A program made the translations under genes and the position numbers. A stretch of DNA of 64,000 nt from Alphaproteobacteria bacterium (lineage in GTDB: Bacteria; Pseudomonadota; Alphaproteobacteria; CAAHEQ01; UBA3637): assembly GCA_045118155.1 (NCBI GenBank), contig JBGUXS010000078.1, positions 443 to 64,442 of the forward strand, read 5' to 3'. Positions 1 through 64,000 of this stretch are shown piece by piece; within the stretch, counting starts at the first letter, position 1, and the number at the start of each line of letters is the position of its first letter. Under the pieces are notes generated by a model, which made no database searches, had not been told where the DNA came from, and worked only from the letters and a program-made list of their open reading frames with translations.

Positions 1-608
1 TTCTATTTTACAATCTTAAGTATTATTTGGAATTTCCTTTACAAACTTTATTCCTTTGGCAAGGGGGGATGTCTTTTCATGGGGGCCTGATAGGGGTTAT
101 CATCGCAACATTTTTATTTGCTAGGAAAAAACATATTCCAGTCCTAGCTTTGGGCGATATTTTATGTTGTGTTGCCCCGATTGGTTTATTTTTGGGGCGT
201 CTTGCTAATTTTGTAAACGCTGAACTATATGGGCGTATTACGACATCCGTTCCATGGGCAGTTATTTTTCCTGGGCAAACCCTTCCCCGCCATCCTAGTC
301 AAATTTACGAAGCTTTATGTGAAGGGTTCATTTTGTTCTGTGTTTTAAACAGCCTCTGGTGGTTTTCGGCAAAATACCGAGAAAAAAATGGATTTTTCAC
401 AGGGCTGTTTTTCTTGCTCTATGGTTTAATGCGTTTTGGATTAGAATTTTTCAGAGAGCCCGATGCCCATCTTGGATTTGTATTAGGACGATTAAGCATG
501 GGGCAAGTTCTTTGTATTCCTATGGTTATAGGGGGACTTTATTTGATACGTAACGCCTCAACCAAAGTCCAATTCAAGCGTCTGGTAAAAAGGGGAAAAA
601 ATGACTAA
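1..608 (+). CDS. lgt: Prolipoprotein diacylglyceryl transferase, 5' end truncated by the window edge
   Basis: ORF 27..608 is open to the window start. It has the Lgt signature GRLANFVNAELYGR and multiple TM helices. Confidence 0.85.
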   Translation, partial: LFYNLKYYLEFPLQTLFLWQGGMSFHGGLIGVIIATFLFARKKHIPVLALGDILCCVAPIGLFLGRLANFVNAELYGRITTSVPWAVIFPGQTLPRHPSQIYEALCEGFILFCVLNSLWWFSAKYREKNGFFTGLFFLLYGLMRFGLEFFREPDAHLGFVLGRLSMGQVLCIPMVIGGLYLIRNASTKVQFKRLVKRGKND

Positions 609-1188
609 CTTTCGTCGTCGTTATACTTGGATTCAAAATATCGGACGTTTACTTAAAAAGAAGCTAATTATCCCCCTGTGGCGTTCGCCACATCCCCCAG
701 AATACAAAGCTCTAGGGGTGGCTATTGGGTTAGGATGGGCCATGACCCCTTTAGTTGGAGTACAAATGTACCTAGTCTGGATGACATGGTTAATCATGAA
801 AAAAGTCTTTAACAAACCATTTTCTTTGGCTTTGGGATTAGCTTGGACGTGGGTAACCAATGTTTTTACAATGGTGCCCATTTATTACGTTTTTTATCTA
901 ACAGGGCGGTTAATGATGGGAAAGGGGCTAACCGAAGATCATTCTGTTAAACAACAAATTGCAGCAATTTTTTTAGGTCCTCAATCCTTTGTTCAAAAAT
1001 GGGGAGATTTTTTCAAGGCTTTAATGAAAGAATGGGGTATTACAATGATGATGGGGTGTATCCCTTTTATTATTGCGGCTCTACTTTTAGGGTATTATGT
1101 AACTCTTAGGTACGAATCCTTACGAGAACATCATCGTCAATTACGTCAGCAAAAAAGGGAACAAAATGGAACAACCAGAAAATTTTAA
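601..1188 (+). CDS. Small polytopic inner-membrane protein (DUF2062-like)
   Basis: 195-aa ORF with 3-4 hydrophobic helices. It overlaps the lgt stop by 8 nt. Family assignment is from memory only. Confidence 0.5.
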   Translation: MTNFRRRYTWIQNIGRLLKKKLIIPLWRSPHPPEYKALGVAIGLGWAMTPLVGVQMYLVWMTWLIMKKVFNKPFSLALGLAWTWVTNVFTMVPIYYVFYLTGRLMMGKGLTEDHSVKQQIAAIFLGPQSFVQKWGDFFKALMKEWGITMMMGCIPFIIAALLLGYYVTLRYESLREHHRQLRQQKREQNGTTRKF

Positions 1189-1804
1189 GGATTTATCCCA
1201 AATTACGGGTTATTTTTTAAATAAGGAAGAATCTTTGACTGGGGCAGAAGATTTAGCCTTGATGAAACAAGTACACGGGTCAACTGTTCTGGTCATTGAT
1301 AAAGCACCGGATCCGGAAAATCCCCCCATGGCAGATGGTTTTATTACACAAACACCGGGATTAAAATTAGCGGTAAAAACGGCTGATTGTATTCCTTTAC
1401 TTATTGCTGACCCTTTACAAAAAACCGTTGGTGCCTTTCATGTGGGATGGAAACCAGGCCTCTTGGGTATTGTAGAAAGTGCTATCCTTACTTTTCAAAA
1501 ATTGGGGAGTCAACCTCAACATTTGGTCGCCGCTTTAGGGCCTGCTCTAGGGAAGCCAAGCTTTCCCGTCAGCAAAGAAATGATGCAACTGTATCCCGAA
1601 CCAGAACGCATTTTTTTTGAACAAAAGGAAGAAGGTATCTTTTTTGACAATACCGCCTATATCATCTATCGTTTAAAACGGGCAGGAATCCAAAATATTT
1701 GGGCCAGTTCCACTAACACTTACCGAGATTTGACCTATCACAGTTTTCGCCGTGAAAATGGGGCCAAAGGGCGACAATATAGTATTATTTTTCTAAATAC
1801 TTAG
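1166..1804 (+). CDS. pgeF: YfiH/PgeF laccase-domain protein (peptidoglycan editing factor / purine nucleoside phosphorylase-like)
   Basis: 212 aa with motifs HGSTVLVID and AFHVGWKPG typical of the DUF152/YfiH family. Confidence 0.75.
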   Translation: MEQPENFKDLSQITGYFLNKEESLTGAEDLALMKQVHGSTVLVIDKAPDPENPPMADGFITQTPGLKLAVKTADCIPLLIADPLQKTVGAFHVGWKPGLLGIVESAILTFQKLGSQPQHLVAALGPALGKPSFPVSKEMMQLYPEPERIFFEQKEEGIFFDNTAYIIYRLKRAGIQNIWASSTNTYRDLTYHSFRRENGAKGRQYSIIFLNT

Positions 1805-2142
1805 GGCATTTGATTTCGCATAAGGGCCAAAATGGCATCAAAATCATCATTTTCCGCAACTTGATTACGATGAGTTTTGTGACATGTTTGACATTGATAT
1901 AAAATATACATCTTCCCATTTTTTTGTTCCACACCAATAGGTTTTAATACTCCTTGACAAGGATTAGCCCTATCTCCCGGAGAAATATCAACGTGCTTAC
2001 TTGTCAGACATTTAGGACAATGATCGGTGTACCCATTTCCCTTCACAAATGTTCCACAGACACAACAAATAAAATCTTCTTGAGTTCGTTGAAAGCGCTT
2101 TACCATAAGAGGTATTTTAAGCGATTTATAGGTAAAATTCAA
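1801..2142 (-). CDS. Zinc-ribbon protein with several CxxC pairs (RNHCP-like)
   Basis: 113 aa with CCVCG...CPKC...CQTCHKTHRN. Convergent with pgeF. Confidence 0.45.
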   Translation of the reverse strand: MNFTYKSLKIPLMVKRFQRTQEDFICCVCGTFVKGNGYTDHCPKCLTSKHVDISPGDRANPCQGVLKPIGVEQKNGKMYILYQCQTCHKTHRNQVAENDDFDAILALMRNQMP

Positions 2143-2198
2143 TATTTTACTAGAAAAAAGCTTTTATTACGTGTATAATATATCCGAAAGGGTTTGGT

Positions 2199-3341
2199 AT
2201 GCAGAAAAAACGCACCTTTATTATTGGACTTATTTGGGGGCTAATCTTCTTTTGGTGGCTGCACAATTTTTTTTACTTGAATTGGTATTTTCGGTTTTAC
2301 AGTCCCAAAGCTTGGGTTTATTTACTTCATGAATTCAAGTACGGTTGGCGGGTACGGGCCGTTTCCGATTGGATCTTTATTTTTACCCTTATTTTCGCAT
2401 TACCTCTGTTTTTCTGGGGGTGGTATCTATGCTTAAAAATCAAATGGTTGGCTCTTTTTAAATGGATAAAAAAACAATTTTTAAAACTTACCAACAAAAA
2501 ATCAACTGTTGTAAAAAAACAAATGAAGTTAGCCGCTAAAAAAAGTGTGCAAAAAGAACGCCCCCCTGCCCTTGCAACCCCCAAAGTAACTAGTCCCGAA
2601 AAGAAAATGCAAAAAATGCCATCTTCTGCCATCAAAAAAGAAGAAATCGATTTAGATTTTTCTGCTAAAGAAGAATTTTTGAAAGAAGAAAACATTCAAA
2701 CGGCACCTCCTGCCAAAGAACATCGGGCCCCGGATCCACCAAAAGGGGGACCTTCTTTCCTATTTGAAGATGATGATATCCCGCAACAAAACAATGATGT
2801 TCGGGCCGACACACTGTTGTCTGAAATAAAAATGCCAGAACGAGAACGAACACAAGAAAATATCCCAGATATTATTCACGCGCATGGCTTTAAGCCCATC
2901 ACGGCCATTGTGCATCCAGATATTTCTTTTGCGGCCGTTTCTTCAGATACCCTTTTGGTTGCTTTTGTGGATGAAGAACCAGGAGATTGGCTAGCCGATG
3001 AAGAAGATTTTGAAGGGGAAGACCCCTTGTGGTTTTCAGAAAGTTTTCATCGGGTTTCCCCAGTTTTTAAACTATTAAAAGTTGCTAAAAAAATCAGGGC
3101 TCAGTTAGAAAATCAAGGACTTTCTCATAAAGTAATTCCTTACTTAATTGAAAAAATGGGAAATATTATTAACGTAGAAGATATGCAAGAAACGTGGAAA
3201 GAACTGGGGGTCATTGTCTGCCGAACAGATGTTGGGGGGGATGAAACATTACCCACAGTAGAAGCTTCTTTCCCGCAAGCAAAAGATGTTGCAGAAGCTG
3301 CTGATTTAGATATAATAAAAGAAATTTTAAAAAAGTTATAG
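2199..3341 (+). CDS. Hypothetical membrane-anchored protein (N-terminal TM helices, Lys-rich linker, acidic C-terminal domain); first gene of the virD4 operon
   Basis: 380-aa ORF preceded by a TATAAT box near 2172. It ends 10 nt before virD4. No recognisable domain. Confidence 0.5.
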   Translation: MQKKRTFIIGLIWGLIFFWWLHNFFYLNWYFRFYSPKAWVYLLHEFKYGWRVRAVSDWIFIFTLIFALPLFFWGWYLCLKIKWLALFKWIKKQFLKLTNKKSTVVKKQMKLAAKKSVQKERPPALATPKVTSPEKKMQKMPSSAIKKEEIDLDFSAKEEFLKEENIQTAPPAKEHRAPDPPKGGPSFLFEDDDIPQQNNDVRADTLLSEIKMPERERTQENIPDIIHAHGFKPITAIVHPDISFAAVSSDTLLVAFVDEEPGDWLADEEDFEGEDPLWFSESFHRVSPVFKLLKVAKKIRAQLENQGLSHKVIPYLIEKMGNIINVEDMQETWKELGVIVCRTDVGGDETLPTVEASFPQAKDVAEAADLDIIKEILKKL

Positions 3342-3350
3342 GGGGAAAAG

Positions 3351-5522
3351 TTGGGCGCCTCTGACGCGATGTACACCGAACGTAAAAAATATACGTACTA
3401 TGTGGCAGCTATCGTAGTACTGGCTCTTTTTGTATCTTGGATAATGCTGTTAATTACAATTCCTTTACAAGCTTTTATCCGTCAAGGGTTAGATATTGAA
3501 GCTTGGAATTACAGTGTTTCCTTTTGGACACATGCTTGGCATCCAAAAGTCATTTTTCAAGTCCTCAATAGTTGGTTTGATTCCCTAAAAACGTTAAAAA
3601 ATCCCCATTGGACTTTATATTTACCCTTTTTATCCTTTTTTATTGGCTTTATCGTTTTAGTGATAGGGCTAAAAAAGAATCCCTTTGAATACACACCAAA
3701 TATTTTTGGGAATGGACGTTTAGCCACTTATGCTGATGTCAAAAAAATGAAATTATTTACTGGGTTCTGCATCGTTTTGGGACGTTTTAAAGGCAAGTTA
3801 TTAAAAATGCCAGAAACCTTAGCGGCCTTAGTTGTTGCGCCACCGGGGACTGGTAAAACCGCTGGGGTGGTGATTCCCACCATTTTTGAATCCCCAGGAT
3901 TGAGTATTATTGTAAACGACCCTAAACCAGAATTATGTTATACCACAACCGGATATCGGGCACAACAAGGGCCTGTGTTCGTTATTAACTGGGGGGCCGA
4001 TGATGAACCAGAAAAAGGGATTTTCTTCCCTAGTTGGAATCCACTTTCTGCTTCATGCTTACCAGCACCAGGTCCCGCCAGAGATATGTACATAGACTCT
4101 ATGGTGGCTATTTTGGTAGAAGTTAATGAAAAAGATCCTCACTGGGGGAAAACTGGGCGAAATGCTATGTCTGGTTTTTTGAACTTTATCGCCAGTAAAT
4201 GTGAACGGGCACTTGCTAACGATTACTTTACTTCACGTTTAATGGACGATTTATTTGATGATGAAGACGCGGCCGTTTTAGAAACATACTATGCGGATAT
4301 GAACGATCCTGATACAGGGTCTGCTTTACAGGCATTAAAAAATGGGTCTATGACACGGGAATCTTACGTCCCTATCGGTACATGGGCGGGGCTACCTTCT
4401 GTTTGGCAAGGAAAAGAACCTTGTATTGCTATGATTTTGGACTGGCTGACGGAAATGCAAATGAAAATCAATGCCGATATTAAACGCCGTATGGATGAAG
4501 GGGATCAAATGGCGGCCATGGCAGACCCCATGCGGGATCTATTGGAAAGTGCCATCAGTGAAGCAGCCCGCTATGGCTATGCCAGACGTTCTGTCACAGA
4601 ACTCAATCAATTATCCGCCACACCGGATAAGGAACGGGGGTCTATTTTATCCACGGCCCTTTCTGGGATCAGTATTTTTAAAAACTCGGCAGTGCGTTCT
4701 AGAACTAAGTTCAGTGACATTACTTTCCGTGATTTACGTGGGATGCGTGATCCTATTACAGGGGAACAAAAACCTATTTCGGTTTATCTATCCGTTAACC
4801 AGGTAGATGCCCAAGCCTTAAATGTCATTACTGGGATTTTTGTTGAATTGATGAGCAGTTTCTTAATCGCGAACCCCCCAAATTTTGTTGGGGCAGGCGG
4901 GAAAAAGGCGGGACCATTTCCTGTTTTATTTGTGCTTGACGAGTTTCCACAAATGCCAAAATTGGATGCTGTGAAAAACGGGCCTGCCGTAGGGCGGGGA
5001 CAGAAAGTTTCTTATTTGCTCATTGGGCAGGATCTTGGACAGATTTCTGGTAAATACGGGAAAGATGATTTGGAAACAATCATTACAACAACAGCCGCTA
5101 AAGTCATTCTTTCTCAAAACAACGAACAAACCGCTGAACGTTTTACAAAAATGATTGGGACTAAAACGATTCAAGTAACAAGTTCTAGCCGAACTGAAGG
5201 GATTTCCAACCAAAATAACCCCTTTGCGGCAAACGTAAGCCGTTCCTACCAAAGCTCAAACGTGGTCCAAGTATCTGATATGATGAGCTTAGATATGCTT
5301 AAACAATACGTTTTATTCCAAGGATATCTAAACCATCCTATCTTAGCGGATGCCCCTCGTTATTACTTAGATAAAGTCATGCAAAAGAAAGCGGCCATTC
5401 CCCCTTCCCCATTTGTTCCGTATTGGATTGTAGCGCAACGGGAAGATACCGATTTAGAAACATTAAAAGCTTTGATGCAAGAGGAATTAGCAGATTTGGA
5501 TATTATCATAGAGGATGAATAA
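3351..5522 (+). CDS. virD4: Type IV secretion coupling protein VirD4/TraG
   Basis: 723 aa. N-terminal TM helices, Walker A VVAPPGTGKTAGVVIPT and Walker B LFVLDEFPQMP. TTG start with a GGGGG Shine-Dalgarno; an alternative ATG lies at 3369. Confidence 0.85.
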   Translation: MGASDAMYTERKKYTYYVAAIVVLALFVSWIMLLITIPLQAFIRQGLDIEAWNYSVSFWTHAWHPKVIFQVLNSWFDSLKTLKNPHWTLYLPFLSFFIGFIVLVIGLKKNPFEYTPNIFGNGRLATYADVKKMKLFTGFCIVLGRFKGKLLKMPETLAALVVAPPGTGKTAGVVIPTIFESPGLSIIVNDPKPELCYTTTGYRAQQGPVFVINWGADDEPEKGIFFPSWNPLSASCLPAPGPARDMYIDSMVAILVEVNEKDPHWGKTGRNAMSGFLNFIASKCERALANDYFTSRLMDDLFDDEDAAVLETYYADMNDPDTGSALQALKNGSMTRESYVPIGTWAGLPSVWQGKEPCIAMILDWLTEMQMKINADIKRRMDEGDQMAAMADPMRDLLESAISEAARYGYARRSVTELNQLSATPDKERGSILSTALSGISIFKNSAVRSRTKFSDITFRDLRGMRDPITGEQKPISVYLSVNQVDAQALNVITGIFVELMSSFLIANPPNFVGAGGKKAGPFPVLFVLDEFPQMPKLDAVKNGPAVGRGQKVSYLLIGQDLGQISGKYGKDDLETIITTTAAKVILSQNNEQTAERFTKMIGTKTIQVTSSSRTEGISNQNNPFAANVSRSYQSSNVVQVSDMMSLDMLKQYVLFQGYLNHPILADAPRYYLDKVMQKKAAIPPSPFVPYWIVAQREDTDLETLKALMQEELADLDIIIEDE

Positions 5523-6064
5523 TGACGGAAGATTTTAAGTTTGAAGATGGTCTAGGACAGGATTATTGGATTCGTGAATTTCATAAAATTCCCTTTCCAG
5601 GAATGGAATTGTTTGAAGTAACTTTTTTTAGACGTATAGAAGGGGCCTATGTGGATAAACATCAGCGCTTTAGAGAAATGGCCGTTGATTTTCTAAAAGA
5701 TTTAGGGAAAGAGGAAGAAGAACTTTATGCTTTTGAATTTTCTGAGGCCGAAGTCGCTTTGATTAAAAAAGGTCGTCTACCAGAAAATTATACTGTCCAT
5801 TTAAAATATCCTTTAGAATACGGTTGTGCATTGATCCCAGAACAATTTGTTTTGATGCCTATTGCCCCTTATTATCGGGATATTAATACTTATATCTTCA
5901 GACAACTTATAACCGATGAAGGAATTAAAAAGCCCCATCACCTTTATGTTCCCACACCAACAGGGCGTATTTATAAACCTTATTCTGGGGATGCAAGTGG
6001 CAGCGGTGGGAAAAGTAATACTTCCCAAATGGCGGCTATGTTTAACCAGGGGCGGGGGCGTTAA
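5522..6064 (+). CDS. Hypothetical 180-aa protein translationally coupled to virD4, with a Gly/Ser-rich, Arg-terminated tail
   Basis: Its ATG overlaps the virD4 stop (TAATG). C-terminus GDASGSGGKSNTSQMAAMFNQGRGR. No known domain recognised. Confidence 0.45.
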   Translation: MTEDFKFEDGLGQDYWIREFHKIPFPGMELFEVTFFRRIEGAYVDKHQRFREMAVDFLKDLGKEEEELYAFEFSEAEVALIKKGRLPENYTVHLKYPLEYGCALIPEQFVLMPIAPYYRDINTYIFRQLITDEGIKKPHHLYVPTPTGRIYKPYSGDASGSGGKSNTSQMAAMFNQGRGR

Positions 6065-6065
6065 T

Positions 6066-6524
6066 ATGAAATTAATACATGTTGTTTTAAAAGCTATTTA
6101 TAAAGATGCCGCTGTTGTTTTTAATCCTGTGGCTTTGACTGATGTTCAAAAGGCCTCTTTTGAAATTGTAAAAAATAAAGGGATTAAAATTCCTAATGAT
6201 TATGCTGCCTTTTTAACAGAAGTTGATGGATTATCCTGGAATGGATTGTATCTTTTTTCCTTAAATGAAAAGGAACGTCAAGATGGCGCTTTTGTGCACC
6301 CTGGCATTCTACAAACATACCATAAGGGCTTAAAAAATCCGATTTTTAAAAACAGGCTTTTATTAGGATACGGCCCTGAAGAAATCATTACATATCATGC
6401 GGGAAAAAAAGAATATCAAATCCTAAGTCAATATGATTACAGAATCCTAGTACGGCTTCCCCGCTTCTTTGATGTACTGTATCACTATACCCATGCTTTA
6501 TTTGAGGATGCCCCTAAGGACTAG
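6066..6524 (+). CDS. SUKH (SMI1/KNR4)-like immunity-type protein
   Basis: 152 aa. The segment IPNDYAAFLTEVDGLSWNGLYLFSLNE resembles the SUKH-1 core. It starts 2 nt after the previous stop. Confidence 0.45.
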   Translation: MKLIHVVLKAIYKDAAVVFNPVALTDVQKASFEIVKNKGIKIPNDYAAFLTEVDGLSWNGLYLFSLNEKERQDGAFVHPGILQTYHKGLKNPIFKNRLLLGYGPEEIITYHAGKKEYQILSQYDYRILVRLPRFFDVLYHYTHALFEDAPKD

Positions 6525-6931
6525 GACAAATCTTGCTTAACATGTGGCGTTTGCAAAAGTTCTTCAATGTGATCGGCCACTTCTAAGGAAGTATCTTTTT
6601 TAAAGATTAAATCTGGCACAATTCTTAACCGGATTTCTTTTCCAATGCGGTAACGAAAAAGGCCTTTATGTGCATTTAACAACTTCACTTGTTCATTCAC
6701 ATCAATTCCCCCGATACCATTTACAAAAACACTTGCGTAACTCAAATCTGGGGAAATGTTAGCTTGTGTGATTTGTAAAGCCCTTGGTTTTAAACCTGAA
6801 ATAAACAAATCCTCTTTAACCAACATCTGTCCAATTAGACGCCGAATGCTTTCTGAAACCCGAAGTTGCCGTTGTGATTGTTCTGACGTTTTCATAGAAG
6901 CTATTATACCTTTTTTTCTTGTTCCTTTCAA
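6521..6931 (-). CDS. rbfA: Ribosome-binding factor A
   Basis: RbfA-like core; the SESIRRLIGQMLVKEDL motif region is present. The true start may be the internal Met at about 6895. Confidence 0.8.
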   Translation of the reverse strand: MKGTRKKGIIASMKTSEQSQRQLRVSESIRRLIGQMLVKEDLFISGLKPRALQITQANISPDLSYASVFVNGIGGIDVNEQVKLLNAHKGLFRYRIGKEIRLRIVPDLIFKKDTSLEVADHIEELLQTPHVKQDLS

Positions 6932-6939
6932 GAATCTTT

Positions 6940-7680
6940 TTAGAACAAGTATCTAAGCCCCACCAAAACCGTCTGACTTTTATTTTCAACAGAAATCGGA
7001 GTTTTAGAAACTTTATCTGTCAATGAAATACGGCCTGGATCCATATAACGGTACCCTACATCTAAATCCAAATCCCGACCTAAATGTGTCGTGACACCGG
7101 CGGCTACATTCCAAGCCATTTTATACTTCCATGTTTCATGATTATAATGGTTCGTTCCTTTGTCTGATTGAACACGAATACGGGATTGGCTGACCCCGAT
7201 TCCTCCCCCAATATAAGGGCTAAAAGTATAAGAAGGGAACAAATCATAATAGGCATTCAAAAAATAAGTATTCATTTTAATATTGCTTGCCCGAACCCGT
7301 GTTCCATCATCCAACTTAAATACCGCATCCCTTTTCCCATGAGAATTATAGCTACCTTCAAGTTCCGTCCGCACATTTCCAAGCATTGTTTTGACTTGAA
7401 CCCCCAAAGCCCCGCTTAATTCCATCAGCTCATCCTTTTTTTTCTGAGATTGCCCCCCAATAGCGGGTTCAAAATCCCGTCCTTTATAGCCGATTTTTGC
7501 CTCAACATAAACCCGTTGACTAGGTTCCAAAGAATTATCTTTCAGACTCTCTTCCATATATTTGTTCTTATCATCCATCACGTAAAAATCAGTATCTCCC
7601 GCATAAGAGGCATAGTAGACACCAGCTTGTGCGTAATAACTTGACAAAACAAAAAAAGTAAAAATAAGCTTCTTCATCAT
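6940..7680 (-). CDS. Small outer-membrane beta-barrel protein (OmpA/Opa-like porin family)
   Basis: Signal peptide MMKKLIFTFFVLSSYYAQA. Alternating amphipathic strands rich in aromatic residues and Gly. The C-terminal residue is Phe (LVGLRYLF). Confidence 0.7.
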   Translation of the reverse strand: MMKKLIFTFFVLSSYYAQAGVYYASYAGDTDFYVMDDKNKYMEESLKDNSLEPSQRVYVEAKIGYKGRDFEPAIGGQSQKKKDELMELSGALGVQVKTMLGNVRTELEGSYNSHGKRDAVFKLDDGTRVRASNIKMNTYFLNAYYDLFPSYTFSPYIGGGIGVSQSRIRVQSDKGTNHYNHETWKYKMAWNVAAGVTTHLGRDLDLDVGYRYMDPGRISLTDKVSKTPISVENKSQTVLVGLRYLF

Positions 7681-7698
7681 TTCATCCTCCTAAACCAA

Positions 7699-9510
7699 TT
7701 AGTCCCGTGTTACTTCGGGAAGGGTAAAATTATTTTCATCAAAAACACAGTATGTTTCAACCCGGGCGCTTAACGTATTGTCCCCCAAAGTTCCCCCTGT
7801 AAAATTCGTGGAACCCGCCCCCGTAACATAGCCAACTTCTATCCCCCATACTCTGGCAATATCCGCTTCGGTTTCTGCCTTTGCTTTATGAACATTATTA
7901 ACAGCCACAGCCACCGTATAGCGCGACACATTTGCATTTGTGACATTTGTGGTAGATCCATTTGTTACACCTTCAAAACTGTTCAAAACGTCCTTTCCGG
8001 TTGTTCGGATCGGGGTAACCACCAAAGCGGCCTTATATCCGGCCGGGCATGCTGGCGTTGTCACATTTGCCCGCAAGCAATTGTTCGTATATCCACTACA
8101 GTTCCCTAAATTAGCTTCTGTCGTTAATTCGGTAATAGATTTTGAAACATAATTCGGCAAGATATCACTTAATCTCGCCCCACCACGAGAAGCCAACTTA
8201 ACATCATTCATCACAGACGTATAAGCTGGATCTACCTGATAATGATCATACGTTTCTGATTCATTAGCAGCTTGAGCATCCACAAATTCAACGGATGAAT
8301 CAATACCTTTTGCAGACACGACTGCATTTTCTACTAACTGACCATCTGCATCATAAGCATTCAGCGTAACTTTCCCCTTGGAAGATCCATCTGTGGCTTC
8401 TTCAGCTTCGGCCTTTAAGACATCACGTCCGGCACTATCTCTGGTAATAATCTGCCCATTAGCATTGACAATAACCCGACGTTTGCCCGTGGCATCATAA
8501 ACGGTCACTGCCCGCTTGTCATTATCCACAGGATCAGTGGAAATAACGGCCGTTGAAACAAAGGCTTGAATTGTTTCCCCATCGTTCACGGGATCATCCA
8601 TAGAAACCGCTTGACGTCCTACATGCAAATCATTGCGGACATAAACATTCCCCGGGGTTCCTGCCAATCCTTCATCCGTTCCGTTTTCAAGATGTTCTGC
8701 CCCTACCCAAAATAAGGGGGCACATTCTTCCCCTGCATCCAAAATTGTATAACCGGTTGCATCTTTTCTAAAGCAATTCGTATTTCCTTCGCCAATAGAA
8801 AAATAGCTCCAAGCATGCAAGTTTTTGAAAGCGGCTTCATCTTCTAAAGAAGAAAAGAGTGCCCCTTCATCAAATCCAGTAAATGCAACATAAGACGGGC
8901 TTACCACAGGTTCCATCATCAAAGATGCCCCTTCTAATTCCCAAGTTCCCATGGTGCCTACAAAATTATCCCCTTGGACGATACCCCCATCAGCCCCAAT
9001 CAAGGCAGCGATACTAGCCGCCCGCTTTAAATTCCATGTTCCTTGCGGCAGTGCCGATGCTTTAGGTAAGATAACTCCATAAAAAGAGGTCCCAACTTTT
9101 GCCCCTTCCGTATTTTCTAAATTTTTCCCAAAAAGGTAAAAATTGTATTTTTCAGCCGTACTTGATGTCAAAACATCCCCTGTGTACGTGTTATAGGTCA
9201 CTGGTAAGTATGTTGCCACATTTTTCCACAACGTGTTATATGAACAATTGGAAGTTTCTGTTCCAGACAATGCACAAACCCCACCACCGGCTGTGGCTAA
9301 TTCTTCAAGTTGCCTATGTTGCGTTTGGATAAAAGAGGAAAAAGCTTCCTTCATCGTACGCATTTCGGTCGCTACATTAACATTGGCTAGTTCCCGATTA
9401 CGTTGTGCCACTTGCCTATACAAAACAGGTCCCAACACCGCCAAGATCCCTAAGACGGCAATAGCTTCTATCATAATAGACCCAGATTGGGTTTTTACAG
9501 CTTTTTTCAT
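7699..9510 (-). CDS. Large (603 aa) type IV pilin-like / pseudopilin-like protein with a class III signal peptide
   Basis: N-terminus MKKAVKTQSG|SIMIEAIAVLGILAVLGPVLY has a basic leader, Gly at -1, Glu at +5 and a hydrophobic helix followed by Pro/Tyr. The Gly/Thr/Asn/Val-rich body has C-terminal Cys pairs. Confidence 0.55.
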   Translation of the reverse strand: MKKAVKTQSGSIMIEAIAVLGILAVLGPVLYRQVAQRNRELANVNVATEMRTMKEAFSSFIQTQHRQLEELATAGGGVCALSGTETSNCSYNTLWKNVATYLPVTYNTYTGDVLTSSTAEKYNFYLFGKNLENTEGAKVGTSFYGVILPKASALPQGTWNLKRAASIAALIGADGGIVQGDNFVGTMGTWELEGASLMMEPVVSPSYVAFTGFDEGALFSSLEDEAAFKNLHAWSYFSIGEGNTNCFRKDATGYTILDAGEECAPLFWVGAEHLENGTDEGLAGTPGNVYVRNDLHVGRQAVSMDDPVNDGETIQAFVSTAVISTDPVDNDKRAVTVYDATGKRRVIVNANGQIITRDSAGRDVLKAEAEEATDGSSKGKVTLNAYDADGQLVENAVVSAKGIDSSVEFVDAQAANESETYDHYQVDPAYTSVMNDVKLASRGGARLSDILPNYVSKSITELTTEANLGNCSGYTNNCLRANVTTPACPAGYKAALVVTPIRTTGKDVLNSFEGVTNGSTTNVTNANVSRYTVAVAVNNVHKAKAETEADIARVWGIEVGYVTGAGSTNFTGGTLGDNTLSARVETYCVFDENNFTLPEVTRD

Positions 9511-9536
9511 GTGGCATTACCCCCTAATTTTTTCCT

Positions 9537-9565
9537 ATTATACACCTTTTTTTATTAAAAGTCAA
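9537..9565 (-). promoter_or_regulatory. Consensus sigma70 promoter for the pilin-like gene: TTGACT, 17-nt spacer, TATAAT
   Basis: The minus strand reads TTGACTTTTAATAAAAAAAGGTGTATAAT, 27 nt upstream of the start codon at 9510. Confidence 0.55.
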
Positions 9566-9662
9566 GTATTTTTAAAAAATCCCCCCTCAATTCTCATTCA
9601 ATCACTTTCTGCTTGAGTTTTTTTAGAAAAGAACTATCCTTCAGGACAGGAAGAGGTGCTTT

Positions 9663-10118
9663 ATGTCATATATTACACGAACGCTTGGGGAAGACGAAAA
9701 AGTTCAAGTTGTCGCTAAATTACATTGGATTTGCTATGTTTATCCGACCCTACTTCTTTGCTTATGTTTATTCTGTGGTTTACTGGGATTAGGGGCTAAT
9801 CCTGTTTTCTTACTAATCAGCTTTCTGATTGGGCTTTTGGCTTTTTACCATTTTTTAAATTTAAACGCCATAGAAATGGTTGTCACCAACAGACGGGTTG
9901 TCTGTCGCAAGGGTATTATTGGGATTAAAACTTGGGAACTAAAAAACAATAAGGTAGAATCCATAGAAGTCAAGCAATCTCTAAAAGGGCGTATTCTAGG
10001 TTATGCAACCTTATGGTTTTCTGGCACAGGCACTTCCAAGGTGTGCTTTCAAAACATTAAAAATCCTTGGTCCCTAAAGAAAAAAATAGATTTGATCATT
10101 GGGAAAGACGAAGATTGA
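9663..10118 (+). CDS. Bacterial PH-domain (YdbT/DUF304-like) membrane protein
   Basis: 151 aa with two TM helices followed by a PH-like beta domain. A GAGG Shine-Dalgarno precedes the start. Confidence 0.55.
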   Translation: MSYITRTLGEDEKVQVVAKLHWICYVYPTLLLCLCLFCGLLGLGANPVFLLISFLIGLLAFYHFLNLNAIEMVVTNRRVVCRKGIIGIKTWELKNNKVESIEVKQSLKGRILGYATLWFSGTGTSKVCFQNIKNPWSLKKKIDLIIGKDED

Positions 10119-10149
10119 AAAATGGGCTTGAAAACCAAGCCCATTTTTT
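10117..10149. terminator. Bidirectional intrinsic terminator between the convergent PH-domain gene and rpsI
   Basis: AAAA-ATGGGCTTG-aaaac-CAAGCCCAT-TTTTTT. The A-tract before and T-tract after the stem give a U-run on both transcripts. Confidence 0.6.
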
Positions 10150-10163
10150 GATAACCCCAATTT

Positions 10164-10652
10164 TTAACGTTTGGAGAATTGGAACCGTTTTCTGGCCTTG
10201 GAGAACCCAGGCTTTTTCCGTTCCACCACCCGAGAATCCCGTGTTAAGAAACCGGCCCGTTTTAATAAGGTATGAAGTTCTGGTTCAAATAAATCCAAGC
10301 ATTTACTGATCCCATGACGCAAAGCATAAGCTTGCCCAGACAAACCACCACCACAAACGGTACATTGGACATCAAATTCACCAGCCCGGTTCGTAACCAT
10401 AAATGGTTGATTGATAATCATTTGCAACACTGGGCGTGGGAAATATTCAGCCATTTTCCGATCATTAACCGTGATAGTTCCTTTCCCCGGTTTAATTATC
10501 ACGCGGGCAATAGCATTTTTCTTTTTACCCGTGGCCTGAGAACGTCCCAAAGCGTCTTTCTTAGGTTGTCTTTTCGGTGCTTGTTCAGCCGCCGCCGGTG
10601 CTTCTGTCACCGTCTTTAAATCTTGCATTGATGTTACTGTTTCTTTTGTCAT
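10164..10652 (-). CDS. rpsI: 30S ribosomal protein S9 (with about 35-aa N-terminal extension)
   Basis: C-terminal [15 protein letters not shown] and the S9 core. It overlaps the rplM stop. Confidence 0.9.
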
Positions 10653-11128
10653 TAAGCACCTCTTTTATTCTTCGGATTTTTAGAAGCAATATCCAACGGG
10701 GTCGGATTTTGCGCCTGATGCGTATGTTCTGCCCCAGCAAAAACACGTAATTTCGTCATTTGTTTTGCCCCTAATGGGTTCCGAGAAATCATGCGTTTTA
10801 CCGCCCGAAATAAAACCTCTTCAGGATGCTTTTCAAACATTTCTTTGATGGTTGTTTCTTTCAATCCACCCAAGTATCCTGAATAGTTATAATACATTTT
10901 TTCTGCCATTTTTTTGCCGGTCAATTTGACCTTAGCCGCATTAATGACCACCACATAGTCCCCGCAATCCTGACTAGGGGTATAACATGGTTTATTCTTC
11001 CCCCGTAAAATTGTGGCAATCTGACTGGCCAAACGCCCTAACACAACACCGTCGGCATCCACCAAATACCATTTGACATCACAATCCGCCGGTTTAAGGG
11101 TTTTCGTTGTTTTTGTTAATGTTGTCAT
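10652..11128 (-). CDS. rplM: 50S ribosomal protein L13
   Basis: L13 core ([21 protein letters not shown]). Confidence 0.9.
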
Positions 11129-11157
11129 TTGTCATCCTTTTTAAATAATACGTTTTT

Positions 11158-11185
11158 ATTTTAACGTATTTTTTACGAAAGTCAA
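11158..11185 (-). promoter_or_regulatory. Sigma70-like promoter for rplM-rpsI: TTGACT, 16-nt spacer, TAAAAT
   Basis: The minus strand reads AAAAAATACTTGACTTTCGTAAAAAATACGTTAAAAT, about 25 nt upstream of the rplM ATG. Confidence 0.5.
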
Positions 11186-11203
11186 GTATTTTTTATGTTT
11201 TTT

Positions 11204-11227
11204 GGTGCGGTAATATTATACCGCACC
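11204..11227. other. Perfect 9-bp stem-loop 3' of pnp (GGTGCGGTA / TACCGCACC) that is not a canonical terminator
   Basis: The T-run precedes and the A-run follows the stem on the plus strand. The U-tract is therefore 5' of the hairpin on both transcripts. Confidence 0.5.
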
Positions 11228-11235
11228 AAAAATAC

Positions 11236-13428
11236 TTAATCTTCTTTATTTTCTAGCTTTTGTTCTTCAGTTTTTTCGGATTTATGCTCTTTTTCAGGTT
11301 TTTCTGCCTTTTCCGGCACAGGAATTTCTTCCCCTGTTTCCTGATTAACACACTTCATACTCAAACGAATTTTGCCTTTTTCAAGCCCCATGAATTTGAC
11401 CTTAACACGATCACCTTCTTTTAGAACATCAGTAACTTGTTTTACACGATGTTGGGCAATTTCAGAAATATGTACCAATCCGTCTTGCTTGCCACAGAAG
11501 TTCACAAAAGCCCCAAAATCCATGATTTTCACAACGGTTCCATCATAAATTTGACCAATTTCAGGTTCTGCCACAATATTTTTAATCATGGCTAAAGCTT
11601 TCTGGGCAGATTCTTCAGATAAAGAAGCAATTTGAATCACCCCATTATCATCAATATCAATTTTAGCCCCAGATTGTTCCACAATATCCCGAATCGTTTT
11701 ACCCCCAGATCCAATCACATCTTTAATTTTATCTTTGGCAATTTGGATTAAGGTAAGGCGTGGAGCATGAGCGCTAATTTCTGTCCGAGGTCCCTGCAAT
11801 GTTTCAGCAATTTTTCCCAAGATGAATAACCGCCCTTCTTTAGCTTGTTTTAAGGCTTTTTCCATAATTTCACGTGTAATGGATGTAATTTTAATATCCA
11901 TTTGCAAAGCGGTTACCCCATCGGCAGTTCCAGCCACTTTAAAATCCATATCCCCTAGGTGATCTTCATCCCCCATAATATCGGATAGGATAACAAAGTT
12001 ATCGGCTTCTTTCACAAGCCCCATTGCAATCCCCGCGACTGGCTTTTTCAAAGGGACCCCAGCATCCATTAATGCCAATGTTCCCCCACAAACCGTCGCC
12101 ATAGAAGAAGAACCGTTAGATTCCATAATATCTGAAACTACCCGAATGGAATAAGGGAATTCTTCCTTACTAGGCAACATCGGGTGCAATGCCCGCCAAG
12201 CCAATTTTCCGTGACCGATTTCACGACGTCCCGGACTACCAAGGCGACCAACTTCCCCCACAGAATACGGTGGAAAGTTATAGTGGAGTAAGAAACTTTC
12301 CTTATATTCCCCAGATAGGCAATCCACCACTTGTTCATCATCCGCAGTCCCCAACGTTGCTGTCACTAACGCTTGAGTTTCCCCACGCGTGAATAAAGCC
12401 GATCCATGCGCCCGACTTAACAATCCAACTTCGCTTTCAATCGGCCGAATAGTTTTTGTATCCCGCCCATCAATACGAATCCCCGTGTTTAAAACCGCTT
12501 CCCGCATAACTTTGGATTCCAAAGAATGGAAAATTTGATCACACATGTAAGGTTCCACATCTGGATTGTCGGCAAATAAACCTTGAGCCTTTTCCCGTAA
12601 TTCCGCAAGTTTATCAAGTCTAACCAATTTTTCGTGAATTTGGTAAGCCGCGGCAATATCTGCCCGCAATTCTTTTTCCAATGTTTGTTCCACTAAATCA
12701 AAAGAAGCTGGCTTTTCTGGAACTTCCCAAGCATCTTTAGCACATTCTTCAGCAAGTTCAATAATCATTTTGATAACGGGCTTTAATTGTTCATGCCCAA
12801 AATAAACCGCTTGCAACATGACATCTTCTGGTAATTCTTGTGCTTCGGATTCAACCATTAACACCCCTTCAAGGGTTCCGGCTACAACCAAATCCAACGC
12901 GGATTTTTCAAGATCTTTTGGACTAGGATTTAAGACATAATTTCCATCAATATACCCAACACGTGCCCCCGCGATAGGTCCTAAAAAAGGCAAGCCGGAT
13001 AACGTCAAGGCCGCGGATGACGCAATCATTGCCACAATATCAGCTTGCGTTTCTTTTTCAAAGTTAATTAATGTCGCGGTTACTTGTGTTTCGTTGTTAA
13101 AACCTTTTACAAACAAAGGCCGAATAGGCCGATCAATTAACCGTGATGTTAAAATTTCGTATTCACTAGGCTTTCCTTCCCGTTTGAAAAAGCCCCCAGG
13201 GAAACGCCCCGCCGCATATGTTTTTTCCTGATAATTCACCGTTAGCGGAATAAAATCTTCAAATTTTTCTGGTGGAACCTTACTGGCACATACGGCTGCA
13301 TGTACCATTGTTTCCCCGTATTTTACAATAACGGAACCATCTGCCTGACGTCCAATCTTACCTGTTTCAATACTTAAGGTTTTGTCTCCCCATTGAATTT
13401 CTTTACGATAAATTTTAAATAATGACAT
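11236..13428 (-). CDS. pnp: Polynucleotide phosphorylase
   Basis: 730 aa with two RNase PH domains plus KH and S1 domains. It also has a Lys/Glu-rich C-terminal tail. Confidence 0.95.
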
Positions 13429-13452
13429 ATTTTCTCTTTCCTTCCAATAAAA

Positions 13453-13485
13453 AGGGCCTTTACCCTTGCAAAGGCCCTGACAAAC
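13453..13485 (-). terminator. rpsO terminator / pnp leader hairpin
   Basis: A 9-bp stem AGGGCCTTT/AAAGGCCCT with an 8-nt loop, followed on the minus strand by UUUUAUU. It lies between the rpsO stop and the pnp start, as in the E. coli rpsO-pnp arrangement. Confidence 0.55.
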
Positions 13486-13755
13486 TTACTTGCGCAAACC
13501 TAAGCGCCGTAAAATATCTTCATACCTCTTCACTTCTTTCTTTTTCAGGTATGTAAGCAGTGACCGTCGTTCTGCCACCATTTTCAACAATCCACGCCGT
13601 GAATGGAAATCCTTAGCATGTGTTTTCATGTGTTCTGATAAGTCCTTAATCCGTTCGGTTAAAATAGCAATTTGAACCTCTGGTGAACCGGTATCAGTTG
13701 GTGACAAAGCAAATTCTTTGATCAACTGTTGTTTTTTTTCTTTACTTAACGACAT
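13486..13755 (-). CDS. rpsO: 30S ribosomal protein S15
   Basis: 89-aa S15. Confidence 0.95.
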
Positions 13756-14668
13756 CCTCTATCCTTTCTATTTGTTCAATTAACATTCGTTTTGGCTTCA
13801 AGATGTATCCATCCCAAAAGGCCAACACCACACTTTGATTCTGCCAAGTCACAAGAACCATTCCCTTTTTTTCTGGGAGAAGTCCCTGCTTTACACGCAA
13901 TGCCTGTCCTTGGCACAACCGCCTTGCTTCTTCTTCCGAAACGGCCAGAACCAAGATGTCGTCCAGTACGGTCGCAATCGGTTTCAATAACAAGACTCTG
14001 GCATTATACTCTAGTTTTTCAATAAAATCAAGTGAAATCTCTTCCTTTGCCGTAAAGCACCCACAAGAGGTCCGACATAATTTTGAAATTGTGCCACAAC
14101 TCCCTAAGGCCAAGGCCAAATCTCGTCCCAAAGAACGAACATATGTCCCTTTGGAACAACGTACAGAAAAACTAGCTTCATGCCCCGCTTTTTTTAATAA
14201 TTTCAATTCATAAATCTGAATTTCCCTAGAGGCCAATTCAACCTTTTCCCCATTGCGGGCCAAAGCATAGGCCCGCTTTCCCCCTACTTTAAGGGCACTA
14301 TATACGGGGGGAACTTGACGAATTTTCCCTAAAAACTTGGGTAAAATTGCCCTAATTTCCTTTGCCGTTGGAATATAGGTACTTTGGGAAATAACTTCCC
14401 CTTCCAAATCATCGGTAGTGGTCTGTACCCCAAAACGAATGGTAAAATCATAGGCTTTTTCCCCATCCATCACATAAGGAATTAATTTTGTTGCTTTTCC
14501 AAATGCAATCGGCAGCACCCCTGTTGCCAGTGGGTCCAAAGTCCCTGTATGCCCTATTTTAGCAGGATGATAAAGGCGTTTCAAACGCCCAACCACCTGT
14601 GCAGACGTCAAACCCGCTGGTTTATCAATAACCAACCATCCAGATAAAAAATTAATTTCCTTAGGCAT
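13742..14668 (-). CDS. truB: tRNA pseudouridine-55 synthase
   Basis: [16 protein letters not shown] motif; its end overlaps the rpsO start. Confidence 0.9.
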
Positions 14669-15059
14669 GGGCCACCAATGAACGTACCCGTTCTACCATA
14701 GAAAAAAAACCATTCCGACGCGTGGGGGATAAATGATCTTCTAGACCTAAATCCTTAAAAATCCGTTCTATATCCAATTCCCGAATAAAAGCAGCTGTTT
14801 GCCCATTAATTAGGGAAAGTAAAATAGCCTCTAACCCCCGTACAATAAAGGCATCGCTATCGGCAACAAAAAAGAACTTATCCCCTTTTTGCTGAACAGT
14901 AATCCACACTTGTGATTGGCATCCTTGGACCTTATGGGCTTCTGTTTTATCTTCTTCTGGCATCGGGGGTAAACTCTGTCCTAATTCAATTAGGTATTGG
15001 TATTTTTCTTCCCAATCCGTAAATAAAGAAAAATTATCAATTAATTCCTGTTCTGTCAT
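14661..15059 (-). CDS. sufE: SufE-like cysteine desulfuration/sulfur-acceptor protein
   Basis: 132 aa with a SufE-like fold signature including a conserved Cys (GCQSQVW). Confidence 0.7.
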   Translation of the reverse strand: MTEQELIDNFSLFTDWEEKYQYLIELGQSLPPMPEEDKTEAHKVQGCQSQVWITVQQKGDKFFFVADSDAFIVRGLEAILLSLINGQTAAFIRELDIERIFKDLGLEDHLSPTRRNGFFSMVERVRSLVAHA

Positions 15060-16462
15060 TCAATGTTTTTTAATCCTTCTAGTGTTAATTTTACCTTTAT
15101 TATATCAACACTGCGATTTTTTTCATCAAAAATACGCTTATCCTCTTGTAAAAAAGGACGTAAGTCTTTTAATAATCCAGCATCTTCAGTAGCTTGACAC
15201 GCTGAATTTTGTAAAAATTCTTTTTCTTGAGGGGTTGTTTGAACCGCCACATTTTGTAAATAGGTTTGCATCAAAGTACATTGTTCTTCATCAATCGGTT
15301 TGGCTGGGGGAGAAATAGCATCAAAATTCCGAATAAGAAATTCAATATCTCCAACGGGTTTTTCCTTTTCAATCTGTCCTGTAAAATGCACATCTATAAC
15401 CGCTTGTACACTTTCCAAACTTCCTTTAACATCCAAATCAGCCCCTTTTAGCAGCCCCCAAGAAAAATCTTTAGAAAGCAATTGTTCTACTAATATTTCA
15501 CGATCAAACTTTTTGGCTTTGATAACTAATTTTCCCTTTTCTGGGATAAACCCTTTGGTCGGGACATTCCCTATACACGCGAATGTTAGGTTAATTTCAG
15601 CTTCCTCCCCCTTAAATTCTACTTGCCCTTCTACCTGCGTTAAAATAATCTTTCTGGGGTAAACGGGAAATACTAAATCCGCCTGTGGTATTTCAAATTC
15701 AATTTTTCCTGTATCCGCCAATAACCATGCATTATGTAAAATAGGGGCTAATCCCTGAAACCGTGCTTTTTCCGTTAAAGAAGCCACCGTCCCTTGCACT
15801 TCTTTCCCCGTAAATGTCAACCCCAAAAGGGAGGCTTTTTGTTCAATAACGGGAACATGCCCCAAAAAAGAAAACATATATTTGCCGTTTGCTTCATCCA
15901 CTTTCAATTGCCATTCGGGGCGCGTCAGGTGTACATGGCTAGCACTCCACCGATCTTCGGCAATCAAATCCCAATACGGGTGCCATTTAAATTCATTTTG
16001 CCACTTTTCAACATAGAAAAAATTGGGTTCAAATACCGCGGTTGCAAAACCTTCTAGTTGTTCTTTTGGGGGAAAGTGTCCCCGATATAACGTCGTCCCT
16101 TCTAATTGCCCATCTGGGGTCAATAATACCCCTTGTGTAGGGAAAGTCATTTCATCCGGTGTTTCTTTAAGTGGCATCCAAACGGTCAGAACTTTTTTCT
16201 TCAAGTCTAAATCATTCTTCACAGATGCTTCTGGCAATATTAAACTTGCTTGATCGGCTCGTTGTTGCAAAACAGCCCCCGAAATCCCCAATGCCTTTAA
16301 CTTCGCCCTTAGGGCCTTAGCCAAAGTATCATGATCCGGTCGTGTCAACACAGTGGATGGGGTTACGTAAGACATAGCATTAGGGAAAAAACGCGTTAAC
16401 ACCGCGCCTTGCAAAGCAACTGCCCCTACAAGAGCCAGACGTCCCAATAATTTTGCTAACAT
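15056..16462 (-). CDS. Hypothetical secreted/periplasmic protein (468 aa)
   Basis: N-terminal signal-like segment LALVGAVALQGAV. No recognisable domain. It is co-directional with sufE-truB. Confidence 0.45.
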   Translation of the reverse strand: MLAKLLGRLALVGAVALQGAVLTRFFPNAMSYVTPSTVLTRPDHDTLAKALRAKLKALGISGAVLQQRADQASLILPEASVKNDLDLKKKVLTVWMPLKETPDEMTFPTQGVLLTPDGQLEGTTLYRGHFPPKEQLEGFATAVFEPNFFYVEKWQNEFKWHPYWDLIAEDRWSASHVHLTRPEWQLKVDEANGKYMFSFLGHVPVIEQKASLLGLTFTGKEVQGTVASLTEKARFQGLAPILHNAWLLADTGKIEFEIPQADLVFPVYPRKIILTQVEGQVEFKGEEAEINLTFACIGNVPTKGFIPEKGKLVIKAKKFDREILVEQLLSKDFSWGLLKGADLDVKGSLESVQAVIDVHFTGQIEKEKPVGDIEFLIRNFDAISPPAKPIDEEQCTLMQTYLQNVAVQTTPQEKEFLQNSACQATEDAGLLKDLRPFLQEDKRIFDEKNRSVDIIKVKLTLEGLKNIE

Positions 16463-16552
16463 ATTACAGTCTCCATCTTAAGCCTACAAGTATTTATGTA
16501 AAATCACAAGTTTTTTCTTTTATTTTTACATAAAGGGTATAAACTTTTCATC

Positions 16553-17224
16553 ATGACATGGGAACTAAAAGAATTTGATGTCGTACTTAGCACAAATGAA
16601 ACAGCTTGCGACTATCCACCGTTTACAGTTGTTATTGCAGGACGACAACTTAAAGGGCGTGGCCGAATGGGACGTGTTTGGCAAAGTCCATTGGGTAATT
16701 TATATGCCAGCTTCGTTTTCCCTAAAACGCAAACGCCTCCTGCTTTTTTATCATTTTTACTAGGGGTTTCTGTTGTTCAAACCTTGCACAAACCTGTTGC
16801 CTTAAAATGGCCAAATGATATTTTGCTCAATGGGAAAAAATGTGGGGGAATTTTATTAGAACAAGAAGACGATAAAATTATTGCTGGTTTAGGTTTAAAT
16901 CTTAGCTCTTGCCCTAAAAGCGGAGTTATGTATCCTGTGACACATCTAGGATATCGGGGAACCCCCGCTCTTTTTACAAAACGTCTATTAAAAAGCATTG
17001 AAAAAAATTATGAACTTTTAGAAACAAAGGGCTTTCCCTATCTTCGGGAAATATGGCTATCGCACGCTTATGGGCTAAAAGGTCCTGTCAAAGCTGTCTT
17101 GCCCAACAAAGAATTAACAGGCATTTTTTACGATTTAACCCCAAATGGGGAACTTGTTCTTATTACCCCAGATAACAAGAAACATCTTATTTCTTGTGGG
17201 GATATCTTTTTTAAGAAACCTTAA
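16553..17224 (+). CDS. birA: Biotin-[acetyl-CoA-carboxylase] ligase (no N-terminal HTH)
   Basis: GRGRMGRVWQSPLGNLYAS motif of the BirA/BPL family. At 223 aa it is consistent with a group I enzyme lacking the repressor domain. Confidence 0.8.
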   Translation: MTWELKEFDVVLSTNETACDYPPFTVVIAGRQLKGRGRMGRVWQSPLGNLYASFVFPKTQTPPAFLSFLLGVSVVQTLHKPVALKWPNDILLNGKKCGGILLEQEDDKIIAGLGLNLSSCPKSGVMYPVTHLGYRGTPALFTKRLLKSIEKNYELLETKGFPYLREIWLSHAYGLKGPVKAVLPNKELTGIFYDLTPNGELVLITPDNKKHLISCGDIFFKKP

Positions 17225-17303
17225 CTTATCACTTTTACGTTCGCATACGCTCACCGAACTCCCTCAACGTGAGTTCTCATCTTCTTTAATATTTACCTTG
17301 AAA

Positions 17304-17393
17304 TGGCGGATGGAGTGAGATTCGAACTCACGTTGGGCGTAAACCCAAACACACTTTCCAGGCGTGCGCCTTCAACCACTCGGCCATCCATCC
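17304..17393 (-). tRNA. tRNA-Ser (anticodon GGA)
   Basis: 90-nt cloverleaf GGATGGATGGCCGAGTGGTTGAAGGCGCACGCCTGGAAAGTGTG...long variable arm...GAGTTCGAATCTCACTCCATCCGCCA. Anticodon loop CTGGAAA; encoded CCA. Confidence 0.85.
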
Positions 17394-17444
17394 ACATTGT
17401 TTATTAAAGCATATTTTTACTCAAAAATCAAGAGATATATTTTC

Positions 17445-18818
17445 CTATCCCCCAAGAGCTTTATAGATATGAATTAAATCCTGATATAAGGCATGGGTTG
17501 CCTGCACAAGTTCTCTTTGGCCAGCAATTAAATTCTGAAAAGCCGTGAGTACTTCAGAAAATGAAATCAACCCCCCAGTATATTTATCATATGTCAACTG
17601 ATAAACTTGTTGTAAATGGCTTAAACTTTGGTGCCTTAAATCATGAGTTTTTAAATCTTGATCTAACTCAACATAGGCATTTTTCACTTCATGAACCGCC
17701 GTCAGTAAAGCCTTTTCATAAGCAAGCAATTTTTCTTCCTTCATTTCTTTTTGAAGGATAATATTCTGTCGTAATACGCCCCAGTGAAACAACGGGGTAC
17801 TTACCCCAGGAAGTAGATGATATGTATAACTTTTATGATTAAGCAAAGAACTGACTTTATTATCTTGAAATCCCAAAAAAGTAGATAAATTGACTTTTGG
17901 GAAAAGCTCAGCAACAGCCATCCCAACAGCCGCATTTTGCCCAATTAATTCTTCTTCGGCGACACGGACATCTGGCCGATTCCGAAGCAATGAAACGCTA
18001 GCATCATACACCCGATTAACATCAAACAAAAACGGCTCTAAAATAATATTATGGGAACTTGCCAACTCTTTATTAAGCGTATTTGGTAAGTTCCCCAATA
18101 ATAAAGCAAGCGTATTTTTCTCTACCTGTTCTTGGGCTTTTAAGCCAGGTAATGCCGCCTTTGTTTCTGCTAACAAATATTTGGCTTGTTCTAATTCTAA
18201 TTTCGTTTCCAAGCCACTTTGATATTTCTTTTGAACCAAGTGTAACAAATCTTCTTGTGTCTTTATATTGCGCTGTAATAGGGATATCTGAGCTTGGACC
18301 ATACGTAATGACATATAAGCTAACGCTAATTGTGCCTGCACAGAAACAAAGACATTTTTTAATGCTTCTTGGGCCCCACGATAACTACTTTCTGCTTGCT
18401 CTGTCTGGCGACGTCCTCCGCCAAAGATATCTAATTCCCAATTGACATCAAAACCAACTTGATAATAATCTTCCTTAAGCAACATTGGCATAGATTTAGG
18501 CTCTTTTACATAGGTATACCCCGCTTCAATATCCACCATCGGTAAATTCTGCACGGATGTCTTTTTTAAAAAAGCACGTGCTTGTCTTAACCGCATAAGC
18601 GCTTGCCCAATATCTAGATTTTGTTCAGCTGTTTTAGTAAGCATACGGGTTAAAGGGGCTTCGTGAAAATCACTTAAATGAAAAGGTGCGTGAACCTGTT
18701 TGTTTTGAGATAAACCTAAAATTTGAGCCACTTCTTTATCTTCAAAAAAGATGGGACGTTGATAATCCGGTCCAACCGTGCACGAAACCAACACAAAAAA
18801 AAGAATAATTTTTTTCAT
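17445..18818 (-). CDS. RND efflux outer-membrane factor lipoprotein (NodT/OprM/TolC family)
   Basis: Lipobox LVSCTVGPDYQRP; 457 aa. It overlaps the RND pump gene by 4 nt. Confidence 0.85.
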   Translation of the reverse strand: MKKIILFFVLVSCTVGPDYQRPIFFEDKEVAQILGLSQNKQVHAPFHLSDFHEAPLTRMLTKTAEQNLDIGQALMRLRQARAFLKKTSVQNLPMVDIEAGYTYVKEPKSMPMLLKEDYYQVGFDVNWELDIFGGGRRQTEQAESSYRGAQEALKNVFVSVQAQLALAYMSLRMVQAQISLLQRNIKTQEDLLHLVQKKYQSGLETKLELEQAKYLLAETKAALPGLKAQEQVEKNTLALLLGNLPNTLNKELASSHNIILEPFLFDVNRVYDASVSLLRNRPDVRVAEEELIGQNAAVGMAVAELFPKVNLSTFLGFQDNKVSSLLNHKSYTYHLLPGVSTPLFHWGVLRQNIILQKEMKEEKLLAYEKALLTAVHEVKNAYVELDQDLKTHDLRHQSLSHLQQVYQLTYDKYTGGLISFSEVLTAFQNLIAGQRELVQATHALYQDLIHIYKALGG

Positions 18819-21800
18819 ATCTTTTTCCTTTTCCGGCGTATTTTAGGAACCGGAACCTTAAAATAACAGTGACGGCCAATCCCTTCACAAATACCATATA
18901 AGGCCGGAATAAATAAAATCCCAATACATGTAGCCGCTAACATCCCCGCGAATACCGTAACCCCAATGGATATCTGGCTGGAAGCCCCTGCCCCCGTGGC
19001 AAGCAACATAGGGACAACCCCTAAAATAAATGTTAAAGCCGTCATTAATACGGCACGAAAGCGTTCTTTTGCCCCATAAATACAGGATTGAACCAACGAT
19101 TGTCCTTGTCCACGGGCTTGTAAAATAAATTCCACAATTAAAATCGCATTTTTACTAGCAAGACCAATGAGTAATACTAACCCTAGCTGAGCATAAATAC
19201 TTAAAGGAAGGCCCCAAATCATGAGGCCTATCAAGGCCCCTAATAAAGCAAAAACATTTGAAAAAATGACCGAAAATGCCGTTAACCAACTTTCATATAA
19301 CCCAACCAAAAACAAATATCCAAAAATAATTGCCAACACAATTAAAATAAGAACCAAGCCCGATGTTTTAACCTCTTGTAAGCTCAATCCTGTCCAAGCT
19401 AACGCATACTTTGGTCCTAAGTCGTTCACCATTTTTTGCACCTGTTGAATTCCTTGCCCAGAACTCACCTCTTGTTTTGTAGCCGCTGTCACTGGAGCAC
19501 TTAAATACTGGTTAAACCGATACACAATCTTAGGGCTGAGTATGGTTTTGAACTCTATCAAATTTTTAAGGCGCACCATATTTCCACCCAAACTTGGAAC
19601 ATATAAATTTTCAATATTATTTTGATCTTGACGATAGGGGAAAGCCGCTTGTACAATCACTTTGTTAACTTGCCCTTGAACAGGAATATTATTAACATAT
19701 TGAGACCCTAAATTCGCTTGTAATACAGAAAAAATATTAGAAATTGGGACATGATAATTCAACGCTTTTGTACGATCAATTTCCAAAAATAAATGGGGAC
19801 TTCCAGGGGTTAATGTACTAAATCCAAACACAAAATTAGGGCTTTTTCGTATTTTTTGTATAACAGATTGCGTAGATATAAATAATTTTTCAAAAGAAAC
19901 ATCTTCATCTATAGCATTAATTTGAAAAGAAAGGCCATCACTTGTTCCAACGCCAGGAATAGATGGTAAGGCATAAAATTCTATAGATGCTTGCGTATTA
20001 TGCGTATAATTTTCCTGTAAACCATTTAAAATATGTGCTAAAGAAAGTGTTTTTGTTGTTCGTTGTTCCCATGGTTTTAACCCCACTACCCCCATCGCAA
20101 TATTTTCCCCTTGTCCCCCTAAAAAACTAACCCCAACAACAGAAATAAAATAACGAACCCCAGGTAAAGCCAGTATTTTTTGAGATAATTTTTCTAAGAC
20201 CGCTTCTGTCCTATTCCGGCTGGCTGTTTCGGGTAATTGAATATTCGCAAAAATGACCCCCTGATCTTCCTGGGGGATAAAGGAAGTTGGCCTGATAAAA
20301 AACAAGAAAAAAGTTCCAATTAAGGTACAACTAATTAAAAAAGAACTTGTTTTTAGGTGTTCACAAAAAAACCGTACCGCAGATATATATCGCTTTTTTG
20401 TCCACTCTAACATTTCATTAAAAAAATCAAAGATCTTTAAAGGATTCTTACTCTGCCGTCCCAAAAATAAAGCACATAAAGCGGGACTTAACGTCAAGGC
20501 ATTGACCGATGAAAATACAACCGCTGTCGCAATTGTAATTGCAAATTGCTGGTAAATTTTCCCCGTAATCCCCGCCATTAACCCAACAGGAACAAAAATA
20601 GATAACAAGACAAGCGTCGTTGCTATTACCACAGTACTAATATCTTTCATTGCTTGTATAGATGCCTCTTTTGCGGGCAATTTCCTATTTGCCATTAGGT
20701 ATTGCACCCGTTCTACCACAACAATAGCATCATCCACAACCAAACCGATAGCTAAAATAAGGGCAAATAAAGTTAAGATATTAATATCAAATCCTAAGAC
20801 ATAAATAACTGCAAACGTACTGATTAATGATACAGGAATTGTTATCATTGGAATAAATGTCGCAAAGATATTTTGTAAAAAAAGATATACAACCCCAACC
20901 ACCAACAAAAAAGTAATTAATAATGTTTCAATAATCCCTTTTAACGATGCCCGCACAAAATCAGTAGAATCATATACAACTTCTAATTCCAATCCCTCTG
21001 GGAAATGATACGTCAAGGTTTTAATTTCTTGGCGTACTGCCTGCATCGTCTGCAAGGAATTTGTCCCAGGTGTCTGGCTTAAAGCCATAATAACTGCTGG
21101 CTGATTATTAAACAAAGAAGTCATTTGATAGGTATCCGCCCCCCAAGAAACTTCTGCCACATCTTTCAACCTAACAATTCCCCCTTTAGTATCCACAGCA
21201 ACCACAATTTCTTCAAAATCAGAAACACTTTTTAAAAATCCCTTTGCGCTTAAGGTTAAAACAAAAGCATTTGTCACAGGACTTGGGGCTGCCCCCAAAG
21301 ATCCAACACTAGCTTGAACATTCTGATTTTCAATTGCCTGAATAATATCTTGAGAACTTAATCCTAAAGCATTTAACTTCATAGGATTTATCCAAACACG
21401 AATACTATGTTGTGGGCCATAAACTGTTACATCCCCAACCCCATGTACCCGAGATAGTGGATTTTTTAAATAGGTATATGCATAATTACTTAAAAACAAA
21501 TCCGAATAAGAGTTATTTTTCCCTTTTAAAACAAGCATCCCTAGCATATTTGCTGATTGTAATTTTACTTCTATCCCTTCTTGACGAACTATAGGGGGCA
21601 GAATAGGTTCTACCTGTTGTAACCGATTTTGTACTTTAACCTGAGCTATATCAGGGTCGGTCCCAATATTAAAAGTAATGGTCAATTGATAAACACCATT
21701 ATCATTTGAAGTAGAAGACATATATAACATATCTTCAACCCCATTAATTTCATTTTCAATTGGAATAGCCACTGTCTCTGTTAGAATTTGAGCATTTGCA

Positions 21801-21958
21801 CCGGGATAATTAACTGAAACAATCACTTGCGGAGGGGTAATATCTGGATATTGGGAAATTGGCAACACACTTATCGCTAATCCCCCCAACAAAACCATTA
21901 CAATAGCAATAACGGCCGCAAACCTAGGATGAGTAATACAAAATTGGGAACCCGTCAT
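18815..21958 (-). CDS. RND family multidrug efflux transporter (AcrB/MexB-like)
   Basis: 1047 aa with 12 TM segments, two large periplasmic loops and an AcrB-like N-terminus. Confidence 0.9.
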   Translation of the reverse strand: MTGSQFCITHPRFAAVIAIVMVLLGGLAISVLPISQYPDITPPQVIVSVNYPGANAQILTETVAIPIENEINGVEDMLYMSSTSNDNGVYQLTITFNIGTDPDIAQVKVQNRLQQVEPILPPIVRQEGIEVKLQSANMLGMLVLKGKNNSYSDLFLSNYAYTYLKNPLSRVHGVGDVTVYGPQHSIRVWINPMKLNALGLSSQDIIQAIENQNVQASVGSLGAAPSPVTNAFVLTLSAKGFLKSVSDFEEIVVAVDTKGGIVRLKDVAEVSWGADTYQMTSLFNNQPAVIMALSQTPGTNSLQTMQAVRQEIKTLTYHFPEGLELEVVYDSTDFVRASLKGIIETLLITFLLVVGVVYLFLQNIFATFIPMITIPVSLISTFAVIYVLGFDINILTLFALILAIGLVVDDAIVVVERVQYLMANRKLPAKEASIQAMKDISTVVIATTLVLLSIFVPVGLMAGITGKIYQQFAITIATAVVFSSVNALTLSPALCALFLGRQSKNPLKIFDFFNEMLEWTKKRYISAVRFFCEHLKTSSFLISCTLIGTFFLFFIRPTSFIPQEDQGVIFANIQLPETASRNRTEAVLEKLSQKILALPGVRYFISVVGVSFLGGQGENIAMGVVGLKPWEQRTTKTLSLAHILNGLQENYTHNTQASIEFYALPSIPGVGTSDGLSFQINAIDEDVSFEKLFISTQSVIQKIRKSPNFVFGFSTLTPGSPHLFLEIDRTKALNYHVPISNIFSVLQANLGSQYVNNIPVQGQVNKVIVQAAFPYRQDQNNIENLYVPSLGGNMVRLKNLIEFKTILSPKIVYRFNQYLSAPVTAATKQEVSSGQGIQQVQKMVNDLGPKYALAWTGLSLQEVKTSGLVLILIVLAIIFGYLFLVGLYESWLTAFSVIFSNVFALLGALIGLMIWGLPLSIYAQLGLVLLIGLASKNAILIVEFILQARGQGQSLVQSCIYGAKERFRAVLMTALTFILGVVPMLLATGAGASSQISIGVTVFAGMLAATCIGILFIPALYGICEGIGRHCYFKVPVPKIRRKRKKI

Positions 21959-23088
21959 TCTTCCTCCACTGACGAAGCAATGTTTGCTTTTTTCCCAATA
22001 TTTTCACTTCCCATAGAGGTCATGACGACTTTTTCTCCTGTCGTCAATCCCTTTAAAATAACAACATTTTCTCCCTGAACTGGCCCCAGAGATAATTGCC
22101 GCTTTTCAATAATTTGCTGATTATTTACTATAAAAACAAAAGGGATGTCTTCTTCCCAAGATAATTGATCTAACGACAGAACAAAAACATCATGAAGTGT
22201 TTTTTCTAACAAAACATCCACGTATGCTTGGGTAACAAGTAATCTTTGCCCATTTGAAAAATCAGCATACATCGTTAACGCATTTGTTTTAGAATTAATT
22301 TCATTATTTGTATAACTCAATGTTCCTGTTTCCGGATACCGCCGACCATCCGCTAGTTGCAAAGAGATTGTCCAATCTTCAAATGGCAGATGATGCGCAC
22401 TATATGATTCTACATAATCTTTATCCGAAATAGAAAACATAACCCTAATAGGATCTTCTTGAATAATACGCACCAATGCATCGCTTGAAGGTGCTACATA
22501 ATCCCCCAAAGATACTTTAATCGTTCCAATACGTCCAGAAATAGGGGCACAAATCGTTGTATAATCATAATTGACTTTAGCGACCTGCTCGGCGGCCTTA
22601 GCGGCCTCTAATGAGGCTAAAGCCGATAAAAAAGAAGCTTTTCCTTCATCCAATTGTGCTAAGGCAACCGCTTTTTCCCCTGTTTTTAGCAAACGTTGGT
22701 AATATTGATGCGCATTCACCAAAGTCGCTTCTGCAGATAAAACGTTTGCCTGTTCTAAGGCTAATTTCGCTTTATATTCATCTTGTTTTAAAATAAAAAG
22801 GGTTTGTCCTTCTAAAACATCTGCCCCATCTTCAACCAAAATATCTTCAATAAAACCGGCAAGAAAAGGGTGCACCTCTACGGAATTAATCGGCATCACA
22901 TATCCAATATAACGCCGTTGCAATGTCAATTCCTGTGGAACCATTTTTTTAACTTGGACTGTTAATGGCAAGACCTTTTTTTCTTCAAAAGGAGGGGACA
23001 TAAAACAATATCGCCCAACCCCTAAACTTCCTAAAATACATATCCCCAATATCCAAATCCATTTTTTTAAGCGCGTTCTATGTGCCAT
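21955..23088 (-). CDS. RND efflux membrane fusion protein (periplasmic adaptor, HlyD/AcrA family)
   Basis: Coiled-coil and lipoyl/beta-barrel adaptor architecture. The ORF is open to 23136, but the probable start is MAHRTRLKK at 23088. Confidence 0.8.
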   Translation of the reverse strand: MAHRTRLKKWIWILGICILGSLGVGRYCFMSPPFEEKKVLPLTVQVKKMVPQELTLQRRYIGYVMPINSVEVHPFLAGFIEDILVEDGADVLEGQTLFILKQDEYKAKLALEQANVLSAEATLVNAHQYYQRLLKTGEKAVALAQLDEGKASFLSALASLEAAKAAEQVAKVNYDYTTICAPISGRIGTIKVSLGDYVAPSSDALVRIIQEDPIRVMFSISDKDYVESYSAHHLPFEDWTISLQLADGRRYPETGTLSYTNNEINSKTNALTMYADFSNGQRLLVTQAYVDVLLEKTLHDVFVLSLDQLSWEEDIPFVFIVNNQQIIEKRQLSLGPVQGENVVILKGLTTGEKVVMTSMGSENIGKKANIASSVEEE

Positions 23089-23969
23089 GGGGTCCTCATT
23101 TTCGTATTTGTTAAGAAAATACCTAATAAAATACATCCACCACCGATAACTTCAGTCCATACAAGAGATTCTTTGAGTAAAAAGAAAGCCTCTATCGTAC
23201 TAAAAATAGGCATTAAATAATACACAACACTTACTTTAATTGATCCTAATTTTTCCAGGGCCTTATTCCAGAAAAAATAAGCCAGAACAGAATTAAAAAT
23301 GCCCATATACAACATAATTCCCAATACACCCCAAGTTAAATGTTCTTGAATCAATGGGAATCGAATCGTTTCATAAATAAAAAACGGTAAGCAACCCAAC
23401 GCCCCCACCACAATTCCAACCGTTAAAAGACTTTCTTGAGACAAAGTTGAAGGTTTGGTGGACATTAAATAGCTATAAAAACCAAAACTACACGCCATAG
23501 CGACCATCCAAAAATCCCCCATTTGAAAAGGAAAATGAAAGATTTCCTGTAAACGACCTTTCAAAATAATTACAAAAACCCCAATAACAGCAAACAACAT
23601 ACCTATCTTTGCTCTCTTGTTAATAAAAGCTCCCCCTAAAAAATGGGCAAACAACAACAAAAAAACGGGCCCTGTAACTGAAATTAAAGACATTTGTACC
23701 GCAGACAGGGTATAACTGGCGTAATAAACACATGTATTGCAAAACGTGATTCCAATTAAAGAAGAATAAAGAATAAACTTCCATTCTCTCTTAAGATACA
23801 TTTTTTCTTTCATGACCCGCTTATACGTAAACGGAACAAGGCAAATTCCAGCAATTGCCCACCTAAAAAATGCTATTTGCCAAGGGGTTAAAATCCCTTG
23901 CAGGGCACTTCCAACAATAACATTAAAACTCCAAAAAAAAACAGCTAGTATCGCCAGCATATATGCCAT
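23067..23969 (-). CDS. EamA/DMT superfamily permease (10 TM)
   Basis: Two EamA repeats. The ORF extends to 24011; the probable start is MAYMLAIL. Confidence 0.7.
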   Translation of the reverse strand: MAYMLAILAVFFWSFNVIVGSALQGILTPWQIAFFRWAIAGICLVPFTYKRVMKEKMYLKREWKFILYSSLIGITFCNTCVYYASYTLSAVQMSLISVTGPVFLLLFAHFLGGAFINKRAKIGMLFAVIGVFVIILKGRLQEIFHFPFQMGDFWMVAMACSFGFYSYLMSTKPSTLSQESLLTVGIVVGALGCLPFFIYETIRFPLIQEHLTWGVLGIMLYMGIFNSVLAYFFWNKALEKLGSIKVSVVYYLMPIFSTIEAFFLLKESLVWTEVIGGGCILLGIFLTNTKMRTPWHIERA

Positions 23970-24086
23970 GTAATATTCCCCTTTAAAAGGGGATATAAGG
24001 GGGGAAAACAAGAGATACTACATAAACTTTAGTATAAAAAAAGGGGGGAATAATTGCTTCCCCCTTTTCAATAATAATTCTTCAAT

Positions 24087-26123
24087 CTATGGCATTAATT
24101 TATTCCACCAACCTTTTTTCCCTTTTGGACTAGGTTCAGGTGTTTTTTCTGCCTGAGATTCTTGTTCTTTTGAAGATTTTTCTTTAGTTTTTCCTGAAGT
24201 TCTTTTTTTAGGGGCATCAGGTTCTTGACGTCGTTTCGCATCAAATAATACTAAAGATTCCTGAGGGACAACCTTAAATTTTTCTTCAGCAGTTTTTTCT
24301 TCTGTACCCCCATTTCCTTTTTCCTTCTTGGCTTTAAAAGACTTTTTACCCCGTGTATTTTGTTTGTTTTTTTCTTTTGTATCTTTTTCTTCCTTAATTT
24401 GTTCCACTTTTTCTTCTTTTACCGTTTCCTTTTTCTCAGGGGTTGGCTTTTTCTGAAAAATCTTTCTTAACGTACTTGTGGGTTTTTCTTCCACAGGCAA
24501 AGGTTCTTCGCGTTCTGTTTTTTCTAAACGATAATCCGTTAAAACCTGCATATCTGGATCAATCATAATCCGTAAGCTGAATTTGCCTTTTTCTTCTAGT
24601 TCTGTCAACGAAGACCGTGTATTATTCAACAAATACAACGCCACCTTTTCTGGCACAAAAACAATCACATTTTTATTGATAAGTTCTGTTCCGAACCCTT
24701 CTAACAAATGGATCATCCTAATGGCGCAAGATTCCACCGTCCGAACCCGTCCCTTTCCTGCACAACAAGGGCATGGGACATATGAACTTTCCAATACACT
24801 AGAATGTAATCGTTGCCGAGACATTTCCATTAAACCAAAACCCGATATTTTCCCCATTTGAATACGGGCCCGGTCATGACGTAATGCTTCCCGCAAAGCA
24901 CGTTCAATATGTGCATTATTCTTTGGTTCCATCATATCAATAAAATCAATCACAACAAGCCCTGCTAAATCTCTAAGCCGCAATTGACGGGCCAATTCTT
25001 CGCAAGCTTCCAAATTCGTTTTTAAAGCGGTTTCTTCTAAATCCCGTTCCCGAATTGCCCGACCCGAATTCACATCCACCGTTACCATGGCCTCGGTCTG
25101 ATCAATCACTAAATATCCACCAGATTTAAGCTGAGCAACATTGTTATACAAAACCTCTATCTGATTTTCTATTTGGTATTTAGAAAACAATGGGATATCC
25201 CCCCGATATTGAGTTACTTTTTTAGCTTGAGAAGGAAGAAGTAACTTAACAAAATCTTTTACCGATTTAAATGTATCAACCCCTTCTACAAAAACATCTT
25301 CTATATCCGCTGTAAAAACATCCCGCAAAGAACGCTTAATAATATCCCCTTCTTCATGAATCAATTTCGGGGCAATAGAAGATAACGTTTGTTCCCGAAT
25401 TTTCATCCAAGTTTTGATTAAATAATCATAGTCCCGACGAATATCCGTTTTTTTCTTTTCTTGACCGGCTGTTCTAATAATAACACTCATTCCTTCCGGA
25501 ATAGGCAACTTACTGACAATTTCTTTTAAATTCTTACGTTCTTTAACATTCGTAATTTTCCGAGAAATACCAGCCCCTCGCCCATTATTTGGCATCAAAA
25601 CACTATACCGTCCCGCCAAAGAAAGATATGTCGTCAAGGCCGCCCCTTTATTACCACGTTCTTCTTTAATAACTTGGACCAACATGACTTGCCCATGATG
25701 AATCACTTCTTGAATTTTGTATTTTTTAAAAAAAGATGTTTTGGGAATATGAACATCATCCGAAGCCGGGGCAGAAACAACCTCAACATCCCCTTCCACC
25801 GCGGCATCATCTTCCATATCATCACTATCTTTATCTTCTTGGTTAATCAGCTGTTTTAAAGCTTCCTTATCCGCAACTGGAATTTGATAATAATCAGGAT
25901 GAATCCCACTAAACGGTAAAAAACCGTGCCGATGACCACCATAATCTACAAAAGCGGCTTGTAAAGAAGGTTCAACCCGAATAACCTTCGCTAAATAGAT
26001 ATTTCCTTTAATCTGTTTTTTTGTGGATGTATCCACATCCATCTCAACCAATTTCCCATCATCCACGACAGCCACACGGACTTCCTCAGGATGACGCGCA
26101 TCAATAAGCATCTGTTTTGACAT
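24087..26123 (-). CDS. rne: Ribonuclease E/G family endoribonuclease with a long Lys/Glu-rich C-terminal tail
   Basis: Start MSKQMLIDARHPEEVRVAVVDDG, preceded by a GGGGA Shine-Dalgarno. It has an S1 domain and catalytic core. The ORF continues upstream to 26297, which is probably the 5' leader. Confidence 0.85.
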   Translation of the reverse strand: MSKQMLIDARHPEEVRVAVVDDGKLVEMDVDTSTKKQIKGNIYLAKVIRVEPSLQAAFVDYGGHRHGFLPFSGIHPDYYQIPVADKEALKQLINQEDKDSDDMEDDAAVEGDVEVVSAPASDDVHIPKTSFFKKYKIQEVIHHGQVMLVQVIKEERGNKGAALTTYLSLAGRYSVLMPNNGRGAGISRKITNVKERKNLKEIVSKLPIPEGMSVIIRTAGQEKKKTDIRRDYDYLIKTWMKIREQTLSSIAPKLIHEEGDIIKRSLRDVFTADIEDVFVEGVDTFKSVKDFVKLLLPSQAKKVTQYRGDIPLFSKYQIENQIEVLYNNVAQLKSGGYLVIDQTEAMVTVDVNSGRAIRERDLEETALKTNLEACEELARQLRLRDLAGLVVIDFIDMMEPKNNAHIERALREALRHDRARIQMGKISGFGLMEMSRQRLHSSVLESSYVPCPCCAGKGRVRTVESCAIRMIHLLEGFGTELINKNVIVFVPEKVALYLLNNTRSSLTELEEKGKFSLRIMIDPDMQVLTDYRLEKTEREEPLPVEEKPTSTLRKIFQKKPTPEKKETVKEEKVEQIKEEKDTKEKNKQNTRGKKSFKAKKEKGNGGTEEKTAEEKFKVVPQESLVLFDAKRRQEPDAPKKRTSGKTKEKSSKEQESQAEKTPEPSPKGKKGWWNKLMP

Positions 26124-26322
26124 AAATTCCCCACTAATATTTTTTGAAAACAAGGCGTATCGGCGGTAAGGCTTACCCCTAATAAAGTAAAAAGCCCTAA
26201 ATAAATCATCAACATAGTTCCGCCAATCCGTAAAAAAACTTAAAACAATATTTTCTATTGCGTTTGTTATTATACCGATATACAATCCAAGAATCAAGTT
26301 ATTTTTTAAAGGGCCTTTATTT

Positions 26323-27459
26323 ATGCGTATCTTATACTTGTTTTTAATGGCTTTTTTGTTTGCTTTCCCCTCGTTAGGGGTAACGGTTCAAGATGTTCGT
26401 TTTTCGGCATCCTCTCCTCAAAAAGTACGGTTGGTTGCTGATTTATCCGAAAAAACAGAAGCTAAAGTTTTTAGGTTACAAAATCCCCCACGGTTAGTTG
26501 TTGATTTTGAAAAGGCAACTTTTTCTTCTGTTGTTAAAAATAATACTTTTAAACCTGTTGCCTTCATTGAAGGAATTCGTTTAGGGGTTCCTCAACCTAA
26601 TATCGGGCGGCTTGTCTTGGATATTCCCACAAAAGATTTAACCGAAAACCACTTTTTCCTTCCTCCGGGGGCGGGGAAAACTTGGCGTTTTGTCATTGAT
26701 TTAACGTTGGCCGAATCTACAAATTCAGAGGCAACAACTTACCATAAGGGGCTTACACCATTTCCAGCAAAAGCCCCCCGACAAAAAATTGTCATGTTGG
26801 ATCCGGGGCATGGGGGGCAAGATCCAGGGGCGATTTCTTCCACGGGGAAGTATGAAAAACACTTAACACTTTTATTTGCCAATGAAGCTAAAAAAGTGTT
26901 AGAAAAAAAAGGGTATACCGTTTATATGACCCGAACAAATGATACGGCCGTTTCTCTTCGATCCCGTATAGAAAAAGCCCATAAACACAATGCCGATATT
27001 TTTATTTCTATCCACGCCGACAGTGCCAAAAATAAATCCGCAAAAGGATTATCTATTTACACGATTTCTGAAAAAGCCTCTGATGCAGAAGCAGCCGCCT
27101 TAGCCGAACGTGAAAACAAAGCGGATATCATTTTAGGGATCAATCTAGAAGAATACCAAGAATCTATTGGCAACATTTTAATTGACTTAGCTAAACGCGA
27201 TACTATGGATAAATCTGCCCAATATGCAGAACTCTTTGTCAAGGAAGTTAAGCATACCGCCCAACTAAAAACCACCCCTCATCGCTTTGCTGGATTTGTG
27301 GTTTTAAAATCACCAAACATACCATCTGTTCTAATAGAACTTGGATATCTTTCCAACAAGAAAGAAGAAAAGATGCTTCAAAAGAAATCCTACCGAGCCG
27401 AAATCATTACTGCCCTTGCTAAAGGCTTAGATCAATACTTTAAAGAATTGGGGGATTGA
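26323..27459 (+). CDS. amiC: N-acetylmuramoyl-L-alanine amidase (AMIN domain + Amidase_3)
   Basis: Signal peptide and an N-terminal AMIN-like domain. The catalytic region reads MLDPGHGGQDPGAIS. Confidence 0.8.
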   Translation: MRILYLFLMAFLFAFPSLGVTVQDVRFSASSPQKVRLVADLSEKTEAKVFRLQNPPRLVVDFEKATFSSVVKNNTFKPVAFIEGIRLGVPQPNIGRLVLDIPTKDLTENHFFLPPGAGKTWRFVIDLTLAESTNSEATTYHKGLTPFPAKAPRQKIVMLDPGHGGQDPGAISSTGKYEKHLTLLFANEAKKVLEKKGYTVYMTRTNDTAVSLRSRIEKAHKHNADIFISIHADSAKNKSAKGLSIYTISEKASDAEAAALAERENKADIILGINLEEYQESIGNILIDLAKRDTMDKSAQYAELFVKEVKHTAQLKTTPHRFAGFVVLKSPNIPSVLIELGYLSNKKEEKMLQKKSYRAEIITALAKGLDQYFKELGD

Positions 27460-27758
27460 TGCCACCATTTTTAAGCCCTGATGAAGATTCGTGTCTTTTA
27501 CACATTTTATTGGTTCCTAATGCTAAAGAAAATAAGATTTATGGTCTTTTTAATGAACGATTAAAACTTTATATTTCTGCCCCAGCTGTGGACGGAAAAG
27601 CGAATAAAGCTTTAATTAAATACCTGGCTGATCTCTTTAACCTAAAAAAAAATCAGATTTCCTTGATACAAGGGGAAAGATCCCATCAAAAAACAGTACG
27701 ACTAGATGCCCCTATTGACCACATCTGTACTTGTTTAAGTCAACATATTTCCGTGTAA
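27456..27758 (+). CDS. yggU: DUF167/YggU family protein
   Basis: 100 aa with LKLYISAPAVDGKANKALIKYLADLF, typical of YggU. It overlaps the amiC stop by 4 nt. Confidence 0.65.
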   Translation: MMPPFLSPDEDSCLLHILLVPNAKENKIYGLFNERLKLYISAPAVDGKANKALIKYLADLFNLKKNQISLIQGERSHQKTVRLDAPIDHICTCLSQHISV

Positions 27759-28805
27759 AATACGTGTAATCTCGCTTCCTTGCATCAAAGAAAAACCTAA
27801 GGCTTGGGCTTGTTGTATTTCTTGAGGGGTTTGAATATCAAACAAGATAATTTTTTCTTTAGGATAATTCAAAGTAGCAGCCCATTTCATCTGTTGACTA
27901 TTAATCTTTAGGTAATGCATCGGGATTTTATCCCATGCTAAATAGGATATTTCCTCCGGAATGCGTAATAAAAAGAGGGATTGTTGATAACAAGGTATTT
28001 TTTGAATACTTTGCCATAAATCCCGTTCCCAAAGAAAATCTGATAAACTTATTTCATAAGAAATACCTTGATGTTGATACAATTGGTGCATTTCCTGATA
28101 AACGGGTTGGGTTAAAAGATAAGGACTCGCAGAAAAAACTCCTCCTTGTGTTTTGGGCAATTCCTTTTTTAAAATTTTTGTATACAGCGCATTCTTAAAG
28201 GCCCTTTTCAAATATGTATCAGAATCCAATATCACCTTTGGAAATAGAACTTGACGGACATCAATATCTTTACAAAAAACACTGGTAAATACAGGAACCA
28301 TCTCGGTTAAATCATGAACCTGACAAATGCATTGATGCCGTGTTAAATGTGAAACATCCGCTGTTTTTAGCTCTGATAAAATATGTGTGAGAGTTGGGGT
28401 ATCCAAGGGCAATGAAGGAATTTTTTGAAGCACTTTTAAATCAGAAAAATCTGCTGTTGGGGTTAGCTCTTGATGATTAATTTTATGGATCAAAGCATTA
28501 AAATCTGTGATTAAATTAAAAAATGATAATTTATGTTCTTGGAAAAAGGATTTTTCCAGCCCCTTTAATTTCAAGGAAAGCAACATCATATCCTGTAATT
28601 TATTATGGGCAAAAAAGGCAACGCTATCCCCTTCGCTTAAAAAGAACAATTTCGTTTGATATGTCTGTTCAAAAGAACTCAAAAAATGCAAAAGAACCTT
28701 TTTTTTCTCATCTTCTTTAGGTAAAGGAATATAAAGAGCATGCCCTTTAAATGTTCTTTTTTCAAGATATTTGAGATAGTCAAAAACACTATTATACCGC
28801 ATCAT
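27735..28805 (-). CDS. Hypothetical protein with a degenerate EAL-like C-terminal half (catalytic residues not evident)
   Basis: 356 aa. The C-terminus ...KIILFDIQTPQEIQQAQALGFSLMQGSEI resembles the EAL end motif (AEGVET...QG). No DDFGTG or EAL motif is present. Confidence 0.4.
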   Translation of the reverse strand: MMRYNSVFDYLKYLEKRTFKGHALYIPLPKEDEKKKVLLHFLSSFEQTYQTKLFFLSEGDSVAFFAHNKLQDMMLLSLKLKGLEKSFFQEHKLSFFNLITDFNALIHKINHQELTPTADFSDLKVLQKIPSLPLDTPTLTHILSELKTADVSHLTRHQCICQVHDLTEMVPVFTSVFCKDIDVRQVLFPKVILDSDTYLKRAFKNALYTKILKKELPKTQGGVFSASPYLLTQPVYQEMHQLYQHQGISYEISLSDFLWERDLWQSIQKIPCYQQSLFLLRIPEEISYLAWDKIPMHYLKINSQQMKWAATLNYPKEKIILFDIQTPQEIQQAQALGFSLMQGSEITRILHGNMLT

Positions 28806-29874
28806 ATCCCCTTAAATGTTGCACACACACGCATTGTGATGCTTGATGCGGGATCGCCCCCATTTGCATACACGTTTGTAAAGCACAATCTCCCCCATAT
28901 GGACACGTTTTTTTTCGAGAAGCCGCATGAATCAAATCAATAAAATCACCTTGAAAAAAGGTATATGGGGAAGACAGAATTTGAGTTAATTTTTCTTGCG
29001 TATCCACTCCTGTTACAAAAACAGGAACATGATTGATTGATTGTGTTAAACAAACTTCTACGGGAAGAAGTAAAAAATCAGCTTCTAATAAATCAAAACG
29101 ATAAAAGGCCGTTTCTGCAGTAATGCCCCCAATACCTAACCGATACTGTTTTCCTGGACGAGTTAGGGCTTCCTTATACAGATTTTTATTTAACAAGACT
29201 TCTGCAATATCTAAAATAATCCAAACTGGGTCATTATTTTCAATCCAAGCACTTTCCAACGTTCCTTGCACCATCAAAGGCAATGTCGTTTGTTTAAACA
29301 GCTCTTTATTTGGGTGTTGCAATAATTGTTTCTGTATTTTCTGAACTAACCACATTGGAAGCTGATCCATATTGTTTTTTAAGGTCCATGTATATCCCCA
29401 CAGAGAGTTGCTCCCCTTTTGATAAATTACCCGCCTAAACCAACTATTTTTTTCGGGAATATCTTTTAAAAAAGCCTCATAATCAACCTCTTGATTCGTT
29501 TGCTTTTTAGCTATCTGAATCAGGGACAAAACCCCCATCAAATCCTGTGGTAAATGGAACAAGCGTACATTTTCTTCTTTTTTTCCTGTTTGAATTTGAA
29601 AAAATGTTTGAATTTGGCGCATCACATCCACAACTTGATGTTCATCAAGATCAACCCCTATTAATAAACGATCTTGTTGTTCAAATGTAAAAAGCCGACA
29701 ATATTCATACGCTAATAACGGTTCTAATAAATGTTCTATGACGTGCATCAACCTTTCGGCCCCTGGCAGACCTAATAATTGACTTGTCCCTATCCAAAGG
29801 ACAACCGACGGTGTTTCTAAAGCAGCGACACGCTTTATTGTTTCTAAGGCCAGTTGTTCTTGTGTCTCATACAT
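28792..29874 (-). CDS. Hypothetical protein with a degenerate EAL-like C-terminal half and a Cys-rich tail
   Basis: 360 aa. The segment ...YRLGIGGITAETAFYRFDLLEADFLLLP...VFVTGVDTQEKLTQILSSPYTFFQGDFI is EAL-like without catalytic residues. The tail reads CPYGGDC...C.C. Confidence 0.4.
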   Translation of the reverse strand: MYETQEQLALETIKRVAALETPSVVLWIGTSQLLGLPGAERLMHVIEHLLEPLLAYEYCRLFTFEQQDRLLIGVDLDEHQVVDVMRQIQTFFQIQTGKKEENVRLFHLPQDLMGVLSLIQIAKKQTNQEVDYEAFLKDIPEKNSWFRRVIYQKGSNSLWGYTWTLKNNMDQLPMWLVQKIQKQLLQHPNKELFKQTTLPLMVQGTLESAWIENNDPVWIILDIAEVLLNKNLYKEALTRPGKQYRLGIGGITAETAFYRFDLLEADFLLLPVEVCLTQSINHVPVFVTGVDTQEKLTQILSSPYTFFQGDFIDLIHAASRKKTCPYGGDCALQTCMQMGAIPHQASQCVCVQHLRGYDAV

Positions 29875-29980
29875 TTTTTCTTCCTAAACTTGAGCTTTCA
29901 GTATAAAGGATATCCTTGAAAAAACAACTTGTTTTTTTGGGAAAAATCTTGCATACTCCTTTCAATAGGAGGAATCACAC

Positions 29981-31951
29981 ATGCATTACTTAACAGGGGA
30001 AGAAGTTTCTGTCACATCCTTAAAAACAATAGCCCAAGAATTTGGTTTTATGTTGTGGCCGCACCCCGATGATCCTTTCTTATTGCATAAAACACCCTAT
30101 CAAAGTTTTCCAGAAATGCTTTCTGTCCTTACAGATCATATTACAGAAAAAAAACTTAATTCCCTCTTCACTTTCCCTGTTTCTTTCATCTTAGATGCGA
30201 ATGCACAATCTGAATCCTTACATAACTTCTTTAAATATCAAGCCCGTAACCAATTGGATAAAACCATCGGTGTCTTGCTAACTTGCCCCGTTATTTACGC
30301 CTGTGATGTTGCGCAAATTTTTACCGAAGCCTTACATCAACGATTACACTTTCCTAGCACACGTTACAGTAATATTCATATGGCTATTCATGAAGCGCTC
30401 GTCAATGGTTTAGTGCATGGAAATCTAAAACTACCTAGTTCTTTACGGCAATCAGCTCGTGATTTCGTTGATTACGCCCGCATTGTTAATGAACGCTTAT
30501 TAGACCCTGCCTATGCTAATAAATCCATCAGTATTTGGGCTACTTGGAATACCTCTAGATTGGAAATTAAGATTCGGGACGAAGGGGCTGGATATACGGT
30601 TTTACCCCCCCATAAAAAACATGTGGCAGAAAAACGTTCTGGACGGGGGCTTTATCTAATTGCCGGAACTGCTGATTCCTGCACAATTGATGATTTTGGG
30701 CGAGAAATCACATTATCTTTTATTCTAAATAATCTAAACAACGAACAAGATATCGGGGTTTCTGAAAATGCGGCTTTACTGCATGATCCTGTAACCGATT
30801 TTTCGGATTGTCGTATTTTAATCATTGAAGATAACCCCAGTAATCAAATCTTGGTTTCACAACTTTTAAACGTGGTTGGAATTGGTCATATTGAAACAGC
30901 TCAAGATGGGGTTGAAGGCCTTGAAAAAGCATTCAGTATGAAACCAGACTTAGTCATTTTGGACATCACTATGCCCCGAATGAATGGATATGAAGTACTT
31001 CACCAACTCAGAACAAATCAAGATACGGCCTCTATCCCGGTTTTAATTCAAACGGCTTCTGATACACGGGCAGCACGGGATAAAACTTTTAGTGCGGGGG
31101 CAACAGACTTTATCACAAAGCCATTAAATCCTTTGGAATTTTTCTCTCGGATACGGGTACACTTAGAAAATAGATTACTTGTAAAACATCTTGAAACGAA
31201 ACTCGCTCAAATCAATGAAGAACTAGAACTTGCCCAAAAAATGCAAGAAAGTTTATTACCCCCCACGGAAGCACTTCAAGATATCAGCCAACGTTATCAT
31301 CTAGATATTTCTTATACGTTCTTACCTTCTTCCCATTTAGGGGGGGATTTCTGGCAAATTTTTCCATTGGCTAAAGATAAGGTCGCTTTTTATATTTGCG
31401 ATTTTTCGGGACATGGGGTAAGTGCTGCCATGAATACGTTCCGATTACACACCTTAATCGGGCAAATGGATATGACGGCATTGAAAAAGCCTTCCGAATT
31501 TCTTTTTATGCTTAATAATTCTTTGGTCAACTTGTTGCCCAGGGGACAATTTGCTACTTTCTTCTTTGGTATTTTAAACAAGCGACAAGGAACATTAACA
31601 TATGCTGGGGCCAGTTCGCCCTTCCCTATTTTGGTTAAGGACAACAAACCCTCTTTCTTAGATACTTCCGGGATGCCTTTGGGAATTTTAAAGGACGTTA
31701 CTTATAAAGATAAAAAGGTACCATTTTCCAAAGAAATGGGCATTTTACTATACAGTGACTCTTTCACTGAACAACAAAATAAAGAAGGAAATCGCCTTGA
31801 TTATGATGGTTTTATGAAAATGACTCAGACGTGTTTCTCAGAAAAAACATCTCAACAAGTCATTGCCCAAATCATGCAAAAATTTCATGAATTTTCTGAC
31901 ACCCCTAGTACCGATGATATTACGGCTGTCTATTTGAAAGGCCTCTTATGA
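29981..31951 (+). CDS. Fusion protein: RsbW/SpoIIAB-like GHKL Ser kinase domain, CheY-like receiver domain and PP2C (SpoIIE/RsbU-like) phosphatase
   Basis: N-terminal region HMAIHEALVNGLVHGN...RDEGAGY...GRGLYLI (HATPase_c_2-like). Middle region ILIIEDNPSNQ...PDLVILDITMPRMNGYEV...TKP (REC). C-terminal region HLGGDFWQ...FYICDFSGHGVSAAM (PP2C). Confidence 0.7.
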   Translation: MHYLTGEEVSVTSLKTIAQEFGFMLWPHPDDPFLLHKTPYQSFPEMLSVLTDHITEKKLNSLFTFPVSFILDANAQSESLHNFFKYQARNQLDKTIGVLLTCPVIYACDVAQIFTEALHQRLHFPSTRYSNIHMAIHEALVNGLVHGNLKLPSSLRQSARDFVDYARIVNERLLDPAYANKSISIWATWNTSRLEIKIRDEGAGYTVLPPHKKHVAEKRSGRGLYLIAGTADSCTIDDFGREITLSFILNNLNNEQDIGVSENAALLHDPVTDFSDCRILIIEDNPSNQILVSQLLNVVGIGHIETAQDGVEGLEKAFSMKPDLVILDITMPRMNGYEVLHQLRTNQDTASIPVLIQTASDTRAARDKTFSAGATDFITKPLNPLEFFSRIRVHLENRLLVKHLETKLAQINEELELAQKMQESLLPPTEALQDISQRYHLDISYTFLPSSHLGGDFWQIFPLAKDKVAFYICDFSGHGVSAAMNTFRLHTLIGQMDMTALKKPSEFLFMLNNSLVNLLPRGQFATFFFGILNKRQGTLTYAGASSPFPILVKDNKPSFLDTSGMPLGILKDVTYKDKKVPFSKEMGILLYSDSFTEQQNKEGNRLDYDGFMKMTQTCFSEKTSQQVIAQIMQKFHEFSDTPSTDDITAVYLKGLL

Positions 31952-32655
31952 TTCGGGTGTATATAGAGGCTCTGGACCCTAAAAAACCAACACCTCTTTC
32001 TGTGGATCACTATCATTATTTGGCCCACGTTATGCGTTTAAAAGCGGGGGACAGTTTTTTAGCGTTTAATCAACTTCAAGGGGAATTTTTAGCTGTATTT
32101 CAACCTAAAAACAAAAAAGAAGGTCATCTTTTACTACAAAAACAAACGCGTTTACCAGAACAACCTCGTCCGCCTGTAACACTTTATATCGCCCCTATCC
32201 GAAAAGAAAAAATGGAACTTGTGTTACAAAAGGCAACAGAAATTGGCGTAGAGATCATCCAACCTATTTTAACGAAACATACATGCCATCGGCCTTTATC
32301 AAAAGAACGGGCGGATATTATTATAAAAGAAGCGGTAGAACAATCTGAACGGCTGACATTACCTAATTGGCTTCCCCCTATATCTTTGGAAGAACTTCTT
32401 ATTAAACGTTCAACAGATATCCCTCTTTTTTACCTATCCGAACGAGGGGAAACGCAACATATTTCTTTGCCCGCCCCTCCTATAAGCTTTCTTATCGGAC
32501 CAGAAGGGGGATTTTCTAAGGAAGAAATTACCTTATTAGGTCAACAAAAAAACGCCCAAGCTATCAACCTAGGCGCTTTTATTCTACGGGCGGAAACAGC
32601 CGCTATTGCTATGCTAGCGACCTACCGCTTTCATAAACTGTTTTATACAGCTTGA
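31948..32655 (+). CDS. rsmE: 16S rRNA (uracil1498-N3)-methyltransferase
   Basis: 235 aa with a PUA-like N-terminus and the LIGPEGGFSKEE motif. Confidence 0.8.
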   Translation: MIRVYIEALDPKKPTPLSVDHYHYLAHVMRLKAGDSFLAFNQLQGEFLAVFQPKNKKEGHLLLQKQTRLPEQPRPPVTLYIAPIRKEKMELVLQKATEIGVEIIQPILTKHTCHRPLSKERADIIIKEAVEQSERLTLPNWLPPISLEELLIKRSTDIPLFYLSERGETQHISLPAPPISFLIGPEGGFSKEEITLLGQQKNAQAINLGAFILRAETAAIAMLATYRFHKLFYTA

Positions 32656-32831
32656 CGTAGTTTTTCCTCACAGCAACACTTTTCTTCAACAAACCATATA
32701 CGATCTTCAAATTCGGATTTTTTCCCCTTATTGAATTGGCTAACAGGACGAAAATACCCCATAACCCGTGTCCAACATTCCACCGCTTGACGTTCATTAG
32801 AAAATTTTTCTAAAATTTGGTTATCTGTCAT
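32643..32831 (-). CDS. Stand-alone glycyl-radical domain (C-terminal piece of class III ribonucleotide reductase)
   Basis: 62 aa with TRVMGYFRPVSQFNKGKKSEFEDR, matching the NrdD glycyl-radical signature RVCGY...FNxGKxxE. Its ATG overlaps the nrdD stop (ATGA) and AAGGAG lies 8 nt upstream. Confidence 0.6.
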   Translation of the reverse strand: MTDNQILEKFSNERQAVECWTRVMGYFRPVSQFNKGKKSEFEDRIWFVEEKCCCEEKLRQAV

Positions 32832-34897
32832 GCTTTGTTCTCCTTTTCTGCAAGTTCTTGACGTTTTTTTTCAATGAGTTCCGCATCACACTTTGGGCAG
32901 AACTTGTGTTCCCCACTAATATACCCATGCTTGGGGCAAATAGAATAGACAGGGGTAATAGAAACATAAGGAAGATGATAATTTTCTAATACCCGTCTAA
33001 TAAGTGATTTACAAACACTTGCTGAAGAAATCCGTTCATTCATATACAGGTGCAAAACCGTTCCCCCTGTATACTGTGTTTGCAATTCATCTTGATAATC
33101 CAACGCTTTAAACGGATCATCTGTGAAGTTCTGTGGTAATTGAGAAGAGTTTGTATAATAGGGGGCCTCTTTCTTTCCTGCTTGAATAATACCAGGATAG
33201 CGTTTTTGATCTTCTTTGGCAAAACGATATGTTGTCCCTTCAGCTGGCGTTGCTTCCAAATTGTACATATTTCCTGTTTCTGCTTGGAAATCCAGCATTT
33301 TTTCCCGAATATGTGTTAAAAATTCTTTAGCCATCGCCCGCCCTTTTTCCGAAGCAATGTATTCTTCATCATTAGTAAAGTTCCGAATCATTTCATTAAT
33401 ACCATTAACCCCAATCGTGGAAAAATGATTTCGGAATGTTCCTAAATATCGCCGTGTATAAGGATACAACCCCCGATCCATGTGCATTGAAATGGTTTTA
33501 CGTTTAATTTCTAAGGAAGTCTTCGCTAATTCCAGTAATTCATCCAAACGTTTATACAATTCCTCTTTCTTCCCCTTATACAGGTATCCCAAACGGGCAC
33601 AGTTAATTGTAACAACCCCAATAGACCCCGTTTGTTCTGCTGAACCAAATAAACCACCACCTCGTTTTTTCAATTCCGTCAAATCCAACCGTAACCGACA
33701 ACACATTGAACGAATATCTGAAGGCTTCATATCAGAACTAACATAGTTTGAAAAATAGGGTAATCCATATTTAGCCGTCATTTCAAATAACAATTCCGTA
33801 TTTTCAGAATCCCATGGGAATTCATTTGTAATATTGTATGTCGGGATAGGGAAAGTAAACGGCCGCCCTTTGGCATCCCCACTTCCCATAACTTCTAAAT
33901 AAGCCCTATTAATCATATCCATTTCTTTTTGCAGATCACCATAAACAAAATCTTGTTCCACCCCCCCAATGATAGGGTGCCGATTCTTCAAATCTTCAGG
34001 GCAATTCCAATCAAAAGTTAAGTTCGTAAAGGGTGTCTGTGTCCCCCAACGCGATGGTACATTCAAGTTAAAGATGAAGGATTGCATCGCTTGTTTTACT
34101 TCTTCATAAGGTAATTTTTCAATTCGTATAAATGGTGCTAAGTACGTATCCACAGAAGAAAACGCCTGTGCCCCAGCCCATTCATTCTGCAAAGTCCCCA
34201 AGAAATTAATCATCTGGCTAAACGCAGAAACAAGGTGTTTTGGCGGTTTAGATTCTGTCTTATTGGGAACCCCATTAAAACCTTCTTCTAATAAAACCCT
34301 TAAGGACCACCCTGCACAATACCCACTCAACATATCCAAATCATGAATATGATAATCCCCATTTCGGTGAGCTTCCCCAATTTCTGGCGTATACACGTGG
34401 CTCAACCAATAATTGGCCACCACCTTTCCTGCCGTATTTAAAATCAATCCCCCTAAGGAATATCCTTGATTAGCATTTGCGTTCACCCGCCAATCTGACC
34501 GATCTAAATATTCATTAATAGAAGCCACCGCATCAATAACCGTTTTCTTATCATTCCGCATTTTTCCGCGTTGTTCACGGTACACGATATAAGCCCGGGC
34601 AGTTTTGTAATAATTAGAGGAAATTAAAACCTGTTCAACCACATCTTGAATTTGCTCAATATTAGGATAAACCCCGAAAGCAAACCGATGCTTTAAAACC
34701 TTAATAACTTGTCTTGTTAATAACCACGCTTCATCTTGACCGAATTCAGCCGTTGCTTCCCCAGCTTTCAAAATAGCAACCATAATTTTAGTCACATCAA
34801 ACGGATACTGTTGCCCATCCCGTTTAATTACATAGCTCAACGGACTAATATCAATGGTTACATTTAGCGGCTGGGCTCCTGTCAAAACTTGCAACAT
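32828..34897 (-). CDS. nrdD: Anaerobic ribonucleoside-triphosphate reductase large piece (ATP cone through zinc ribbon), lacking the glycyl-radical domain
   Basis: 689 aa with an ATP-cone N-terminus and the NrdD catalytic core. The C-terminal zinc ribbon reads CPKHGY...CPKCD. The ORF ends at an A8 tract. Confidence 0.85.
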   Translation of the reverse strand: MLQVLTGAQPLNVTIDISPLSYVIKRDGQQYPFDVTKIMVAILKAGEATAEFGQDEAWLLTRQVIKVLKHRFAFGVYPNIEQIQDVVEQVLISSNYYKTARAYIVYREQRGKMRNDKKTVIDAVASINEYLDRSDWRVNANANQGYSLGGLILNTAGKVVANYWLSHVYTPEIGEAHRNGDYHIHDLDMLSGYCAGWSLRVLLEEGFNGVPNKTESKPPKHLVSAFSQMINFLGTLQNEWAGAQAFSSVDTYLAPFIRIEKLPYEEVKQAMQSFIFNLNVPSRWGTQTPFTNLTFDWNCPEDLKNRHPIIGGVEQDFVYGDLQKEMDMINRAYLEVMGSGDAKGRPFTFPIPTYNITNEFPWDSENTELLFEMTAKYGLPYFSNYVSSDMKPSDIRSMCCRLRLDLTELKKRGGGLFGSAEQTGSIGVVTINCARLGYLYKGKKEELYKRLDELLELAKTSLEIKRKTISMHMDRGLYPYTRRYLGTFRNHFSTIGVNGINEMIRNFTNDEEYIASEKGRAMAKEFLTHIREKMLDFQAETGNMYNLEATPAEGTTYRFAKEDQKRYPGIIQAGKKEAPYYTNSSQLPQNFTDDPFKALDYQDELQTQYTGGTVLHLYMNERISSASVCKSLIRRVLENYHLPYVSITPVYSICPKHGYISGEHKFCPKCDAELIEKKRQELAEKENKA

Positions 34898-35056
34898 ATA
34901 GTCTTTCCTTTCTTAAAAATTACTAAATATAGTTGTTTTACTCCTTTTTTTCTTTTTCTAGTCAACCGTTTTTCTCCCCCAAAGTCAATAGCTATTTTAA
35001 AAATAAAACAACTTTTTTTTAAACTCATTGAAAAATAGAAATATTTTTTAATGAAT

Positions 35057-35758
35057 CTATAACAAGCCCTCACGCATCAAAGATGTTACGGATTCTTTTC
35101 CTATGATTAAACTATCAAAAATATCTATATGCAATGGACGTAAAACAGCCTTTATTAGGCGGGTAGCTGTAATATCTTCTTCCGAGGGAATGGCCTCCCC
35201 TGACGGATGATTATGCACCAAAATGATATGACTAGCCCGTTCCACAATAGCCCGTTGTGCAATAACTTCCACAGGGATATGAACCATACGTTTTCCCCCT
35301 TTTTGAATAAGTTCATCTTTCAACAGGTACAATTGGGCATCCAATATCAATAAATGCAGTTCTTCCTCTGTTTTGTGGGCATAATTTAAATGGCAATAAT
35401 CCACTAGATTATCCCAATTTTCTAAAATGGGACGTTGAATCACTTCTAATTTTTTAGCCCGTAACGTCAATTCTAAACAAAACTTAAAAAAGGCCGCAGA
35501 TGTTTCTTGTAATCCTTTTATACTTACTAATTCTTCAACAGGGGCTTGCAAAATTCCCAAAATACTTTGAAAACGATCCATCAGTCGTTTTGCAATAGGG
35601 CGTACATCACATCTAGGGATCACAAACATCAAGCCCAATTCAACAAGATCTGTATCAGAAAGGGCCTCTGGTAACGTCAAAAACCGTGTCCGTAACTTCT
35701 GCCGATGTCCCGTATGGATATACCCAGCATCTTTGGTGGTCTTTGACGTTGTTTTCAT
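35057..35758 (-). CDS. radC: RadC/JAB-domain protein
   Basis: JAMM motif HNHPSGEAIPSEEDITATRLI; HhH N-terminal region. Confidence 0.85.
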   Translation of the reverse strand: MKTTSKTTKDAGYIHTGHRQKLRTRFLTLPEALSDTDLVELGLMFVIPRCDVRPIAKRLMDRFQSILGILQAPVEELVSIKGLQETSAAFFKFCLELTLRAKKLEVIQRPILENWDNLVDYCHLNYAHKTEEELHLLILDAQLYLLKDELIQKGGKRMVHIPVEVIAQRAIVERASHIILVHNHPSGEAIPSEEDITATRLIKAVLRPLHIDIFDSLIIGKESVTSLMREGLL

Positions 35759-36567
35759 TACCTTTCTTCCGCTTGCAGTATATTATTTTTAGAAGGATTT
35801 TTAACAAAGTTCAAAATATCTTGGACATATATATTCTTTCCTAAAGTAGGATCTTCTTCTACCTGTTGTATACGTTCAACAAATGTTGTTCCTTCCTTTT
35901 TGGTAAACAACGCCTTATACGCTTTTTGCAAAACGAAGATATCTTCTTTAGACATACCACGACGTTGCAACCCAATTAAATTGAGCCCTGCTAAATGCGA
36001 AGGGATTCCCCCTAGGGCTATCCCATAAGGAATCACATCCCGTGTAATTCCACACATAGCCCCTATCATCGCACCTTTCCCAATTCTGGTAAATTGCAAA
36101 ACCCCTGCCATCCCCCCAACAGTCACATTATCTTCTACTTTTACATGACCAGCTAAGCTAGCATTATTACTCATAACAATATTGTTTCCTAATTTGCAAT
36201 CATGAGCAATGTGGCTATACGCCAAAAAGAAATTATCATTTCCAATACGGGTAATATTATCATCTACATCTGATCCCCCGATGTGAACAGTAACCCCTTC
36301 TCTAAAAGTGTTTCTATCCCCAATAATTAACAAACCATCCGTTGCATCACAACGTTTATGTTGATGCATTCCCCCAATGGTTGCGAACTGGTACACCGTA
36401 CATCCAGAACCCATCGTTGTATGCCCATCAATCACCGCATGAGAAATTACTTTACAACCTGCCCCCATTTTAACAAAAGGACCTATCGTACAAAAGGGCC
36501 CTATTTCAACATCTTCTGCAAGTTCTGCTTTTGGATCAACAATACTAGTAGGATGAATTTTAACCAT
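35758..36567 (-). CDS. lpxA: UDP-N-acetylglucosamine O-acyltransferase
   Basis: Left-handed beta-helix hexapeptide repeats; 269 aa. Position in the lpxD-fabZ-lpxA cluster. Confidence 0.9.
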   Translation of the reverse strand: MVKIHPTSIVDPKAELAEDVEIGPFCTIGPFVKMGAGCKVISHAVIDGHTTMGSGCTVYQFATIGGMHQHKRCDATDGLLIIGDRNTFREGVTVHIGGSDVDDNITRIGNDNFFLAYSHIAHDCKLGNNIVMSNNASLAGHVKVEDNVTVGGMAGVLQFTRIGKGAMIGAMCGITRDVIPYGIALGGIPSHLAGLNLIGLQRRGMSKEDIFVLQKAYKALFTKKEGTTFVERIQQVEEDPTLGKNIYVQDILNFVKNPSKNNILQAEER

Positions 36568-36576
36568 AATCCCTCC

Positions 36577-37050
36577 TTATGCTTTTTTCAACATCATAGC
36601 ACTAAAGACACACTGTGAAACAAGCTTTCCATCCACATAAGCTTGTCCCCGGAATTTAAACACATTTCTAACGACTTGTTCTTTTGTTACCTTCATTTCC
36701 AAAACATCCCCTGGGACAACAGGTTTTCTAAATTTCGCATCATCTAATGTCATAAAGTACACCATCTGATTATAGCGTTCTTCTTCAGGTAACATCATCA
36801 AGACAACAATTCCTGCAGTTTGTGCCATTGCTTCAATCTGCAAAACCCCTGGCATAACTGGATTTTCTGGGAAATGGCCTTGAAAAAAAGGTTCGTTAAT
36901 GGTAATATTTTTTACACCCGTTCCACTAACCCCAGGAACAATATCTTTAACTCTATCAATCATGATAAACGGATACCGATGCGGCAGCATCTTTAAAATG
37001 GTATCTATTCTAATTTCTGGTAACGTTTCTTCCATAGCCGTATCTGTCAT
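36577..37050 (-). CDS. fabZ: 3-hydroxyacyl-ACP dehydratase
   Basis: Hot-dog fold with motif [13 protein letters not shown]. Confidence 0.9.
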
Positions 37051-38126
37051 TTATGACTCCTTTTCAATACCCAAAGTTTTATTTTATCTTTCCACGAAAG
37101 GGGGACCCCTTGTTTCTTTTCCCCTAATTTTTGGATAAGAAGTTGCTGGCGTACCCAATCCAGCTTAGGCTGCGCCGGAGATCCCAAAACCGTCATACCT
37201 GCTGGGACATCCCGCATCACCCCAGATTGTGCCCCAATTTGCGCTCCTGTCCCAATATTTAAGTGTCCTGCAAAACCAACTTGTCCCCCAACGGTTACAA
37301 AATCACCAAATGTACAACTGCCCGCAATACCCACTTGTGCCACAATAACGCAACACCTTCCTAATTTTACGTTATGAGCAACTTGAACAAGATTATCAAT
37401 GCGTGTTCCAGAACCTATTTCTGTATCTCCCATAGCCCCGCGATCAACGGTGGTACAGGCGCCAATTTCAACATCATCTCCAATCTTAACGCGCCCCAAT
37501 TGAGGGCATTTTGTGGGACCAAATTTTGGGGACATCGCAAATCCAAAACCATCCTGCCCAATCATTGCCCCAGGATAAATATAAACTTTATTTCCCATAT
37601 CACAATGCGAAACAACCGCATTAGCCCCAATAATACACCCAGCCCCCATATGGACCCCAGCTTGAACAACGGCATTAGCTTGAATATGGCATCCTGAACC
37701 TATAACAGTATCCGCCCCCACAAAGGCCCCAGCATCAATTTGACATCCTTCCCCAATCTTGGCTGTGGGATCAATAAATGCCTTATCTGAAATTCCCGGA
37801 GTTATTGAATAAGGATAAAACGCCTGAGCTAACAAGCCATATGACCGATGAGGATCAACAGCTATTAAAGCTATGGTTCCTTCCGGCACCAAAGACAAAA
37901 ACTTTTCTGGGACAATCACCGCCCCAGCTTTTGTTTGTTTTAGGCTTTCTCGCACTGAAGGAATAAAGGCCCAGGAAACATCATCAGGGCCTGCTTCATC
38001 TAATGAAGCAACATCTTGCATAACCCTTCCCAAAGCATTGGTATCTGAAACTTTAACATCTGCGATACGGGCAACTTCTTCTAATGTAAAAGGACCCTTT
38101 TTATCAAAAAAACGTTTATCGGCCAT
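37047..38126 (-). CDS. lpxD: UDP-3-O-acylglucosamine N-acyltransferase
   Basis: 359 aa of hexapeptide repeats; it overlaps fabZ by 4 nt. Confidence 0.9.
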
Positions 38127-38140
38127 TTGTATTTTTATCC

Positions 38141-38713
38141 TTATGGTAAATGAAATTGCGTGGGATCAGGATAAACCACCTTAATTTCTTTTTTATTTAA
38201 AATTTTAATAACATCTTCTGTCATATCATAATGCTTTCCTGTATAAACCAATGTCCCCCGAAGCAAAATGATATCATACCCCTTTTTATCCCCGATCTCT
38301 CGGATAATATTTACCGCCGCTTCGTCCACTTCCTTGGAAGCAACTTGTGTGGCCTGCATAATACGTTGAGCCTCTTCTTGATAACGGGCTTGTAATTTTT
38401 CCATTTTCTTTTGCAAAGCCACTAATTTATCTTGGCTAGGCTTTTTACTCTTCCTTAAATCTTGTTCTTCTTTATCTAAAACCGCCTTTTCGGCCATTAA
38501 CTTTACTCGCCAAACATCTTCATATTTCTTTTGTTCCGCGGCAATTGTCTGATAAGCCTTTGCTTCATCCCGTAATTTTTGCCCATCCAAAATGCCAATC
38601 TTCATCCCACTTGGACGCATAAAAAGGAAAAGAATAAATGCCCCCAAGACAATTAAAATGATTTTGAAATAACGCCGAACAAATGGCAGAATTTTTTGTG
38701 CTGACTGTGTCAT
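38141..38713 (-). CDS. skp: Periplasmic chaperone Skp/OmpH
   Basis: 190 aa with a signal/TM segment, coiled-coil-rich and Lys/Glu/Gln-rich. It sits between bamA and lpxD. Confidence 0.7.
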
Positions 38714-61400: not shown

Positions 61401-61833
61401 AAAAGGGAAAAAATTTGCTTTTGTTTCTTTAGCCGATAAAAGCGGACTATTAGATATTGGTTGTTTCGCAGAAAGTTATGAACTGTACAAAGATTTATTA
61501 AAATCTGGAAAACCCGTTTTACTAACAATAACCGCGGATTACAATAAAGAAGGGAACGCTATTCGTTCTTCTGTTCAAAAGGTAGAATATTTAGAAGATG
61601 CTGTTTCTAAAACACATTCTGTTCTACTTATTCATTTGAATCAATCACAGGCTTTACCGGAAATAAAAAAAGTACTTTCCACTTTGGCACCTGGAAACAA
61701 TGGGGTCTATTTTTTACTAGAAACACCTCTTGCCGATGTAGAAATCGGCCTTAAAGAAAAATACGCCATCCACACGGACACAATTGAAATTTTAAAGCGT
61801 ATTCCCGGGATTTCAGAAATTCAAGCCGTCTAA
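58429..61833 (+). CDS. dnaE: DNA polymerase III alpha subunit
   Basis: 1134 aa. PHP domain HLHVHTAYSLLEGA, the polymerase core and an OB fold. Confidence 0.95.
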   Translation: MISPPFIHLHVHTAYSLLEGAIKVEHLVEKTVQDGLPAVAMTDKGNVFGAMALAHSATDSGIQPILGCELLIRLDDPTRKFGEPQFKKLVVLVKNEEGYTSIRHLFRTYYMGPGKEEVPHLTLDEFISQPQGLIVLTGGPDGLINTCLLNKWDEQAKSILKTLQNAFPNRLYIELQRHGTEEEIKTEPLLLQLALDFNLPIVATNEPFFEDAAMYEAHDAYLCIADKTYVVEQNRRRVTPEHYLKTATQMTELFSDLPEALENTVKIAQQCYFMATKKKPAFPIFDCGEYTEDDLLDKNAHEGLKLRVGHLPPEEQKVYFDRLEYELGIIKKMGFSGYFLIVADFINWSKNNGVPVGPGRGSGAGSVVAWSIKITGINPLRFHLLFERFLNPERVSMPDFDVDFCQENREKTIEYVQKKYGFDHVAQIITFGKLQAKAVIRDVGRVLQVPHPVVDRLAKLVPNTLNITLKEALEVEPELQKQADADEMIAHLLKIALQLEGLYRNTSTHAAGVVIGDKPLEEIIPIYKDPSSDMPVTQYNMKYVEDASLIKFDFLGLKTLTTIAKTMGLLGDKGNFNIQDLPLDDPETYKLFKAATTVGVFQLESAGMRQILRDMQPDTIEDIIALISLFRPGPMDNIPTYIARKKGLEEPDYMHPMLESILKETYGIMVYQEQVMQISQKMAGYTLGGADLLRRAMGKKKKEEMAKQRDIFIEGAKKNGVTKETAETVFDKMAKFAEYGFNKSHAAAYAYISYQTAYLKAHYPAEFMAATMTLDKTNTDKLAVFKADITKFGVEVVSPDINLSEVDFSVKDGKIIYALSAIKNVGEAGMAQIVEERKKNGPFKSLQDLFSRVDASAFNRRYLEQMIKAGVFDSLHNNRAQLFNNIDKMLAYATGTTEQRNSSQISLFGEQTLAELKLDPATSWPMLEQLEYEKEAFGFYLSHHPLDMYEGVFERLRIVPSTDIESMVQNVGAICVNVAGIVAGFRERINQKGKKFAFVSLADKSGLLDIGCFAESYELYKDLLKSGKPVLLTITADYNKEGNAIRSSVQKVEYLEDAVSKTHSVLLIHLNQSQALPEIKKVLSTLAPGNNGVYFLLETPLADVEIGLKEKYAIHTDTIEILKRIPGISEIQAV

Positions 61834-62048
61834 AATTTTTCAATATCTTCCGGCAAAATTGACATATTCCAATCATAGGAAATTTCCCCTTCGTCGTCAT
61901 TTTTATAAATGACCCCTAGGAATTCTTTTCCTACAAACACCTCACTGGGGGAATCTTTTCCTTCTCCTTCTGTAACACGAATTTCAGGATTCCAAAACAG
62001 TTGTTGCAAATACGTTTGGACTTTTTCCATTTCTTGTGCAGTCATCAT
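61830..62048 (-). CDS. Small conserved hypothetical protein (DUF3126-like)
   Basis: About 72 aa from MMTAQEMEKVQTYLQQLF... It is convergent with dnaE, overlapping it by 4 nt. The ORF is open to 62108. Confidence 0.45.
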   Translation of the reverse strand: MMTAQEMEKVQTYLQQLFWNPEIRVTEGEGKDSPSEVFVGKEFLGVIYKNDDEGEISYDWNMSILPEDIEKF

Positions 62049-62075
62049 GTTTTTTTCCTTTCTATTTAAGGGCAT

Positions 62076-63050
62076 TTGTATCATAATAGAAGAATGATAA
62101 AAAAGCAAGTTTTTCGTGATAAAAATCCAAATCTAATTTCCATTGCTCCAATGTTAGATTATACGGATACTTTTTTCCGCCTTTTTTTTAGGCATATTTG
62201 TGTTCATGCTATGCTTTATACAGAAATGCTTCCCATCGGGGCGGTTTTACATCAACCACAAACTTTTTTAAAAGCCCAACGCACCCCTGGCCCATTAACG
62301 GCACAACTAGGGGGAAATAATCCGGGGGAACTTGCAGAATGTGCCTACCGGCTAGAACAAGCGGGTTTTGATGGGGTCAATTTAAATGCAGGTTGTCCAT
62401 CTGAACGGGTACAAGCAGGGTCTTTTGGGGCATCGTTAATGAAAACCCCAGAAGTTATTGCTGATTGTTATCAAGCCATGGCGTCCAAAGTTAAGATCCC
62501 TGTATCTATTAAAACCCGTCTAGGATTCGTTGGGGAAGATTTAGCAGAAAAAACCCAAAATCTAACCAAAATTTTATATCAGGCAGGGTGTCGACACCTG
62601 ATTTTTCACGCTAGACCCGCCGCTTTAAACAAATCCCCGAAAGAAAATCGGCAAAATTTACCCTTGCATTATGAAATTGTGTATAAAATCAAGGCAAAAT
62701 ATCCAGATTTATCTATCACGTTAAACGGCTCTATTTTATCAGACGAGGCCATTCATACTCATTTACAGCATGTGGACGGCGTTATGATTGGCCGGTGGGC
62801 TTATGGGAATCCATATGCTTTAACAAGAATAGATAAGGATTATTTTGGGGATGATCATCCCATTTTAAAACGAACAGAAATTTTAGAAAAAATGATACCT
62901 ATTCTTGAAAAAGCCCCTGCTTTTTTAGAAGCCGCCAAAAGTATGATGGGATTGTTTCACGGGACACCATATGCAAAAAAATACAAAAATGTTCTCATGG
63001 CACGGGATTTAGGCCTTTTAAAAGAATGGCTTACCACCATAAAAGAATGA
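62076..63050 (+). CDS. dusA: tRNA-dihydrouridine synthase A
   Basis: ISIAPMLDYTD N-terminal motif and a TIM-barrel FMN-binding core. Confidence 0.8.
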   Translation: MYHNRRMIKKQVFRDKNPNLISIAPMLDYTDTFFRLFFRHICVHAMLYTEMLPIGAVLHQPQTFLKAQRTPGPLTAQLGGNNPGELAECAYRLEQAGFDGVNLNAGCPSERVQAGSFGASLMKTPEVIADCYQAMASKVKIPVSIKTRLGFVGEDLAEKTQNLTKILYQAGCRHLIFHARPAALNKSPKENRQNLPLHYEIVYKIKAKYPDLSITLNGSILSDEAIHTHLQHVDGVMIGRWAYGNPYALTRIDKDYFGDDHPILKRTEILEKMIPILEKAPAFLEAAKSMMGLFHGTPYAKKYKNVLMARDLGLLKEWLTTIKE

Positions 63051-63388
63051 AACATCAACTTTCCGCGATTATAGGAAAAATATTGCGCAAAAAGGGGATA
63101 TCCTCGCATAAATCATCGCTCACCCTATCCATAAAAAATGCCCTATTTTGGGGCTTTTCTAAGCTAAAGGTGGCTGGATTAGGGATCAACGAATGACGGA
63201 ACGGATAGTTGGTGAGAACAAGCTGCTAAGCACAGTTTGAACCTTACGACGTGAGGAGGACCCGTTTACGGGAGTACCCAACCGAATCCGTCCACTTACC
63301 ACTTAGCAACACCCCAATATGCGGTCTTCGTATAACACAAATTTTATAAATCACAAGAAAAATATAAGAAGAATAGGCCATATTGCAC

Positions 63389-63414
63389 TTGACTTTTTAA
63401 AATGAAAATATACT
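63389..63414 (+). promoter_or_regulatory. Possible promoter for the 63443 ORF: TTGACT, short 14-nt spacer, TATACT
   Basis: Reads CACTTGACTTTTTAAAATGAAAATATACT. The spacer is short, so this is weak. Confidence 0.35.
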
Positions 63415-63442
63415 CTGTTATCAAAGAACAAAGGACATTTAT

Positions 63443-63808
63443 ATGTCACAGGAACGCATACCCAAAGACAAGGTAGAAATTATTACCTTAAGGCGTTTCT
63501 CTCACAGATTATTTTGCTTACCTTACACCGAAAAACAAAAAATAAAAGAACAAGTTTTACACATGTCTTCGGCACTTAAACTGGCTCTACTCGCTAAAAA
63601 CTGTTTAACCTTAGAAAAAAATCTTAACCCCTTAGAAAGCTATACCATCACTCCAGAACAATTTAAAAAAAATTTTTATACGCCGGCGCGTCTACTGTTT
63701 GATCACCCTGAATATCAGGCCCTTTTTATTTCTTTTCTTTTTACAGATCATTTGGTCACTAAACAAAAAGCATTTCCTAAAAAAGAAAAACTGCTTTCTG
63801 CTTGCTAA
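63443..63808 (+). CDS. Hypothetical 121-aa protein
   Basis: ORF with a plausible upstream promoter. No recognisable domain. Confidence 0.35.
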   Translation: MSQERIPKDKVEIITLRRFSHRLFCLPYTEKQKIKEQVLHMSSALKLALLAKNCLTLEKNLNPLESYTITPEQFKKNFYTPARLLFDHPEYQALFISFLFTDHLVTKQKAFPKKEKLLSAC

Positions 63809-63849
63809 ATAACAAAAATATTTTATTTTATAGTTAGGAGGATTTTTCT

Positions 63850-64000
63850 ATGATACAAATGCAACCACTTTCTTTTGAATTAAACGATTTGGAACCGATT
63901 ATTAGTGCCAAAACAATTGATTTTCATTACAATAAGCATTATGCCACCTATGTACAAACAGCGAATGATTTGTGTGCCAAGACACCCCTTGCTGACTTAC
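63850..64000 (+). CDS. sodB: Fe/Mn superoxide dismutase, 3' end truncated by the window edge
   Basis: N-terminus MIQMQPLSFELNDLEPIISAKTIDFHYNKHYATYV carries the SOD signature. It is preceded by an AGGAGG Shine-Dalgarno. Confidence 0.85.
   Translation, partial: MIQMQPLSFELNDLEPIISAKTIDFHYNKHYATYVQTANDLCAKTPLADL

Follow-up and report, generated by a model that had tools for sequence, protein, structure and literature searches.

The four translationally coupled genes around virD4 of an uncultured gut alphaproteobacterium have about an even chance of representing a lineage-specific type IV coupling-protein module that has captured a toxin/immunity pair. Besides the coupling protein, the unit encodes a membrane protein (A380), a protein with a degenerate HNH nuclease domain (C180) and a SUKH-like protein (D152), and it lies within a 64,000-nucleotide stretch of DNA that we refer to as the window (Table 1). 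If true, this reading would amount to an undescribed route of cargo recruitment to a type IV secretion machine.

Table 1. Coordinates of the virD4 unit and of related features in the window
Feature	Positions	Strand	Remarks
Promoter-like site TAGAAA-17-TATAAT	2151-2179	+	upstream of operon; consensus scan, 10/12 matches; weak
A380	2199-3341	+	ORF, 380 aa
Acidic NERD-like domain of A380, aa 216-380, predicted cytoplasmic	2844-3338	+	net charge -16; median -14 across orthologues
VirD4/TraG-family type IV coupling protein	3351-5522	+	ORF, 723 aa; TTG start after GGGGGA ribosome-binding site
C180	5522-6064	+	ORF, 180 aa; start overlaps virD4 stop
Degenerate H-N-H motif of C180, aa 87-128	5780-5905	+	PENYTVH93L94KYPLEYGCALIPEQ108FVLMPIAPYY118RDIN122...
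C-terminal tail of C180, aa 156-180	5987-6061	+	GDASGSGGKSNTSQMAAMFNQGRGR; candidate VirD4/A380 recognition signal; pLDDT < 50
D152	6066-6524	+	ORF, 152 aa; start one base 3' of C180 stop
virB3-like ORF + virB4	53497-56237	+	only further type IV secretion genes detected in the window (36 larger ORFs scanned)

The initial annotation had described virD4 as part of a tightly coupled four-gene unit of its own, and the junctions bear this out. Nine nucleotides that include GGGGGA separate the TAG stop of A380 from the TTG start of virD4, the stop and start codons of virD4 and C180 share letters in TAATG (an overlap already recognized in that annotation), and a single base lies between the TAA stop of C180 and the ATG of D152. 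Conservation of the unit in related genomes, which had been proposed as a check, was found as well: the four-gene order recurs in 75/80 related species-level genomes of gut or rumen Alphaproteobacteria, and the flanking genes are unrelated from genome to genome; the unit moves as a block. For most of 18 loci examined, the seeming gaps between VirD4 and C180 in relatives proved to code for additional N-terminal residues of C180, translation of which starts 5-45 nt past the VirD4 stop. Comparison with a 98%-identical strain gave non-synonymous to synonymous counts of 1:5 for A380, 2:24 for VirD4 and 0:4 for D152. On the strength of this recurrence and of these substitution counts, the four are real genes rather than chance ORFs. 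The evidence for the promoter-like site upstream is weak, since the consensus scan yielded fewer such sites here than after shuffling of the sequence.

The HNH domain of C180 is colicin-DNase-like, with a beta-beta-alpha fold, and over ~150 aa the protein is a distant homologue of the toxin domains found at the C-termini of RHS, pretoxin-HINT, pretoxin-TG and MuF proteins (E values down to 1e-17). Membership in a housekeeping family had been named as a result that would speak against an effector; the matches were to polymorphic-toxin HNH domains instead. As judged from these sequences, C180 descends from a polymorphic-toxin nuclease domain and its toxin/immunity ancestry is real. The motif is nearly collinear with its counterpart in the DNases of colicins E9/E7 and S-type pyocins, and His93, His118 and His122 of the VirD4-linked clade are equivalent to His102, His127 and His131 of E9, with spacings of 25 and 4 residues. 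In the colicin/pyocin enzymes, the latter three residues bind metal and the second His of the motif is the general base (bioRxiv 10.1101/2020.04.29.068437). An ungapped motif alignment places HH at this point in 72 toxin-type relatives versus H[LIVMQ] in 75/75 VirD4-linked orthologues, the C180 of the window having Leu94. Because the VirD4-linked clade has thus exchanged the general-base His for a hydrophobic residue (Leu, Ile, Val or Met), C180 is unlikely to work as a conventional DNase toxin. The metal triad and the structural Asn are nevertheless kept in 75/76 orthologues, a strict retention that could point to residual or altered catalysis rather than to a purely structural metal site. 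It is only in the window lineage that Gln108, Tyr118, Asn122 and Cys102 stand where the other 75/76 have N, H, H and G, leaving this C180 with neither the Asn nor the two C-terminal metal-ligand His residues, and with a shorter tail. The window copy may also be under relaxed constraint, and its dN/dS, drawn from six substitutions only, may be raised. Identity of C180 among loci is 30-45%, against 60-70% for VirD4 (59-74% across all 80 loci), so that C180 evolves much faster, and most species of the VirD4-linked clade have a disordered N-terminal extension; long disordered repeats occur at the N-terminus.

The alignments further indicate that the VirD4-linked clade has gained a conserved, disordered and basic C-terminal tail ending in Gly-Arg (consensus GSGGKNKQDRSxxAGFxxxAFxxIAxKxMPGR; median net charge +4). 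This tail is restricted to standalone, non-RHS members and is found in none of the RHS-type relatives; a terminal Arg occurs in 23/44 long-tailed versus 3/69 short-tailed members. The positively charged, Arg-terminated end that had drawn attention to the 180-aa protein is thus a trait of the standalone members. Neither the window nor the 8 kb around VirD4 (80 loci) contains a further tail-bearing ORF, and a secretion signal common to several proteins is consequently not demonstrated within one genome.

For D152, an HMM search of its ORF returned the SUKH match that had been predicted, at scores under the curated thresholds: 7.3e-13 and 48.7 bits against the NCBIfam YrhA family (cut-off 55), and E 0.0065 against Pfam. 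The Pfam matches of its orthologues (n=41) are confined to families of the SUKH clan (SMI1_KNR4 in 22, SUKH_6 in 21 and SUKH_5 in 15), and the sole PDB match is 2icg. A D152-like gene lies directly 3' of the same toxin domain in contigs that are free of VirD4 (L098/L099, L122-L126 and L130-L134). These comparisons identify D152 as a SUKH-superfamily (YrhA-like) protein and, by descent, as a former immunity protein of C180.

Composition and the AF2 model agree with the earlier description of A380 as a protein with N-terminal TM helices, a Lys-rich linker and a strongly acidic C-terminal domain. Residues 1-82 comprise two TM helices with conserved Trp residues (net +8; long helices 2-29 and 55-80 in the model), residues 83-135 the linker (net +13 over 53 aa), residues 136-215 a variable, disordered segment, and residues 216-380 an acidic PD-(D/E)xK/NERD-like domain, an assignment that falls under curated thresholds. 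The canonical catalytic positions of this domain are not conserved (Asp243 in 55/76; no Lys, the sequence being D258-x-E/Q260), and a loop block, 262-288, is invariant among orthologues. A380 is probably a bitopic inner-membrane protein whose nuclease-fold domain faces the cytoplasm and is non-catalytic. It is present beside VirD4 in every case, including the loci that have neither C180 nor D152 (L142 and L078/L079). From this distribution, A380 is the older partner of VirD4 and the C180/D152 pair a dispensable add-on, as would be expected of cargo. The alternative offered in the initial annotation, that the genes are novel coupling-protein accessory factors, fits A380 well, which is kept with VirD4 where the pair is absent.

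We would give equal weight to the truth and the falsity of a model in which C180 is a dedicated VirD4 client held by the former immunity protein D152, with the acidic A380 as co-receptor. VirD4 is co-translated with A380 and with the captured HNH/SUKH pair. Within the producer, D152 would have changed from an immunity protein into a chaperone that holds C180, in the manner of VirE1 for VirE2. The basic tail of C180 would then dock on one or both of two acidic partners, the A380 domain and the C-terminus of VirD4 (net -7 across the final 50 aa), to which it is complementary in charge; the proposal draws on charge and conservation. VirD4 would pass its client into a scattered VirB-type channel. 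In the window organism C180 has decayed further, with A380, VirD4 and D152 still constrained. A point against this client model is that antagonistic systems do not usually have just one effector that is conserved throughout. In Agrobacterium VirE1-VirE2 and Bartonella VbhT-VbhA, the producer keeps the client inactive or secretion-competent by means of a small partner encoded next to it, and the clients carry a positively charged C-terminal signal; these pairs have no sequence or fold relation to C180/D152 and are a mechanistic analogy only. There is precedent for tail recognition in RalF and RARP-2, the C-terminal tails of which are bound by the coupling protein RvhD4 of the rvh system (PMC11077975), and for HNH nucleases as type IV effectors in TfdA (PMC11253643) and LtdD (PMC13600162).

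The effector plus immunity module of the initial annotation stands with regard to the toxin-derived nuclease domain and the SUKH partner. A conventional toxin is unlikely, the general-base His being replaced, and a variable effector arsenal is not supported, since the pair is a fixed, single-copy operon feature. A classic antibacterial pair, in which an active DNase C180 is injected into competitors by the T4SS and D152 shields the producer, is for us an unlikely reading, even though it would accommodate the homology to toxin HNH domains, the repeatedly adjoining SUKH gene, the basic tail, the retained metal triad and Asn, the dispensability of the pair and the proven HNH effectors of Stenotrophomonas and Lysobacter. 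Against it stand the replaced general base throughout the VirD4-linked clade, the further losses in the window C180, the constancy of the pair in copy number and position across ~75 species (it is not polymorphic) and the lack of an XVIPCD-like domain in C180. That C180 and D152 are non-translocated subunits, forming a disabled heterodimer that serves as adaptor, gate or regulator of VirD4-A380 and recruits other substrates (cf. IcmS/IcmW, CagZ), would agree with the fixed synteny and tight coupling to VirD4 in 75 genomes, the missing catalytic base, the constraint on D152 despite a degenerate C180, and the reuse of an inactive HNH toxin domain in teneurin (PMC3482391). We doubt this too: lineages that keep A380 and VirD4 without the pair imply that it is not obligatory, C180 diverges much faster than VirD4, and its disordered N-terminal repeats and basic tail resemble cargo rather than a scaffold.

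Coupling-protein genes of conjugative systems usually adjoin DNA-processing genes, and both A380 and C180 have nuclease folds, the latter retaining a metal site like that of the colicins, by which DNA might still be bound; they might then process or pilot DNA through the T4SS in place of a relaxase. Such a role is very improbable, however, since the canonical active site is incomplete in both proteins, the nearby sequence, with its housekeeping flanks, is free of relaxase genes, oriT-like repeats and genes of mobile elements, and the SUKH partner and the RHS/MuF relatives indicate a toxin origin. NERD, HNH and SUKH domains are all known from conflict systems, as a toxin-antitoxin or anti-phage cassette beside virD4 by chance would have it, but PADLOC gave zero matches for A380, C180 and D152, the four genes travel together between differing flanks, start and stop codons overlap those of virD4, and the C180 tail is specific to the VirD4-linked clade; unrelated passengers are hardly credible.

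To return to the captured-pair reading, its parts resemble several known systems incompletely. C180 shares with the colicin DNases the structural Asn, the fold and a cognate inhibitor gene immediately 3', and differs from them in the residue at general base His103 of E9, in having a SUKH rather than an Im-type four-helix partner, and in lacking receptor-binding and translocation domains while bearing the added tail. The polymorphic toxins likewise end in an HNH domain and pair with SUKH immunity proteins (Zhang et al. 2012, PMC3482391), whereas C180 stands alone in a coupling-protein operon without an N-terminal trafficking domain or the catalytic His, and its tail extends beyond the end of the toxin domain. 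The teneurin C-terminal Tox-GHH domain belongs to a eukaryotic extracellular signalling protein with neither immunity partner nor secretion ATPase. The Xanthomonadales X-Tfe/X-Tfi pairs (TfdA, LtdD) are conceptually alike in joining an N-terminal HNH-superfamily domain to a C-terminal VirD4-recognition element. Their XVIPCD is folded and of ~100 aa or more, and nothing like it fits the 25-40 disordered residues of the C180 tail, so that the earlier likening to Xanthomonas effectors is not supported on this point; they are also active, strain-variable DNases, in contrast to the conserved, operon-embedded C180. In the Legionella Dot/Icm system (DotL, DotM, DotN, IcmS/IcmW, LvgA), a membrane-anchored partner of ~380 aa with N-terminal TM helices and a cytoplasmic domain is encoded just 5' of the coupling ATPase, DotM binds charged signals, and there are small cytoplasmic partners too.

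VirD4 itself matches T4SS-DNA_transf (1.2e-54), TraG-D_C (8e-23) and TrwB_AAD_bind (3e-18) in Pfam; its scores against NCBIfam equivalog models are all far under cut-off. As stated in the initial annotation, it is apart from virB8-11, none of which was found among the 36 larger window ORFs scanned with Pfam or NCBIfam. The Rickettsiales rvh T4SS, also of alphaproteobacteria, similarly has its genes scattered among housekeeping genes. Its virD4 usually follows virB8-11, unlike the virD4 described here, which is alone with three partners unrelated to it or to known rvh effectors. In basal rvh lineages, the system has been proposed to help kill related microbes (PMC11077975). The virB4 ORF of the window (53802-56237; Pfam CagE_TrbE_VirB, 5e-12) is overlapped at its start by a virB3-like membrane ORF of 102 aa, and the two are flanked by the housekeeping genes gatC/gatA and acpS; they presumably belong to the same scattered apparatus as VirD4.

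The second gene of a four-gene unit in the window encodes a type IV coupling protein of the VirD4/TraG/TrwB superfamily, referred to here as VirD4; its partners are designated A380 (upstream), C180 (an HNH protein) and D152 (a SUKH-like protein). The initial annotation had described such a unit, with virD4 set apart from virB8-11, and both points are borne out: the four ORFs lie on the same strand (see the table below), and no virB2, virB6 or virB8-11 gene was detected among the ORFs scanned in the 64-kb window. All of the junctions are tightly coupled. The TAG stop of the A380 gene is followed by 9 nt that include GGGGGA and then by the TTG of virD4, virD4 stops and C180 starts within a shared TAATG, and a single base separates the TAA of the C180 gene from the ATG of the D152 gene. 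The virB3-like ORF and virB4 are the only further secretion genes detected in the window, and the secretion genes here seem more dispersed than in the rvh arrangement of rickettsiae. A head-on neighbour, rbfA, lies beyond the end of D152, and the remainder of the window carries housekeeping genes (bamA, lpxD, fabZ, lpxA, mreBCD, pbp2, rodA, dnaE, pnp, rne, nrdD and others).

Secretion-related features of the window
Feature	Position	Strand	Remarks
Promoter-like TAGAAA-17-TATAAT	2151-2179		upstream of A380 gene
A380 gene	2199-3341	+	380-aa ORF
virD4	3351-5522	+	723-aa ORF, TTG start
C180 gene	5522-6064	+	180-aa ORF
D152 gene	6066-6524	+	152-aa ORF
virB3-like 102-aa membrane ORF and virB4 (811 aa)	53497-56237		between gatC/gatA and acpS

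VirD4 matches the Pfam model T4SS-DNA_transf (PF02534) with 186 bits (1.2e-54; cut-off 20.1), as well as PF12696 (TraG-D_C, 81 bits) and PF10412 (TrwB_AAD_bind, 66 bits), and its translation contains a Walker A P-loop, PPGTGKT, and a hydrophobic N-terminus, YYVAAIVVLALFVSWIMLLITIP. Its scores against the Agrobacterium- or Rickettsia-type equivalogs PRK13897 and PRK13850 (128 bits versus 728 and 91 versus 681, respectively) and against the top NCBIfam model, of the CD1115 family (146 bits versus a cut-off of 250), fall far under every NCBIfam equivalog cut-off, and we therefore assign it to the superfamily only. At the VirD4 C-terminus, the last 40 residues are acidic (median net charge -5).

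A scan with one genome per species yielded 357 VirD4 relatives, and the best 80 of these 357 loci, nearly all from uncultured Alphaproteobacteria of human, ruminant, rabbit and horse guts, were analysed. The order A380-VirD4-C180-D152 is maintained in 75 of the 80, which answers the question of synteny in relatives raised by the initial annotation. In three others (L041, L050 and L051) the contig ends before the presence of C180 and D152 can be judged, and two (L078 and L079) have room downstream, yet are without both genes. None of the genes that flank the unit in the window is conserved beside it in the 80 loci, and identity across loci is 59-74% for VirD4 versus 23-52% for the partner proteins. 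A tandem second A380 paralogue lies directly upstream of A380 in ~17 loci, all in a distant sub-clade; in the more distant lineage of L142, a TM-only A380 paralogue of 163 aa takes the place of this second copy and is accompanied by an A380-like gene and virD4, without C180 or D152. This distribution, including the absence of the pair from L142, marks A380 as the partner that VirD4 has had for longer and keeps throughout, and the C180-D152 pair as a later, losable addition. No further copies of C180, D152 or A380 are present in the window.

C180 itself has no Pfam or NCBIfam family match. A C180 profile run against 1.84 billion cluster representatives recovered 528 relatives (241 at 1e-10 or better), and in the distant ones the domain is a C-terminal module behind RHS repeats, pretoxin-HINT, pretoxin-TG, MuF_C or Mu-portal domains (for example P0230, P0236, P0283, P0207 and P0253, which carry RHS, PT-HINT, PT-TG, MuF_C and Portal_Mu, respectively). 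Distant homologues match Pfam HNH (PF01844) with 17-24 bits, around the cut-off of 21.4, and these matches coincide with the C180-homologous stretch, which in an alignment of 19 C180 homologues contains the motif LPENYTVHLKYPLEYGGxIDFNNMVFMQxxPFHDxIH. In the PDB, a profile of the standalone relatives matched the HNH domain of Cas8f at 7e-7 and the pyocin AP41 DNase at 0.005; among the C180-family profiles, only that of the HH-type relatives, which carry an HH motif, reached HNH structures, and sequence-profile searches of the PDB with the C180 and D152 alignments gave no significant match. The beta-beta-alpha metal-finger fold of HNH / His-Me finger nucleases is predicted to be present in C180. 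The toxin C-terminal homologues, taken with the Pfam HNH and PDB matches, argue that C180 is a polymorphic-toxin HNH DNase domain by descent.

The C180 active site is incomplete. The general base of colicin and pyocin DNases is the second His of the HH pair (His103 of E9), which stands three residues before a Pro, and the metal ligands of E9 are His102, His127 and His131 (bioRxiv 10.1101/2020.04.29.068437). The toxin-type relatives (VHHKLPLDDGGTNDFxNLVLIKNxPYHKVIT) and the orthologues encoded in virD4 operons (VH[LIVM]KYPLEYGGxIDFNNMVxMQxxPFHDxIH) align over this motif without gaps. HH is found in 72 toxin-type relatives; in 75/75 VirD4-linked orthologues the second position is L, I, V, M or Q instead, and the window protein has Leu94 at this general-base position. 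The metal triad is spaced as in E9 (25 and 4 residues), and its members, His93, His118 and His122, are retained together with Asn108 in 75 of 76 orthologues. Conventional hydrolysis has probably been lost from the VirD4-linked clade as a whole.

The sole exception to this retention is the window protein itself, which has Gln108, Tyr118 and Asn122, and also Cys102. The same substitutions recur in a 98%-identical strain and are therefore not sequencing errors. Between the two strains, C180 has accumulated 4 non-synonymous and 2 synonymous changes, versus 3 and 33 for A380, VirD4 and D152 pooled (Fisher p = 0.004, from small numbers); a dN/dS comparison with a 64%-identical relative was discarded for saturation of the synonymous sites. 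The C180 of the window lineage appears to have decayed beyond the rest of its clade and is the most degenerate copy seen. A separate sub-family of small standalone HNH proteins of 131-203 aa (P0191, P0196, P0199, P0204, P0206, P0211, P0212, P0229, P0238, P0256, P0266 and P0271) is also without the general-base His (H, then I, L or M); its members are tail-less and end in …FEGKIYHD.

D152 is probably akin to SUKH proteins, as the initial annotation had proposed. Its match to the NCBIfam YrhA family (7.3e-13), whose members belong to the SUKH superfamily, stays under the cut-off (48.7 bits versus 55). D152 itself matches SUKH_6 at 0.0065 and SMI1_KNR4 at 0.015, the Pfam matches of 41 orthologues all fall in the SUKH clan (22, 21 and 15 members; best E 9e-5), and the one PDB sequence match is 2icg (E 0.69), a SUKH structure. 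C180 and D152 are separated by -4 to +12 nt in almost every locus. VirD4-free contigs (L098/L099, L122-L126 and L130-L134) also carry a D152-like gene directly 3' of this HNH domain, which argues that the pairing is ancestral and of the toxin/immunity kind.

A380 has the composition first attributed to it, namely a TM region, a linker of net charge +13 and a C-domain of net charge -16 (median -14 across orthologues). One of its 501 homologues is named a NERD-domain protein by NCBI; no Pfam domain is recorded among the 120 homologues listed, and Pfam NERD gives a sub-threshold match in 11 of 34 members. In the AF2 model (pLDDT 80.5), two long helices at the N-terminus are followed by disorder at residues 111-198 and by a compact C-domain, in which the restriction-endonuclease-like alpha-beta-beta-beta-alpha-beta core of the NERD / PD-(D/E)xK superfamily is predicted. 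The catalytic D...(D/E)xK, the positions of which were mapped onto the sequence by eye, is not conserved: Asp243 is present in 55/76 orthologues and is Ser in the window, and the motif D258-x-E/Q260 (E in 57/76) lacks the Lys. Strongest conservation is found in the loop 262-288, an invariant block (GDWLADEExFNxExPLWFSExxHRxSP) that, with the invariant motif GxIINAEDM, suggests a binding surface. The fold of DotM, a comparison made with the Dot/Icm-type coupling complex in mind, was not found in A380.

The Gly/Ser-rich, Arg-terminated tail noted at the outset in the window C180 is present as described, and in ~65 of the 76 orthologues the C-terminus reads GSGGK(N/G)K(Q/H)DRSxxAG(F/Y)xxxAFxxIAxKxMPGR. 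The tail has a median net charge of +4 across orthologues, and the disordered residues after the nuclease fold number 25 in the window protein and 36-40 in orthologues. The RHS-type domains end ~25 residues past the motif, without a tail, and a terminal Arg occurs in 23 of 44 long-tailed versus 3 of 69 short-tailed family members. An HMM search of the window and the 80 loci found no other ORF with this tail. In relatives, virD4 and C180 are separated by apparent gaps of 100-800 bp, which were considered as sites of a hidden additional gene. This candidate was rejected: the gaps encode N-terminal low-complexity extensions of C180, which begin 5-45 nt past the virD4 stop in most of 18 loci examined and have PQPYA-type repeats and conserved starts (MWDWSGSK... 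or ...SLISWEDLFPEYA...). The extensions of L052-L075 have Pro/Gln/Tyr-rich tandem repeats (PQPYAPQ and similar) after a conserved MWDWSG(S/T)K…RDPR motif. The window C180 is a minimal version without a long extension.

XVIPCD, the folded C-terminal recognition domain of the Xanthomonadales X-Tfe effectors, comprises ~100 aa or more, and C180 has too few residues after its nuclease fold to hold one. The initial annotation had read the pair as an effector and immunity module served by VirD4, and its toxin/immunity origin and linkage to a coupling protein hold, but an active nuclease toxin that resembles the Xanthomonas effectors is doubtful. The HNH nucleases TfdA (PMC11253643) and LtdD (PMC13600162), which are delivered by VirB/D4 systems, differ from C180 in bearing XVIPCD and in being active DNases. 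The rickettsial proteins RalF and RARP-2 bind the coupling protein through their tails (PMC11077975), and teneurins carry an inactive HNH toxin domain in new use (PMC3482391). A role in anti-phage defence was rejected, since PADLOC has no match for A380, C180 or D152, and VirD4 gives a weak P-loop match to mad8 only. Linkage to VirD4 as a general property of the C180 family, including its HH-type Arg-tailed members, is likewise rejected, because neither VirD4 nor A380 occurs within 8 kb in any of 57 metagenomic loci.

A scheme built on these sequences would have A380 as a constant membrane partner that works with VirD4, and a toxin/immunity pair captured by the operon in this clade, whose HNH protein lacks the general base and carries an added tail that is basic and disordered. 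C180 would then behave as dedicated cargo, fast-evolving, rich in disorder and dispensable in some lineages, with D152 as its holder, and the A380 C-domain and VirD4 C-terminus, both acidic, might plausibly be docking sites for the tail. It is possible, if on balance unlikely, that across this clade of uncultured gut Alphaproteobacteria a colicin-like HNH toxin has been domesticated as a non-nucleolytic translocated client dedicated to VirD4, and its SUKH immunity protein as the chaperone of that client. The coupling complex that reads the client would then be of a new kind, with a catalytically dead, acidic membrane protein of NERD fold as the receptor for a C-terminal signal of a new type. 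Under such a domestication, the signal could conceivably be hydrophobic-x-x-hydrophobic-A-x-K/R-x-x-x-G-R at the C-terminus, the client might be a DNA-binding or otherwise acting effector, and tandem catalytic-His paralogues that end in Arg (e.g. in L095) would be active members of the effector family.

Coupling proteins determine what type IV secretion exports, and to our knowledge little is known of how clients are recognised beyond the cases of Legionella (DotL-DotM-IcmSW), Helicobacter and, with XVIPCD, Xanthomonas. The module offers a compact and well-conserved test case, with four genes, clear motifs and natural loss variants in at least 75 species, and we found none in the literature in which a VirD4 operon combines a membrane partner of NERD fold with an HNH/SUKH pair that lacks the general base. 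Around VirD4, two nuclease folds seem to be in non-catalytic use, and a toxin/immunity pair seems to have been caught midway from a weapon to something else. Should the Gly-Arg tail prove to be a secretion signal, effectors might be predicted across a large group of uncultured gut and rumen Alphaproteobacteria; should the HNH protein prove truly inactive, it would be a bacterial case, teneurin-like, of a toxin domain in new use.

Several further observations concern the surroundings of these genes. In the window, a gene for a 603-aa protein with a type IV pilin-like N-terminus (…GSIMIEAIAVLGILAVLGPVLY) and a weak ComGG-type match (E 0.0026) lies at 7699-9510 (-), and adjoining it, at 6940-7680 (-), is that for a 246-aa outer-membrane beta-barrel that weakly matches, under cut-off, the rickettsial adhesin Adr (5.8e-12). 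ORFs of 356, 360 and 468 aa at 27735-29874 (-) and 15056-16462 (-) have no Pfam match at 1e-5. The tandem-A380 loci include L052, L056, L058-L061, L063-L066, L068, L071, L072, L074 and L075. Between A380 and VirD4, L004, L005, L009, L021, L042 and L047 have an additional ORF of 145-155 aa that resembles a stand-alone VirD4 N-terminal membrane domain, and L051, L052 and L058 have one of 316-321 aa with a similar membrane domain and an additional C-terminal domain. A 115-aa ORF on the same strand ~160 bp 5' of A380 in 25 of the 80 loci (e.g. L010:974-1321) resembles, on visual inspection, a DNA-binding protein of the ribbon-helix-helix type and could be an operon regulator; in the window its place is taken by an opposite-strand RNHCP-domain gene. 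The gut contig L095/L096 (47% GC) carries three tandem HNH genes at 6505-8525 (246, 192 and 208 aa) that keep the catalytic HH and have basic Arg-terminated tails (…KQNKGR, …KIQKTR and …MTAARR), with a D152-like gene ~6 kb away on the other strand and no virD4 within 8 kb. In L142 (2395-5121), same-strand genes 5' of A380-virD4 encode two highly charged proteins of 313 and 561 aa without a Pfam match, the larger ending in …NVIKQRG, and both may be substrates.

Follow-up and report, generated by a model that had tools for sequence, protein, structure and literature searches.

CofB, TcpB and LngB, as well as PilV of R64, are minor pilins of large size (~400–520 aa), occurring singly, with roles in starting or capping a filament and in binding targets, and R64 PilV serves conjugation. 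The leader peptide is long in type IVb pilins and short in type IVa pilins and type II secretion system (T2SS) pseudopilins, and the residue at position +1 is usually hydrophobic, being Phe or Met in type IVa and T2SS proteins, variable in type IVb pilins, and Ala, Val or Thr in Tad substrates. An enlarged minor pseudopilin is already known in GspK, and the Adr proteins, which are barrels of Rickettsia, act as surface adhesins or serum-resistance factors. Modular type IV pilins comprise more than 1,200 proteins with 264 architectures and lengths of up to 860 aa, for which display at the tip has been proposed; CofB is laid out as a pilin domain, a β-repeat domain and a β-sandwich domain (PMC8179133).

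Here, we analysed a locus in a 64-kb stretch of alphaproteobacterial DNA (the whole stretch is referred to as the window) that encodes a 603-aa pilin-like protein and an outer-membrane β-barrel protein. Such gut Alphaproteobacteria have not been cultured, and hardly any work has been done on them.

Layout of the locus

The 603-aa open reading frame (ORF) is found at 9510..7699 on the minus strand, with an N-terminus that reads MKKAVKTQSG|SIMIEAIAVLGILAVLGPVLY in the ORF listing, and a gap of 18 nt separates its stop codon from the start of the barrel gene at 7680..6940; the original prediction had both genes, the quoted N-terminus and their spacing right. All features of the locus are on the minus strand:

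7699..9510, minus strand: coding sequence of a 603-aa modular type IV pilin-like protein with a class III signal (ORF; 124 and 479 homologues)
9481..9510, minus strand: predicted leader peptide, aa 1–10, MKKAVKTQSG, with predicted cleavage after Gly10 (motif conservation)
9322..9480, minus strand: α1 helix of the predicted mature protein, aa 11–63, including Glu15 (nt 9466–9468; AF2 and alignments)
8866..9510, minus strand: conserved N-terminal domain, aa 1–215, a long helix followed by a β sheet (AF2 pLDDT 84, pTM 0.78)
8149..8232, minus strand: segment with the highest conservation in the family, aa 427–454, DPAYTSVMNDVKLASRGGARLSDILPNY (mean column conservation 0.82)
7741..8151, minus strand: C-terminal β-rich domain, aa 454–590, with an invariant Cys488/Cys588 pair (model and alignment)
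6940..7680, minus strand: coding sequence of a 246-aa outer-membrane β-barrel protein (OMP_b-brl 8.9e-11, above cut-off)
9537..9565, minus strand: σ70-like promoter, TTGACT-17-TATAAT, 11 of 12 positions (scan and reading of the sequence)
9520..9525, minus strand: Shine-Dalgarno-like G run (GGGGG), ~9 nt before the ATG (read from the sequence)

The promoter ends 26 nt upstream of the ATG of the 603-aa gene. Both of its hexamers are kept in an 82% identical relative (L001), in which the spacer is different, and the Shine-Dalgarno run TTAGGGGGTA is likewise kept there. The whole 64 kb contains four sites that match the promoter consensus at 11 or more of the 12 positions, compared to ~3 ± 2 expected by chance, so that the match carries no significance by itself. 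The "perfect consensus promoter" of the original prediction is thus an 11-of-12 match that is statistically unexceptional in 64 kb, while the class III signal, the association with a host and the pairing with a barrel gene all stood up to analysis (see below).

The barrel protein scored well above the cut-off of the Pfam model OMP_b-brl (PF13505; 42.7 bits versus 28.7) and also exceeded those of Opacity (30.6 versus 21) and Surface_Ag_2 (24.8 versus 22). It carries a Sec signal (MMKKLIFTFFVLSSYYAQA|G, …YYAQA|G) and ends in …GLRYLF, with a terminal aromatic residue. Residues 55–244 matched positions 26–222 of the 224-position NCBIfam profile Rick_Adr (NF052636) with an E value of 5.8e-12; as it falls far short of the cut-off (45.7 bits versus 210), we regard the protein as a distant relative rather than an Adr orthologue. 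Orthologues of the barrel gene lie directly downstream of the family gene in three relatives (L001, L007 and L008), representing two genomic contexts. The barrel gene is a genuine partner of the pilin-like gene and is conserved in the window's clade.

A tblastn search with the 603-aa protein against plasmid and phage collections returned no match, and there is thus no sign of an origin from a mobile element. An exact-sequence look-up of this protein and of two window proteins encoded near the ends gave no identical record, and a metagenome scan yielded near-identical short contigs only. In the window, a regular-expression search detected no other class III protein, the one extra match being an internal stretch of MreB.

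Prepilin-type signal and protein family

The combination of Gly at −1 and Glu at +5 was found in 234 of 239 homologues, a set whose members fall to ~30% identity, and both residues are 100% conserved in those 234. Glu+5 corresponds to Glu15 of the window protein and is also invariant in alignments A1 and A2. Position −3 is Glu or Gln in 233 of the 234 motif-bearing homologues, position −2 is Lys, Arg or Ser in 191 (mostly Gln or Ala in the rest), and Ser (118), Ala (107) or Thr (8) occupies position +1. Short, basic leaders precede the predicted cleavage site, mostly 8–14 aa in the motif-bearing homologues. This signal is the QKG|xxxxE pattern that type IVa pilins have in common with T2SS pseudopilins. 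The residues at +1 are atypical for these two groups and lie within the range of Tad-type substrates.

The sole hydrophobic segment of the 603-aa protein spans roughly residues 7–35, and AF2 predicted a helix over residues 7–63 with pLDDT values of 88–96. No small-x-small site for signal peptidase I (SPase I) follows the hydrophobic stretch; for lack of such a site, we rejected an ordinary Sec signal, which the original prediction named as an outcome that would refute it. The near-universal Gly−1/Glu+5 pair, the short basic leader, the long helix and the in-register pilin alignments described below support the class III assignment. Based on this conservation, the N-terminus of the 603-aa protein behaves as a conserved class III-type (prepilin-type) signal, with cleavage being predicted. 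The hydrophilic half of α1 shows a conservation that is unusually high for a pilin.

The family to which the protein belongs is large and unnamed in databases. At 50% identity, its members, with proteins of about 500–1400 aa, form 479 clusters, and at least 290 species-level genomes carry the family, all of uncultured gut Alphaproteobacteria, with humans, ruminants and rabbits among the hosts. Since homologues came from gut or rumen metagenome-assembled genomes only, the notion that the DNA derives from a host-associated bacterium is fair. The best match of the window protein among GTDB representatives, which lack the window's species, is 36% identical. One family member bears the JGI name "pseudopilin PulG", and a search for literature on RF32 and pili found nothing relevant. 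Pilins of the "GRSMVEMLGVLAIIG" type belong to the same genomes as the family proteins.

Similarity to known pilins was confined to the N-terminal region and stayed below curated thresholds. No Pfam or NCBIfam model scored above threshold with the 603-aa protein or its family; PF07963 gave no match to the window protein at E ≤ 1 and matched only 2 of 35 members, at 0.077, and TadE (PF07811) and Tad (PF13400) matched none of the 35 at E ≤ 10. NCBIfam GspG matched 28 of the 35 members below its cut-off (best E value 6.2e-6), over the N-terminal helix only; further matches below cut-off were to ComGE (11 members) and ComGG (four members), the latter giving an E value of 0.0011 with the window protein. 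When the family N-domain profile was compared to PDB sequences, six matches had E < 10, and four of these were pilins, namely Geobacter PilA-N (0.0036, 0.044 and 0.069) and PilE1 (0.11). Every alignment inspected was in register, those inspected in this comparison being the alignments to PilA-N. In hhalign, the family aligned in register with E. coli GspG (KQRG|FTLLE) over 59 columns with an E value of 2e-4.

Body of the protein and its evolution

The 603-aa protein is laid out as a ~55-residue helix, a conserved β domain of ~150 residues, and ~390 residues of β-rich, disulfide-containing modules. Its composition includes Ala at 11.1%, Val at 9.8%, Thr at 9.6%, Gly at 9.1% and Asn at 7.1%. It contains eight Cys residues (79, 89, 246, 263, 471, 478, 488 and 588), four of which (C246, C263, C488 and C588) do not vary among family members, and the N-terminal domain has the invariant residues G172, G185 and W190. 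In the AF2 model, a run of β hairpins extends over residues 334–410 and precedes the C-terminal β-rich domain. The segment at aa 427–454 combines many invariant residues with low AF2 confidence.

Foldseek searches of the PDB with the whole model or with the N-domain returned no pilin, and the N-domain was without any significant match. A stretch of ~100 residues resembled an OspA-type single-layer sheet (probability 0.99–1.0, but E value 0.016–0.04), and TcpB appeared weakly with the whole model (rank 21, probability 0.12).

The 603-aa gene is under purifying selection: its dN/dS ratio versus L001 is 0.089, compared to 0.02 for pnp, rpsI and virD4. In a second relative (L007), the family homologue is 45% identical, and VirB4 keeps 81%. 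The C-terminal domain is the fastest-evolving part, with a dN/dS ratio of 0.15 for codons 501–600 and the lowest identity to L001.

Possible roles and relation to known systems

Pfam searches covering almost every ORF of 120 aa or longer, a scan for the GxGDxK motif and tblastn with a type IVb gene set detected no T2SSE, T2SSF, secretin, Peptidase_A24, Tad or Gsp gene in the 64-kb window, in agreement with the original prediction that pilus and GSP genes are missing nearby; in the 9–17 kb around the three closest relatives, neither a prepilin peptidase nor filament machinery was found. Machinery lies nearby in only two to three of 88 family loci. In L065 and L073, genes for T2SSF, T2SSE, PAP_PilO, a secretin and TcpQ lie 0.4–3 kb from the family gene, in a complete type IVb cluster that is convergent to it and not part of the same operon. 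Other class III proteins (86 to >1000 aa) are encoded in ~16 loci.

The family gene is mostly placed among housekeeping genes, and in 73 of the 88 loci, a gene for a membrane-anchored, non-pilin partner, often with a lectin domain, lies directly upstream. Using hhalign, we detected no homology of this partner with the pilin-like N-domain or with GspK (GspK being tested with partner profile A4), and tblastn found no homologue of the partner gene in the window. The window's clade is without the usual partner gene and keeps the barrel gene instead; in both of its known contexts, the family gene adjoins a scattered VirB/VirD4 type IV secretion system.

We lean, with modest confidence, toward the 603-aa protein being a modular minor pilin that displays its β-rich C-terminal modules on a type IV filament. 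Cleavage after Gly10 would be carried out by an A24 prepilin peptidase whose gene would lie outside the window, and the mature protein (SIMIE…, with Glu at +5) would be held in the inner membrane by the α1 helix. A type IV filament machine would lift it into a filament, where it would most likely act in low copy number at the tip or as an initiator, as do type IVb CofB, TcpB and PilV, with the C-terminal modules displayed for binding. The 603-aa gene and the barrel gene may be transcribed together from their own promoter; the barrel would be a second surface protein, distantly like the Rickettsia Adr barrels. This reading is favoured by the signal motif, the N-terminal similarity to pilins and pseudopilins, the single hydrophobic segment with no SPase I site behind it, the type IVb machinery and other class III proteins of the wider clade, the β-rich architecture and the evolutionary rate. 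The sub-threshold nature of all HMM matches, the lack of a pilin in Foldseek, Ser or Ala at +1 and the unusual conservation of the hydrophilic half of α1 argue against it, as does the lack of machinery in the 64 kb, around the closest relatives and in all but two to three of the 88 loci, and the housekeeping setting and the non-pilin partner could point to a filament-independent role.

Such a role could be that of a pilin-derived envelope protein outside any filament, its helix, cleaved or not, permanently anchored in the inner membrane and its body spanning the periplasm, forming a fixed trans-envelope or cell-surface structure with an inner-membrane partner in most lineages and, in the window's lineage, with the outer-membrane barrel. 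We consider this arrangement unlikely. It would suit the membrane-anchored partner upstream in most loci, the mostly housekeeping neighbourhoods without machinery and the barrel gene accompanying the pilin-like gene in two genomic contexts, and the conserved hydrophilic part of α1 and residues 427–454 suggest fixed protein contacts. However, an invariant Gly−1 on the cytoplasmic side together with a conserved, charged Glu+5 inside a membrane helix would make little sense unless a peptidase recognizes the signal and the helix packs as in a filament, and there are relatives with type IVb machinery as well as many other class III proteins.

A large T2SS-like minor pseudopilin, which would cap a periplasmic pseudopilus and push or select cargo in a GspK-like role, appears improbable to us. 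While GspG gave the best HMM matches (to 28 of the 35 members), the leader is short, as in T2SS and type IVa proteins, and one member was named PulG by JGI, these matches are confined to the N-terminal helix, and gsp genes are absent from the window and from all 88 loci, the machinery seen near homologues being of the type IVb kind with PAP_PilO and TcpQ; moreover, a size of 600–1400 aa and C-terminal modules that evolve fast would be more in keeping with display than with a periplasmic location. We rejected, as highly improbable, the reading that the protein is simply secreted or periplasmic by way of Sec, with a standard signal removed by SPase I and a coincidental likeness to pilins, because, despite a basic n-region followed by a hydrophobic stretch and the lack of any curated pilin model above threshold, this stretch of ~21 residues has a conserved Glu inside, is part of a single helix that reaches residue 63 in the AF2 model and is not followed by a cleavage site, Gly−1 and Glu+5 are invariant across 234 sequences, and the inspected pilin alignments are in register.

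It is conceivable, if rather doubtful, that the family and its dedicated partner gene (for an inner-membrane protein in most lineages and for the co-travelling outer-membrane barrel in the window's lineage) constitute an undescribed type IV filament-derived envelope system without an adjacent canonical machine, in which the giant pilin-like protein is processed and either displayed or envelope-spanning; in the window's clade, such a system may tie to VirB/VirD4 as a contact or target-recognition fibre, like R64 PilV in conjugation. The family is one of the conserved and probably surface-related features of these bacteria, and the conserved partner gene and the invariant 28-residue motif provide experimental handles. 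If the protein is a displayed modular pilin, it would be a candidate host- or prey-contact organelle and antigen for the whole lineage, and would extend the modular pilins to proteins of 500–1400 aa that are missed by current signatures.

Among known systems, Rickettsia Adr1 and Adr2 resemble the barrel protein in its near full-length match, OMP_b-brl match, Sec signal and terminal aromatic residue; we know of no pairing of Adr with a pilin-like gene. T2SS GspG, which gave the best HMM matches, shares an in-register leader and α1 with the family, with the similarity limited to ~60 N-terminal residues; the comparison with GspK covered partner profile A4, which shows no similarity, and the gsp operon of T2SSs is absent from every family locus examined. 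There is no significant sequence or Foldseek match to CofB, TcpB, LngB or PilV, the family leader is short and of the type IVa/T2SS type, unlike that of type IVb minor pilins, and the window gene is outside any pilus operon, unlike those of CofB and TcpB. Nevertheless, the predicted hairpin-repeat stretch (334–410) and β-rich domain (454–590) of the window model loosely resemble the layout of CofB, and the cluster adjoining the family gene in L065 and L073 (PAP_PilO, TcpQ, secretin) is R64/Tcp-like. Compared to modular pilins, the family is sub-threshold for IPR012902/PF07963, its modules match no known domain, Ser or Ala occupies +1, a dedicated non-pilin partner gene is present, and the genes lie away from pilus genes in nearly all loci. 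What the family has in common with modular pilins such as PilB and PilC of S. sanguinis is a class III signal, a pilin helix and large C-terminal modules (Raynaud et al. 2021, PMC8179133).

The pilin-like gene and its surroundings

The original prediction described a 603-aa open reading frame (ORF) with a pilin-like start and a small barrel gene 18 nt downstream, and both were found by ORF and Pfam analysis. The features discussed in this section are:

9510..7699, minus strand: pilin-like ORF, 603 aa, N-terminus MKKAVKTQSGSIMIEAIAVLGILAVLGPVLY
7680..6940, minus strand: outer-membrane beta-barrel ORF, 246 aa, beginning 18 nt past the pilin-like stop
6931/6895..6521, minus strand: rbfA, downstream of the barrel gene, with its own promoter-like site
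start at 9663, divergent: bPH_2 gene, upstream of the pilin-like gene
9565..9537, minus strand: candidate promoter TTGACT-17-TATAAT, 11/12 positions, then a GGGGG Shine-Dalgarno-like run
3351-5522, plus strand: virD4, a scattered type IV secretion gene
about 53.5-56.2 kb (about 53500-56237), plus strand: virB3-virB4, scattered type IV secretion genes

The barrel protein starts with a Sec-type signal (…YYAQA|G), and its last residues are …GLRYLF. It matched Pfam OMP_b-brl above threshold, as well as Opacity and Surface_Ag_2, while NCBIfam Rick_Adr matched it over nearly its full length, yet far under the model cut-off.

The promoter had been called a perfect consensus, a description that overstates an 11/12 match. 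Four sites as good occur in the 64 kb, against about 3 +/- 2 expected, so that the match alone is no evidence. Both hexamers and the Shine-Dalgarno run are, however, kept in L001, an 82%-identical relative, with an altered spacer; judged by position and this conservation, the site is a reasonable promoter candidate. No TTGACT-17-TATAAT-like site was found at the pilin-like gene in the related loci L007 and L008 (45% identical), where the gene lies 66 nt past virB4. Another promoter-like match of 11/12 (TTGACA-18-TACAAT, 9142-9171, minus strand) falls within the coding sequence of the pilin-like gene, about 340 nt past the start codon, and may be chance.

Nearly all ORFs of 120 aa or longer were scanned against Pfam, which revealed housekeeping genes (e.g. 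pnp, rpsI, rplM, truB, bamA, lpxD/A, mreBCD, gatAB, dnaE and nrdD) and an RND efflux set. As originally noted, no pilB, pilC, pilD or GSP genes are nearby: these scans and tblastn with a type IVb pilus gene set detected no pilus, T2SS or Tad genes in the 64 kb, a motif scan of the window found no A24 peptidase motif, and the window held no second class III protein.

In four loci, those of the window and of the three relatives closest to it, the barrel gene directly follows the pilin-like gene. It is kept in two settings, beside rbfA and virD4 or after virB3-virB4. In L007 (virB4 region, L007:2208-4939) and L008, the pair comes directly after virB4. The window clade has type IV secretion genes next to the pilin-like gene in both settings, which may reflect one ancestral arrangement. 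Barrels near more distant family members are paralogues only about 30% identical, and the wider association may therefore be chance.

Several further observations concern the window itself. The virB3-virB4 and virD4 genes lie 50 kb apart, without virB6-B11 beside them, in a layout resembling the dispersed one of Rickettsiales. The virD4 stop is overlapped by the start codon of a 180-aa ORF without family (5522-6064, plus strand), followed by a 152-aa SUKH/SMI1- and YrhA-like protein (6066-6524, plus strand; NCBIfam YPO0640_fam, 7e-13, under cut-off). These two could be a candidate type IV secretion effector/immunity pair, and the arrangement with virD4 (3351-6524, plus strand) is conserved in L001. 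Four ORFs of 356, 360, 468 and 380 aa (27735-29874, minus; 15056-16462, minus; 2199-3341, plus) had no Pfam match, and NCBIfam, scanned with the 468-aa and 380-aa ORFs, gave none for these two. The product of the 380-aa ORF, which lies just before virD4, carries several membrane helices near its N-terminus, and its middle region is charged and of low complexity. ORFs at 29981-31951 (plus) and 32828-34897 (minus) encode a signalling fusion (HATPase_c_2 anti-sigma-type kinase domain, response-regulator receiver and SpoIIE phosphatase) and NrdD, an anaerobic ribonucleotide reductase consistent with an anaerobic gut lifestyle.

N-terminal signal and body of the pilin-like protein

Homologues numbered 124 in a word-indexed search, and an exhaustive HMMER scan found 479 cluster representatives (50% identity). 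Of 239 sequences collected, 234 carry the motif, always with Gly-1 and Glu+5. Within these 234, E/Q occupies position -3 in 233 and K, R or S occupies -2 in most (191); the +1 residue is S, A or T. Ala+8, Gly+14 and Pro+18 are frequent, and the leader mostly spans 8-14 residues. Apart from the small +1 residue, this is the "(Q/E)(K/R)G|xxxxE" signature seen in type IVa pilins and in T2SS pseudopilins such as E. coli GspG.

The protein has one hydrophobic stretch, and AlphaFold2 placed residues 7 to 63 in a single helix followed by a beta-sheet domain (pLDDT 78 for the full model; pLDDT 84 and pTM 0.78 for the N-domain, residues 1-215). An N-domain profile run against all PDB sequences gave six matches with E < 10, four of them pilins (three Geobacter PilA-N, aligned in register, and one PilE1, alignment not displayed). 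Among 35 members, NCBIfam matches were to GspG (28/35, best 6.2e-6), ComGE (11) and ComGG (4), the last matched by the window protein at about 0.001-0.003; in hhalign, E. coli GspG aligned with the family in register over 59 columns. These sequence models agree weakly but consistently with pilins or pseudopilins. Given motif conservation, topology and model matches, the predicted class III signal, together with a pilin-type alpha-1 helix, is well supported.

In the family alignment, residues 1-60 and 151-175 (…LKRAARIAxLIGADGG…GTxGxW) form conserved blocks, the strongest block lies at 427-454 (DPAYTSVMNDVKLASRGGARLSDILPNY), which AlphaFold2 modelled poorly, and four cysteines are invariant (246, 263, 488 and 588). 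The model contains a beta-hairpin run (334-410) and a beta-rich C-terminal domain (454-590); OspA-type single-layer sheets matched weakly over a roughly 100-residue stretch. Lengths within the family run from about 440 to 1400 aa, with most of the variation past the N-domain. Compared with L001, dN/dS is 0.089 for the pilin-like gene, peaking at 0.15 in codons 501-600, and 0.02 for pnp, rpsI and virD4. Identity to L007 is 81% for VirB4, 45% for the pilin-like protein and 52% for the barrel protein. These values therefore indicate a real, constrained gene evolving faster than the core genome, and fastest at its C-terminal end.

Distribution, partner gene and pilus machinery in relatives

In a GTDB scan with one genome per species, the family occurred in 290 genomes, all from uncultured gut or rumen Alphaproteobacteria, CAG:495 included, in keeping with the suggestion of a host-associated bacterium. 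As the best match was only 36% identical, the window species is absent from the GTDB representatives.

Neighbour clustering of 88 loci yielded a sole conserved neighbour, a same-strand partner gene directly upstream (73/88 loci). Its product (200-600 aa) has a leaderless N-terminal membrane helix with the motif M-x-[FY]-W…P-R-x-D…A-E…F-V-x-Q-H-Q-A-A-K-D-Y, and the long forms often carry a LamG/concanavalin-type lectin domain at the C-terminus. The partner has no family name, and profile comparison detected no relation to the pilin-like N-domain or GspK. The gene is absent from the window, with no homologue anywhere in the 64 kb, and from the three closest relatives.

Two relatives, L065 and L073, carry a type IVb pilus cluster 0.4-3 kb from the family gene and convergent with it. 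About 16 of the 88 loci encode second, distinct class III proteins (N-terminus G|RSMVEMLGVLAIIGVLS, 86 to >1000 aa), one with EGF-like repeats.

L002:8480-9985, plus strand: partner gene
L005:9297-9986, plus strand: partner gene
L065:9182-9967, plus strand: partner gene (70 other loci carry one)
L065:14559-21181, minus strand: complete R64/Tcp-like type IVb cluster (T2SSF, T2SSE, 300-aa protein, PAP_PilO, secretin with Secretin_N_2, TcpQ)
L073:1007-8875, minus strand: the same complete cluster
L065:1082-1483, minus strand: second-class class III protein (example), N-terminus G|RSMVEMLGVLAIIGVLSVGG
L065:13042-14460, minus strand: as preceding
L027:17227-20274, plus strand: as preceding
L019:3275-5659, minus strand: as preceding

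These clusters and proteins indicate that the wider bacterial group has both class III processing and type IV filaments. It commonly encodes large pilin-like proteins, and the lineage seems rich in very large ones.

Reading of the family

A modular type IV pilin is the reading with the best support; of its elements, the signal signature, the helix, conservation across the family and pilus machinery in relatives are observed. A pilin-type N-terminal module would carry large beta-rich modules; a prepilin peptidase would cut after Gly10, and the mature protein would enter a type IV filament, probably as a low-copy subunit at its tip, where the displayed modules may serve in binding. The main rival is a pilin-derived envelope protein that works independently of filaments with the partner or barrel protein. 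Three things speak for this rival: a partner gene dedicated to the family, neighbourhoods of housekeeping genes and a conserved hydrophilic helix face. A T2SS pseudopilin role is less likely, as is a plain Sec signal, against which stands that no SPase I site was found after the hydrophobic stretch.

Within an unstudied lineage of gut bacteria, the family is widely distributed. Its distinctive traits are the atypical +1 residue, the invariant motif and the conserved non-pilin partner. Oversized pilins are a known kind, while this family is unnamed and missed by current pilin signatures. Read as a modular type IV pilin, it fits the concept of a pilin module bearing large extra modules, for which CofB, TcpB and PilV are precedents (PMC8179133).

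Follow-up and report, generated by a model that had tools for sequence, protein, structure and literature searches.

Within the 64,000-nt stretch of alphaproteobacterial DNA analysed here (the window), a gene for a protein with kinase, receiver, and phosphatase domains (K) lies next to two overlapping genes (A and B) that are transcribed divergently from it. Does this locus encode one signalling module of three genes, or a phosphorylation switch beside an independent gene pair? A preliminary description, made from the sequence alone, had reported ORFs of 656, 360, and 356 aa and tentatively suggested the former; the ORFs, overlap, and divergence that it gave were all borne out.

29981..31951, plus strand: K, 656 aa, SypE-like tripartite response regulator (ORF, Pfam, family alignment)
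28792..29874, minus strand: A, 360 aa, A-type pair member, predicted pseudoenzyme of degenerate GGDEF-EAL-like type bearing a Cys4 tail at its C-terminus (ORF, paralogy to B, family alignment)
27735..28805, minus strand: B, 356 aa, B-type pair member, predicted degenerate GGDEF-EAL-like pseudoenzyme without a Cys tail (ORF, AF2, Foldseek, profile search)
29875..29980, no strand: divergent A-K intergenic region, 106 bp (Shine-Dalgarno sequences for both A and K)
31948..32655, plus strand: rsmE, 16S rRNA methyltransferase (Pfam Methyltrans_RNA and PUA_4)

A and B overlap by 14 nt, and the rsmE start overlaps the K stop by 4 nt. The spacer between A and K, which measures ~85-115 bp in related loci, contained no consensus sigma-70 site in a promoter scan of its 106 bp.

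K shares its domain order with SypE

30308..30718, plus strand: K residues 110-246, HATPase_c_2, an RsbW/SpoIIAB-type Ser/Thr kinase domain (Pfam E=2.9e-11)
30815..31153, plus strand: K residues 279-391, receiver, Response_reg (Pfam E=4.8e-26)
31376..31936, plus strand: K residues 466-652, SpoIIE/RsbU-type PP2C phosphatase domain (Pfam E=5.2e-36)

Pfam matches, all three of which exceeded gathering thresholds (43.9 bits against a 27.4-bit cut-off for HATPase_c_2), placed HATPase_c_2, REC, and SpoIIE/PP2C domains in this order from the N- to the C-terminus, with an extra domain in front, so that HATPase_c_2 is not strictly N-terminal. The kinase domain has an N-box (H137-E138..N142..H146-G147-N148), a G1 box (D200-E201-G202-x-G204), and a G2 box (G221-R222-G223); the receiver has an intact Asp pocket composed of E283/D284, the phospho-acceptor D328, T358, and K380; and the PP2C domain has the metal-binding residues D456, D474, D593, and D645/D646. 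All of these residues were invariant in an alignment of 24 family members, in agreement with the earlier reading of K as an RsbW-type kinase joined to a receiver with an Asp pocket and a PP2C phosphatase. The REC-PP2C portion also matched the NCBIfam RssB model (2e-40), under that model's cut-off.

This architecture is not unusual in kind: it is the one published for SypE of Vibrio/Aliivibrio fischeri, which has a Ser kinase at its N-terminus, REC in the middle, and PP2C at its C-terminus, and which phosphorylates and dephosphorylates the STAS protein SypA (PMC10120452, PMC3610818). Likened by domain order and motifs, with SypE taken from its published description, the three domains agree in kind and order between the two proteins, and N142 of K corresponds to N52, the essential kinase Asn of SypE (PMC3610818). 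By analogy, the logic is expected to be alike, with receiver phosphorylation turning the kinase into a phosphatase. Judged from its domain order and intact predicted active sites, K is probably a SypE-type bifunctional response regulator. The domain order of K is thus already known; what sets K apart is an extra N-terminal domain and the lack of a STAS gene in the window. Only K has the ~90-100 extra N-terminal residues, which form an independent alpha/beta domain, and K is co-transcribed with rsmE and comes from gut/rumen Alphaproteobacteria, in contrast to SypE from Vibrio.

HsbR of Pseudomonas aeruginosa and CrsR of Shewanella oneidensis also use REC, PP2C, and anti-sigma-type Ser kinase domains to set the phosphorylation of a STAS partner, and HsbA in its phosphorylated form acts on a diguanylate cyclase, which links such switches to c-di-GMP (PMC6482189). 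K combines the same three activities in a single polypeptide, but the order is REC-PP2C-kinase in HsbR/CrsR and kinase-REC-PP2C in K, and a STAS gene (for the partner HsbA or CrsA) lies adjacent to that of HsbR/CrsR but not to that of K. By analogy with SypE and HsbR, the RsbW-like kinase domain of K would phosphorylate a Ser/Thr of a small partner protein, the PP2C domain would take that phosphate off, and the balance of kinase against phosphatase would be set through phosphorylation of D328 by a histidine kinase or a phosphorelay.

K belongs to a family of >780 homologs of ~660 aa, each with the same three domains. At about 50-68% identity, the gene is kept across hundreds of metagenomic clusters and the genomes of 66 gut/rumen alphaproteobacterial species, and its dN/dS of 0.06-0.09 indicates strong purifying selection. 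The sole consistently conserved neighbour is rsmE, which comes immediately after K at 63 of 65 loci. If our reading is correct, SypE-type kinase/REC/PP2C switches reach beyond Vibrio, and K is a conserved core regulator, with a new N-terminal domain, of an uncultured gut/rumen alphaproteobacterial lineage.

Candidate substrates of K

The 64-kb window has no STAS gene (Pfam at E<=1e-4 for ORFs >=90 aa and at E<=1 for ten unannotated ORFs), as the preliminary description had noted. The SypE locus encodes its cognate STAS protein; by contrast, STAS, histidine-kinase, GGDEF, PilZ, and sigma-factor genes were all absent from the window and from four other K contexts, and neither a sypA-like STAS gene nor a polysaccharide (syp) locus was found beside K. 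We assume that the substrate of K, most likely a STAS-type protein or an analogue of one, is encoded at another site in the genome.

29981..30280, plus strand: K residues 1-100, family-specific alpha/beta domain (AF2 model, family alignment)

One alternative is that K is self-contained, with its N-terminal domain serving in cis as a pseudo-substrate, a STAS analogue whose S79 or T101 would be phosphorylated by the kinase domain and cleared by the PP2C domain. The domain is fused directly upstream of the kinase, its AF2 model is confident (pLDDT 89.4, pTM 0.82), and no separate STAS gene is nearby. Residues P44, D72, S79, F83, and T101, in the domain or at its edge, are invariant in the family alignment; moreover, the invariant Ser sits at a helix N-terminus, after a beta-strand ending in the invariant Asp, a context that recalls the phospho-serine of STAS proteins. 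Against this idea, a Foldseek search of the PDB with the domain returned nothing significant (best E=0.34) and no STAS protein among its matches, a profile search of PDB sequences was empty, and Pfam gave no match for residues 1-105. We regard self-phosphorylation of this kind as quite improbable, and retain a substrate encoded away from K as the preferred reading.

The N-terminal domain went unnoticed in the preliminary description, as did the Cys4 tail of A and the resemblance of A and B, over their whole lengths, to a GGDEF-EAL tandem. Two assignments of the domain were ruled out: a built-in STAS domain, by profile search, AF2, and Foldseek, and a relative of A or B, to which comparison showed it to be unrelated.

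A and B are EAL-related paralogs predicted to be inactive

27756..28400, minus strand: B residues ~136-350, EAL-like (beta/alpha) barrel (AF2, Foldseek, residue mapping)
28461..28805, minus strand: B residues 1-115, beta-alpha-beta-beta-alpha-beta unit, GGDEF-like by topology only (AF2 secondary structure, Foldseek)

The Pfam check suggested for all three proteins, which confirmed HATPase_c_2 and PP2C in K, gave no match for A or B, and neither protein matched Pfam or NCBIfam at E<=1; the copies in the window thus escape standard annotation. Several lines of evidence nevertheless support their relationship to each other and to EAL domains. First, BLASTP of A against B found no significant similarity, but hhalign comparison of the A-family with the B-family gave 98.6% probability and E=1.4e-15 over 311 columns. 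As the preliminary description had supposed, A and B are by this measure true paralogs, a relationship seen only at the profile level and for which BLASTP and Pfam are too shallow. Second, for A and B a word-indexed homolog search recovered just 2-3 relatives, and an exhaustive profile search was then used; all ten distant relatives found with the B profile have a Pfam EAL match, which exceeds the gathering score in six. Third, phmmer and small A/B family profiles found nothing relevant among PDB sequences, but a broad profile of the family, with B among its members, matched the sequences of solved EAL domains (E=1.3e-8 for the RbdA EAL domain). These matches support homology of the A/B superfamily to EAL, although A and B themselves lack a Pfam EAL match. 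A combined A+B MAFFT alignment was left out because the N-terminal halves were misaligned.

Finally, an AF2 model of B, moderate overall (pLDDT 69.6, from 3 sequences) and with pLDDT 80-90 across residues 200-340, matched GGDEF-EAL tandems and EAL domains in the PDB with a Foldseek probability of 1.00 and E down to 1.8e-8. The top matches were full-length GGDEF-EAL tandems, with ~400-428 columns aligned; EAL-only matches comprised FimX, YahA, MorA, RbdA, and PdeA (probability 1.00, TMt ~0.5, ~240-260 columns). In this model, the C-terminal half of B has the EAL (beta/alpha) barrel fold, and the same fold can be inferred for A through paralogy. The N-terminal half is modelled as beta-alpha-beta-beta-alpha-beta-alpha, with pLDDT of only 60-78 and a low global TM of 0.33-0.42; the hairpin turn where GGDEF would be reads 'EGDSV', and A, B, and ten relatives gave no match to Pfam GGDEF.

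Residue mapping showed that, of ~10 positions in the EAL signature, B keeps only ~4 (Q158, E250, K300, and Q342-G343). Missing from B are the 'EAL' Glu (T174/S175, a position read from the alignment), the Asn (S-A-S), both Asp of DDFGTG (R281), and the EGVE Glu. A retains fewer of these residues than B, and its Lys is also gone. The phosphate-binding Arg of ExLxR appears from the alignment to be absent already in the broader A/B family. Both proteins are predicted to be catalytically dead as c-di-GMP phosphodiesterases. Together, the Foldseek matches of B, the broad-profile match, and the residue mapping uphold the earlier view that the C-terminal halves are EAL-like and devoid of catalytic residues. 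Decaying pseudogenes were ruled out by dN/dS values of about 0.05-0.15 and by intact ORFs across deep divergence; dN/dS was 0.14 for A and 0.045 for B, indicating purifying selection on both of these fast-evolving genes.

Are A and B c-di-GMP receptors?

Degenerate-EAL c-di-GMP receptors have lost catalytic residues while selection has been retained. YdiV/STM1697-type proteins have an EAL fold from which the catalytic and most of the nucleotide-binding residues are missing, and act by protein-protein contacts; they are single-domain proteins of ~240 aa, with no GGDEF-like half, paralogous partner gene, or Cys4 tail. Absence of catalytic residues from an EAL fold is common to YdiV/STM1697 and A/B, but the GGDEF-like half, the partner gene, and the Cys4 tail are found only in A/B.

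A and B could be receptors of the LapD/FimX type, binding c-di-GMP without cleaving it and coupling it to an output. LapD and FimX are among the top fold matches of B; B keeps a conserved Gln (RxQ for the EAL 'YQP'), the 'QG', one Glu, and the Lys; and catalytic residues have been lost under continued selection, as in such receptors. We nevertheless consider this function unlikely for A and B. First, most signature positions are gone, and more have been lost than in known c-di-GMP receptors, including the phosphate-binding Arg, as far as the alignment indicates. Second, c-di-GMP genes, whether GGDEF, PilZ, or other, are absent from the window. Third, the versions of A and B at one related locus (L010) are cut down to 241 and 265 aa. 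Finally, the YdiV-type EAL-like non-binders provide an equally good analogy. The statement in the preliminary description that A and B are typical of c-di-GMP receptors was therefore overstated, and the few signature residues retained speak against canonical c-di-GMP binding.

Compared with LapD, FimX, MorA, RbdA/PA0861, and DosP, GGDEF-EAL proteins to which the B model aligns nearly full length with probability 1.00, A and B, at 356-360 aa, are far shorter, have no sensor or transmembrane parts, go undetected by Pfam EAL or GGDEF models, and form an asymmetric two-gene pair in which one member has a Cys4 tail. Loss of catalytic residues is common to LapD, FimX, and A/B; degenerate EAL receptors have been reviewed (PMC7288161).

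The A/B pair is probably a module separate from K

The proposal that K and A/B form a functional module fared poorly when the co-occurrence of the three genes was checked. Of the 54 species-level loci that could be evaluated, only 5 have the pair beside K, with a patchy distribution on the K tree that fits repeated loss, and even a broad profile at E<=10 turned up no A/B-like genes of greater divergence near K at the remaining ~60 loci. The pair has probably been lost repeatedly beside K, which clearly functions without it in most relatives. Elsewhere, the tandem arrangement of an A-type and a B-type gene occurs in ~17 of 25 de-replicated metagenomic clusters, beside unrelated genes. A general tie of the EAL-like pair to signalling genes was ruled out, as its neighbours are mostly metabolic and its Thalassospira homolog is a lone gene. 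In another gut lineage, a hybrid histidine kinase with a REC domain precedes the related pair, a second association with a receiver-containing protein. The A/B pair belongs to an old and widespread type of two-gene module made up of EAL-like paralogs, probably separate from K and apparently uncharacterised so far.

Other observations would fit a functional tie. The close A/B family is always K-adjacent on contigs long enough to judge (the window, L007, L009, L010, L013, L029, L073, L082, and L085), and the divergent arrangement with its ~100 bp spacer has held across K identities of 55-100%; the pair stayed by K while diverging to 20-30% identity. On these grounds, A and/or B might be working partners of K that replace a STAS protein as substrate or binding partner in a single three-gene module, an idea for which the missing STAS gene leaves room and the binding of HsbA~P to the diguanylate cyclase HsbD sets a precedent (PMC6482189). 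However, ~90% of evaluable species loci have K without A/B, with several apparent losses that left K intact; related pairs mostly adjoin metabolic genes; and no Ser or Thr is invariant in the A-type or the B-type alignment as a candidate phospho-acceptor. Moreover, the adjacency may merely reflect descent, since the housekeeping neighbours rsmE and NMO are as syntenic with K as the A/B pair is and have no plausible functional link to it. We judge a partnership of this kind doubtful; shared regulation, or A/B feeding a signal into the K pathway, is possible, as is a functional K-A/B link more broadly.

Taken as a whole, the locus is best explained, with somewhat better than even confidence, by K as a SypE-type switch with a substrate encoded elsewhere and A/B as a separate, older module. 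A and B would be translationally coupled via their overlap and probably form a heterodimeric adaptor, and in one gut alphaproteobacterial sub-lineage the pair sits divergently beside K. The switch and the pair offer testable signalling leads in organisms without genetics, and current understanding is not overturned.

A Cys4 tail on the upstream member of the pair

28831..28905, minus strand: A residues 324-348, C324-P-x-G-x-x-C330-x4-C335-x12-C348 (invariant in 10 A-type sequences)

The Cys4 tail of A is a putative metal (Zn or Fe-S) or redox site. In the most speculative reading, which we think has little chance of being correct, A would sense metal or redox state via the Cys4 tail and the A-B heterodimer would bind K or be its non-STAS substrate, so that partner switching would run via c-di-GMP pseudoenzymes. 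The tail is also present in P0143, P0176, P0191, and P0245 and in L103, L107, L118, and L120, and in all eight tandem pairs checked, including pairs away from K, it is found on the upstream member only.

A SypE-like regulator beside two divergent genes

The preliminary description had placed three open reading frames in this part of the window, and both their positions and the domains assigned to them were correct.

Genes of the locus
27735..28805, minus strand: gene B, an ORF of 356 aa
28792..29874, minus strand: gene A, an ORF of 360 aa
29981..31951, plus strand: gene K, an ORF of 656 aa

A and B, the EAL-like neighbors of K, overlapped by 14 nt. The divergent spacer between K and A was 106 bp and held a Shine-Dalgarno sequence for each gene, and the stop codon of K overlapped by 4 nt the start of rsmE, a 16S rRNA methyltransferase gene. 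Contig ena:ERZ27256887:k141_1640695 (234.6 kb) matched the locus along the 21 kb that were retrieved from it. Pfam found three domains in K, each scoring over its gathering threshold.

Pfam domains of K
Residues 110-246: HATPase_c_2, E=2.9e-11
Residues 279-391: Response_reg, E=4.8e-26
Residues 466-652: SpoIIE/PP2C, E=5.2e-36

Across 24 aligned family members (48-69% identity), the kinase N-box (H137-E138..N142..H146-G147-N148), G1 box (D200-E201-G202-x-G204), and G2 box (G221-R222-G223), the receiver residues E283/D284, D328, T358, and K380, and the PP2C aspartate ligands D456, D474, D593, and D645/D646 were all invariant. Because every catalytic signature was invariant, the kinase, receiver, and phosphatase domains of K are all predicted to be active, and the three Pfam domains with their invariant motifs bore out the earlier claim that K combines the two opposing activities with a phospho-input. 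The dN/dS of K was 0.06-0.09 against close and distant relatives. K matched more than 780 database clusters; the best 120 were all ~650-680 aa long and carried all three Pfam domains of K, and the small number of named entries among them were labeled 'Alphaproteobacteria bacterium' MAGs. When one genome was scanned for each species, 66 K loci emerged, nearly all in gut MAGs (human, ruminant, rabbit, or other) labeled Alphaproteobacteria. Clear K homologs also appeared under non-alphaproteobacterial names (L016, L045, and L072; two 'uncultured Lactobacillales' and one 'Holdemanella biformis'), which are probably binning or labeling errors in the source MAGs.

The design of K, with kinase, phosphatase, and phospho-input in one chain, is already known, and its exact domain order has been described in SypE of Vibrio fischeri, whose substrate is the STAS protein SypA: SypE both adds phosphate to Ser56 of SypA and removes it, and receiver phosphorylation switches SypE from kinase to phosphatase (PMC10120452, PMC3610818). 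HsbR and CrsR also unite these three activities, there arranged as REC-PP2C-kinase; their STAS partner is encoded adjacently, and the target of phosphorylated HsbA is a diguanylate cyclase (PMC6482189). K is a variant of the SypE-like type and not a new sort of system, with two differences. First, the kinase domain of SypE spans residues 1-140 with its essential Asn at position 52 (PMC3610818), and this residue corresponds to N142 of K, so K carries ~90-100 additional N-terminal residues. This extension was predicted from a 20-sequence alignment to be a small alpha/beta domain (pLDDT 89.4, pTM 0.82), in which P44, D72, S79, F83, and T101 were invariant. A built-in STAS domain at this position was rejected: Foldseek against the PDB gave nothing significant (best E 0.34, no STAS protein, a weak and non-significant CheY/flavodoxin-like resemblance only), and neither a profile search of PDB sequences nor Pfam returned a match. 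The domain was also compared with A and B and was unrelated to either.

Second, no STAS gene lies near K. Pfam searches of essentially all window ORFs of at least 90 aa, with the ten unannotated ones rescanned at E<=1 and precomputed annotations used as well for the central 21 kb, found no STAS, GGDEF, PilZ, histidine-kinase, Hpt, or sigma-factor gene, and four other K neighborhoods contained no STAS gene. If K works like SypE and HsbR, it would add phosphate to a small partner protein and remove it again, with phosphorylation of the receiver at D328 setting the direction; this partner is probably a STAS-type protein and, like the cognate kinase, would be encoded elsewhere.

A and B are paralogous pseudoenzymes related to EAL domains

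At E<=1, neither A nor B matched a model in Pfam or NCBIfam; BLASTP detected no relation between them, and a word-indexed search returned only 2 and 3 relatives for the two proteins. Two unannotated genes held the same divergent position in K loci with 55-68% K identity, and iterative profile searches of all ORFs in the fetched loci, where gene calls were ORF-based and approximate, converged on two sets of 16 proteins, A-type and B-type, always as an ordered, overlapping pair with A as the member closest to K. Because the A-type and B-type alignments matched each other over 311 columns in a profile-profile comparison (98.6% probability, E=1.4e-15), A and B are, as judged from these alignments, genuine paralogs that are collinear along almost their entire length.

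An AF2 model of B, built on a 3-sequence alignment, had a mean pLDDT of 69.6, rising to 80-90 across residues 200-340, and consisted of an N-terminal beta-alpha-beta-beta-alpha-beta unit followed by a beta-hairpin and repeated beta/alpha units. Foldseek matched this model to PDB entries (probability 1.00, lowest E 1.8e-8), aligning ~400-428 columns of the tandem GGDEF-EAL proteins MorA, DosP, RbdA/PA0861, LapD, and PA0575 and of the BLUF-EAL protein BlrP1, and ~240-260 columns of the isolated EAL domains of FimX, YahA, PdeA, and RbdA (TMt ~0.5). Independent sequence evidence came from HMMER: searched exhaustively, the profile of B found 230 proteins at E<=1e-3, mostly of 390-440 aa. A divergent Pfam EAL domain was present in 10 of the 10 relatives scanned (above the gathering score in six), and one relative, from Thalassospira tepidiphila, is annotated as an 'EAL domain-containing protein'. 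In addition, a 25-sequence profile headed by B matched the EAL domain of RbdA, a solved structure, at E=1.3e-8. Based upon these structural and sequence matches, the C-terminal halves of A and B are homologous to EAL domains, as the preliminary description had proposed. The N-terminal halves may be GGDEF-like: they resemble such domains in topology, and 'EGDSV' occupies the hairpin turn at the GGDEF position. They gave no GGDEF profile match.

Family alignments were used to assign the EAL signature residues of B.

EAL signature in B
Kept: Q158, E250, K300, Q342-G343
Lost: Asn, replaced by S-A-S; Glu of EGVE; the two Asp of DDFGTG, with R281 in place of the first
Probably lost, from our reading of the hairpin motif: Glu of 'EAL' (T174/S175)

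A has lost the Lys as well. From these residues, we predict with good confidence that A and B lack phosphodiesterase activity; canonical binding of c-di-GMP is doubtful, and any c-di-GMP binding is speculative. Both genes are under purifying selection (at dS ~0.15, A has a dN/dS of 0.14 and B one of 0.045) and their ORFs remain intact at 20-30% identity, which rules out decaying genes. A and B are functional pseudoenzymes.

One feature of this unannotated pair was absent from the preliminary description: the motif C324-P-x-G-x-x-C330-x4-C335-x12-C348 was invariant at the end of 10 of 10 A-type proteins and absent from B-type proteins. It was confined to the upstream member in all eight tandem pairs checked, including distant pairs away from K (L079, L080). 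This Cys4 tail is a putative Zn or Fe-S site, through which A would bind metal. EAL domains tend to dimerize, and this tendency together with the translational coupling of the two genes suggests an A-B heterodimer, which may act as an adaptor. In one K-bearing lineage (L010/L011/L018; e.g., L010 6407..7916), A and B are shortened to 241 and 265 aa; A lacks its entire N-terminal half and keeps the Cys4 tail, and B lacks the last part of its EAL-like domain.

The A/B pair across genomes and its relation to K

A metagenome scan for the broader A/B family gave 329 confirmed relatives, and the best 80 loci came from human-gut, marine, or marine-sediment assemblies and JGI samples. De-replication of these 80 gave 25 clusters, ~17 of which had the tandem two-paralog arrangement, and the Cys4 tail marked one sub-branch of the upstream paralogs, made up of gut lineages, L118, and L120. 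On this evidence, the A/B pair is an old, widespread two-gene module. In one human-gut lineage (L080/L081 2598..7293, L103 ~3384..7281), a less degenerate pair, Cys4-EAL-like plus EAL-like and 423-430 aa each, lies on the same strand as and directly 3' of a hybrid histidine kinase (SBP_bac_3-HisKA-HATPase_c-REC), in what looks like one operon.

We consider a direct functional link between K and A/B rather improbable, and their coupling is speculative. K divergently adjoined the close A/B family on all contigs long enough to judge, and the pair 3' of a receiver-containing kinase in the other gut lineage also speaks for a link. Several observations argue against it. First, A/B were present in only five of the 54 species-level K loci with enough upstream sequence; by contrast, the K-to-rsmE order was kept in 63 of 65 loci. 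Second, NMO, the neighbor gene beyond B in A/B-bearing relatives, abutted K directly in 12 loci, and a K neighbor-joining tree, a quick one with unreliable deep branches, put the A/B loci in three places among these NMO-direct lineages. This interleaving fits an ancestral order NMO-B-A-K-rsmE with repeated loss of A/B. Third, the housekeeping neighbors of K were equally syntenic, and thus the adjacency of K and A/B may reflect mere descent. Fourth, neither the A-type nor the B-type alignment contained an invariant Ser or Thr. Finally, flanking genes in the broad family were mostly metabolic (epimerases, metallophosphoesterases, CobT, PfkB), and the Thalassospira homolog is a lone gene.

Other features of the window

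The anaerobic ribonucleotide reductase gene nrdD is apparently split (32643..32831 and 32828..34897, both minus strand). The 689-aa ORF stops just past a C-terminal Cys-rich segment (CPKHG...CPKC), and the glycyl-radical motif TRVMGYFRP lies in a separate 62-aa ORF, which shares 4 nt with the larger one and has a 13-nt convergent overlap with rsmE at its 3' end; gene callers also separated the two pieces in the matching contigs L001-L004. An RND efflux pump is a single 1047-aa ORF (18815..21958, minus strand) and is called as two genes of 543 and 496 aa in the otherwise matching L001 (16843..19986), which suggests a frameshift or assembly difference. Type IV secretion genes for a VirD4/TraG-like coupling protein (3351..5522, plus strand) and a VirB4/TrbE-like ATPase (53802..56237, plus strand) lie ~48 kb apart amid housekeeping genes, not in one cluster, with adjoining unannotated ORFs at 2199..3341, 5522..6064, 5916..6524, and 53497..53805. 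ORFs of 603, 468, 380, and 263 aa (7699..9510 and 15056..16462, minus strand; 2199..3341 and 57272..58063, plus strand) had only chance-level Pfam matches at E<=1. The gene at 1801..2142 (minus strand) codes for a small protein with an RNHCP domain (PF12647, E=1e-25); its neighbors are a gene of the Cu-oxidase_4 family on one side and an unannotated ORF on the other.

Follow-up and report, generated by a model that had tools for sequence, protein, structure and literature searches.

A class III ribonucleotide reductase that probably receives its glycyl-radical loop from a separate 62-residue subunit

The locus described here raises the question of whether a class III (anaerobic) ribonucleotide reductase (RNR) gene, nrdD, that is divided into two ORFs with the glycyl-radical motif on the shorter one, is an artefact, a damaged gene or a genuine two-piece enzyme. 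Both ORFs lie on the minus strand of the window, meaning the whole 64-kb stretch of DNA that was analyzed (Alphaproteobacteria bacterium, contig JBGUXS010000078.1), and all coordinates are positions in this window. The original prediction described an nrdD that stops after its zinc ribbon, a glycyl-radical motif in the next ORF, an ATGA overlap between the two and an AAGGAG 8 nt upstream of the second start, and all of these elements were confirmed in the sequence. The features of the locus are as follows.

34920..34935, minus strand: tentative NrdR-box-like palindrome CAACTATATTTAGTAA, 38 nt upstream of the nrdD start (11/16 consensus positions)
32828..34897, minus strand: nrdD-large, class III RNR catalytic subunit, 689 aa plus stop (PF03477, PF13597, NF006126)
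34565..34834, minus strand: ATP-cone domain, residues 22-111 of nrdD-large (Pfam PF03477 match)
33695..33709, minus strand: finger-loop motif S-M-C-C-R, residues 397-401, double-cysteine type (sequence; classification from PMC9669993)
32888..32938, minus strand: zinc ribbon CPKH-x9-CPKC, residues 654-670 (sequence; aligned to the P. copri NrdD ribbon)
32831..32887, minus strand: C-terminal tail of nrdD-large, DAELIEKKRQELAEKENKA, residues 671-689, predicted helical (relatives and AF2)
32864..32871, minus strand: A8 run, GA-A AAA AAA, encoding E676 K677 K678 (T8 on the plus strand; sequence)
32840..32845, minus strand: Shine-Dalgarno AAGGAG, 8 nt 5' of the small-gene ATG (sequence)
32828..32831, minus strand: ATGA stop/start overlap of the nrdD-large TGA with the small-gene ATG, translational coupling (sequence)
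32643..32831, minus strand: gene for the putative stand-alone glycyl-radical subunit, 62 aa plus stop (Pfam NRDD positions 530-560)
32745..32771, minus strand: glycyl-radical motif TRVMGYFRP, small-protein residues 21-29, with the Gly25 codon at 32757-32759 (alignment A1, profile and AF2)
32670..32678, minus strand: C-terminal Cys cluster CCC, small-protein residues 52-54 (sequence; relatives)

The 689-aa ORF contained the features of a class III RNR catalytic subunit, namely the 10-stranded NRDD barrel, the finger-loop cysteine and the zinc ribbon. Pfam searches matched PF13597 (E = 2.2e-176) over profile positions 2-529 of 562, as well as the ATP-cone family PF03477 (E = 2e-21), and an NCBIfam search gave 1133 bits against NF006126 (cutoff 548). 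The SMCCR cysteine is the presumed thiyl-radical site, which would receive the radical from the glycine. The zinc-ribbon ligands were Cys-His-Cys-Cys (CPKH...CPKC), the same as in single-chain relatives. The polypeptide ended in ...CPKCDAELIEKKRQELAEKENKA, 19 residues past the ribbon, and the R-V-x-G-Y motif was not found in it; the motif was located in the separate 62-aa ORF. The best 120 NrdD homologues were 681-716 aa long, with one 570-aa partial sequence, and every one of them was missing R-x-x-G-Y. Among relatives, the tail past the zinc ribbon was kept in frame (…ELIEKKRKELEA…), and an AF2 model of the concatenated chains placed a helix at residues 668-685 (pLDDT 80-94).

The 62-aa protein (MTDNQILEKFSNERQAVECWTRVMGYFRPVSQFNKGKKSEFEDRIWFVEEKCCCEEKLRQAV) had NRDD as its sole Pfam match, at profile positions 530-560. 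No dedicated Pfam or NCBIfam family exists for it, and neither Gly_radical (PF01228) nor a GrcA model matched at E <= 0.01 in these two collections. Residues T21, R22, V23, M24, G25, Y26, F27, R28 and P29 were invariant in alignment A1, and the window's protein retained all invariant residues of the family. We found 517 homologues, the best 120 of which were all 46-80 aa long. A profile search of 1.84 billion representatives returned 994 matches at E <= 1e-10; the best 150 were all 52-153 aa long, and 148 of the 149 newly returned began with Met. These stand-alone homologues (52-153 aa) represent at least 150 distinct clusters at 50% identity. The Met-Thr-Asp N-terminus of the small gene was also conserved. 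Most close relatives had a CxC/CCC motif, compared with only 15 of 149 diverse representatives, so the CCC cluster is apparently specific to the clade of the 62-aa protein. The small genes were annotated as "hypothetical" or misnamed as full NrdD.

The same division was observed well beyond the window. Exactly the same 62-aa protein, beside a 689-aa NrdD, was encoded on seven independent contigs that came from different samples and had been built with different assemblers. Orthologues, which the original prediction proposed to compare for single or split chains, were split at 52 of the 56 GTDB species-level loci with adjacent genes. The split loci included cultured Pleomorphomonas and Telmatobacter bradus. 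Relative to nrdD, the small gene was in frame +1 at 23 split loci, +2 at 18 and 0 at 11, with in-frame stops; spacers measured 1-197 nt, in addition to three 4-nt overlaps. The ATGA overlap recurred in six conspecific contigs (L001-L006), in an 84%-identical relative (L087) and in loci L045 and L077. Most split relatives carried a GGAG-type site 5-10 nt 5' of the small gene, which started at its own ATG. The same gene order, nrdD' (685 or 686 aa), then the small gene (76 or 58 aa), then a gene for a radical-SAM protein, was seen in other lineages. According to a crude neighbour-joining tree, changes of the split state occurred at least nine times, always at the same linker. Selection on both genes was strongly purifying: between the window and L087, dN/dS was 0.012 for nrdD-large (294 synonymous and 32 non-synonymous differences) and 0.023 for the small gene, and it was about 0.15 for the core of the small-protein family. 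The split is evidently an ancient, selected and evolutionarily fixed gene fission. Conservation across relatives strongly supported the suggestion in the original prediction that this is a real class III RNR in two pieces, one of them a free-standing glycyl-radical module.

The activase gene was where the window differed from its relatives. No NrdG was detected in the 64-kb window: no ORF of at least 90 aa had CX3CX2C, and tblastn with three NrdG2 sequences gave no match, which extends the earlier observation that none lies nearby. In relatives, the gene directly downstream of the small one encodes NrdG2 (TIGR02495, 202 bits, cutoff 131), and in the window rsmE occupies this slot. The missing linked nrdG proves to be a peculiarity of the window's lineage, and since the gene is absent from the 64 kb, activation in the source organism would rest on an unseen gene. 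The palindrome CAACTATATTTAGTAA matched the NrdR consensus at 11 of 16 positions, compared with 13-15 of 16 for the site at the same position (-36 to -40) in relatives.

Several explanations would make the two ORFs something other than a working pair. Homopolymer length errors are common, and one added A would join the frames, as originally predicted, although the product would be 751 aa and not about 745 aa. We nevertheless give practically no weight to a sequencing or assembly error that hides a true A9 and a single 751-aa NrdD. All seven independent contigs, which stem from different sequencing runs and assemblers, gave the same two ORFs, and the split was found in 52 other species. The run itself was A6 in the six conspecific contigs (GAGAAAAAAC) and A4-G-A3 in L087 (GAAAAGAAAC, no length change), with the frames and the ATGA overlap unchanged in both cases. 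Further, relatives have conserved tails that match the zero-frame tail KKRQELAEKENKA but not the fused-frame peptide TSRTCRKGEQS. The A8 is evidently a strain-specific synonymous variant, incidental to the encoding of Lys-Lys by an AT-rich genome, and it did not cause the split. Because the run is interrupted synonymously in close relatives with the frames kept, the earlier description of a gene "split at an A8 homopolymer" was misleading. These variants also speak against rescue of a frameshifted gene, either through slippage during transcription or through a -1 frameshift of the ribosome, in which the functional product would be a fused NrdD. Poly-A slippage is known from AT-rich endosymbionts, A-AAA-AAA is phased for a -1 tandem slip, and the ATGA overlap sets the small ORF in the -1 frame. 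However, the slippery run was not conserved even within the species. Most relatives had spacers of 10-45 nt, and up to 197 nt; frames +1 and +2 were both common, and 11 loci were in the same frame with a stop between. The small gene has its own Shine-Dalgarno and conserved Met-Thr-Asp start, and it occurs alone at other loci and in phages. We consider this rescue extremely improbable at the locus, and rejected programmed frameshifting or slippage as a general mechanism, given the lack of a conserved slippery site and the downstream ATG and Shine-Dalgarno found everywhere. In this strain only, the in-phase A-AAA-AAA may yield a minor fused product by a -1 slip. A decaying locus, in which the operon has lost nrdG and the two parts of nrdD are turning into pseudogenes, would fit the lack of nrdG in 64 kb, the rsmE in its place and the weaker NrdR-box-like site. 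It is very unlikely, as both ORFs were intact in every sampled strain and in the 84%-identical relative, the dN/dS values of both genes are incompatible with relaxed selection, and the family-invariant residues were all kept. A pseudogene was rejected on the grounds of purifying selection and intact ORFs. A split intein, an intron and translational bypass were also rejected, with junctions from a 4-nt overlap to 197 nt and ~30 extra residues (19 + about 13 aa), which are too few for a split intein.

Alignments to T. maritima NrdD, together with the Pfam NRDD ranges, showed that the two pieces are exact complements. The large ORF covered T. maritima residues 100-612 and the small-protein profile covered 611-644, around Gly621, with its motif aligned to R618-I-V-G621-Y. 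This match was reached with the A1 profile, whereas phmmer against the PDB with the 62-aa sequence alone returned nothing useful. Single-chain relatives contained the same sequence, joined by a linker of 2-25 aa. AF2 modeling of the two chains concatenated gave a pLDDT of 84 and a pTM of 0.79, with 80-92 in the junction region. The model contained a hairpin around the glycine, which fell between strands 707-712 and 715-718, and its target-normalized TM-scores against solved class III RNRs were 0.63-0.77. The input was an artificial single chain with an alignment containing single-chain homologues (alignment A3); consequently, AF2 reproduced the canonical fold by homology, which is no independent test of complex formation. 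For the concatenated sequence with no alignment supplied, the pLDDT was 36.

The small gene was also found on its own. Intact orphan copies occurred at 23 bacterial loci with no nrdD or nrdG within 10 kb, and five genomes carried an operon copy and an orphan copy together. Neighbours of the bacterial orphans were unrelated housekeeping genes that encoded a porin, a transglutaminase-like protein, RNase H, alanine racemase and IleRS, with no nrd genes among them. On phage-like contigs from IMG/VR, 52 of 80 loci were orphans, for which neither nrdD nor nrdG was detected in up to 10 kb of flanking sequence. These neighbourhood searches used queries from the subfamily described here only and covered at most 10 kb on each side. 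Terminase, baseplate, tail fibre and DNA polymerase genes were present at the five IMG/VR orphan loci whose neighbours were checked. The deposited phage genomes of INPHARED gave one weak match, to a full NrdD, and nothing else; phage copies are so far known solely from IMG/VR contigs. The persistence of bacterial orphans and the presence of the small piece alone in phage-like contigs argue that a free radical-carrying subunit may be selectively valuable in itself.

The analysis shows that nrdD is split, that the split is conserved and that both genes are under purifying selection; it also shows the operon context, the existence of orphan and phage copies, and that the two pieces together complement each other against single-chain NrdD. 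Very probably these findings reflect a real, fixed fission of a class III RNR in which the glycyl-radical loop is supplied in trans as an obligate subunit. Association of the two chains, activation in trans and any exchange or repair are inferred. An NrdG2-type radical-SAM activase, encoded elsewhere in the source genome and directly downstream in most relatives, would take a hydrogen from Gly25 of the small protein. The small protein would bind the large subunit by packing its N-terminal helix on the C-terminal helix of that chain. The beta-hairpin of the small protein would enter the barrel as the covalent domain does in canonical NrdD, and the radical would then pass to the cysteine of the finger loop. 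When oxygen destroys a glycyl-radical enzyme, it cuts the chain at the radical glycine, so a detachable 62-aa carrier would let a cell or phage replace the small piece alone. By analogy with GrcA, the small protein is possibly also an exchangeable spare part. We tentatively propose, at somewhat less than even chances, that it founds a large unrecognized family of exchangeable "radical cartridges" for class III RNR, of which bacteria keep spares and phages bring their own. A neutral fission, after which the two chains simply form a normal NrdD again and the small genes found as orphans or in phages are duplicates of no consequence, seems rather unlikely. It would agree with the position of the split, in a linker of variable length among single-chain relatives, and with the split class II RNR NrdJa/NrdJb, which works like its fused relatives (PMC4520616). 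Against it stand the repeated changes of the split state at that one linker in the crude tree, the intact orphans at 23 bacterial loci and the small piece alone in 52 phage-like contigs.

If the cartridge proposal were true, oxygen damage would cost a 7 kDa protein only, the unlinked copies would be bacterial spares, and a phage cartridge would sustain the anaerobic dNTP supply of the host during infection. This would be the first glycyl-radical enzyme with its radical site obligatorily on a separate subunit and, apart from those of the formate lyases, the first glycyl-radical protein to act as a spare part or in trans. The split RNR would offer a ready system for activase recognition of a glycyl loop, with a peptide-sized substrate, and would allow repair of oxygen-damaged RNR through subunit exchange to be tested directly. 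The fission would also explain truncated-looking NrdD genes in gut Alphaproteobacteria, Pleomorphomonas, Telmatobacter and others, and the small gene would be a previously unnoticed phage auxiliary gene. In annotation, the large genes of split loci could pass for pseudogenes.

Canonical class III RNRs combine a single-chain NrdD with NrdG, as in E. coli, phage T4, T. maritima and P. copri (PDB 1H7A, 4U3E and 8P23). The system described here shares with them the ATP-cone, barrel, Cys finger loop, zinc ribbon and R-V-x-G-Y hairpin, in the same order, and its relatives have the NrdG2 activase gene in the operon. It differs in that the hairpin belongs to a 62-aa polypeptide with a gene of its own, the chain of the large subunit stops 19 residues past the zinc ribbon, and nrdG is unlinked to the window's locus. 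Full-text literature searches found no description of a split NrdD with a separate glycyl subunit. More than one ORF is also seen in phage nrdD genes broken by group I introns, inteins and homing endonucleases, such as T4 I-TevII and Aeromonas phage phiAS4 (PMC3653736). Those breaks are made by mobile elements, are positioned elsewhere and are spliced or sporadic, whereas the junction here, from a 4-nt overlap to a 197-nt spacer, is too short to hold an intron or intein, and relatives share the arrangement. Another parallel is NrdJa/NrdJb of Pseudomonas aeruginosa and Thermus phage phiYS40, in which a catalytic chain is encoded on two consecutive ORFs whose products must associate (PMC4520616, PMC3653736). 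That enzyme belongs to another RNR class, is split at another position and has no radical-carrying module. We know of no reported orphan or phage-only copies of one NrdJa/NrdJb piece.

Glycyl-radical enzymes have otherwise been described with the radical glycine on the catalytic chain, and the only known free modules, GrcA/YfiD and T4 Y06I, serve pyruvate formate-lyase (PFL). A 2026 review knows spare-part proteins only for formate lyases (PMC13450708), and a 2021 paper speculated that other spare-part glycyl-radical proteins may exist. Like GrcA/YfiD and T4 Y06I, the protein described here is small and free-standing, contains the glycyl-radical loop only and, in the orphans, is encoded apart from the enzyme, with unlinked extra copies in bacteria and copies in phages. 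Unlike GrcA, which has 127 aa, it has 62 aa and derives from NrdD instead of PFL, with no family-level homology between the two. The partner NrdD lacks a glycyl domain, which would make the 62-aa protein obligatory and not a backup.

The class III ribonucleotide reductase (RNR) of the window is encoded in two adjoining pieces:

32828–34897, minus strand: large gene (nrdD), 689 aa, with an ATP-cone and Pfam NRDD profile positions 2–529 of 562
32643–32831, minus strand: small glycyl-radical gene, 62 aa, with Pfam NRDD positions 530–560

Both ORFs of the original prediction, the overlap of the small-gene ATG with the large-gene TGA (ATGA), and an AAGGAG 8 nt upstream of the small gene were all seen in the sequence. 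The large ORF matched the NCBIfam model for ribonucleoside triphosphate reductase (NF006126, 1133 bits), and the small ORF gave only sub-threshold NCBIfam matches, at the far C-terminal end of NrdD models. Compared with solved structures, the large ORF aligned with residues 100–612 of T. maritima NrdD, and the small-protein profile with residues 611–644 around the radical Gly621. Together the two pieces therefore complement each other exactly to one canonical NrdD, divided after the zinc ribbon (CPKH…CPKC) and before the glycyl-radical hairpin. In the small-protein family alignment, the strand before the glycyl motif (ERQAVECW, window 32772–32795) always held one Cys at an alternating position: P-V-E-C-W in the window's clade and P-C-E-[VI]-W in others, with both (P-C-E-C-W) in a few.

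A Cys cluster (CCC, CxC or CxxC) following the glycyl-radical core was conserved in the window's clade (homologues P0001–P0070), and lies at residues 52–54 of the window's small protein (32670–32678). It was absent from single-chain relatives and occurred in 15 of 149 distant small proteins. The cluster could be a metal-binding site, or a redox tail similar to the C-terminal cysteine pairs that occur in class I and II RNRs.

The split had been attributed to a homopolymer sequencing error, to a frameshift rescued by slippage on a poly-A tract, or to a real two-piece class III RNR. The first two readings draw on an A8 run (window 32864–32871), which codes for Glu-Lys-Lys; one extra A does join the frames as proposed, giving a product of 751 aa rather than about 745 aa. 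Seven contigs, drawn from different samples and assemblers, encode the exact 62-aa protein, each time adjoining the same NrdD. In six of these contigs (97–99% nucleotide identity), the run reads GAGAAAAAAC, shortened to A6 by a synonymous GAA-to-GAG change, and the corresponding sequence in L087, a relative with 84% identity, is GAAAAGAAAC. In all these contigs and in L087, the ATGA overlap was identical and the length of the sequence unchanged. Furthermore, the zero-frame tail KKRQELAEKENKA is similar to the tails of relatives (…KKRKELEA…), and the fused-frame peptide TSRTCRKGEQS is unlike them.

Sequencing error is therefore ruled out by the seven contigs, the synonymously interrupted run, the unchanged ATGA and the conserved zero-frame tail; the frames stay the same where the run is A6 or otherwise interrupted. 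Slippage-dependent rescue is likewise rejected, since the run is not kept in the conspecific contigs or in L087, its interruption brings no change in length, and the zero-frame tail is conserved. The A-run is not the cause of the split, and the remaining reading, a real two-piece class III RNR, is the right one.

The two-piece arrangement extends well beyond the window. Homologues of the 62-aa protein numbered 517, and the best 120 of these were all 46–80 aa long; common to these 120 were the N-terminus MTDxEIL and the invariant residues R14, E18, T21–P29, N34, G36, K37, E40, R44, F47 and E49. Scanning GTDB at one genome per species returned 80 loci, mostly from uncultured gut and rumen Alphaproteobacteria, but also from Holosporales, cultured Pleomorphomonas species and Telmatobacter bradus. 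The glycyl segment directly followed an NrdD gene in 56 of the 80, and this orthologue comparison, which the original prediction had called for, found 52 of the 56 split and four single-chain. The split pairs stood in relative frames +1 (23), +2 (18) and 0 (11), with spacers typically of 10–45 nt (extremes: a 4-nt overlap and 197 nt), and the small gene had its own ATG and a GGAG-type ribosome-binding site. The R-x-x-G-Y motif was missing from every one of the 120 homologues nearest to the large protein (81–100% identity), which were 681–716 aa long, save for one 570-aa partial sequence. A profile search with the small protein, covering 1.84 billion 50%-identity representatives, gave 4393 matches at E ≤ 1e-3 and 994 at E ≤ 1e-10; the top 150 were all 52–153 aa long, and all but one of the 149 newly returned sequences (148) began with Met.

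Among 120 relatives of the single-chain sister L060 (Chthoniobacteraceae), 108 were single-chain, with a linker of 2–25 aa from the ribbon to …RQPCExWTRVMGY, and 12 were truncated. Two of the truncated sequences were looked up and proved to be an nrdD' (685 or 686 aa) followed by a small ORF with an NRDD hit (76 or 58 aa) and a radical-SAM gene. A crude neighbour-joining tree built from large subunits put the window's clade in a single block of 43 split sequences; over the whole tree, the split state changed at least nine times, a rough number. The pattern suggests repeated fission at one and the same linker, or else transfer or re-fusion. In an alignment of locus-derived sequences, MAFFT placed the small-protein N-terminus (TDxEILxxxxxER) on the large-subunit tail (CDxELIEKKRKEL), the segments compared being window 32831–32887 and 32793–32831. 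This placement hints that fission may have involved a short linker duplication; it may equally reflect a chance resemblance of two charged helices.

Both genes are under purifying selection. Comparison of the window with L087 gave 294 synonymous and 32 non-synonymous differences for the large gene (dN/dS 0.012), and 18 and 4, respectively, over 50 codons for the small gene (dN/dS 0.023). The core of the small-protein family had a dN/dS of about 0.15 (unsaturated pairs).

The small gene also occurs alone. In 23 of the 80 GTDB loci (L007–L010, L013, L017, L018, L022, L036 and 14 others), it was intact, mostly with a ribosome-binding site, and no nrdD or nrdG was detected within 10 kb. Its neighbours were unrelated housekeeping genes (porin, transglutaminase-like lipoprotein, RNase HI, alanine racemase). 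In five genomes an operon copy and an orphan copy coexisted, the two being identical at 35–54 of 61–63 residues. The 80 IMG/VR loci comprised 52 orphan small genes with no nrdD or nrdG2 detectable nearby within up to 10 kb, 27 phage NrdDs in one chain, joined by a very short linker (CEKCGEACEVWTRVMGY), and one split pair. The approximately 52 predicted phage contigs with an orphan gene were 4–87 kb long (mostly 15–50 kb). Neighbours in the five phage orphan loci checked included terminase, baseplate wedge, tail fibre, DNA polymerase, ligase and Holliday-junction resolvase genes; a search of deposited phage genomes returned no stand-alone small gene. Example orphan genes on phage contigs are:

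L174, 10001–10159
L184, 9140–9259
L197, 10001–10120

That the small protein acts in trans as an independent module is indicated most strongly by its orphan and phage copies. The stand-alone NrdD-type glycyl-radical mini-gene is possibly a new auxiliary gene of phages, comparable to T4 Y06I.

Nearly all split relatives have, immediately downstream of the small gene, a radical-SAM gene (~230 aa, GCPLRCPFCHN) whose product matches TIGR02495 NrdG2 (202 bits, cutoff 131). In the window, the surroundings of the two genes are:

31948–32655, plus strand: rsmE-like 16S rRNA methyltransferase gene, converging on the small gene
34920–34935, minus strand: NrdR-box-like palindrome CAACTATATTTAGTAA, a weaker copy (11/16 consensus positions)
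35057–41061, minus strand: conserved envelope cluster bamA, ompH/skp, lpxD, fabZ, lpxA and radC, upstream of nrdD

The reported absence of nrdG within 10 kb holds for the full 64-kb window. As relatives have nrdG2 at the position of rsmE, the activase gene was displaced in the window's lineage (the window, L087 and conspecific contigs L001–L006), where a convergent rsmE takes its place. The rsmE-like and small genes overlap by 13 nt at their 3' ends, with no intrinsic terminator found in between. In view of how strongly selection conserves both genes, the activase gene most likely lies elsewhere in this genome. The identical NrdD (P0121) sits on an NCBI contig of 234.6 kb. Most gut alphaproteobacterial loci (L011–L051) carried the palindrome as ACACAATATATAGTAT, with 13–15 of 16 NrdR consensus positions, at a near-fixed 36–40 nt upstream of split nrdD. 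The synteny of the envelope cluster is the same in L001 and confirms a Gram-negative alphaproteobacterial chromosome context.

AF2 modeling of the concatenated chains gave a pLDDT of 36 from the single sequence, and a pLDDT of 84 (pTM 0.79) with an alignment of single-chain relatives, truncated large subunits and small proteins. The model placed helices at the large-subunit tail (668–685) and, a short one, at the small-protein start (692–698), and strands 707–712 and 715–718 flanking Gly714 (Gly25 of the small protein). Junction blocks scored 80–92, and target-normalised TM-scores against solved class III RNRs (9D3X, 8P23, 4U3E, 1HK8) were 0.63–0.77. The predicted structure shows pieces compatible with the canonical fold; it is no independent test of complex formation, since the chain was artificial and the alignment held fused homologues.

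An obligate two-subunit architecture is very probable. The small protein would dock on the large subunit via paired helices at the former linker and insert its hairpin beside the SMCCR finger loop, with Gly25 activated by NrdG2. Oxygen cuts glycyl-radical enzymes at the radical glycine, as established for PFL, and E. coli NrdD is likewise cleaved there. Because cleavage occurs at this residue, a separate carrier would limit O2 damage to a 7-kDa protein, which could be replaced from an operon, orphan or phage copy. Such an exchange, or spare-part, function is a tentative proposal, with somewhat less than even chances.

The finding is real, and the evidence is computational throughout. Source annotations call the small protein "hypothetical protein" or "anaerobic ribonucleoside-triphosphate reductase"; Pfam and NCBIfam have no model dedicated to it, and full-text searches turned up no account of an NrdD whose glycyl subunit is a separate protein. 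A June 2026 review names formate lyases alone among glycyl-radical enzyme classes as having identified spare-part proteins (PMC13450708), and Andorfer et al. 2021 merely speculated that others may exist (PMC8683613). This is a widespread split architecture of a known enzyme system, maintained under selection and, as far as we could determine, so far undescribed. Phage nrdD genes interrupted by introns, inteins or homing endonucleases (PMC3653736) are a different phenomenon. The closest precedent for a split RNR is the class II NrdJa/b (PMC4520616). With no Gly_radical or GrcA match, the small protein lies outside the GrcA/YfiD family; GrcA/YfiD, together with T4 Y06I, is its closest functional analogue.
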